Of a DNA stretch of 36,673 nucleotides, positions 1 to 36,673 are shown piece after piece (position 1 is the stretch's first letter; the number at the start of each line of letters is the position of its first letter). Both the position numbers and the translations under genes were made by a program. Source of the DNA: Jimgerdemannia flammicorona. Lineage: Eukaryota. Below the pieces are notes generated by a model. That model saw only the letters and a list, made by a program, of their open reading frames with translations. It ran no database searches and was not told the DNA's origin. The stretch is from the NCBI GenBank assembly GCA_003990765.1, contig RBNJ01000207.1, positions 1-36,673 of the forward strand, given 5' to 3'.

Positions 1-17
1 AAAAAAAAAAAAAAAAA
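1..17 (+). repeat. Poly(A) run at window edge, possibly the tail of an upstream non-LTR element
   Basis: 17 consecutive A; the upstream context lies outside the window. Confidence 0.4.
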
Positions 18-821
18 GGAAGTTCAAGAAACTAAGACCAGCTTAGTTGAATTGGCATATTGCTGCAGACAATACCCAATTAGGAATTTTCATAACAGGG
101 TTAAGAGTGGGACCTAATGGGGAGTAGATTTACTTAAGAGTAGTTTATGGGTTATTAAATAGATTTATTCGCTATTTATAATATTACTATACTAGAAGTA
201 GTTATATGTATGAAAGGATATTGAGGAAAAGTGTTCAGGAATGTTCTTGTATATTCAAGTTTTTAAGTCTGTAATTCTGAGGTCTGGGGGAGGGGGTATT
301 TATACTAGTGAGGGGCTATGTAAGAGGGTTGCTTTTTAGGGTAACTGTTACATAGTTCTGGAAAGGTTTTCTAGATATTCTGGATATTCTGGAAGACCGT
401 TTTCTTATGGTTAAGATCAATTTCATATGGAGTATATCCTCTACACTTATTGATTTCAAGTTCGGGTTGACGTCTCAACCAAAGTCCTTTTTTGGACTAG
501 TTCTGGGTATTCAGGATTTTCCATATTTCAGGAAGTTCAAGAAACTAAGACCAGTTTAGTTGAATTGGCATATTGCTGCAGACAATACTCAATTAGAAAA
601 TTTCATAATGGGGTTAGGAGTGAGATCTAACAGGGAGCAGATTTACTTAAGGGTGGTTTGTGGGTTATTTAAATAGGTTTATTTGCTATTTATGATATTG
701 CTATACTAGGAGTAGTTGTGTGAAGAGATATTGTAGGGAAGTGTTCAGAAATGTTCTTGTGTGTTCAAGTCTGAGATTCTGAGGTCTGGGGGAGGGGGTA
801 TTTATACTAGTGAGGAACTAT
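18..821. repeat. Direct repeat of about 300 bp (18-319 and 531-821), the TATA/R-U5 part of the family 1 LTR
   Basis: Both copies start GGAAGTTCAAGAAACTAAGACCAG and end near GGGGTATTTATACTAGTGAGG; differences are mainly transitions. Confidence 0.9.
293..304 (-). promoter_or_regulatory. LTR TATA box (second copy at 795-806)
   Basis: Minus-strand TATAAATACCCC; the same motif occurs in the family 2 LTR near 28017-28028. Confidence 0.55.
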
Positions 822-2033
822 CTGGACTATGCTGAATATGGATATAGTACTAAGTGCCTTGCTGAGTTGGAATGTAATCACATAGTACAAGTGTGATCTG
901 ATATGTCAAGAGATCATCTGACTGCTGAGTTAGTTCACAGTCATATCATATAAGGCTAATCTAACTATACTATGACTGTTAGGCTATTTATAGGTTTAGG
1001 CACTATCTGGGTAGTCTTCAATGATATCACCATTGATGACATCATCACTGGCAAAGTCTGAGCAGTTTTCTGACTTCTGATATCATCAGTTTCAAAGGTA
1101 TCATTACTTCTATCTCTTGCAAGATTAAGGCTGTCCTTGGTGGTGGTAGTTGTACAAGGATAACAGGTCTTGGTTCTCTTTTTTTTTTGGTCTGCTGGTG
1201 CATTTGCAAGGACTGGCCATTCTCATCTAGGGCGAGGGCTCCCAATGTCGCTGCTGGGGGTTCAAACCTCTTGGAAATAATATTTTCTGTAATCCAAGGC
1301 AATTTCTAGTAGTAATATCTATCATGTGGATGGCTTGAGATTGGTTTCGATGTTGTCGGCTTTCTTGAGTTCAGATGAAGTGTCCATCACTCTCCAACAG
1401 AGGTGACATAGATAGAGTAAACAGAGTTGTTCAAATGTGTTTTGCTTCTGCTAAGTAATGAGGTCTTGTATAGTCACAGTGTATCTTGGTCTTGAGTTGA
1501 TAAGTACAGTTCATGAACCTTTTGGTAGATGAGATAGGGTTCTTCTTATCTCAATTTGAGTTTGGTACTTTCGGTTTCCTTTTGTAATAGTATAATACAC
1601 CAAACTAGTTATAGCAGTTCAGAGTCAGTCTTATGGTTGTAGTACTTCTTCTAGTATTCTTATATCTTGGCAGTAGGTTCTCGTGCTTGCTGGCATATTT
1701 CGTATAACCAGATGATCTCTTGTTTTGTAGTCTTGCATGTGGTTTCCAAATTAGTTCTGAGGATGCCATGTGATTTTGGTGGCTTGGAGATTGTACACTT
1801 ACAGGCTATCTGGACTATGCTGAATATGGTATAGTACTTAGTGCCTTACTGAGATAGAATACAGTCATGTAATACAAGTGTAATCTGATATATCAAGAGC
1901 TCATCTGACTGCTGAGTCAGTTTACAGTCACATTATATAAGGCTAATCTAACTATACTATGACTGCTAAGCTATCTATAGATTTAGATACTATCTGGATA
2001 GTCTTCAATGATATCACTATTGATGACATCATC
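818..2033. repeat. Direct repeat of about 229 bp (818-1046 and 1806-2033)
   Basis: CTATCTGGACTATGCTGAATATGG...GATGACATCATC present twice; contains the 3' end and stop of the LTR ORF. Confidence 0.9.
1490..1770 (-). pseudogene. Gypsy integrase C-terminal (GPY/F region) remnant
   Basis: Manual translation ...KKYYNHK...IILLQKETESTKLKLR*EEPYLI parallels KVLLY...KLEPKWEGLFYV in the element near 22600. Confidence 0.55.
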
Positions 2034-3215
2034 TCTGGTGAAGTAGTCATCTAGAAAGAGTTGTTCATGGATTAATTCTCCCTATTTGCTAAAGTAATAA
2101 TACATTGGGACTTCATCACTGTCCCACAAGATAGCATCATCTGTCTCATATGCTGGGTATGGAGTTGGTAGATGAAGGAGGGGTATATTATCTTTGTTTT
2201 CATTAGATTTGCTGTCTATGTACCTTCTATAAGTTACAGCACTATGAGTCATAGAGTTGTAGTAAGCTGGTAGCTGTGGTTCATATTGCTCATACTCAGG
2301 TGGTGGAGTGGTTGGTTCAATCTCAAGGGTTGTCTGAAGGTACAGGTTATATTCTCCTATCTCTTTATTATAGTTGAAGTAATCAGGGGTGAATATGAGT
2401 TAGTATTCATACCAGTAGTTATTGTCCCAATAGGTCTCATAGGTGGTTATGAACTGTTGTAAGTTCATTGACAAGATTGGCAGAGTGATCAGGGTTGGCA
2501 GGGATCCTTAGCTCACAGTCATATTGGCATCAGAGAGATCATTGTCTTCTGCTTCATCTTTGTCAAATCAGATTATATTATAGACATCCTTTATCATGTA
2601 TCTAACTTGAGGCATTTGCAGAATATAGTTATTGGAGTGTAGAAAGATTCTATCTGTAGTCTGAACATACTCAAGGTACTTATGGTTGAGTTCTTATATT
2701 ATGTTGTTGATTTGACCATAGGACAGAGTAGCAATCATTTTACTGATAGTAACTTGGAGATAGGGAATAACAGTGCTATACTCATAAAAGAGTTCTCAGT
2801 GTTTGCAGACAATAAGTTTCTGATGTTGAGACATCAGAGTAATATCTATGTTATGATAGTATTCAACCATATCTTCTAGGAGGCAGCTGATCTGATAGTA
2901 GCTTGAGATTTGTCTGATTTGGTGGACCTCACTAAGTATATTCAGGGCATTCCATTGGGCTTTCACAAAGTAGAGGGGTGCTAGACTGTGTATATTCATA
3001 AGGGGCAGAGGGGGTGTAGCTCAGTTGATAATGGTATTCCAAATGTCAGCATGGATACAGTTGTAGATCTCAGTAGTCATATTTGTGTATATTCAGAAGT
3101 TGATATTATATATTTAGTTTGTTTTGGTTCTTCATTTGATATGTCTCAGTGCTCAGTATATATGCATTTGGTCCTGATTGGTAAGATTCTGTTTGTGTAA
3201 CTCTTGTGTTCCATG
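1983..3215 (-). pseudogene. LTR-internal ORF of family 1, about 410 codons, unknown protein
   Basis: One frame without indels that includes track ORF 2796-2999; internal stops all fit C>T or G>A changes; the same terminal TAA occurs in the 818-1046 copy; motifs shared with 21030-21875. Confidence 0.7.
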
Positions 3216-3375
3216 ACTTCATGTTGACTCAGCTTTGTATACTGTGACTTTGGTTTGACTCAGCTTTGTGATCATGCAGGTGATTTCCAGATTTGTTCAG
3301 AGGTTATGTGTAATTTTGGTGGCTTGTTCAGCAGGTGATATGTGGTTTCAGTGGCTTGAAGATTGTGTGCTTACA

Positions 3376-5005
3376 GACCATAGACACCAAATTGTCTCCA
3401 GAGAGCTCCAGACATCTTCACTCTAGCACTCTGCAGTTAAGATCCAGTTAATCCTCAAGCTCAACTCTATTACCCAGTGAGTATAGACCTGATAGTCCCC
3501 CCACCCAAGTCACTCTGTATTTACCAGAGAGCTCAATCTTTCAATATCCTCCCAGCCCTTGACACCCCCACTCCTTCTAGTCATCCCCCTCTCTCCATCA
3601 GTTCTGTTCAACTGCCTATCTTGAATTATATTAAAGTCTTCACCCAAACAGTCTATCTCTATCTCTATTATCACTCCAGTATCTCAGAGTTCTCTTATCT
3701 ATTTTATATATCTACTGAATAATAATAAGACTTAATAGTTAAGAGACTCCAGTCTGGTCTCTACCATACCCCACTCTACATTACTCTATCTTCCCAATGT
3801 CCAATGTCCAATGTCCCCAATATCTCCTTTGCTCTTTTTAACCAAAATGCCCACCTGGCTCTGCCAAGCAGCTGCTCTACCCCATTTTCTTATCCAGTCC
3901 AGCACATCTAAGTCTACATCATATCTAATATCCTACAGTAGAAATAGATTTACATCTAGTCTCTTTAACCAGTAGAAAATATTCCTATATCTTATTATAT
4001 CCTATAACTTATTGATATTTAAAGATAGAATTTTAGTTATACTGTTCATATTGGATAATTGTTATGGAGGAGGTTACTCACTCTATAATTCCATACTCAC
4101 TGCATCATCAGTGATATCCAGATTCCTCTCTGCCTTAAGCTCCTCAGTCTTCTCTTACTAGACATCTATGTCAAGATCTCCTGATAGTCCTCACCATCCA
4201 CAGCTTCCATGTTAGACAGGTACTCCTTACACACTATCTACCACTTTGCCAATCTCTTCCTAGAGCCCAACAGATATATTATATATTATTTACAATTTCC
4301 ATAAGTACTGCCTCTCTATTGTCATCTATCTCATACTTCTCTATCTTCAATAGCTCTACCATTAGCTCATCTCAAAGCTTCCTTACCATCTCTTTATCTT
4401 GCAGAATCTCTCTCCAGTATCACTCACTAATTATACAGAAATCAATCTTGCCCAACTCATCAGCTACAACATTTGTCAGTACCTTCTATAGTCATCTCTT
4501 CTTGCTAATGGCCTCATTGATACCAAGAGCCATCTTCTGCCCCCTAACCCTCAGGCCTTCCTCAGCATTTGTCCTTACTGACTCATCTCAGACTTTCTCC
4601 AATATATCCTATAACTCATTGAGTCTCCTCCTATCTGAGGGCACATCATACTAGATTTGCACCTCCTCTACCATCACCTCATCCTTAGTCACTGCAATCT
4701 GCCCAGAGCCTCCACCCTCCCCCAGGACTACTATAGACACCACCCCCTTCTCCCCACCCCAAACACTGGTCTGTGATCCAGTTCCTTCAGTGATATTCTC
4801 TTCTACTGCCTTCTCACCCAGCTTTGCCAACAACTCTTTCTGAAGCTGCCTCTTCTGTGCTCTCTCCTTGACCACCTAATCCAGATATACTCTCTTGCCA
4901 TTTATAATTTCTACTACTATCTTAGTCTTGAACTCCTTCTAAGTTAACTATCTCCTCTCTACTACCTCATCCAGATCTTCCAATGCCTTCAGCAAGTTCT
5001 TCTCC

Positions 5006-5056
<51 letters not shown>

Positions 5057-5988
5057 GAGTTCTTCTTCTTCTCTAGTATCTCCTTCACTCTCAAGACCTT
5101 ATACTCCACTGGCCCCCACTTAAGTACCACTAGCCAATTTCTTTCTTTCCCAGTATTCTTCTTGTCTATCAGTCTCATTCTAATATTTACATCTCTAGTC
5201 CTGAACTCTGTACTCTTCCAGACCCTAAACCCAATATCTACCACATTGTCATATTTCTTGATAACATCAACAATCAATCTCTTAGCCACCTTCTTCTTCA
5301 CTATAGGTATGTATATTTGCTATCACTAGCTACACTACCTAAGAGTCCAAGTACAGACACTAAGTCATAGGAATTACTATCTCTCTTATTACTACTCTCT
5401 TCTTCAATGCTCTCAACATCAACTCCTTCTCCTCAAAGTCTACTTCCACTCCTTTTAGATCCTTCAAGAACTTCACTAACACTGCTTTTTTTATCTTTTT
5501 GACCAAAAGCCCCAGAACTATTTTAGATGTAACTACTAAGCCCTAGAAGTAAAATGTGATAGCAAATTCAGATAACAATTTCTTGAGTAATGGTGCCACC
5601 ACCAGATCTGTTATACTATCAGCCAGGTCTCCAGACCTCAGGCCTCCTCTCAGCCCAGCCTTACCATCAGCCATCATATCTAGATTTTTTTCTAGATTAG
5701 TAGTCTCTCCTCTATTAGTAGTCCTACTCTTTCTAGCTCCTACTTCTCCAGCCCTACTGCTACCACCACTATGAGCCCTCCCACTAGGTTCTGCAGCCCC
5801 CTCTTTCTCCTTGCCCTTTTGCAGTTACCCATCCAATCTAGTCACCAGATACTCCACCTTGATCTTATTAGCAAAGTTCATCCTCTCAGGCTCCTATTGA
5901 CTAGACCTGTCTCAACCATCTTCTCATCTACCAGAGAGAGTGCCCAATAGACTTTCTCCCAATCTATAACTCCTCTCTATATGCTGCC
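3376..5988 (-). mobile_element. Old L1/Tx1-like LINE (copy C): ORF1 and endonuclease part of ORF2, decayed
   Basis: ORF1 pieces (DIGFRVWKSTEFRTRDV, KWGPVE, SMEL* at 4083) match ORF1 of the copies at 29-33 kb; ORF2 starts MNSITKILSLNINKL at 4049 and is cut at WCLWS (just before DH) by the LTR at 3375. Confidence 0.9.
4995..5073 (-). mobile_element. Minimal retroposed insert CTGTT(A)42 with 16-bp TSD
   Basis: T run 5011-5052 plus AACAG, flanked by AGTTCTTCTCCTTCTC (4995-5010) and AGTTCTTCTTCTTCTC (5058-5073). Confidence 0.85.
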
Positions 5989-6059
5989 TAGTGCTCCAAA
6001 CAGATGCAATTTATCCAGATGAGATTTAATTTAGATTTTTCATATGATAGATTTAAATT

Positions 6060-6147
6060 AACTTAGATTGGTCTTATGATCTGATCTAGATTGATTCAGA
6101 TTGATCCAGATTGATTCATCTGGATTGATCTATCTAGATTGATCACA
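6060..6147. repeat. Left subterminal 10-14 bp repeats of the hAT (AGATTGATCC-like)
   Basis: GATTGATTCA, GATTGATCCA, GATTGATTCA, GATTGATCTA, GATTGATCAC in series. Confidence 0.7.
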
Positions 6148-6627
6148 TAAAATCTTTGGTGACATCACTCTTTCTTTTATTCATTTTTCACTCTGTTTTT
6201 TTTTTTTCCTGCTACACTTTTGGTGATATTATCTTTTCTTTTGTTCCTTCTCTTCTTTTGTTCTTTCTTTGTTCTTTGTTCTTTGTTCTTTTTCTTTCTT
6301 GCCATATTATGAGTAAATAAAACAGTAGTCCTTAATCATATATTAGTTAGTCTACTCATTTTTTTACCCTACAATAATTATTAAAAGAGGGAGTATTCAA
6401 GGTAGAAATATACTCTCTGCTGACAATGTTAGATTCTTTCTCATATGAGTAGCACACAAGCTGTTCATTGAGAGTAATGGTGGTGGCAATAATGATGGTA
6501 GAGATGAGGGAGAATTCTAGCAATAACTCACAGTAGCCCTTTGGATCTCAGAATTTACAGACCTTATAGCTATATATGTTGCAGCCTTTTTAGAGCAGTC
6601 AATAGTAGATATAGGTTGCTCTTTTCT

Positions 6628-6762
6628 GCTACTATTTATTTAAATTCCTCCCAGTATAACCCAATTCACCTCATGCTCTTCTTAGAGTCTACAGCTTGCT
6701 ACTTGTTTAAATTCCCTCAGTATAACCCAATTCACCTCATGCTTTTCTTAGAGTCTACAGCT
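6628..6762. repeat. Tandem duplication with a period of about 66 bp
   Basis: CAGTATAACCCAATTCACCTCATGCT...TTAGAGTCTACAGCT at 6652 and 6718. Confidence 0.9.
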
Positions 6763-7157
6763 CTATAGCAAGATTTGCTGACTTTATTCACAACATCTGA
6801 TCAAGATAAAGAAAGGCTGGAGGACATTGCAGGGCATGCATTTTGTGGCTAAGCTGTTGAGTTAATATATTATATAGTAGAGATCTCAAAAAGAACAAAA
6901 GTAAGCCTTTATGAGCAATCTTGTGTAACTCATTAGTATATAACTCATTGGTATACAACTCACTCACATATGCTCTTTTCTGAAAATACCTGTCTCTGTG
7001 TTTTATTTAACTTTATTTTTATGTGGTCTCTCTTAAAAACTCCTATATAATATCTATATATAACCTGTCTGCATGCAACCTGTCTGCACACAACTTAGCT
7101 CTTCAGATCAGGGCTCAGTTTTATTGGAAGAGAGAATTCAAAGTTACCCAAGTTTGA

Positions 7158-7760
7158 CCACATCCAGTATCTGATCAAATAGAGAAGTTTGAGGGCAAGA
7201 TATTCAATATAAGTAGTACTAATATCACTATCAAGGCTTGGGGGTCTATATTTGAATTAGAGCTAATCATTCTTGACCAAGGGGTCTATTGGCCAGCAGG
7301 AGTATTCAATAACAAAGAGAATCATATCATTATTAATAATTATAGAGAGGTGGTTGCAATAGTAGTAAGGAACCTCTATAGTGATGAGCTTTACTACTAC
7401 ATCAACAAGATTTATAAGAATTGTATCAAATACTAGATGACAGAAAAGAGAGAGTGAAAAAAGCAAGAAGGGAAGTTTTGGACAGGAATTAGATATATGT
7501 ACCATAATACTGGTAAAGGATGGGTTCTGGAGTTTTGAAATTTCCTATACTCATCTCTCTTTTTTTTTTAATTTTAATTCCTCTCCAGATAATCAATCTC
7601 TCACTGATATACTCTTTTTGATACAATTCTAGAGATGTATAAGATTCTGTACCTCTACCAGAACTTTAGAAGTGCCATCAAAGAGCAAACTGTATACAAG
7701 CATAACATAGCCTATGCAGTAATGGTAGCTATGATCTGAGGTTTTTTGAGCAGATTGGTA
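7158..7760 (+). pseudogene. Decayed spliced gene of unknown function inside the hAT
   Basis: About 90 open codons (PHPVSDQIEKFEGKIF...YINKIYKNCIKY); GT...pyrimidine tract...CAG intron at 7513-7588 after which a mostly open frame continues. Confidence 0.4.
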
Positions 7761-8104
7761 GTATACATATGTATATAGCAGACTAGCTTAATAGTAATCT
7801 CAGTACAGCTATATATACATTCTTGGTACAATTTAGCATGCCATATGAGGTGAGGAGCTCTGCTTTTTTGGGTGTAGTCTAGAGTTTCTACCTCTCTGTA
7901 TACAAAAAGGACTGACCAGATACCATCTGTTTTGGACAGATTTCTAAGCCAGAGCTCCTGGGGCTCGATGAAGAGTAGATATCCTCTAGCACTACCTGGG
8001 GTTCACCTAACTGAGCAGAACCAATTTGTGATAATTATAAGGCAGGAAGTAATATAGTAGAAGAACAGTAGGCAGTCAATTATGATAGTGAGGAAAACTT
8101 AAAC

Positions 8105-10938
8105 ATTTGGCAGATACCTATTGGTGGGATATGGGAGATATAGCTGGGAGAGAGCAGAAGGATAAAGAGAAGAGAGTTGAGCAAGAGCTCCATTAGTAGC
8201 TAAGGTTACTAGAAGGGGAGAAATTTTCAAGAGAATAATACTCCCAGTTGGTCAAGAAGGTAGCTGAGTTGAAGTTGAATTTGAAGGCAGTGAAAGATAG
8301 AGTGGTAGATGGACTATTAGTAAGATTGCAGGCAAGGTGATTAGAAGAAGGAGAGCAGTCTACTAAATATTTATCAGGAGTCTTGAGAGCTAGAAGAGTG
8401 CAGCACAGCTGGGATTCAGTGTTGTGAGAGAATAGAGTTGAGGTTACTGATATTGCCAATATGTTTAGAGAGATCTCTGGTCAATGGCATACTCTCTGGC
8501 AGAATGAAGGAGGGCTGGTGGGGAGAGAGGCTTTACAGAAGGCTAATGACAATTTGGTTAGCAGCTGGTCAGTAGCAGTAGTGCCTGAGATAGGTGGGGC
8601 AGTGATAGGTGCAGTGGCCCTTGAAGAGGTGTTGGAGGTTCTGAGGGAGATACAGGCTGGTTTGTTGCTGGGAGAGGATAGACTACCTTGGGAGTTCTGG
8701 AAGGAATTCCAGGTTGAGTTTGGGGGATGGCTTGTTGAAATGGTGAACTTTGTGTTGAGTGAAGACTGCTGGATTGACAATGGCTCCTTAGGGTTGATCT
8801 CTCTGCTATACAAGAAGAAAGGAGACTGATGTGTGTAAAGGAACTGGTGGCCCATCATGCTACTAAATGTGGATAGAAGTTGTGTCCAAGATTTTGGCAG
8901 GGAGGATACAGTGGTGGATTGGCCAATTGGTGGGTGAGGATCAGCAAGAGTTTGTGAAGGAGAGGCAGATTTGAGACAGTATAGCCTGAGTGCAAAATGT
9001 TTTGGAAGGATGTAGAAGCCAGCAAGTAGATGGGAGGATGGTGTTCCTGGATCAAGAAAAGGTATATGATAGGGTACAGTAGAACTATTTAGAGGTGGTA
9101 CTATAGAAGGTAGGGTTCAGTATGGTAGAGGCTTAAAAATTGATGGGCCTAGTACAAAGCAGCTGAGCAGTAGTGCTAATGATTGAGTAGTGTGGCCCAG
9201 AGTTTGTTTTGGAGAGAGGCATATCACAGGGAGATCCTCTTTCACCCTTGCTCTATATTTTGTCCTTGGAGCCTTTATTGATACATATAGCTGAAGGAGA
9301 GGTTGACTGGGCTGAAGATGGGAGATGTGATCTGGAAGTTGGGGGTATTTACTAATGATATAGTGGTAGGGTTAGACTGTATAGCAGATGTAGAAAGCTT
9401 ACAGGAAGGGGTTGGACAGTATGAGAGGCTGATAGAGGCAAAGCTGAATTGGGGCAAGTGTGAGACTATGGAGCTTAGAGCTGGTCTGGGAGAGAATGGA
9501 TGTTTTGGATGAATAGTAGGTACTGGAGAGACAGTTCAATATTTGGGTATCTGGTTTTCAGTATATAGTATAGTACTACCAAAGGAGTAGTGGTGTGGAA
9601 TGATACAGAAGTGAGAGAGTGCTCTAGTAGGCTGGTCAGAAAGGAGCTTCTCCTTGATTGAAAGGGTTGTAGTATTGAATATATATTGGTTACTGAAGTT
9701 GTGGTATTTGAAGTACCATTTGGACTTTCCTAGATGGATGTACAGAAACTGAAGAGAGTGATAGAAGGATAGCTGTGGTAAGGGAGGCAGCTACAGATTA
9801 GTTGGAAAATAGTAGTAATGCAGACAGTAAATAGAGGTCTGGGGCTGGTGGACTTCAGGAGGCAACTGAAGGTAATTTGGAGCTAGTGGGGTTATTGATT
9901 AGCAGAACTAAGAGTGGATGATTGGAGCAGACTGGCTATGGACAATTGGGAAGTCAGGTTCTGTCCCTATGGTGAGGCTTGGAAAGATATGTGCAGTTTG
10001 CTTCAGGTGAGAAGGGTTAGCAGATTATACTACTGGGGGTTCTGGTGGGGTATTGTGGAGACCTGGCTGGCAATGGAACTTATAGATTCAGAGCCAGATG
10101 AAGGGGAGGATCTGGAGCAGTAATGTGGTGATTAGGAGATCTGTATATTGGTAGCCACCAGTTGACAGAATACTCTCTGGCTGGGGTGATGGAATGGATC
10201 CAGACTGGTCCACTTGAGAAATGGCCAGTTAGTTGGCAGAAGGCTGGGTTTGGTGAAGATTGAGAGTGGAGTTGGGTTTGGAGTTGGGGGGCCTTCTTGC
10301 TCAAGGTGGTACCACTAAAGTTTTGGATAGTATAGTGGATATTTTTGCAAAGGAATGTAATACTGGAGTATCAGATAAGATAGATGAAGGCAGAAGGTAA
10401 AAGAGAATATGAGTAGTGTTGTGAGATGGATGGAGATATGGTGCAGATGCCAGAGCATATCTTGGCAGTATGTCCAGGAGTTGAGGGATTTTGGCTAATA
10501 TTGGAAGGTTACTGAAGCTATGAGAGTGAGTGACCAGGGGACCCCACTAGCCAGGTAGTCAAGCAGTGACTGGTGGAAGAGCCTGGGGACATCTGGGTCC
10601 TAATGGTGGTGCACTGGTAATGGGTGTTTAAGAGAGATCCTTGAATGGGTATTGGTGAATTGGTGGAGTGGTGGAGGTGGTTACTTTTGGAAGTAGTGCA
10701 AGGGTGGTGGTATCAGGAGAAGAGGCACCAGCTAGGGGCCATGAGGAAGATGCAGGACATTGTATAGAGGAGTCAGGAGCACCTAGTGCTTGATGACAGA
10801 GGGGTGCAGTGGAAAGAAGGCATGAGCTGATGGGTCTCTCTTTACATTTTGTAATTATAGTAGTCATCATATGGGAGCATATTTGTATTATAGAATTTGG
10901 TAATAAAGGAGTCCAAGTAACTATAACAAAAAAAAAAA
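8105..10938 (+). mobile_element. 5'-truncated L1/Tx1-like LINE (copy D): decayed RT, C-terminal Cys/His motif, 3' UTR and poly(A)
   Basis: GEDRLPWEFW, LISLLYKKKGD, FLDQEKVYDRV, GISQGDPLSPLLY, VFTNDIVV (FADD), GLGLVDF, EHILAVC; A11 at 10928-10938; 5' boundary approximate. Confidence 0.9.
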
Positions 10939-10984
10939 TGAGACTCAAACTGGCAATAGAGTCTGAATCTGTAGTGGACTTCGA

Positions 10985-11084
10985 CTACCAAAAGCACCCT
11001 CCAATCACCAGAAGTACCCTTTAACTACCAGAAACACCCTCTGACTGCCAGAAGTACCCTCCAACTACTAGAAGCACTCTCTGA
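10985..11084. repeat. 20-bp minisatellite, 5 copies
   Basis: Units similar to ACTACCAGAAGYACCCTCYR. Confidence 0.85.
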
Positions 11085-11119
11085 CCTAGACTTGAACTTC
11101 TTGGTGGCTTAGAGTTGCT

Positions 11120-11460
11120 TCTTTACTACTAGTGAAGAGCTATAAATTTTGCATACTCTCTCTGCCAACCCTGCCAACCTCCTGGTCCAGGTATAGGCTG
11201 CTTGGGGGTACCCCATACTACTAGCAGAGGGCCATAAATTTTGCATACTCCCCCCACCTACCCTACCTCCTCTGCCAACCCTCTCTACTCTGAATACTTG
11301 TGGCTTAGGGCTACCCCTTGCTGCTGGCAGAGGGCCACAAATTTTGCATACTCTCTCTATTAACTCTGCCCACTGACCCAGGCACTGATAGCTTGGGGCT
11401 GCCCCTTGCTGCTTGTAGAGGGCTGCAAATTTGGCATACTCTCTCTGCTGCTACCAATCC
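11120..11460. repeat. Degenerate tandem repeat of about 90-100 bp, 4 copies
   Basis: Core (CCCCTTGCTGCTGGCAGAGGGCCAC)AAATTTTGCATACTC recurs near 11144, 11236, 11339 and 11427. Confidence 0.8.
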
Positions 11461-11607
11461 TGCTGATTACTGCCCTACTCAGGCTGTAAACTCTGGACTG
11501 AGTTCTCAGTTTTTTTTTCCTTTTTATTTTAAATTATTAAATAATCCACAAGACTAATTAACTTATCTGTGAACCCCAAGACCTGCTAAATTTTAGTGGC
11601 CTATGCT

Positions 11608-14600
11608 CTATCAAGATTTCAGATATATATATATCTAGATTGTCTCAGTATTCAGTACACATCTCTTAGGGGTAATGAGATCCACTCTACCTGAGAATAT
11701 CTGCTTGACAGGAGCACTGGTGGCAGAAATTACCAAGTAGTCTTAAGCTATACCACACAGACTAGGGAAGTCTATTTGATATAACTGCAGCTATATGTCC
11801 CAGTGGATAGAGCAGTGGTTAGAATAGTAGTTAGATTGGTAGATTAAATTGGTCAAATACATACAACTAACTGCCTGTCTGACAACCCACCTTCCACTAG
11901 TTGAGTACCTCCACATCCTCTGGCAGAATCACATAGTTGCTGGTGAGATAAATAGTGAGTTCATCTATTAATGATAGCTCTTTCACTAATGGCTCCCTCT
12001 TCTTCTTTCTGCTGAAGTAAATGTGAGATAGGAGAGATCTCTTGGCATATTTGTCCAGACTTTGACCAGAATCTTATAGTGGTGTATAGTTTTTCCAGTA
12101 TGTTTTGATTATGACCCACTTGGTTCTCTCAATATAGTACTGCTCCCAGCCCTGATCTTTATGATATTGTAGCTTTAAGTAGGTCCAGCACTGTTCAGAG
12201 AAAGAGTGAGTTTTGTAGGAGTTTCTCTATTTTGGAAAGGGCAATGGCCACATGCTGACATATCTGTACTGATTGAGTATATAACAGCATCTGTTTTGGA
12301 GTAGTATTTTCTAAACTTACTTATAGCAACCTCCATGGCATCTCTCTGATCCAGGCTTAACCATAAATCACTACTATCCTCCAGCCTGTCCTTGAGCTTG
12401 TCCTCTAGTTGGTCAATCAAAAGGTTGTACATATACTAGTATTGCAGAGCAACCAACATTTTCTCTTTGAATGTGAATGGGCTTAGGGGATCTGGGCAGC
12501 ATAAGAACATTTTTAATTGGCTCAGGGGATTGGAGGCCAATCTTTTTTTACTGCAGGATATTCAGTGTAAGGATGAGGATGATCAGGTTGAGTGGACTAG
12601 AGAATGGGGTGGGGCTACTGCTTGGTTTGGAAAAGTGGTGATTCTGGTGAGGAAGGGTAGAGGTGACTTGGGGGGTATTGGAAGCTGGGGTGATCGCTTG
12701 GTCTGGGGAGATTGGCATTGGCTGGGGTGAGAGTCAGTGAGGGTTGGCTCTTGCTACTGCCCTGTGGTTAGGGGTGAGCAGATTGCATGGATTAAGGAGC
12801 TGCTGGAGGAGGGTATTCTCTTGAAGGAAGGGGTTGATGTGCTTGGGGGGGACTTTAATATGGTTTGGGATCAGCATCTGGACCAAACTGATAGTGGGAG
12901 GAGTGTAGGAGGGAGAAGTGGAGGCCTGGATACTACATAGGAGGAGGTGGAGTGGCTGAGCTCCTTAGGGGATATGGGCAGAACACAATAGGGCAATTCC
13001 AGGGTCTACACACATTGGGTGAATGGCTTAGGTACAAGGATTGACTAGATTCTGATAGCAGAATACTGGGGGTCTGATGTCTGGAAGTTATTGGAGGTGG
13101 AATGGTGCCCATGGTCTGATCACTGGAGACTGTTAGGACAGGGGCAGTTTGGGGGAAGTGGAGATGGACCCAGACATTGGTGCCTTAACTCCTCCCTGCT
13201 GGCTGAGAAGGAGTTGTGGGATTCATGGATAGAGGACATTCAGGTGAAGTTGCTTGCTGGAGGTGTGAGGGTTTGTCTGTGAGTGTCCATTGGATGAGAT
13301 TGAAAGAGGCTGCGAGGGTCTATTGGGGAGGGGCTGGGAGAGAAGCTGGGAGGTAGAGGAGGAAGTATATGAGGTGTGCTTCCAACAGGCTGAGGAGATT
13401 GCAAATGGATTGGGCAGGTCTGCTTACTTCTGATGGTATAGAGGATTGGAGGTTAGCATGGATTAAATTGGAGATTATGGAATTGCAACAGGTATTGAGA
13501 GAAGAGGAGGAGGTGCATATATAAGATATGACTGCTAGGCTAAGGTGGCAGAGGCTTGAAGAGGGTGAGAGGCCTACTAGATATTTATCCCATCTGCTCA
13601 ATGCTAGGAGGGTACAACATTGGTGGGATGGAGTCCTAGATGCTGATGGGGACATGGTACATGGCATGTAACAAATCTTAGAGGTTTTGAAAGAGAGATG
13701 GCAGAGTTTGTGGAGTGAGGAAGAAGGGAGTGCTGATGAAGATATATTAGGAGAATGGAGGCCACCACAAGTGGCTGGACTGGATGACTTGGCCTTGCTG
13801 GTGCAAGGTAAGAAGGTCCAGAGTATCCTTGTGGCAACTAAAACTGGAACAGCATCAGGGGAGGATGGACTACCATGGGACTTCTGGAAGAAGATAATTA
13901 AGGTCCCTGGCATTTTGGGTGAAATAACTGCTCTCTGTGATCATGTTCTTCAGAGTAGTGAGTGGGTTGGAGAGCAGGACCTCGGGCTGGTGGCTTTATT
14001 GTACAAAGACAAGGGGAGGAGAGAAGACTGAAAGAACTGGCAACTGATCATGCTTTTGGACATAGACAGGAAGATGGTGACTAAGGTGGTTGTTGCAAGG
14101 CTGCAGAAGGTTGTCCAACAGGTGCTGGGGGAGGAGCAGCAGGGCTTTGTTGGAGGCAGACTTATAAGTATTGCAGAGCTTATTGTTGGAGTCATTTATT
14201 TGACTATATTCTTCATATAATTGTCAAAACACTGGCAGTTATATGTGATGAGATATTACATTATGTGGAGATAGACAAAATGAGTATAGGGTTAGAGCAA
14301 TTACTACTTATCTCCAAAACTCTGATAATATTCCTAAGTATATCTCATATACTTTCACCTATAGCCTTGCTCTACATTTCCTTATCAGTAGCAATTATTG
14401 AATCAATTGGCTTTTTTTGTTTTATTTTTTATTTTTAAAAAAAAAAAAAAAAAAAACTTCAATTATCAGAAACAAGTTGCTTCAGCTGACTGAAAAAAAA
14501 GAATACATACTACAGAAAACTCCAGCATATGCTAGATCATTGCAAATATCAAGTTTCAATACATACAGACATCCAATATCAGCTCTTTCAGGGCTAAACT

Positions 14601-16200
14601 GATTGTCTTACACTGTATAGCAAATTTGTCTCATCATTGTAGAGACAATCAGACTAATACAATCAGTTTGTATAGCTTAAAAACTATACTCAGGGCCCCT
14701 CCTCTCTCAGATATTTTATTTATGTATATAAGATAGTTCTGAATAGCAAGATTCAGTATGTGGGCCTGGCATTGCATATGGTAGCTTTCTGTACTAAAGG
14801 CCACATTTTCTTATTTGAGACTGCCTACTAAAACTTGAAAAAATGTTAAGTTGTTGTGATATTGTCTATCATAATGGCCAAAATCTATACTTGAAATATT
14901 TGGTCAGAAAATTTATATGAAAATAAATAACCAATAAAATCTGTTTTGTTTTAAGACCTCTCTCAAAATACCAATCTGATGGCAAGTTTTCCTTTTTTAC
15001 CTTAGTTGTAATCCTAAGCTCCTGGATATAACTAATAAAAGTATCTGTGATATTTTCTCCAGAATGAGAGTCAGCAAGTTTGATGAAGTCAAGAGTGAGA
15101 GATTTAAGCTACTAATTGAGGTCAATCCAATAACTGGTAATATCCAGAAATGAAATTGCTTTGGGAGATACCTATGTATCAATTGTAAATGAAATTTTAT
15201 CTGCTAAATTCTGCTTATTGAATGTGAGATTAAATTGGTGAGCTCTTTTATAAATATATATACAATTTAGCTTGTAAAGATTATAGTACTGCTCTTATTT
15301 TATCTGAAGTATCTAGCAGAGATTGTTGTGCTCCTTCTTATAAGCCTCCAGAATATCTTTGTGAATCATGTCAGCACTTGGCAAATATAAATCATACTTG
15401 AGAAAGCCAAAGATACTATGTAATTGATTACTCTCAATAGTTGTGAATGGCTGGTCTGTATACACAATTCAGTGAATGAGCCAATTTTGAAATTCTGCCA
15501 AAGAGTATAGCTAAATATTTTTGATTAAACAGAGTTATTGATATAGAAATGATCAGGCAATCAGATAAATATACTCACTATAGCTTGGATATTGATTTTA
15601 TTTGTCTTTATATTCTTTTTGATTTTGTTAGAGTGCTTGTCTTTTATATATTGATATATGTTTGAAGTTGAACTACTAAGTATTTTGAACTTCTGACTGT
15701 GCAGTTTATGGAGATGGATGGAATATTATCATGTGTATATTAAACAAAGTATCAGTTATATTATAAGTGCATCTTAATTTTTTACCTATAATAGTTATAA
15801 ATAATATCATCTCCCATCTTAGTACAATATTATCAGATTTTAGAGCAAGAATAGTATAAAAGGTGTAGAACTATTGAGGATATTTAACTTGAAGCATTAT
15901 TAGTACTGTGAACTATTGAAGACTGATCTGTTGATATGTGTGTTTGCATATTTGTATATACATATATATATTTGTATATATGTTGTAACATAGCAGATGC
16001 TAAGATGGATGAGTATGTTGGATTTCTTTATCTTGAATTCTTGTCTTCTTGACTCCCAGAGTCAGTAGTTCCTTGAGGCCAAATGTGTTTAAAGAGGTAA
16101 TCCCAAAGGTTCTTTTATCAGTATACTTGTTCTTTTTCTAACACTTTCGATCTGAGGTTTATTCACTCAAAGATACTGGGTTATTTATACAAGTTTGCTA
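11608..16200 (-). pseudogene. hAT transposase with introns, interrupted by a LINE fragment
   Basis: TDQPFTTIES (~15450), CQAHILNLAIQ (~14770), PTISSAI|YNLLIDQLE across the LINE insert, KFRKYY...YSIST, and dimerisation domain VLN*WK|intron|FPSLCGIA*DYLVISATSAPVKQIFS...ITPKR...LKS*; 5' end approximate. Confidence 0.9.
12451..14166 (+). mobile_element. Internal LINE ORF2 fragment (copy E; endonuclease to early RT) with 13-bp TSD
   Basis: NVNGLRG, LLQD, GGDFN, WSDH, GEDGLPWDFW, QQGFVGGR; AGTATTGCAGAGC at 12438-12450 and 14167-14179. Confidence 0.92.
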
Positions 16201-16249
16201 GCTATGAGAGGGTGGCTAAGTAATAAGTAAGTCATTTGGACTTTGTCAA

Positions 16250-16350
16250 AATATTTGGACAATGTCTAAATGCTATACTAAATCAGAACGTTCAATTTGG
16301 ATAATGTCTAAAATCTTAGACAATGTCTAAGAATTTAGACAATGTTGAAA
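16250..16350. repeat. Four copies of TT(G/A)GACAATGTCTAA near the transposase 5' region
   Basis: Motif seen near 16255, 16297, 16316 and 16334. Confidence 0.7.
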
Positions 16351-16494
16351 TTGAGGACTATTAACTATAAGGCTATACTACTTTGGGACTAGGTGTGATC
16401 AAGTATCTATTCCCTATTTCCTTCTTCCAAATTTGGCTGTACTGTCACAATGTATAGTATATATATAGATGTATCTAGCATATAAGTCATGTGG

Positions 16495-16745
16495 AGGATT
16501 TGGATTAGAGGATTCAAATTGGAGGATTCAGATTGAGTAATTCAGATTGAGTGATTTAGATTGAGTAATTTGGATTAAGTAATTCAGATTGAGTAATTTA
16601 GATTGAGTAGTTCAGATTAAGTGATTTGGATAGGGTAATTCAGATAGAGTAATTCAGATGAGTGATTCAGATAGAGTGATTCAGATGAGGTGATTTGGAT
16701 TAATCTGAGTTAATTCAGATTGCTTCAGATTTGAGATTTGGATCA
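16495..16745. repeat. Right subterminal 14-bp tandem array of the hAT (TTCAGATTGAGTAA-like, more than 12 copies)
   Basis: Direct reading; resembles a deaminated TTCGGAT motif, which is intact in the adjacent MITE. Confidence 0.9.
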
Positions 16746-16804
16746 AACCATCATATGATGAATCAAATCTGGATTTGATTTAAATTGACTCATTTAGAGT
16801 ACTA

Positions 16805-17505
16805 ATGCTACCAGTCAAATACACTAGGGCCTTCCTGCCTAGCACACTTCTCAAAATACTCATTGATTGTTATATTGTTAGTAGTGCTCCGAACGAGTCA
16901 ATCCGGATGGGATTCGGATGGATTCGAATCAACCATTGTTTTGATTTCCAAATTAGATAATTAAATGGTTACATCAATAACTTGATGAATAATCATCCAA
17001 ATTTGATGATCTTGGTGTCATTTGAAAGCCCTTAATAAGGCCTTTCTAATGATACCAAAAACATTAAAATCGGATTACGTGTTGCCGAGATGTTAAGGAA
17101 AACGTTCCATTTGACGAAATTTCCAAAATCAGCAAATCAAAGAATTTCCAAAATCGGCGATTCAGATGTTTTCCTTCATAACTCAGCAATGCATAATCCG
17201 ATTTCAATGTTCTTGGTACCATTAGATAGGCCTTATTAAAGGCTTTCAAATGATACCAAGATCACAAATTTGGATGATTATTCATCAAGTTATTGATGTA
17301 AATATTTAATTGTCTAATTTGGAAATCAAAACAATGGTTGATTCGAATCCGAATCCGATTCAAATCCATCCGGATGGGATTCAATCTGAATCAATCCGAA
17401 TCCAATCCGGATTAAATTGACTCGTTAGGAGCACTAATTGTTAGTATCTTTTTTTTAAAAACAATGCTAAAAGTATTATCAGAAGTTTGTGTAATCTGAA
17501 TTGTA
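16805..17505 (-). mobile_element. 5' end of LINE copy C (16805-16881 and 17445-17505), split by the MITE
   Basis: Minus-strand ATTCAGATTACACAAACTTCTGATAATACTTTTAGCATTGTTTTT resembles the 5' UTR at 29094-29138; SVFDW*H joins ORF1 at 5988 (compare SAFGWQQ). Confidence 0.75.
16882..17436. mobile_element. 555-bp hAT-type MITE forming an almost full-length hairpin
   Basis: TIR TAGTGCTCC(G/T)AACGAGTCAAT at both ends; perfect 8-bp TSD ATTGTTAG (16874-16881 and 17437-17444); inverted arms at about 16882-17105 and 17167-17436. Confidence 0.95.
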
Positions 17506-17699
17506 TAGGAGAAAGGATGTTGCCTTTTTCTTATCTTCAGACTTAATGCTCTAAATACTTTCAGACCTTTATCTTATTAGTAAAACTTATTAGCCTCTAC
17601 TCTCCTCCATCTACATCCAGTAGCCAACTTTTACCAGGCCCATCTTATCTCTCTTTACTATCAAAAAACTCCATTCTCATATCATAACCCCTCCTAATA

Positions 17700-18900
17700 T
17701 ATTATTACTCAAAGGTCTCAGAGTCCACCCAATTCAGTATATCTATCTGAACTCTTGTATATTATTATATTGCTAGTATCTTTTCTCCAAAAACTGTATA
17801 AAAAGTATTGAAAGATATTTATATAATATGAATTATATATACTGGAGAAAGGTATACACTCAATAAGATCTCTATTAAAAATTAATATATATATACTTTT
17901 ATATATTGACAAGTTACTTAATTAAGTATATATAATACTAAAACCTTCTTACTTATCAACCTTGTATTCAGATACTATCAAATTTATATCAAAGAAGATA
18001 TTCTGAAGACAGTATCTTGAATAAGATTTAGATACTATAAATTCTGTATAATGTCTTTCAGTCTCACCAATATACTAGTAATCTTCTAGATATTAATGAA
18101 TAATATTTTTTAAGAATATTTTAGAGTATTTGTTCTAGTATATCTAAATGTCATCTTAATATATAGTATAAGTAACTCTGACTACTGATAATATCTTCAG
18201 ATAGTCTTTAATATATTCTGTAAATATGAAATTTCTATAAAGAAAAAGAAATGCCACTTCTTTAAAAAGAAAATTGAGTATCTGAGATATATTATATTGG
18301 CAAATAGAATTGCTATTGATTCAAAAAAGACTAAAGCAATCTGTAATTAAGATATTTTAAAAAGACCCTTAAGTCTCTATAAAAATTTAATAGACTAGCT
18401 GAATGCTATTGAAAATTTATCTATAATTACCTCTTTATTTATAAGTCTTTACAAAAAGAGAATCAATATTGAAAAAGAATAGATAGAAGAATATACTATA
18501 GCTATGAATATCCTCAAGAGAATACTGACTGATACACTAATTCTGATCAGTCCCAATACTATAAAACTCTTCATAGTTACTATTGATGTCTCAAATATTA
18601 CTATTGAAGCTATTCTGACTCAATATAAATACTCGGTTATATACTTACATATTTCAGAAACTAAATGAGCATAAGAAGAACTATATTACTCAAAATAAGA
18701 TCACTATAAATCTGATAATATTTCTTTCTCAGTAAAAATTTCACCCTCTGGACAGACTATTAAGCTCTCTGATATATCTAAATATAGCTAATTCTTATAG
18801 AAAGATAAGTATAATAGATATAAACCCTTGTACTCTTTGATATTAAAATCAAGTATATTACTAATGCCAAAAATAAGATAGTTGATAACTTTTATAAAGT
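17700..18900 (+). pseudogene. Heavily mutated Ty3/gypsy RT-RNase H
   Basis: LNKISIKN, YYQIYIKEDILKT...FRYYKFCIMSFSLTN (from MPFGLTN), decayed YLDD, KKCHFF...IEYL, FIVTIDVS...AILTQ, FTLWTDY. Confidence 0.85.
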
Positions 18901-19099
18901 GTTCAGAAAAATGACCTCACTACTATTAGTAATATCATTATTAGTCTATTTAAAGAAGTTAAGAAAGAATATACCAAGGATGTCAATATATAAGAGATCA
19001 CTAAGCAAATCCTTAAGAAAAGAAGTAATTCATATTATGAAAAAAGTATATAAGAATATTTCTATCTAAAATAAATAAATATATTATAATATATCAGCT

Positions 19100-20518
19100 T
19101 AATGAAAATAAATTATAAAATTAGAGCTATAATATAGATTGGTTTGAGCCTTTAGTTACTTTGTCAAAAAGTAACAAAATGTTCTAAAGTGCTGATTTAT
19201 ATATATAATATAGATAATTTTGATAGTATTTTCTAATTAGATAGAATTGGCATAATATAATAGATTTGGTAGATTTCTTAAATATAGTATATAATGTAGA
19301 TTCTTTCTAAATCAGTAGACTTCTTGAATAAAGCAGATACATAACTTAGATAATGCAGATTCTTTCTGAATTAGTAGACTTTTTAAATAAAGTAGAAAAC
19401 TTAGATAGTATAGATTCTTTCTAAATTAGCAGACTTCATCTTTATATCAAAAAATAGACTAAAGTAGAAAGTAAGCTCACAACTTCTTAGCAGTAGCTTA
19501 TTGATAGATATATCTTCTAAGTATTATAATTCTTTCTAGATTAAGTGACTTTTAGCAGATATTTCTCTTAAGTATATCAGATAATTGGCTTTTATATTTA
19601 AACCTTTCAGACTGAGGTTTATTTACTTGAATCTTTAGTATATTTTATATAGTTATAGTTGCTATCTAGTTGCTATCTGGGTAATTACAGAATATATAGT
19701 AATGCTACTTTAAGAAGAGAGTGACTAGATATATCTGCTGAAAATAGGTATATTCTTAGAGTATAGATCAATATATCTAATTTAATATATCTGGCTAATT
19801 ATATAAGTTATAGTATATATAGATAACTATACTATATTGAGTATTCATGTTATCTGGCTATATTATGTTATTTACTCATTATATTAGCTCTTACTAAAGA
19901 GTAGTCTATCCTCAGACTATCTTTTAATTATCATTATAATATCTATAGGTATCTTCTATATCTATACCTATGGTATCATCTTCTTTAATATTTGAATCAC
20001 TCTACTCTAGAGGCTTTTCTTCTTTTTCAGAGAACAGGACTTCAATATAGTTGATAATTCTCAAGTAGATGAATAGAGTCATTCTTTGGAAGTTATTTAG
20101 AGAGAACTGGCCTGAGTCAATACTGTAATATTTTAGTTATAGATTGTACAAGTTGTCTGTAGTAATGGTATTTCTTTAAGACATATTAGTAATATTGTAG
20201 ATATAAGTCTGTTTTGGAACTAAGAGATCTTATAGAAGTTAGTCAATTATATAATAGGCCTATAGTTGATAAATCTGCAGTAGATATTCTGCTAAGATGA
20301 GGTTTTCTTAATATATATATCTAAATCTACTAAAGACAGATTCTATTAATTTCTCAGAACTGAGGTAAAAAAACTGATAGAGCTTAAAAGAAGCTAAGGA
20401 TAAGGGTCTGAAGTTAGTGGTCAATCCTTTAGTTCATTGTATAAATAGTAGATATATCTTGAGATAATTGATATATATTAGAGTCCTTAGAGTATATCTA
20501 TTCATATTTTTTTTATAG
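19100..20518 (-). mobile_element. Very decayed LTR-like tract (family 3): ORF, tandem repeats and TATA-like site
   Basis: Same order as the other LTRs; about 57-bp repeat x3 at 19293-19437; TATATAAATCAGC near 19191-19203; boundaries not seen. Confidence 0.45.
19924..20430 (-). pseudogene. Third homologue of the LTR-internal ORF
   Basis: Single frame QIYQL*AYYIID*LL*DL...NITNMS*RNTITTDNLYNL aligns to QIRQISSYYQISCLLEDM...DITLMSQHQKLIVCKH*EL; acidic C-terminus. Confidence 0.6.
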
Positions 20519-20894
20519 TGTCATATAGTAATTGCTGAGTCCTTCAAATATGCCAGATTCTCTTCAAGGTATATCTTTTAAACTAACTCAAGTTTGTTAT
20601 AAGCAAGTTCTTATTGGAGTACCTTCCCAAGGTCTTATAGTCCTCAAACTTCTTATCTTTAAACTGTCTTATTATCTCTTAGATTACTTGTAAGGGATTG
20701 TATAAATTGCACTGAGAGGAACTAAATGGACTAACTTTATTTTAGAGGAAATAAGAGAGATATTTATATAAAATATAATTTAATGGTTGCTAAGATATAA
20801 AGCTAAATATAAATTCAATAACTAAAATAAAATACCAGGACAGAAAAAACTGCTAAGTTCCAGGGTCAGCACTAATGGTTGTATAGATTCAGGA

Positions 20895-21020
20895 TGCTGA
20901 TATAATTCAATATCACATCAGAATGCCAGTGCTAGTATTATTCAGTATTACATCAGAATGTCAGTGCTAGTATTATTCAGTGTTACATCAGAATACTAGT
21001 ACTGGTATTATTCAGTATAA
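20895..21020. repeat. 35-bp tandem repeat x3.5 in U3 (also at 28157-28281)
   Basis: Unit similar to GCTGGYATTATTCAGTATTACATCAGAATGCCAGT. Confidence 0.9.
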
Positions 21021-21029
21021 CCAAGGGAC

Positions 21030-21875
21030 TTAAAGTAGAATATTCAAGATCATAGGGTCTTCATCATCAGAGGTCAGAATGTCTTCAAAGGAGATGAGGT
21101 CTGCAAATTTGTTGTCATCACATAGGTTACATATTTTGCATACTTTGCATGCTTTGTCATGCATCTCATGTATGTCATGTGGGATGACATCATCGCTGAT
21201 GATGTCATTATGTTCAATAGTGGAAAGGAGGTCTGGGGCTCTCCAGTCTATAAGGTTCTCTTCTACAAAATAGAGAACAAATGTGGGATCTTGGAGAGGT
21301 CTAACCTGGATGCTTGGGCCTTGGAATACTGAGATCAATTCTTGCAAGAATTGGTCTGGGTTGTCCTGGAGAATGGGATACCAGAAGTCTTCTACTTCAT
21401 CACTACTGAGGGTGATAGTGGACTGGGCTTCTGTAGCCACCCTGGCTTCTAGTACATTGATATGGTGAGATAACAGGTCTCTGAAATCTGAGACTCTAAC
21501 ATACTCCAAGTTAGGGATCAACCATGGTGCATGCCTGAAGATCTGATAGATCTTCTTAACTATCCTTGTTTTGTATATATCTATGGAAGTAGTATCTTGT
21601 AGCTCTTGAGTGCTGGCCTGTGGGAACTCCCAGCAAAGAAGATTTCCTATTTCATATTCCTGTCACATTTGGAGGCATTCAGTAGTAATAGTGATCCTAG
21701 TTTCTATTTCATGGTAGTAGAGGATATAGTAATAAAGGTCACCAGTACCCAGATTGACACTAGGAGTCCTTCTTGAGCAGATCCTCATAGCTCTTCTGAT
21801 GTTTTGGAACATCCTTTCTTTGACCGAGATGCCTTGGTGGTTCCTTGACCTTGAGGTTTGGTGAGTAGCAGACAT
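21030..21875 (-). pseudogene. LTR-encoded 281-codon ORF of unknown function with one internal stop
   Basis: Track ORFs 21663-21875 and 21030-21521 are in the same frame and the 47 codons between them are open; the only internal stop is TGA at 21665-21663. Confidence 0.8.
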
Positions 21876-22117
21876 TTCATTTGTAATGAGTCTTTGAGCT
21901 ATTTTGGGATTGGTGGGTCTTGTTGGTTGCTATTACTGTAGTTCCTTGATCCTTCTTTTATATTTCTCAAGATGCTTATACTGTGATCACAATGACTCAC
22001 AGTTGGTCATCATTGCTCATCTCATATGCTATATAATCTTCTTGTGCTCTGATCTGATGGCTTATAAGAAAAGACTGTCTCCTGTGCTGATGTCATTATT
22101 CTGGAGTCACTGTTACA

Positions 22118-22127
22118 TCTTTCTCCT
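22118..22127 (-). promoter_or_regulatory. Polypurine tract
   Basis: Minus-strand AGGAGAAAGA directly before TGTAAC of the 3' LTR. Confidence 0.75.
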
Positions 22128-22481
22128 GAATAAGAATCTTCTCAAGTATCCTTATTCATTGGTCCAGTTCTGAAAAATTTGCTGATCCCATAACCTCTGG
22201 CAAGGGGTCGAAAAGTGGTATTTATGAGCTGGTGTCTTCCCTTTGTATTTTGGTCTGATGGTGAAGGGTTGCTCCCTTCATATAGAGCAAGGGCCTGATT
22301 CTGATCTTGACCAATCAGTTGACAGTTTGAACTCCTCTGGCTTTGAAAGTCTCACAGATGAGTAGTTGCTGATGCTGTATCTCTTAGAGAATGGTCCAGA
22401 TAGATAGCCTGCTGGTCATGAGATATGCTGTTATGATTCGCAAACTAGAACCTTACAGGTAGTCATTATGTTTTACTTCTC

Positions 22482-23630
22482 TTATATAGGTTTGTGATAC
22501 TTCTTGAGTCTGTTCCTATATACTATGGTAGGCAATATGGTCCCTGAGATTTTTCTAAGCCAGAAGATAGTTCCTTTGATATTTTGTACATAGAAGAGTC
22601 CTTCCCATTTGGGCTCCAGTTTTTGTGACTATGAGGCTTCTACTATATTTTGATACAGTAGGACCTTTTCTCCAATTCAGATGGGTTCTAGGGTCTTGTG
22701 ATTCTTTTCTGTATTCTTTCTTATCAGTAGTTATGACTTGATAATGTAATCTTCAGCCTTCTTCCTGATTTGGTGTAGTCTCCAGATTTCTACATCAACC
22801 CATCTCTAAGTTAGGTCTAGATTTATAGCTGAGGTTTTATCAGAATCTTCTTCTCTGAAGAGCAGCTCCCTTGGGGTAAAGTATGTGCTCTGTGATTGTA
22901 TATCTCATAGGACAGAGAGGGCAGTTGGGAGATAGTTATTCCAATTCTCATATATCTCTGAGATCTTCACCAGGACATTCTTGAGGGTCTTGTTGGTTCT
23001 TTCTGTCTGTCCATTTCCTTGAGGGTGGTATGTAGTGGTCTTGATGTACTGGATCTTGTATTTCTGATCTATTATCTTGTGGAATTCATTGACAAATTCT
23101 GTACCATAGTCTGTTGTGATTTGCTTTGGTGTCTTGTAGCAGCAGATGATTTCTTGGTGTAGGAAGTCAGCTATAGAGAGAGCATTGGCTTCTTGTAATG
23201 CTCCTACTTCTATTCATTTGATAAAGAGGTCTATAATAACTATAATATAGCAGTTTCCTGATGGTGTTACTGGTAGTGGCCCAATGATATCCATTGTGAT
23301 GTGGTGGAAGGGAATAGACTCAATTCTTGATGACTCAGGTGCCTGGTCTTACTGATCTTATTTCTGTTTTTGGCACTTGTCACACCCTTTGACAAATTGG
23401 TGCAGGTCTTCTTCTATTTTGGGCCACTATATGGTTCTTCTTGCCTTGTTATATGTGTTGGTTCCTCCTAGGTGTCCTTGCTTGTGTACTTCCTTCATTA
23501 CTTGATACTTCTTATATTTGGGTATTACTAGCTTTCCTCCTTTTCTGAGTATAGTGTTGTCTAGTTCAAACTGTTTCCAAGTCTGGTTGATAGTGGTGAT
23601 TGTCCAGGGTTTGAGGTGGTCGGGCATCTT
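22482..23630 (-). pseudogene. Integrase (HHCC, DDE core, GPY/F-like C-terminus); no chromodomain seen
   Basis: EVHKQGHLG...CDKC, MDIIGPLP, TDYGTEF, YHPQGNGQTERTN, KLEPKWEG, RNRLKKY. Confidence 0.92.
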
Positions 23631-23699
23631 CTACTGCCCAAGATAGCTGATTAATCCATAGAATAGCTCCTTATTCATGTTGAGTAATCTTGATGGGAG

Positions 23700-25000
23700 T
23701 ATTTCAGGGTATCCTTGAGAGTGCATCAGCATTGGTGTTGGTTCTTTCAGAGTGGTGCTTAACAGTACAGTCATACTCTTGCAGCCTGTAGATCTATCTG
23801 ATATATATTCCTTTAGGGTTCAGAGTGTGGAATAGCCAGGCAAGAGCAGAATGGTCTGTTTGAATAGTGAAGTATTTCCTGGTTAGGTAGTAGTGGAACT
23901 TGTCTACTGTCCAGACTACTGCTAAGCGTTCAAGCTTGCATGACTCATAGTTCTGTTCTGCTCCATGAGTACCTTAGCTTGTATAGGAGATGATATATTT
24001 ATATCCATCTTTCTTCTGAGCTAGGACTGCTCCAAGTCCTATAGCACTTGCATCTGTCTGCAGGATGAATTCTAGGTTCCAATCTGGTCTTCTGAGGATA
24101 GGTGCTTGGGTCAATCTGGTCTTGAGTTCATTAAAGATTTCTTGGTGCTTCTTGGTCCATTTGAATTTAGTTTCCTTCTTCAGTAGCTTGTAGATAGGTG
24201 CTGCAATGTTGGAGTATCCTTTGATGAATCTTCTGTAGTAGCTGACCAGTCCAAGAAAGGCGTAGACTTCTATAGTTGTTCTGGGTCTTGGGTAGGCTAC
24301 AACAGCCTCGATCTTCATGGGGTCTGTGTGGATTCTGGTTGATGAGGTGTCCTAGATAGGTGATTTCTTGAGCTGCAAACTTGTATTTCTTGGGCTTTAT
24401 GTAGAGGCCATGCTCCTTGAGCTTCTTGAGGGCTAGCTGTATGTGATTGATATATTCCTATGCAGTATTGCTGAAGATGATCATATCATCAACATAGACA
24501 AAGAGCCATTTTCCAATCTCATTGCTGAAGACTCTGTTTATCATTTGCTGAAAACTTGCTGGGGTATTGCACATTCCAAATGGCATTCACAGGTAGATAT
24601 AGGTGGTGTCAGGTGTGATGAAGGCTAATTTATTACTGGTATCTTGAGTGAGACCAATCTGATGGAAGTCTGGGAACAGATCCAAGGTGGTGTAGTATTT
24701 GGCTTCACTTCTAAGGGTGGTAAGGATTTCTTGAATATTTGGCAAGGGCTGCCTATCCTTCTTGGTGATGGCATTGAGCTTTTTGTAGTCAATATAGAGT
24801 CTTGGTGCAAACTCTCTAGGCTTACTTTCTTTCTTCAGGACAAGGACAATGGGTGAAGCCTAGGGACTGATAGCTTGTTTGATAATTCTGGCTTCTTCTA
24901 TTTTCTTAAGTTCTGCTCACAGTCATTCTCTGTAGGCAGGTGGTATGGGTCTGACTTTCTGGTAGATAGGCTTGGTATCACCAGTGTCAACTTTGTGATA
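23700..25000 (-). pseudogene. Reverse transcriptase and RNase H
   Basis: DLFPDFHQ, MPFGMCNTPASF, VYVDDMIIFS, FLGLVSYYRRFI, LQTDASAIGLGAVLAQ, QTDHSAL, NADALSR. Confidence 0.95.
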
Positions 25001-25164
25001 GTACTTGGGTTCTTGATTGTGGATATCTCTGAAGTCTGTAGCAAGTACTTCTTCATTCTAGTGCAGGATCTTGAGAAGTTATTCTTCTAGGGGAAAGTTT
25101 TCTCCAATGGTATATATGTACTTGTTCTGAGTTTGGTAATCTTAGTGGTGGTATAAGCTCCTCT

Positions 25165-25565
25165 TCTAGTAGATCTAAAGCCTTATTCTCCTCTCTTGGT
25201 CTTGATGAGTTCAATGGCTTCAATGATCTTGGGTTTCTTGATTTTGTGGATCAGCATCTGGCCAATCCTATCATACTTCTTGACTTCAAATGGGGTGGTG
25301 GGGTTGTAATTTCTGACTATGAGGAAGATCTTACCAGTGTAATCAGGGTCAATTACTCCTCCTTTAACTGAGATTTCACTTTTGGCCAGACTGCTCCTGG
25401 TCTTGATAATTCCAATATGGTTTTCTGGCAACTTGAGTCCAATTCCAGTACCAAGTAGGGTGGTGGTCTGTGGTTTGAGGGTAGCATCTTGAATGCTGGC
25501 AAGGTCCATTCCTATGGCTCCTTCAGTCTTATATTCTGAGATCTTAGCTTTGGGGTAAAACTTCT
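25165..25565 (-). pseudogene. dut: dUTPase domain in pol, between protease and RT
   Basis: All five trimeric dUTPase motifs: IGMDL, TRSSLA, GVIDPDYTG, DRIGQ, RGE*GFRST. Confidence 0.95.
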
Positions 25566-25929
25566 TAACCTTGAGGGTGATGTCTGATTCTTATTCCTCC
25601 TCATTATCACTGTCAGCTTGAAGCTCTGGGGGTTGGTCATCTTCTTTGGCTTTCCTTTTTGCTTTGGTGGCTTCTTGCTCATATTTCTGTTGGCAGATTT
25701 TCCTGACTTCACTGATACAGGACCAGCAGTAATTCAGGTGTTCAGAGCAGTACATCCTAGTACCATGGGGGCATCTTCCTTGAGGAGCATAGCTATTGAT
25801 GATCTTGTTGTACTACTGCTCATCTGTGAGCTTGGGTGTCTTGTTCTTGTTCTTGTTTACTGAGTGCATGAAGACCTCTGTGTCCTCTTCATCTCCTTCC
25901 TCTATGTCTGGTAGAACTCCTTTGTGGAT

Positions 25930-26300
25930 ATTGATAGAGACTTATACCTTTCTTTCTCTATAGTTGATCTGCATCTTCTAGGCATTGAGGTCAATGATGG
26001 TCTTGGCCTTGTGAAGCCATTAGTTGCTAATGAGGATATCATAGTTGGTGGCACTTGTAACAATCATATCTACTAGAATGGTAGCTCCTTCTATTTTGAT
26101 GGGGACTTCTTGGATTTTGCCAAGAGGGGTAGCTCATGTACCATCTGCTGTGACATAGACTATCTTGGTAGACTCTTCAATATCTCAGCCTAGGCAGTCA
26201 ATTGCCTTCTTGCTCATAAGGTATTCTCCAACACCAATATCAATGATGGCATCAAAGATACAGTCTTTGATCTGACATAGGGTATAGGCTGATGTCTTGT
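25930..26300 (-). pseudogene. Retropepsin aspartic protease
   Basis: AIIDIGVGEYLMS (decayed DTG) and DILISN*WL; same frame as CCHC, DUT and RH. Confidence 0.85.
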
Positions 26301-26489
26301 ACTGGTCTTCAGATTCTTCACCTAAGTTTTCAGATTCTTCCTGTGCATTGTGAGCTTCTACAATCTTATACTCTTGATTCTTGGCAGTAGTTGTAAGCCC
26401 TACTCTCAACTGCTGTCTGAAGACAGGGACTTCAACTAGCTGTCCAAAAGTAGTATTGACCTTCTATTCCTTGAGGTCCTTATAGATAT

Positions 26490-27750
26490 CATACTAGTGG
26501 ATCTTGGTCTTGTGTAGCTTCTGTTTCTTCTTACTTTCACTTTCTCCTGAGACTGGAGTAGTGTCTTCAATGATTTGACAAACAGCTTTATCTAACTCTA
26601 TGTCTTGATCAATCTCCTCAGGTTGAGTCTTGCTTTGAATAGTGACAGCTGAAGTCTTCTTTGGTCTTCCAACTGGCTTGCTGTTGCTCTTCTTATCATA
26701 GGGCTTGGACCAGGTTCTGGTACCTTCAGTAGCAGGGTAGAATTCAAGCTTCTTATAGTATTCTTCATCATTAGTATTACCAATCTCCTTGATGACTACT
26801 GTATTGATTTGTTCTCTAGTTCTGCTAGTATTGCTTGGTTGGGCTTTGTGTCTCATTTCAGTTATGCAATTCTTTGCATAGTGGCCTTCTTCTCTACATC
26901 TGAAGCATGTGATATTGCATTCTTCTATAGTAGCTGCAAATCTCTGCACTGGTCTCCTGTTGGCACTTTGGACTTCTCTAACAACATCACTAAGATATGT
27001 AGTTATCTTGGTGAACTACTTGGTGAGTTCTTCTACTGGGTCAGCTTTGGCTATCTTGGGGATGGTTGTCTGTTTACAACTGTGGCAAGTATGATACTAG
27101 TTGGCTTTGATGGCTCTATCTTGATACTAGTTATTTTCTCTATTAAGTATTCAGCAGAGTGTCTGGCAGTTCAATATCTCTGTACAAAGACCACTTTCTA
27201 ATCAAGAGTCAGTGCAGCTGAGGTAGACTGAATTGCTAGGAAAATTTCAGGGTAAACTCCTTTAAAGAAGGTTAAATTCACTATTTGTTCCTTGAGGGCA
27301 TCATCATAGCCAGCTAAGACAATCTGGTGGCAGATTCATGTATAGAATGAGTTGGGATCTTCACTAAGTCTCTGGCAGATAGTATTGAGTTGATCCTTGA
27401 GAGCTTGCTTGATCTCTTTAGTATAGTATATTATTCTGAGAAAGGCCTTCATGTTGGCAAGTTTTGCTATACTATTATTGGCAATAGTGGCTGTATTGAA
27501 CTTGTCTCTGGTAGGTCCTCTGAGACTGACTGGTAGAAGGGCCAATTGTGCATCCATACCAAGAGCTTGTATGGTAGCAAATTGTTCAAAGTCTTTAATG
27601 AAGGTCAGGATTGACTCTTCAGTAGTATATCCATAGAATATGAGAGGACATATTTCTATCTTGTCTTGAATTCTTGCAGGAGTGACTCTTGTAGTCAGGG
27701 TAATTATTGTGGGAGTTGTTTGTTTTTCAGCTTGAAAGTGAGGGATTCAT
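26490..27750 (-). pseudogene. Gag with CCHC zinc knuckle
   Basis: PLIFYG...TFIKDFEQFA capsid-like start; CFRCREEGHYAKNC. Confidence 0.9.
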
Positions 27751-27779
27751 CTTGAATCACCAGCCAATGGGTAACAAGT

Positions 27780-29074
27780 TGTCACATAGTAGTCACTGAG
27801 TCCTTCAAATATGCCAGATTCTCTTCAAGGTATATCTCTTAGACTAACTCAAGTTTGTTATAAGCAAGTTCTTATTGGAGTATCTTCCTACAATCTTATA
27901 GTTCTCAAACTTCTTATCTTTAAACTGTCTTGTTATCTCTTAGATTGCTTGCAAGAGATTATATATATTACACTGAGAGGAACTAAATGGACTGACTTTA
28001 TTTCAGAGAAAATAAGAGGGGTATTTATATAAAATATAATTCAATGGTTGCTAAGATATAAAGCTAAATATAAATTCAATAACTAAAATAAAATGCCAGG
28101 ACAGGAAAAACTGCTAAGTTCCAGGGTCGCCACTAATAGTTATACAGGTTCAGGATGCTGGTATAATTCGGTATCACATCAGAATGCCAGTGCTGGCATT
28201 ATTCAGTATTACATCAGAATGCTAGTACTGGTATTATTCAGTATTATATCAGAATACTGGTGCTGGCATTATTCAGTATAACTAAGGAACTTAGAGCAGA
28301 ATGTTCAAGACTATAGAGACTTCATCATCAAAGGTCAGAATGTCTTCAAAGGAGATGAGGTTCACAAATTTGTCATCATTGCATAAGTTATGTATTTTGT
28401 ATACTTCACATGCTTCATTATGTATCTTACATATATCATATAGGATGACATCATTGCTGATGATGTCATTACATTCGGTGGCGAGAAGGAGGCCTGGGGC
28501 TCTCCAGTCTATGAGATTCTCTTCCACAAAATAGAGAACAAATGTGGGGTCTTGGGGAGGTCTAATCTAGATGCTTGGGCCTTAGAATACTGAGATCAAT
28601 CCTTGTAGGAATTGGTCTGGGTTGTCCTGGAGGATGGAGTGCTAGAAGTCTTTTACTTCATTATTATTGAGAATAATAGTGGACTGGGCTTCTATAGTCA
28701 TCCTGGCTTCTAGCACATTGATATGGCAGGATAACAGGTCTCTGAAATCTGAAACTCTAATATACTCCAAGTTGGGGATTGACTATAGTGCATTGATGGA
28801 TCTTCTTAGCTATCCTTATTTCATGTATATCCATGGAAGTAGTATCTTGTAGCTCTTGAGTGCTGGCCTGTGGGAACTCCTGGCAGAGGAGGTTTCTTAT
28901 TTTGTATTCCTGCTATATTTGGAGGCATTCAGTAGCAATGGTGATCCTAGTTTCCATTTCACTACAGTAGAGGATATAGTGATAAGGGTCACCAGTACCC
29001 AGGTTAATACTAGGAGTCCTTCTTGAGCAGGTCCTTATGGCTCTTCTGATGTCTTGGAATATCCTTTCTTTGAC
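27780..29074 (-). repeat. 5' LTR (visible part) with a second, more damaged copy of the LTR ORF (28291-29074)
   Basis: Starts TGTCACATAG on plus; colinear with the 3' LTR up to CTTTCTTTGAC, where the LINE begins; 11-bp deletion near 28793. Confidence 0.92.
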
Positions 29075-31312
29075 ATCGGCTTTCACCAGTAACATTCAGG
29101 TGACACAAGACTCAGACAACACTTTTTACAATGTTTTTGGTATCTGATGACTAACAACATAGATGGCAATGATTGAACTAGTGAGCGTACTGACCAGGGG
29201 AGTGACAGCGCCTTTGGCTGGCAGCAGGTGGGGAGGAGGGGAGATGGTTTGGGGATGCCAGGGGCCTCGATGGCTAGCCAAGGCCCTGGTGGCGGAGGGA
29301 GGGGCGGTCTGAGGCAGAGAGGAGGAGAGGGGTCAACCTTTGCTGACAAGGTCAGAATGGGGAAGATGGCCTCTGGGTTAGATGGTTGGCTGGGCCTGGG
29401 GAAGGCATCAATGGCTACTGCTGGGGGTCAGGGAGGTGTACCCCGGGGTACTTCTGATGGTAGGGAAGGGGCCAGAGTAGGGGCTGGAATTGTGACTATT
29501 GATGGGGCTGTGACTGGGGATCTGGCAAAAAATCCAGATGTGATAGTGGTTGGCAATTCAGGACTTGGAGTGGGCACAAGGCCTGGGGATCTGGCTGATG
29601 GGGTGATGGGCATGGTGTCAGCCCCATTACTCAAGAAGTCGAGGTCAGAATTCGTGGTCACGATGTGCTTCTGGGGCTTGGCAGTGACAGTGAGGATGAT
29701 TTTGAGGCTGGTGGTGTAGGAGGCTAAGGGAGCAGCATCAGTGAAGTTCTTGAGGGGAAAGGAAGGGGTTGAGGTGGGGTTTGAGGAGGAAGACGCCTTG
29801 TTGGCAGCCATGGAGAAGGGGGTGATAGTTGGCGGAGTTGTGGTCTCTATGGCCCAGTGCATGCACTGGGACCCCCGAGTGGTGCAGTTGATAGTATTGG
29901 ACCTCCCAATGGTGTCAAAGGAAAGGACCAGGGAGTTGGTTGTGGAGGCAGTCAAGGAGTATGGCAAGAGTGTGGATGTTGGGTTCAAGGTCTGGGAGGG
30001 CATAGAGCTTAGAACTGGCGATGTCGATGTCAGGGTGAGGCTGGCTGAGAAGGATAATACAGGGAAGTCGAGGGACTGGCCAGCGGCACTGAGGTGGGGA
30101 CCAGTGGAGTGTAAGGTCACCAGGATGAAGGAGATCCTGGAGGAGGAGGAGGATCTGTTGGAGGCTCTGGAGGATCTGGAAGGGGCAGTGGCAAGGAGAA
30201 GATTGGCCTGGAAGGAGTTTGAGGCCAGGATGGTGGTGGGGGAGGTGGATGGAAAGAGGATCCAGATAGAGAAGGGGGCCTGGGAAAAGATGCAGGGGAG
30301 GAGGATCCAGAAGGAGCTGTTGGTGAAGTTGGGTGGGGGTGGGGCTGATGGAAGCTCAGGGGAGGGAGTTGCAGGGTTATGGGAGAGCACCTGGGCTGAG
30401 GGGGGAGAGATGGCCCAGGGTGGGGTTCAGATTGGAGGTGGGGAGGGGAGGGAGGGCAATTTGGAGGCAGATGCCAAAATGAGTGAGGGTGTGCACCCTC
30501 AGTATAGTGTTCCAGATGGGGCAGAGGGGGAGGAGGAGTTGATGGATGTGCCAGATGAGGAGTTGGATGAGTCAGTGAGAAGGAGCATGCTAGTGGACCC
30601 CAAGGTGGATGGAGGACAAATCGCTCAGAGGGCAGCGGAGGCAGTGGATGAGGAGAAGTGGATATGGAAGACCTTGGAAGGGATAGCAGCTGAAGAGCTG
30701 GGGGGTGAGGACTTCAGGATGTTGGAGGAGAAGCATTGGGAGGAGATCCTATGGGGAGAGGAGGTGCTGAGGAAGATGAGGAATGAGATCCTGGCAGTCC
30801 TCCTAGAGTCGGTTAAATATCAGGTTGATGATCAGCATGAGGAGGAACTTAGGAGGATTGCGAGTGACAGAGCAATTTTCTTGTAGAATTCGAGGAAGGG
30901 ACTGAAGAAGTGGCATGCTGTCTGCTTGGACTACAGGGCTGATATAGAGGAAGTGGACAGGGTGGAATATCAGGAAATCTTGGGGCACTGGATACTCAGG
31001 ATAATGCAGAGGGTGAATTGGAAGCTGAGCAGTACTTGGATCTGGTAGGAGATGAGATAAGCATGGAATTATAGGTTGGGGTCTCTATTGCAACATTTCT
31101 TCAATATGAATAGTACAACTAGGATTTTCTCATTGAATGTTAATGGGCTATGGGGGTCGGCTAGGAGGAAGTATATATTTGGTTGGCTTAAGGGACTGGA
31201 TGCAGACCTCTTCTTACTGCAGGATGTTCATTATGAGGCAGATGTAGACTTACAGGATTGGACTAAGAAATTGGGGGGTGCAGCAGTTTGGAGGGAGAAA
31301 GTGTGTATTCTC
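29075..31312 (+). mobile_element. L1/Tx1-like LINE copy A: 5' UTR, ORF1 and start of ORF2, interrupted by copy B
   Basis: Colinear with copy B; ORF1 from about 29147 to 31074, ORF2 ATG at 31106. Confidence 0.93.
29147..31074 (+). pseudogene. LINE ORF1 (RRM-like core, acidic helical C-terminus), copy A
   Basis: Track ORFs 29228-29719 and 29741-30886 are in frame; nonsense changes and one 1-bp deletion near 30985; true start uncertain. Confidence 0.8.
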
Positions 31313-31387
31313 ATCACCGGCTTTCACCAGTAACATTCAGGTGACACAAGACTCAGACAATACTTTTTACAATATTTTTGGTGTCCG

Positions 31388-33316
31388 ACGACTAATAACA
31401 TAGATGGCAACGATTGATCTGGTGAGCGTACTGGCCAGGGGGGTGATGGCACCTTTGGCTGGCAGCAGGTGGAGAGGAGGGGAGATGGTTTGGGGATGCC
31501 AGGGGCCTCGATGGCTAGCTGAGGCCCCAGCGGCAGAGGGAGGGGAGGTCTGAGGCAGAGAGAAGAGGAGAGGTCGACCTTTGCTGACAAGATCAGGATG
31601 GGGAAGATGGCTTCTGGGCTGGATAGTTGGCTGGGCCTGGGGAAGGTATCGATGGCTACTGCTGGGGGTCAGGGAGGTACACCCCAGAGTACTTCTGGTA
31701 GTAGGGTAGGGGCTGGAGTAGGGGCTGGAGATGTGACTGTTGATGGGGCTGTGACTGGGGATCTGGCAAAAAATCCAGATGTGACAGCAGTTGGCAATTT
31801 GGGGCTTGGAGTGGGCACGAGGCCCGGGGACCTGGTGGATGGGGTGACGGGCATGGTGTCAGCCCTGTTACTCAAGAAGTTGAGGTCTGAATTCATGGTC
31901 ATGATGTGCTTCCAGGGCTTGGCAGTGACGGTGAGGATGATTTTGGGGCTAGTGGCACAGGAGGCTAAGGGAGTGGCATCGGTGAAGTTCTTGAGGGGAA
32001 AGGAAGGGGTTGAGGTGGGGTTTGAGGAGAAGGACACCTTGTTGGTGGCCATGGAGAAGGGGATGATGGTTGGCGGGGTTGTGGTCCCTATGGCCCGGTG
32101 TATGTGCTGGGACCCCTGGGTGGTACAGTTGACAGTGTTGGACCTCCCTACAGTGTCGAAGAAAAGGACCAGGGAGTTGGTTGTGGAGGCGATCAAGGAG
32201 TATGGCGAGATTGTGGATGTTGGGTTCAAGGTCTGGGAGGGCACGGAGCTTAAAACTGGAGATGTTGATGTCAGGGTGAGACTGGCTGGAAAGGAGAATA
32301 CGGGGAAGTTGAGGGACTGGCCAGCTGCACTGAGGTGGGGACTGGTGGAGTGTAAGGTCACTAGGGTGAAGGGGACTCAGGAGGAGGAGGAGGACCTGTT
32401 GGAGGCTCTGGAGGATCTGGAAGGGGCAGTTGCAAGGAGGAGATTAGCCTGGAAGGAGTTTGAGACCAGGATGGTGGTGGGGGAGGTGGATGGGCAGAGG
32501 GTTCGGATGGAGAAGAGGGCCTGGGAGAAGTTGTAGGGGAGGAGGATTCAGAAGGAGTTGTTGGCACAGTTGGGCAGAGGTGGGGCTGGTGGAAGCTCCG
32601 GGGCGGGGGCTGCAGGGTTGCAGGAGAGTGCCTGGGCTGAAGGGAGAGAGATGGCCCAGGGCGGGGCTCCGATTGGAGTCAGGGAGGGGAGGGAGGATAC
32701 CTTGGAGGTGGATGCTGAAATGGGAGAAGGTGGGCACCCTCAGTATAGTGTTCCAAATGGGGCAGGAGGCGAGGAAGAGCTAATGGATGTGCCAGATGAG
32801 GAGTGGGATGAGTCAGTGAGGAGGAGCGCGCTGGTGGACCCCAAGGTGGATGGGGGACAGATTGCTCAGGGGGCAGTGGAGGCAGTAGATGAAGAGAAGT
32901 GGATGTGGAAGACCCTGGAAGGGGTAGTGGCTGAGGAGCTGGGGGGTGAGGACTTCAGGGTGATGGAGGAGAGGCATTGGGAGGAGATTCTACATGGGGA
33001 AAAGGTGCCAAGGAAGATGAGGAATGAGATCCTGGCTGTCCTCCTGGAGTCGGTTGAGTATCAGGTTGATGATCAGTGAGAGGAGGAGCTTAGAAGGATT
33101 GCGAGTGACAGGGCACTTGTCTTGTGGAACTCGAGGAAGGGACTAGAGAAGTGGCGAGCAGTCTGCTTGGATTACAGGGCAGATATGGAGGAGGTGGACA
33201 GGGTGGAGTATCAGGAAATCTTGGGGGCACTGGATGCTCGGGATATTGTGGAGGGTGAATTGGAAGCTGAGCGGCTCTTGGACTTGGCGAGGGATGAGAT
33301 GAGCATGGAATTATAG
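31388..33316 (+). pseudogene. LINE ORF1, copy B
   Basis: Track ORFs at 31598, 32558 and 33122 share one frame and end SMEL*; start uncertain. Confidence 0.85.
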
Positions 33317-33347
33317 GTTGAGGTCTCTTCTACATTATCTATTCAAT

Positions 33348-36300
33348 ATGAACAGTACAACTAGGATATTCTCATTGAACATTAATGGGTTACGGGGGGC
33401 AGCTAGGAGGAAGTATATCTTTGGTTGGCTTCGGGGTCTGGATGTGGACCTCTTCTTGTTACAGGATGTTTGGTATGATGCAAATGTGGATTTACAGGAT
33501 TGGACTAAGGAATGGGGGGGTGCAGCAGTTTGGAGGGGGAAAATGGGTATTCTTGTTTGGAAAGGGATGGGGGACATTGGGGACATTGGACATTGGGGGT
33601 CGCAGGTGGTGTGGGGAGTATGGAAGAGGCCTGGATGGGGCTCGCTGATGGTTGGGTCTTGTTACTGCCTGGCTGAGAGAGGGGAGAGAGTGGATTGGAT
33701 TCGAAGATTGAAAGAGGCTGGTTTATTGAGAGAAGTTGGATTTGACTGTATGGGGGGGGACTTCAACATGGTACAGGATAAGGAGTTGGACAGAACTGAT
33801 GGAGGGAGAGGCATATGAGGTGAAAGTGGTGGGTTGGTGGACTGGTTGGAGATGGAAAGGTTGTGTTCTTTGATAGACTCAGGGAGACATTTTTGGGCTG
33901 ATCGGTGGGTGTATACCCATTGGGCAGCAGGACTGGGCTCTAGGATTGACTGGGTTCTAATAGCAGAGTGTTGGGGAGCAGATGTCTAGATGGTGCTGGG
34001 AGTCATATGGTGTCCATGGTCTGATCACTGGGGGTTGCTTGGAGGGGGGAGGTTTGGGGGAAGTGAGGATGGGCCTGGACATTGGCGGCTAAATTCTTCC
34101 TTGTTGGAGGATGGGGCATTGTGGGAGGGTTGGGAAACAGAGGTGGTTGGCGTTATTGGCAGGTGGCGGGATCAAGGACTGGCAATTGGGGACCGCTGGA
34201 GAAGGTTGAAGGTGAAGGCTCAGGGGTATTGGAGGGAAGCAGGGAAAGGAAAGTGTGCTCAGTGAAGGCAGTGGGTGATGTGGGCCTCGCGGCATTTGGC
34301 GGTACTCATGGAGAGATGGGTGGGTGTGCTGGAGGATAGGGCCGAGACTGATTGGCATATTGCAAGGATCCGGCAGGAGGTGGAGGAGCTCAAAGGGGTA
34401 CTACGGAGGGAGGAAGAGAAACAGTTGCAGGGGATGGTGGCCCGCTTGTGCTGGCAGGGGCTTGAGGAAGGGGAGAGACCTACCAGGTTCTTGTCACAGT
34501 TATTACAAGCACGATGAACAAGGCAGTGGTGGGAGAGAGTTTTGGATGAGAATGGCAAGCTGGTGGTGGAGACTCCGGCGATTTTGGGCCTATTGCGATC
34601 CCAGTGGGGGAACCTTTGGAGTGAGGATGAAGGGGGACTGGATGCTCAGGACATTGACAGGCAGCTGGGGGATTGGCACCCGGACCCTGCCATAGGACTT
34701 GGGGCATTGGGGGACCTGGTGAGCGGCAAGGAGATTTGCAAGGTGGTGGCCTCTATGAGTAAAGGGACAGCCCCGGGAGAGGATGGACTCCCCTGGGATT
34801 TTTGGCAGAAGATGACAGGGGTGCATGAGGTACTAGAGGAAATGATGGCTATGTGCAATAAAGTTCTTCAGTCTGGTGCCTGGATTGGGGGACAGCACCT
34901 GGGGCTGGTCTCCTTACTATATAAGAACAAGGGCAGGAGGGAGGATTGGAAGAACTGGCAGCCGATCATGCTTCTGGACATGGACCGCAAATTGGTGATG
35001 AAAATCTTGGTGCTGCGGTTGCAAGGGATTGCACAGCAAGTGCTTGGTTTGGAGCAACGTGGGTTTGTCGGTGGTCAGTTGATTCGCGATGGGACGGCCT
35101 GGGTTCATGGAGTGATTGAGGGTGCCCGGGCTACAGGAGTGGATGGCAGATTGGTATTTTTGGACCAGGAGAAGGCTTATGATAGGGTGCAGAGAATATG
35201 GCTAGAAGGAGTGCTGAAGCGGATTGGTATCCCCCTAGGGTTCCGAGGTTCATTGATCAGACTCTTGGAGGACAGTCAGGTGGCATTGGTCATCAATGGC
35301 CACCGGGGGGTGACCTTCCCCCTGGGCCGTGGGGTGCCACAAGGGGACCTCTTGTCACCCATATTGTATGCCCTTTCCCTAGAGCCACTACTGGATAGGA
35401 TTCGGCATAAGATTGGAGGTTTGGATATTTTAGGGGTGAACTGGAAGGTGGGGGCCTTTGCTGATGACATGGTGGTCAGACTGGGTTCCTTGGGGGATGT
35501 TGGGGAGTTGCAGAGGATGGTGGAATAGTATGAGCGGGGTTCTGGTGCTAAACTGAACTGGCACAAATGCAAGATGCTGGTGCTGGGTGCTGGAATTGTA
35601 GGTGGCAATGTTATTGGGATGGTGGTTTCCGCTGGTGAACCAGTGTGCTACTTGGGGATCTACTTCTCGGTGTTCAGATCTCTTCTTCCCTGGGCATGGT
35701 GGGACCATAAACTGCTGGAGTGGGGCGATGTCTTGATACAATGGGGAGGCCGGCATGTGTCCCTTGCTAGGAGGGTGATGGTGTTGAATGTGTACTGGAT
35801 GCCAAAGCTGTGGTATGTTGGATATCATTTGGATTTCCCACTGTGGGTGGTTAAGAGGTTGTTGAAGATGGCGAGGTCGTGGATTTGGAGAGGGCGGCGG
35901 AGCCAGGTTGGTTGGGAGGTGCTCACACTGTCCTTGGAAAGAGGTGGCCTGGGCTTAGTGGACTTTACTAAGTGGCTTTTATGTCTGAGGGCCTGGTGGC
36001 TAAGGAGGGCAAGTGAGCTTAGAGGTCGGGAGTGGGTGCCACTCATGCAGAGGTTGTGGGAGGTTCGATACTCCCCACGTGGTGGCTCTGGCAACCTGCT
36101 TGTAATGGTGGCCATGGAAGGGAGCCGGAGAATGTGGTTTACAGGTTTTTGGTAGGGAGCGGTGGATGGAGCTAGGAAAATCGGCCTTTGGTGGCGAGGT
36201 GACGAGGCTGAGGAGGTTTGGGGACCACAGATGTGGAGATGGGACAGGCTTCTATTGGGTGGTGTTCCGGTGGAGGACTTTCAGCTTGGCGAGAGTCTGG

Positions 36301-36673
36301 AGTGCCTGCGAGGTCTAGGTGGAGACCTGTGGCCTGAAGCCTGGCAGAGGGTTGGAATCGGGGAAGAGTGGGATTGGAATGGGCTCTGGCTTTAGAGCAA
36401 AAGGGTGAGGCAGTGGCTGCCCCCCAAGTTCTGGTTGGCATGGTGGCAGATCCTACAGCAGAATGTGATGCTGAACTATCGGTCTGGTCACTTGGTGGAT
36501 GGTGGGGTATTCGAGTGCAACGATTGCTTCAATGTTGGTCAGGAGGGAGGAGTGGTACAAACGCCTGAACATTGGCTTAGCGAGTGCGAGGTTTTGGGGG
36601 AGTTTTGGAGATGTATAATGGACAGGTTAGGGTTGGGGGCTGGGGGAGGGGAGGGAGGGGGGAGATGGGGAGA
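33348..36673 (+). pseudogene. LINE ORF2: APE endonuclease and reverse transcriptase
   Basis: NINGLRG, LLQD, GGDFN, SRID, WSDH, APGEDGLP, DQEKAYDRV, GVPQGD, FADD, YLG, GGLGL; six track ORFs in one frame separated only by point stops. Confidence 0.96.

Follow-up and report, generated by a model that had tools for sequence, protein, structure and literature searches.

We examined an open reading frame (ORF) that lies inside the 3' long terminal repeat (LTR) of a decayed retrotransposon in Jimgerdemannia flammicorona (contig RBNJ01000207.1). The window, by which we mean the whole stretch of DNA that was analysed, comprises 36,673 nucleotides, and its main features are collected in Table 1. The retrotransposon reads on the minus strand in the order gag (with a CCHC knuckle), RT, RNase H and integrase, which is the order of Ty3/gypsy elements, the integrase match being weak. 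A dUTPase domain sits within pol, between the protease region and RT; Pfam recovered no protease domain in the element, and inspection by eye found no clear primer-binding site of tRNA type after the 5' LTR. An earlier note on this DNA, made from its letters alone, had described a gypsy-like element with a dUTPase, and both the strength of the dUTPase match and the domain order bear this out.

Table 1. Features of the retrotransposon, its LTR-borne ORF and the neighboring element, in window coordinates
Feature	Position	Strand	Basis
Decayed Ty3/gypsy LTR retrotransposon	~20.5-29.1 kb	(-)	Two LTR copies; Pfam domains in stop-to-stop pieces
3' LTR, 1599 bp	20519..22117	(-)	Homology to 5' LTR over 20519-21824; polypurine tract and TG; X4 contig breaks
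TATA-like TATATAAATA (20770-20761) and AATAAA (20741-20736), candidate genomic-RNA promoter and poly(A) signal	20736..20770	(-)	Read from sequence
35-bp tandem repeat, 3.4 copies, just 3' of the stop, CTGAATAATA in each unit	20901..21018	(-)	Repeat analysis
LTR-borne ORF, 281 codons and TAA, pseudogene through one TGA (21665-21663)	21030..21875	(-)	Homologues; shuffle test
Two 9-bp tandem repeats creating a Cys-rich stretch in the tail	21130..21180	(-)	Absent from all homologues
TATAAAAG, candidate ORF promoter, 87 nt upstream of the ATG	21955..21962	(-)	Sole copy in the LTR, sense strand
Polypurine tract AGGAGAAAGA	22118..22127	(-)	Read from sequence; TG directly after
Internal region, many stops	22128..27779	(-)	ORF pieces; Pfam
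Integrase	23213-22905	(-)	Pfam rve, E 0.039, weak
RNase H	24351-23974	(-)	Pfam RT_RNaseH_2, E 6.4e-19
RT	24859-24587	(-)	Pfam RVT_1, E 1.5e-06
dUTPase domain	25590-25183	(-)	PF00692, E 1.5e-24
gag with CCHC knuckle	27015-26494	(-)	Pfam zf-CCHC, E 5.2e-05
5' LTR, shortened	27780..29074	(-)	First 293 bp gone
GC-rich non-LTR (LINE) retrotransposon cutting off the 5' LTR	29075..36673	(+)	RVT_1, E 8.7e-19; soil contigs end at 29080

The internal region is flanked by direct repeats (20519-21824 and 27780-29074) that are 86.8% identical over 1306 bp. The 3' copy begins with TG at 22117, after the polypurine tract, and ends in ACA. Contigs from soil metagenomes, mapped to the element as 6052, 1109, 571 and 62 pieces in runs X1 to X4, span it entirely, and two contigs of run X4 match the window up to 22117 and diverge exactly beyond that position (agreement 0.62). 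These contig breaks agree with an LTR boundary at 22117. Because the LINE cuts the 5' LTR at 29074/29075, the first 293 bp of the repeat, including the ATG and the first 17 codons of the ORF, are visible only in the 3' LTR, and the probable placement of the ATG and of TATAAAAG inside the repeat rests on the polypurine tract with its TG and on the two X4 contigs. Of the 1599-bp LTR proposed earlier, the boundary at 22117 is thus upheld by these two signs, while likeness between the two copies extends over 1306 bp only. In other X4 contigs, mostly less than 90% alike, the match covers the internal region and breaks off about 10 nt inside the 5' LTR (27790, 27714), which may reflect a sister family whose interior is related but whose LTR is different. 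Relative to the window, the soil contigs have five extra nucleotides behind 24333, and these occur in several variants; the window copy has therefore suffered a 5-nt deletion, and hence a frameshift, at the RT/RNase H junction.

The surroundings of the element are rich in older repeats. The LINE contains endonuclease and RT remnants, has 50-59% G+C and a strong G skew, and carries in its 5' part a tandem duplication with a period of 2241 bp within 29074-33553 (29074-31311 and 31315-33553, 87% identity). Older LINE copies, 65-70% alike, occur at 8400-14200 and 3374-5700, and the remaining repeats in the window are LINE-like. The very AT-rich stretch between 14000 and 20500 (23-34% G+C), which has no long frames and contains six of the window's seven TATAAAAG matches, is probably an older repeat that has undergone heavy mutation. 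Two unclassified pairs of short direct repeats (about 300 and 240 bp; 85-88% identity) occupy 17-821 and 818-2044, at the window's left end.

The ORF occupies the minus strand from the ATG at 21875 to the TAA at 21032-21030 and is interrupted by a single internal stop, the TGA at 21665-21663. This reading of the frame agrees with the earlier one, as does the LTR alignment at the stop itself, where the 5' LTR has TAG, so that TGA and TAG are each one G>A change away from TGG. The ORF lies wholly within the LTR (22117-20519), starts 243 nt behind the polypurine tract and the LTR boundary, and is duplicated together with the LTR, a homologue being present in the 5' copy of the same element. Its longest open stretch is 210 codons. 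When the LTR was shuffled 2000 times under a first-order Markov model, no shuffle had as many as 210 open codons in a row (maximum 165), and none of the 2000 gave a 281-codon frame with one stop (maximum 200); the frame is therefore far beyond what chance would produce. Elsewhere in the window we found no homologues by tblastn (E<=10) or with the family HMM run with --max on all 874 six-frame pieces, the next piece having an E value of 0.74. Only the two LTR copies matched, which contradicts the proposal that two further LTR-like families of the window carry homologous ORFs. The same HMM search detected no likeness to the element's own gag or pol (best E 0.74).

The ORF belongs to a small family of orphan proteins in which at least three lineages can be told apart. 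A word-index search with the single protein (P0001, with X at the stop) returned five homologues. An exhaustive HMMER search of 1.84 billion representatives gave six matches at E<=0.001, five of them real; P0011 (E 6e-4) is a low-complexity repeat protein and was dropped as a false match. With a profile of all members, 12 clusters were found in 5.8 billion proteins. Lineage A consists of the window ORF, P0002 to P0007 and P0014, which are 65-80% identical; lineage B consists of P0008, P0009 and P0016, and lineage C of P0010, P0012, P0013 and P0015, the last a fragment (E 8e-4). Identity to P0002, a member of lineage A, is about 30-47% in lineages B and C. Intact full-length members have 271, 291, 325 and 342 residues, share an MP..R..QT start with the window's ATG, and have W at the position of the window's stop. 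The family members come from environmental assemblies only and are all named 'hypothetical protein'. These database relatives are gene calls on short environmental contigs and are hence open frames by selection; since gene calls can only be open frames, the share of intact copies cannot be read from them. Pattern searches added one further relative: the first search of metagenomes gave 119 matches with no relatives among them, and the second gave 85 matches with one, a 1535-nt contig (L001) with an intact 291-codon frame. Similar searches yielded no relatives from 65 matches in prokaryote genomes and none from 210 matches in viral contigs. The LTR context is established for the window element alone, L001 and the database proteins lying on short contigs that carry no such context.

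Comparison of the window ORF with L001 indicates that coding capacity has been kept by long-term purifying selection. Over 249 aligned codons the two are 43.8% identical in amino acids, and identity at codon positions 1, 2 and 3 is 0.53, 0.67 and 0.38. Different codons are used at 61 of the 109 identical residues, and counting by the Nei-Gojobori method gives a pN of 0.39 and a pS of 0.79, the latter saturated. The inference of selection is drawn from these codon-position identities and from a pN below a saturated pS. An alignment made on DNA only shows the same pattern (0.50/0.62/0.37; chi-square p 4e-8), so it is no artefact of protein-guided alignment. The flanks of L001 cannot be aligned with the window. 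A dN/dS test had been proposed as a check, together with one of the integrity of the frame in other copies, and both speak for a gene: between lineages, nonsynonymous change is far below synonymous change, and where intact relatives have W, the soil contigs that cover the site (22 of 22) have TGG. The shuffles, the intact homologues, the ratio of pN to pS and the presence of the frame in both LTR copies all support the claim that this is a present or former protein-coding gene inside an LTR, and we are highly confident that a real conserved gene is carried there. That the frame is a chance or relic one with no coding function is barely credible. Such a view could appeal to the stops in both window copies and to the low confidence of the AF2 model described below, but it is already contradicted by the shuffles, by the codon-position pattern and by a pN well below pS, and the divergent homologues are intact.

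Both copies in the window are pseudogenes. What is left of the frame in the 5' LTR (29074-28294) is without codons 1-17 and has accumulated five stops, a frameshift and an 11-nt deletion. Besides that deletion, 162 differences separate the two LTRs, and 157 of these are transitions. Transitions thus make up 97% of the divergence, which amounts to 14.2% in the ORF part versus 9.6% in the AT-rich remainder. The changes show a CpA/TpG bias, with 43 of 90 pyrimidine changes located before A and 38 of 67 purine changes located after T, and the pattern resembles that left by RIP or another cytosine-deamination process. Within the ORF the changes between the LTRs are spread evenly over the codon positions (40/30/43), and the synonymous fraction among changed codons (27/94, or 0.287) matches the 0.284 ± 0.047 obtained from random transitions. 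Decay after insertion was therefore neutral and RIP-like, which, taken by itself, would point to an ascomycete host. At 21663 the covering soil contigs have the base that makes TGG in 19 of 19 cases in X1, 2 of 2 in X2 and 1 of 1 in X3, X4 having none that cover the site. Contigs of X1 differ from the window by A>G at 316 places, T>C at 257, G>A at 179, C>T at 125 and transversions at 63; since most of these are A>G and T>C, it is the window copy that has an excess of G>A and C>T. Soil contig depth is low over 20701-21302, which may reflect the 9-bp and 35-bp repeats that are private to the window.

LTR elements are known to capture host genes, as is stated in a review of their additional ORFs (PMC7264820), and the ORF could in principle be a host gene taken up once by transduction with no role for the element. 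We consider this very unlikely. The frame and the same start are kept in three lineages at about 30-47% identity, the matches are without exception hypothetical proteins from short environmental contigs, and in G+C content the ORF (0.41) is the same as the element interior (0.40-0.42). Fused or longer forms were absent among proteins of 600-2000 residues, which is weak evidence in the same direction.

How the gene would be expressed depends on which promoter is used, and the LTR offers two candidates. Downstream of the ORF lie the TATA-like TATATAAATA and an AATAAA, in keeping with the earlier statement that the ORF is located upstream of a TATA box. Upstream of it lies TATAAAAG, which is also present once in L001, 80 nt upstream of the ATG, where 0.05 copies are expected per contig; the other upstream DNA of L001 is unalignable with the window. 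In place of the expression from the 3' LTR envisaged earlier, this conserved TATAAAAG points to a promoter that belongs to the ORF itself and is present in every LTR copy, a reading that is evenly poised in our judgment. If the downstream TATA is the start of genomic RNA, the ORF would be in U3, as the earlier note assumed, whereas a start at the upstream one would place it in a long R, and a TATAAAAG conserved upstream of the ATG is therefore compatible with a gene in R, that is, in the 5' leader, and not in U3. Under such an arrangement TATAAAAG would be the main promoter of the LTR and the same gene would be the first cistron before gag, in an R of about 1.2 kb, with a short LTR-only mRNA arising whenever the LTR poly(A) signal is used. 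The distance of 80-87 nt kept between TATAAAAG and the ATG in two lineages, the AATAAA at 20741-20736 downstream of the ORF and the lack of any sign that TATATAAATA is used would all suit it. Nevertheless, an R of about 1.2 kb is unusually long, and TATATAAATA with an AATAAA 29 nt behind it is the usual short-R layout of LTR elements, and we regard a long R as rather unlikely. It is also unlikely that the 5' LTR gives rise to a spliced subgenomic RNA, because fungal introns are short and an intron of about 5.8 kb would be needed. In a fungus, transcription of the gene from a promoter of its own is the more plausible route.

The product has no recognizable domain, as the earlier note had remarked. 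Pfam assigned the ORF to 0 families and offered nothing credible for any of the 13 members, and no described family was matched. Searched with a profile, PDB sequences yielded 0 matches at E<=10, and no look-alikes at or above 0.9 were found in the ESM Atlas, where the model of P0002 itself has a pLDDT of 0.35. The AF2 model made from the 13-sequence alignment is poor (mean pLDDT 45.9), and Foldseek found 0 matches to it in the PDB at E<=0.001. The model has helices at about 18-184 and a small region of strand, and its tail is disordered. The expectation of a helical protein with an acidic tail is thus matched by a mostly helical core, predicted at that low mean pLDDT, and by the charge of the tail. 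Across lineages the N-terminal 45 residues are basic (net charge +1 to +8), the core of 167-176 residues holds the conserved blocks, and the tail of 59-126 residues has a net charge of -13 to -25. D+E make up 21-31% of the tail, and residues that are bulky and hydrophobic 26-35%. Its composition is kept although its sequence and length vary, and the short motifs acidic-L-I-x-F and (x-)L-N-F recur in it across lineages. A Cys-rich C-x2-C run near the C-terminus was considered as a zinc or family motif and ruled out, being the product of a private 9-bp tandem repeat.

A variable tail that is acidic and rich in hydrophobic residues, combined with a basic N-terminus, fits in composition the class of acidic activation domains (Tas/VP16-like). 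A Tas- or Tax-like transactivator function, suggested by composition alone, is the likeliest of the roles we considered, though we have our doubts. The same gene could instead encode a factor for host interaction or anti-silencing that acts through the short linear motifs of its tail and not as an activator. Such a factor might, for instance, recruit the host's trafficking, autophagy or SUMO machinery, or it might act as a block to RNAi, DNA methylation or RIP. The recurrence of acidic-L-I-x-F and x-L-N-F across lineages is in line with this idea, as is the abundance of the element family in soil fungal DNA, and since the host heavily mutates repeats, counter-defence would pay. However, matches to motifs this short are frequent by chance, Pfam revealed no similarity of the ORF or the 13 members to known suppressors, and the window copy was not spared decay. 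We therefore view a role in host interaction or anti-silencing as unlikely.

The reading towards which we lean, if only slightly, is that the window holds a decayed copy of a genuine accessory gene carried wholly inside the LTR of a dUTPase-bearing fungal Ty3/gypsy family. In this model, a family with its dUTPase between protease and RT carries the gene entirely in the LTR. Both window copies were killed after insertion by RIP-like mutation, consisting of transitions with a CpA bias. Transcription would be driven by a TATA box that belongs to the gene (TATAAAAG) and lies within the LTR, about 85 nt before the ATG, so that any LTR, whether 5', 3' or solo, could potentially serve as an expression unit. 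The product, with its basic N-terminus, helical core and long acidic-hydrophobic tail, would most likely be a regulator that works in the nucleus to raise the element's transcription, with the repeats that follow the ORF as a possible target; a 13-mer of the 35-bp unit recurs about 120 nt past the stop in L001, a weak match (E 0.087). In its strongest form, which we put forward tentatively and with more doubt than conviction, the LTR would be a self-contained polymerase II gene, comprising a TATA, an ORF of 270-340 codons, a repeat and a poly(A) signal, that expresses a trans-acting nuclear factor for the whole family. If this is true, every LTR, including the solo LTRs left by recombination, expresses a factor that drives or protects the family, and the gene is a retrotransposon counterpart of the retroviral transactivators that spreads as part of the repeat.

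Retrotransposon LTRs are regarded as modules that supply a promoter and a terminator but encode nothing, and it is routine to mask them ahead of gene calling. The conserved gene found here within one means that fungal gypsy elements can acquire accessory genes of the kind that complex retroviruses have, that solo LTRs might be coding units, and that a class of orphan proteins borne by transposable elements may be hidden by repeat masking. The family also offers a testable model of element self-regulation, or of the countering of genome defence, in repeat-rich soil fungi.

Extra genes in LTR retrotransposons are known from other settings. Additional ORFs (aORFs), such as the env-like genes of Athila and Bagy2, gene23 of Grande, those of RIRE2 and Retand and the antisense ORF of the fungal Boty, are conserved, unassigned in function and present in most copies of their families; their place is internal, either ahead of gag or in the interval from pol to the 3' LTR, and none is named inside an LTR in the accessible portion of that account (PMC7264820). 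The ORF described here is likewise a conserved extra gene, but it lies inside the repeat itself and so does not share the internal location of those aORFs. A dUTPase in fungal gypsy elements is also known, from PosPlaTy3 of Postia, from Phanerochaete and from Tmt1 of Tuber, and in PosPlaTy3-5 the dUTPase is again between PR and RT (PMC2864245); the window element shares the Ty3/gypsy type and the dUTPase with these and adds an LTR-borne gene. An 'add. ORF' appears in a figure legend of that paper with no place given, and the sections available describe no LTR-borne gene (PMC2864245). A paper on Tuber mentions Tmt1 and no LTR gene (PMC12581995). Searches of the literature for ORFs in LTRs returned essentially papers on MMTV in addition to irrelevant uses of the term, among them the Talaromyces 'LTR ORF' reports, which concern polyprotein ORFs. 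Within the reach of these searches, and as far as the accessible parts of the sources go, a conserved protein gene in a Ty3/gypsy LTR seems to be unpublished.

The arrangement of a gene within an LTR is otherwise known mainly from a few retroviruses. The closest likeness in layout is to MMTV sag, the superantigen gene in U3 of this betaretrovirus, which is a complete sense frame of about 300 codons inside the LTR and is hence present twice per provirus. The two differ in that the ORF has no sequence relation to sag (Pfam, 0 families), its host is a fungus and its carrier a Ty3/gypsy retrotransposon without env, and, whereas Sag is a membrane protein, the ORF protein has no sign of being one. 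More generally, we found no homology to Sag or to any other described retroviral accessory protein with Pfam, applied to the ORF and 13 members, or in the PDB profile search at E<=10. Foamy virus tas/bel1 and bet, HTLV tax and lentiviral nef resemble the ORF as accessory genes at the 3' end of a retroelement RNA. Nef, bel/bet and tax only overlap U3 and start in the internal region, whereas the LTR ORF lies wholly behind the polypurine tract and shares no homology with any of these genes by the same Pfam and PDB profile searches. Tas has its own internal promoter and an acidic C-terminal activation domain, and this combination is the layout that we propose for the gene in the LTR.
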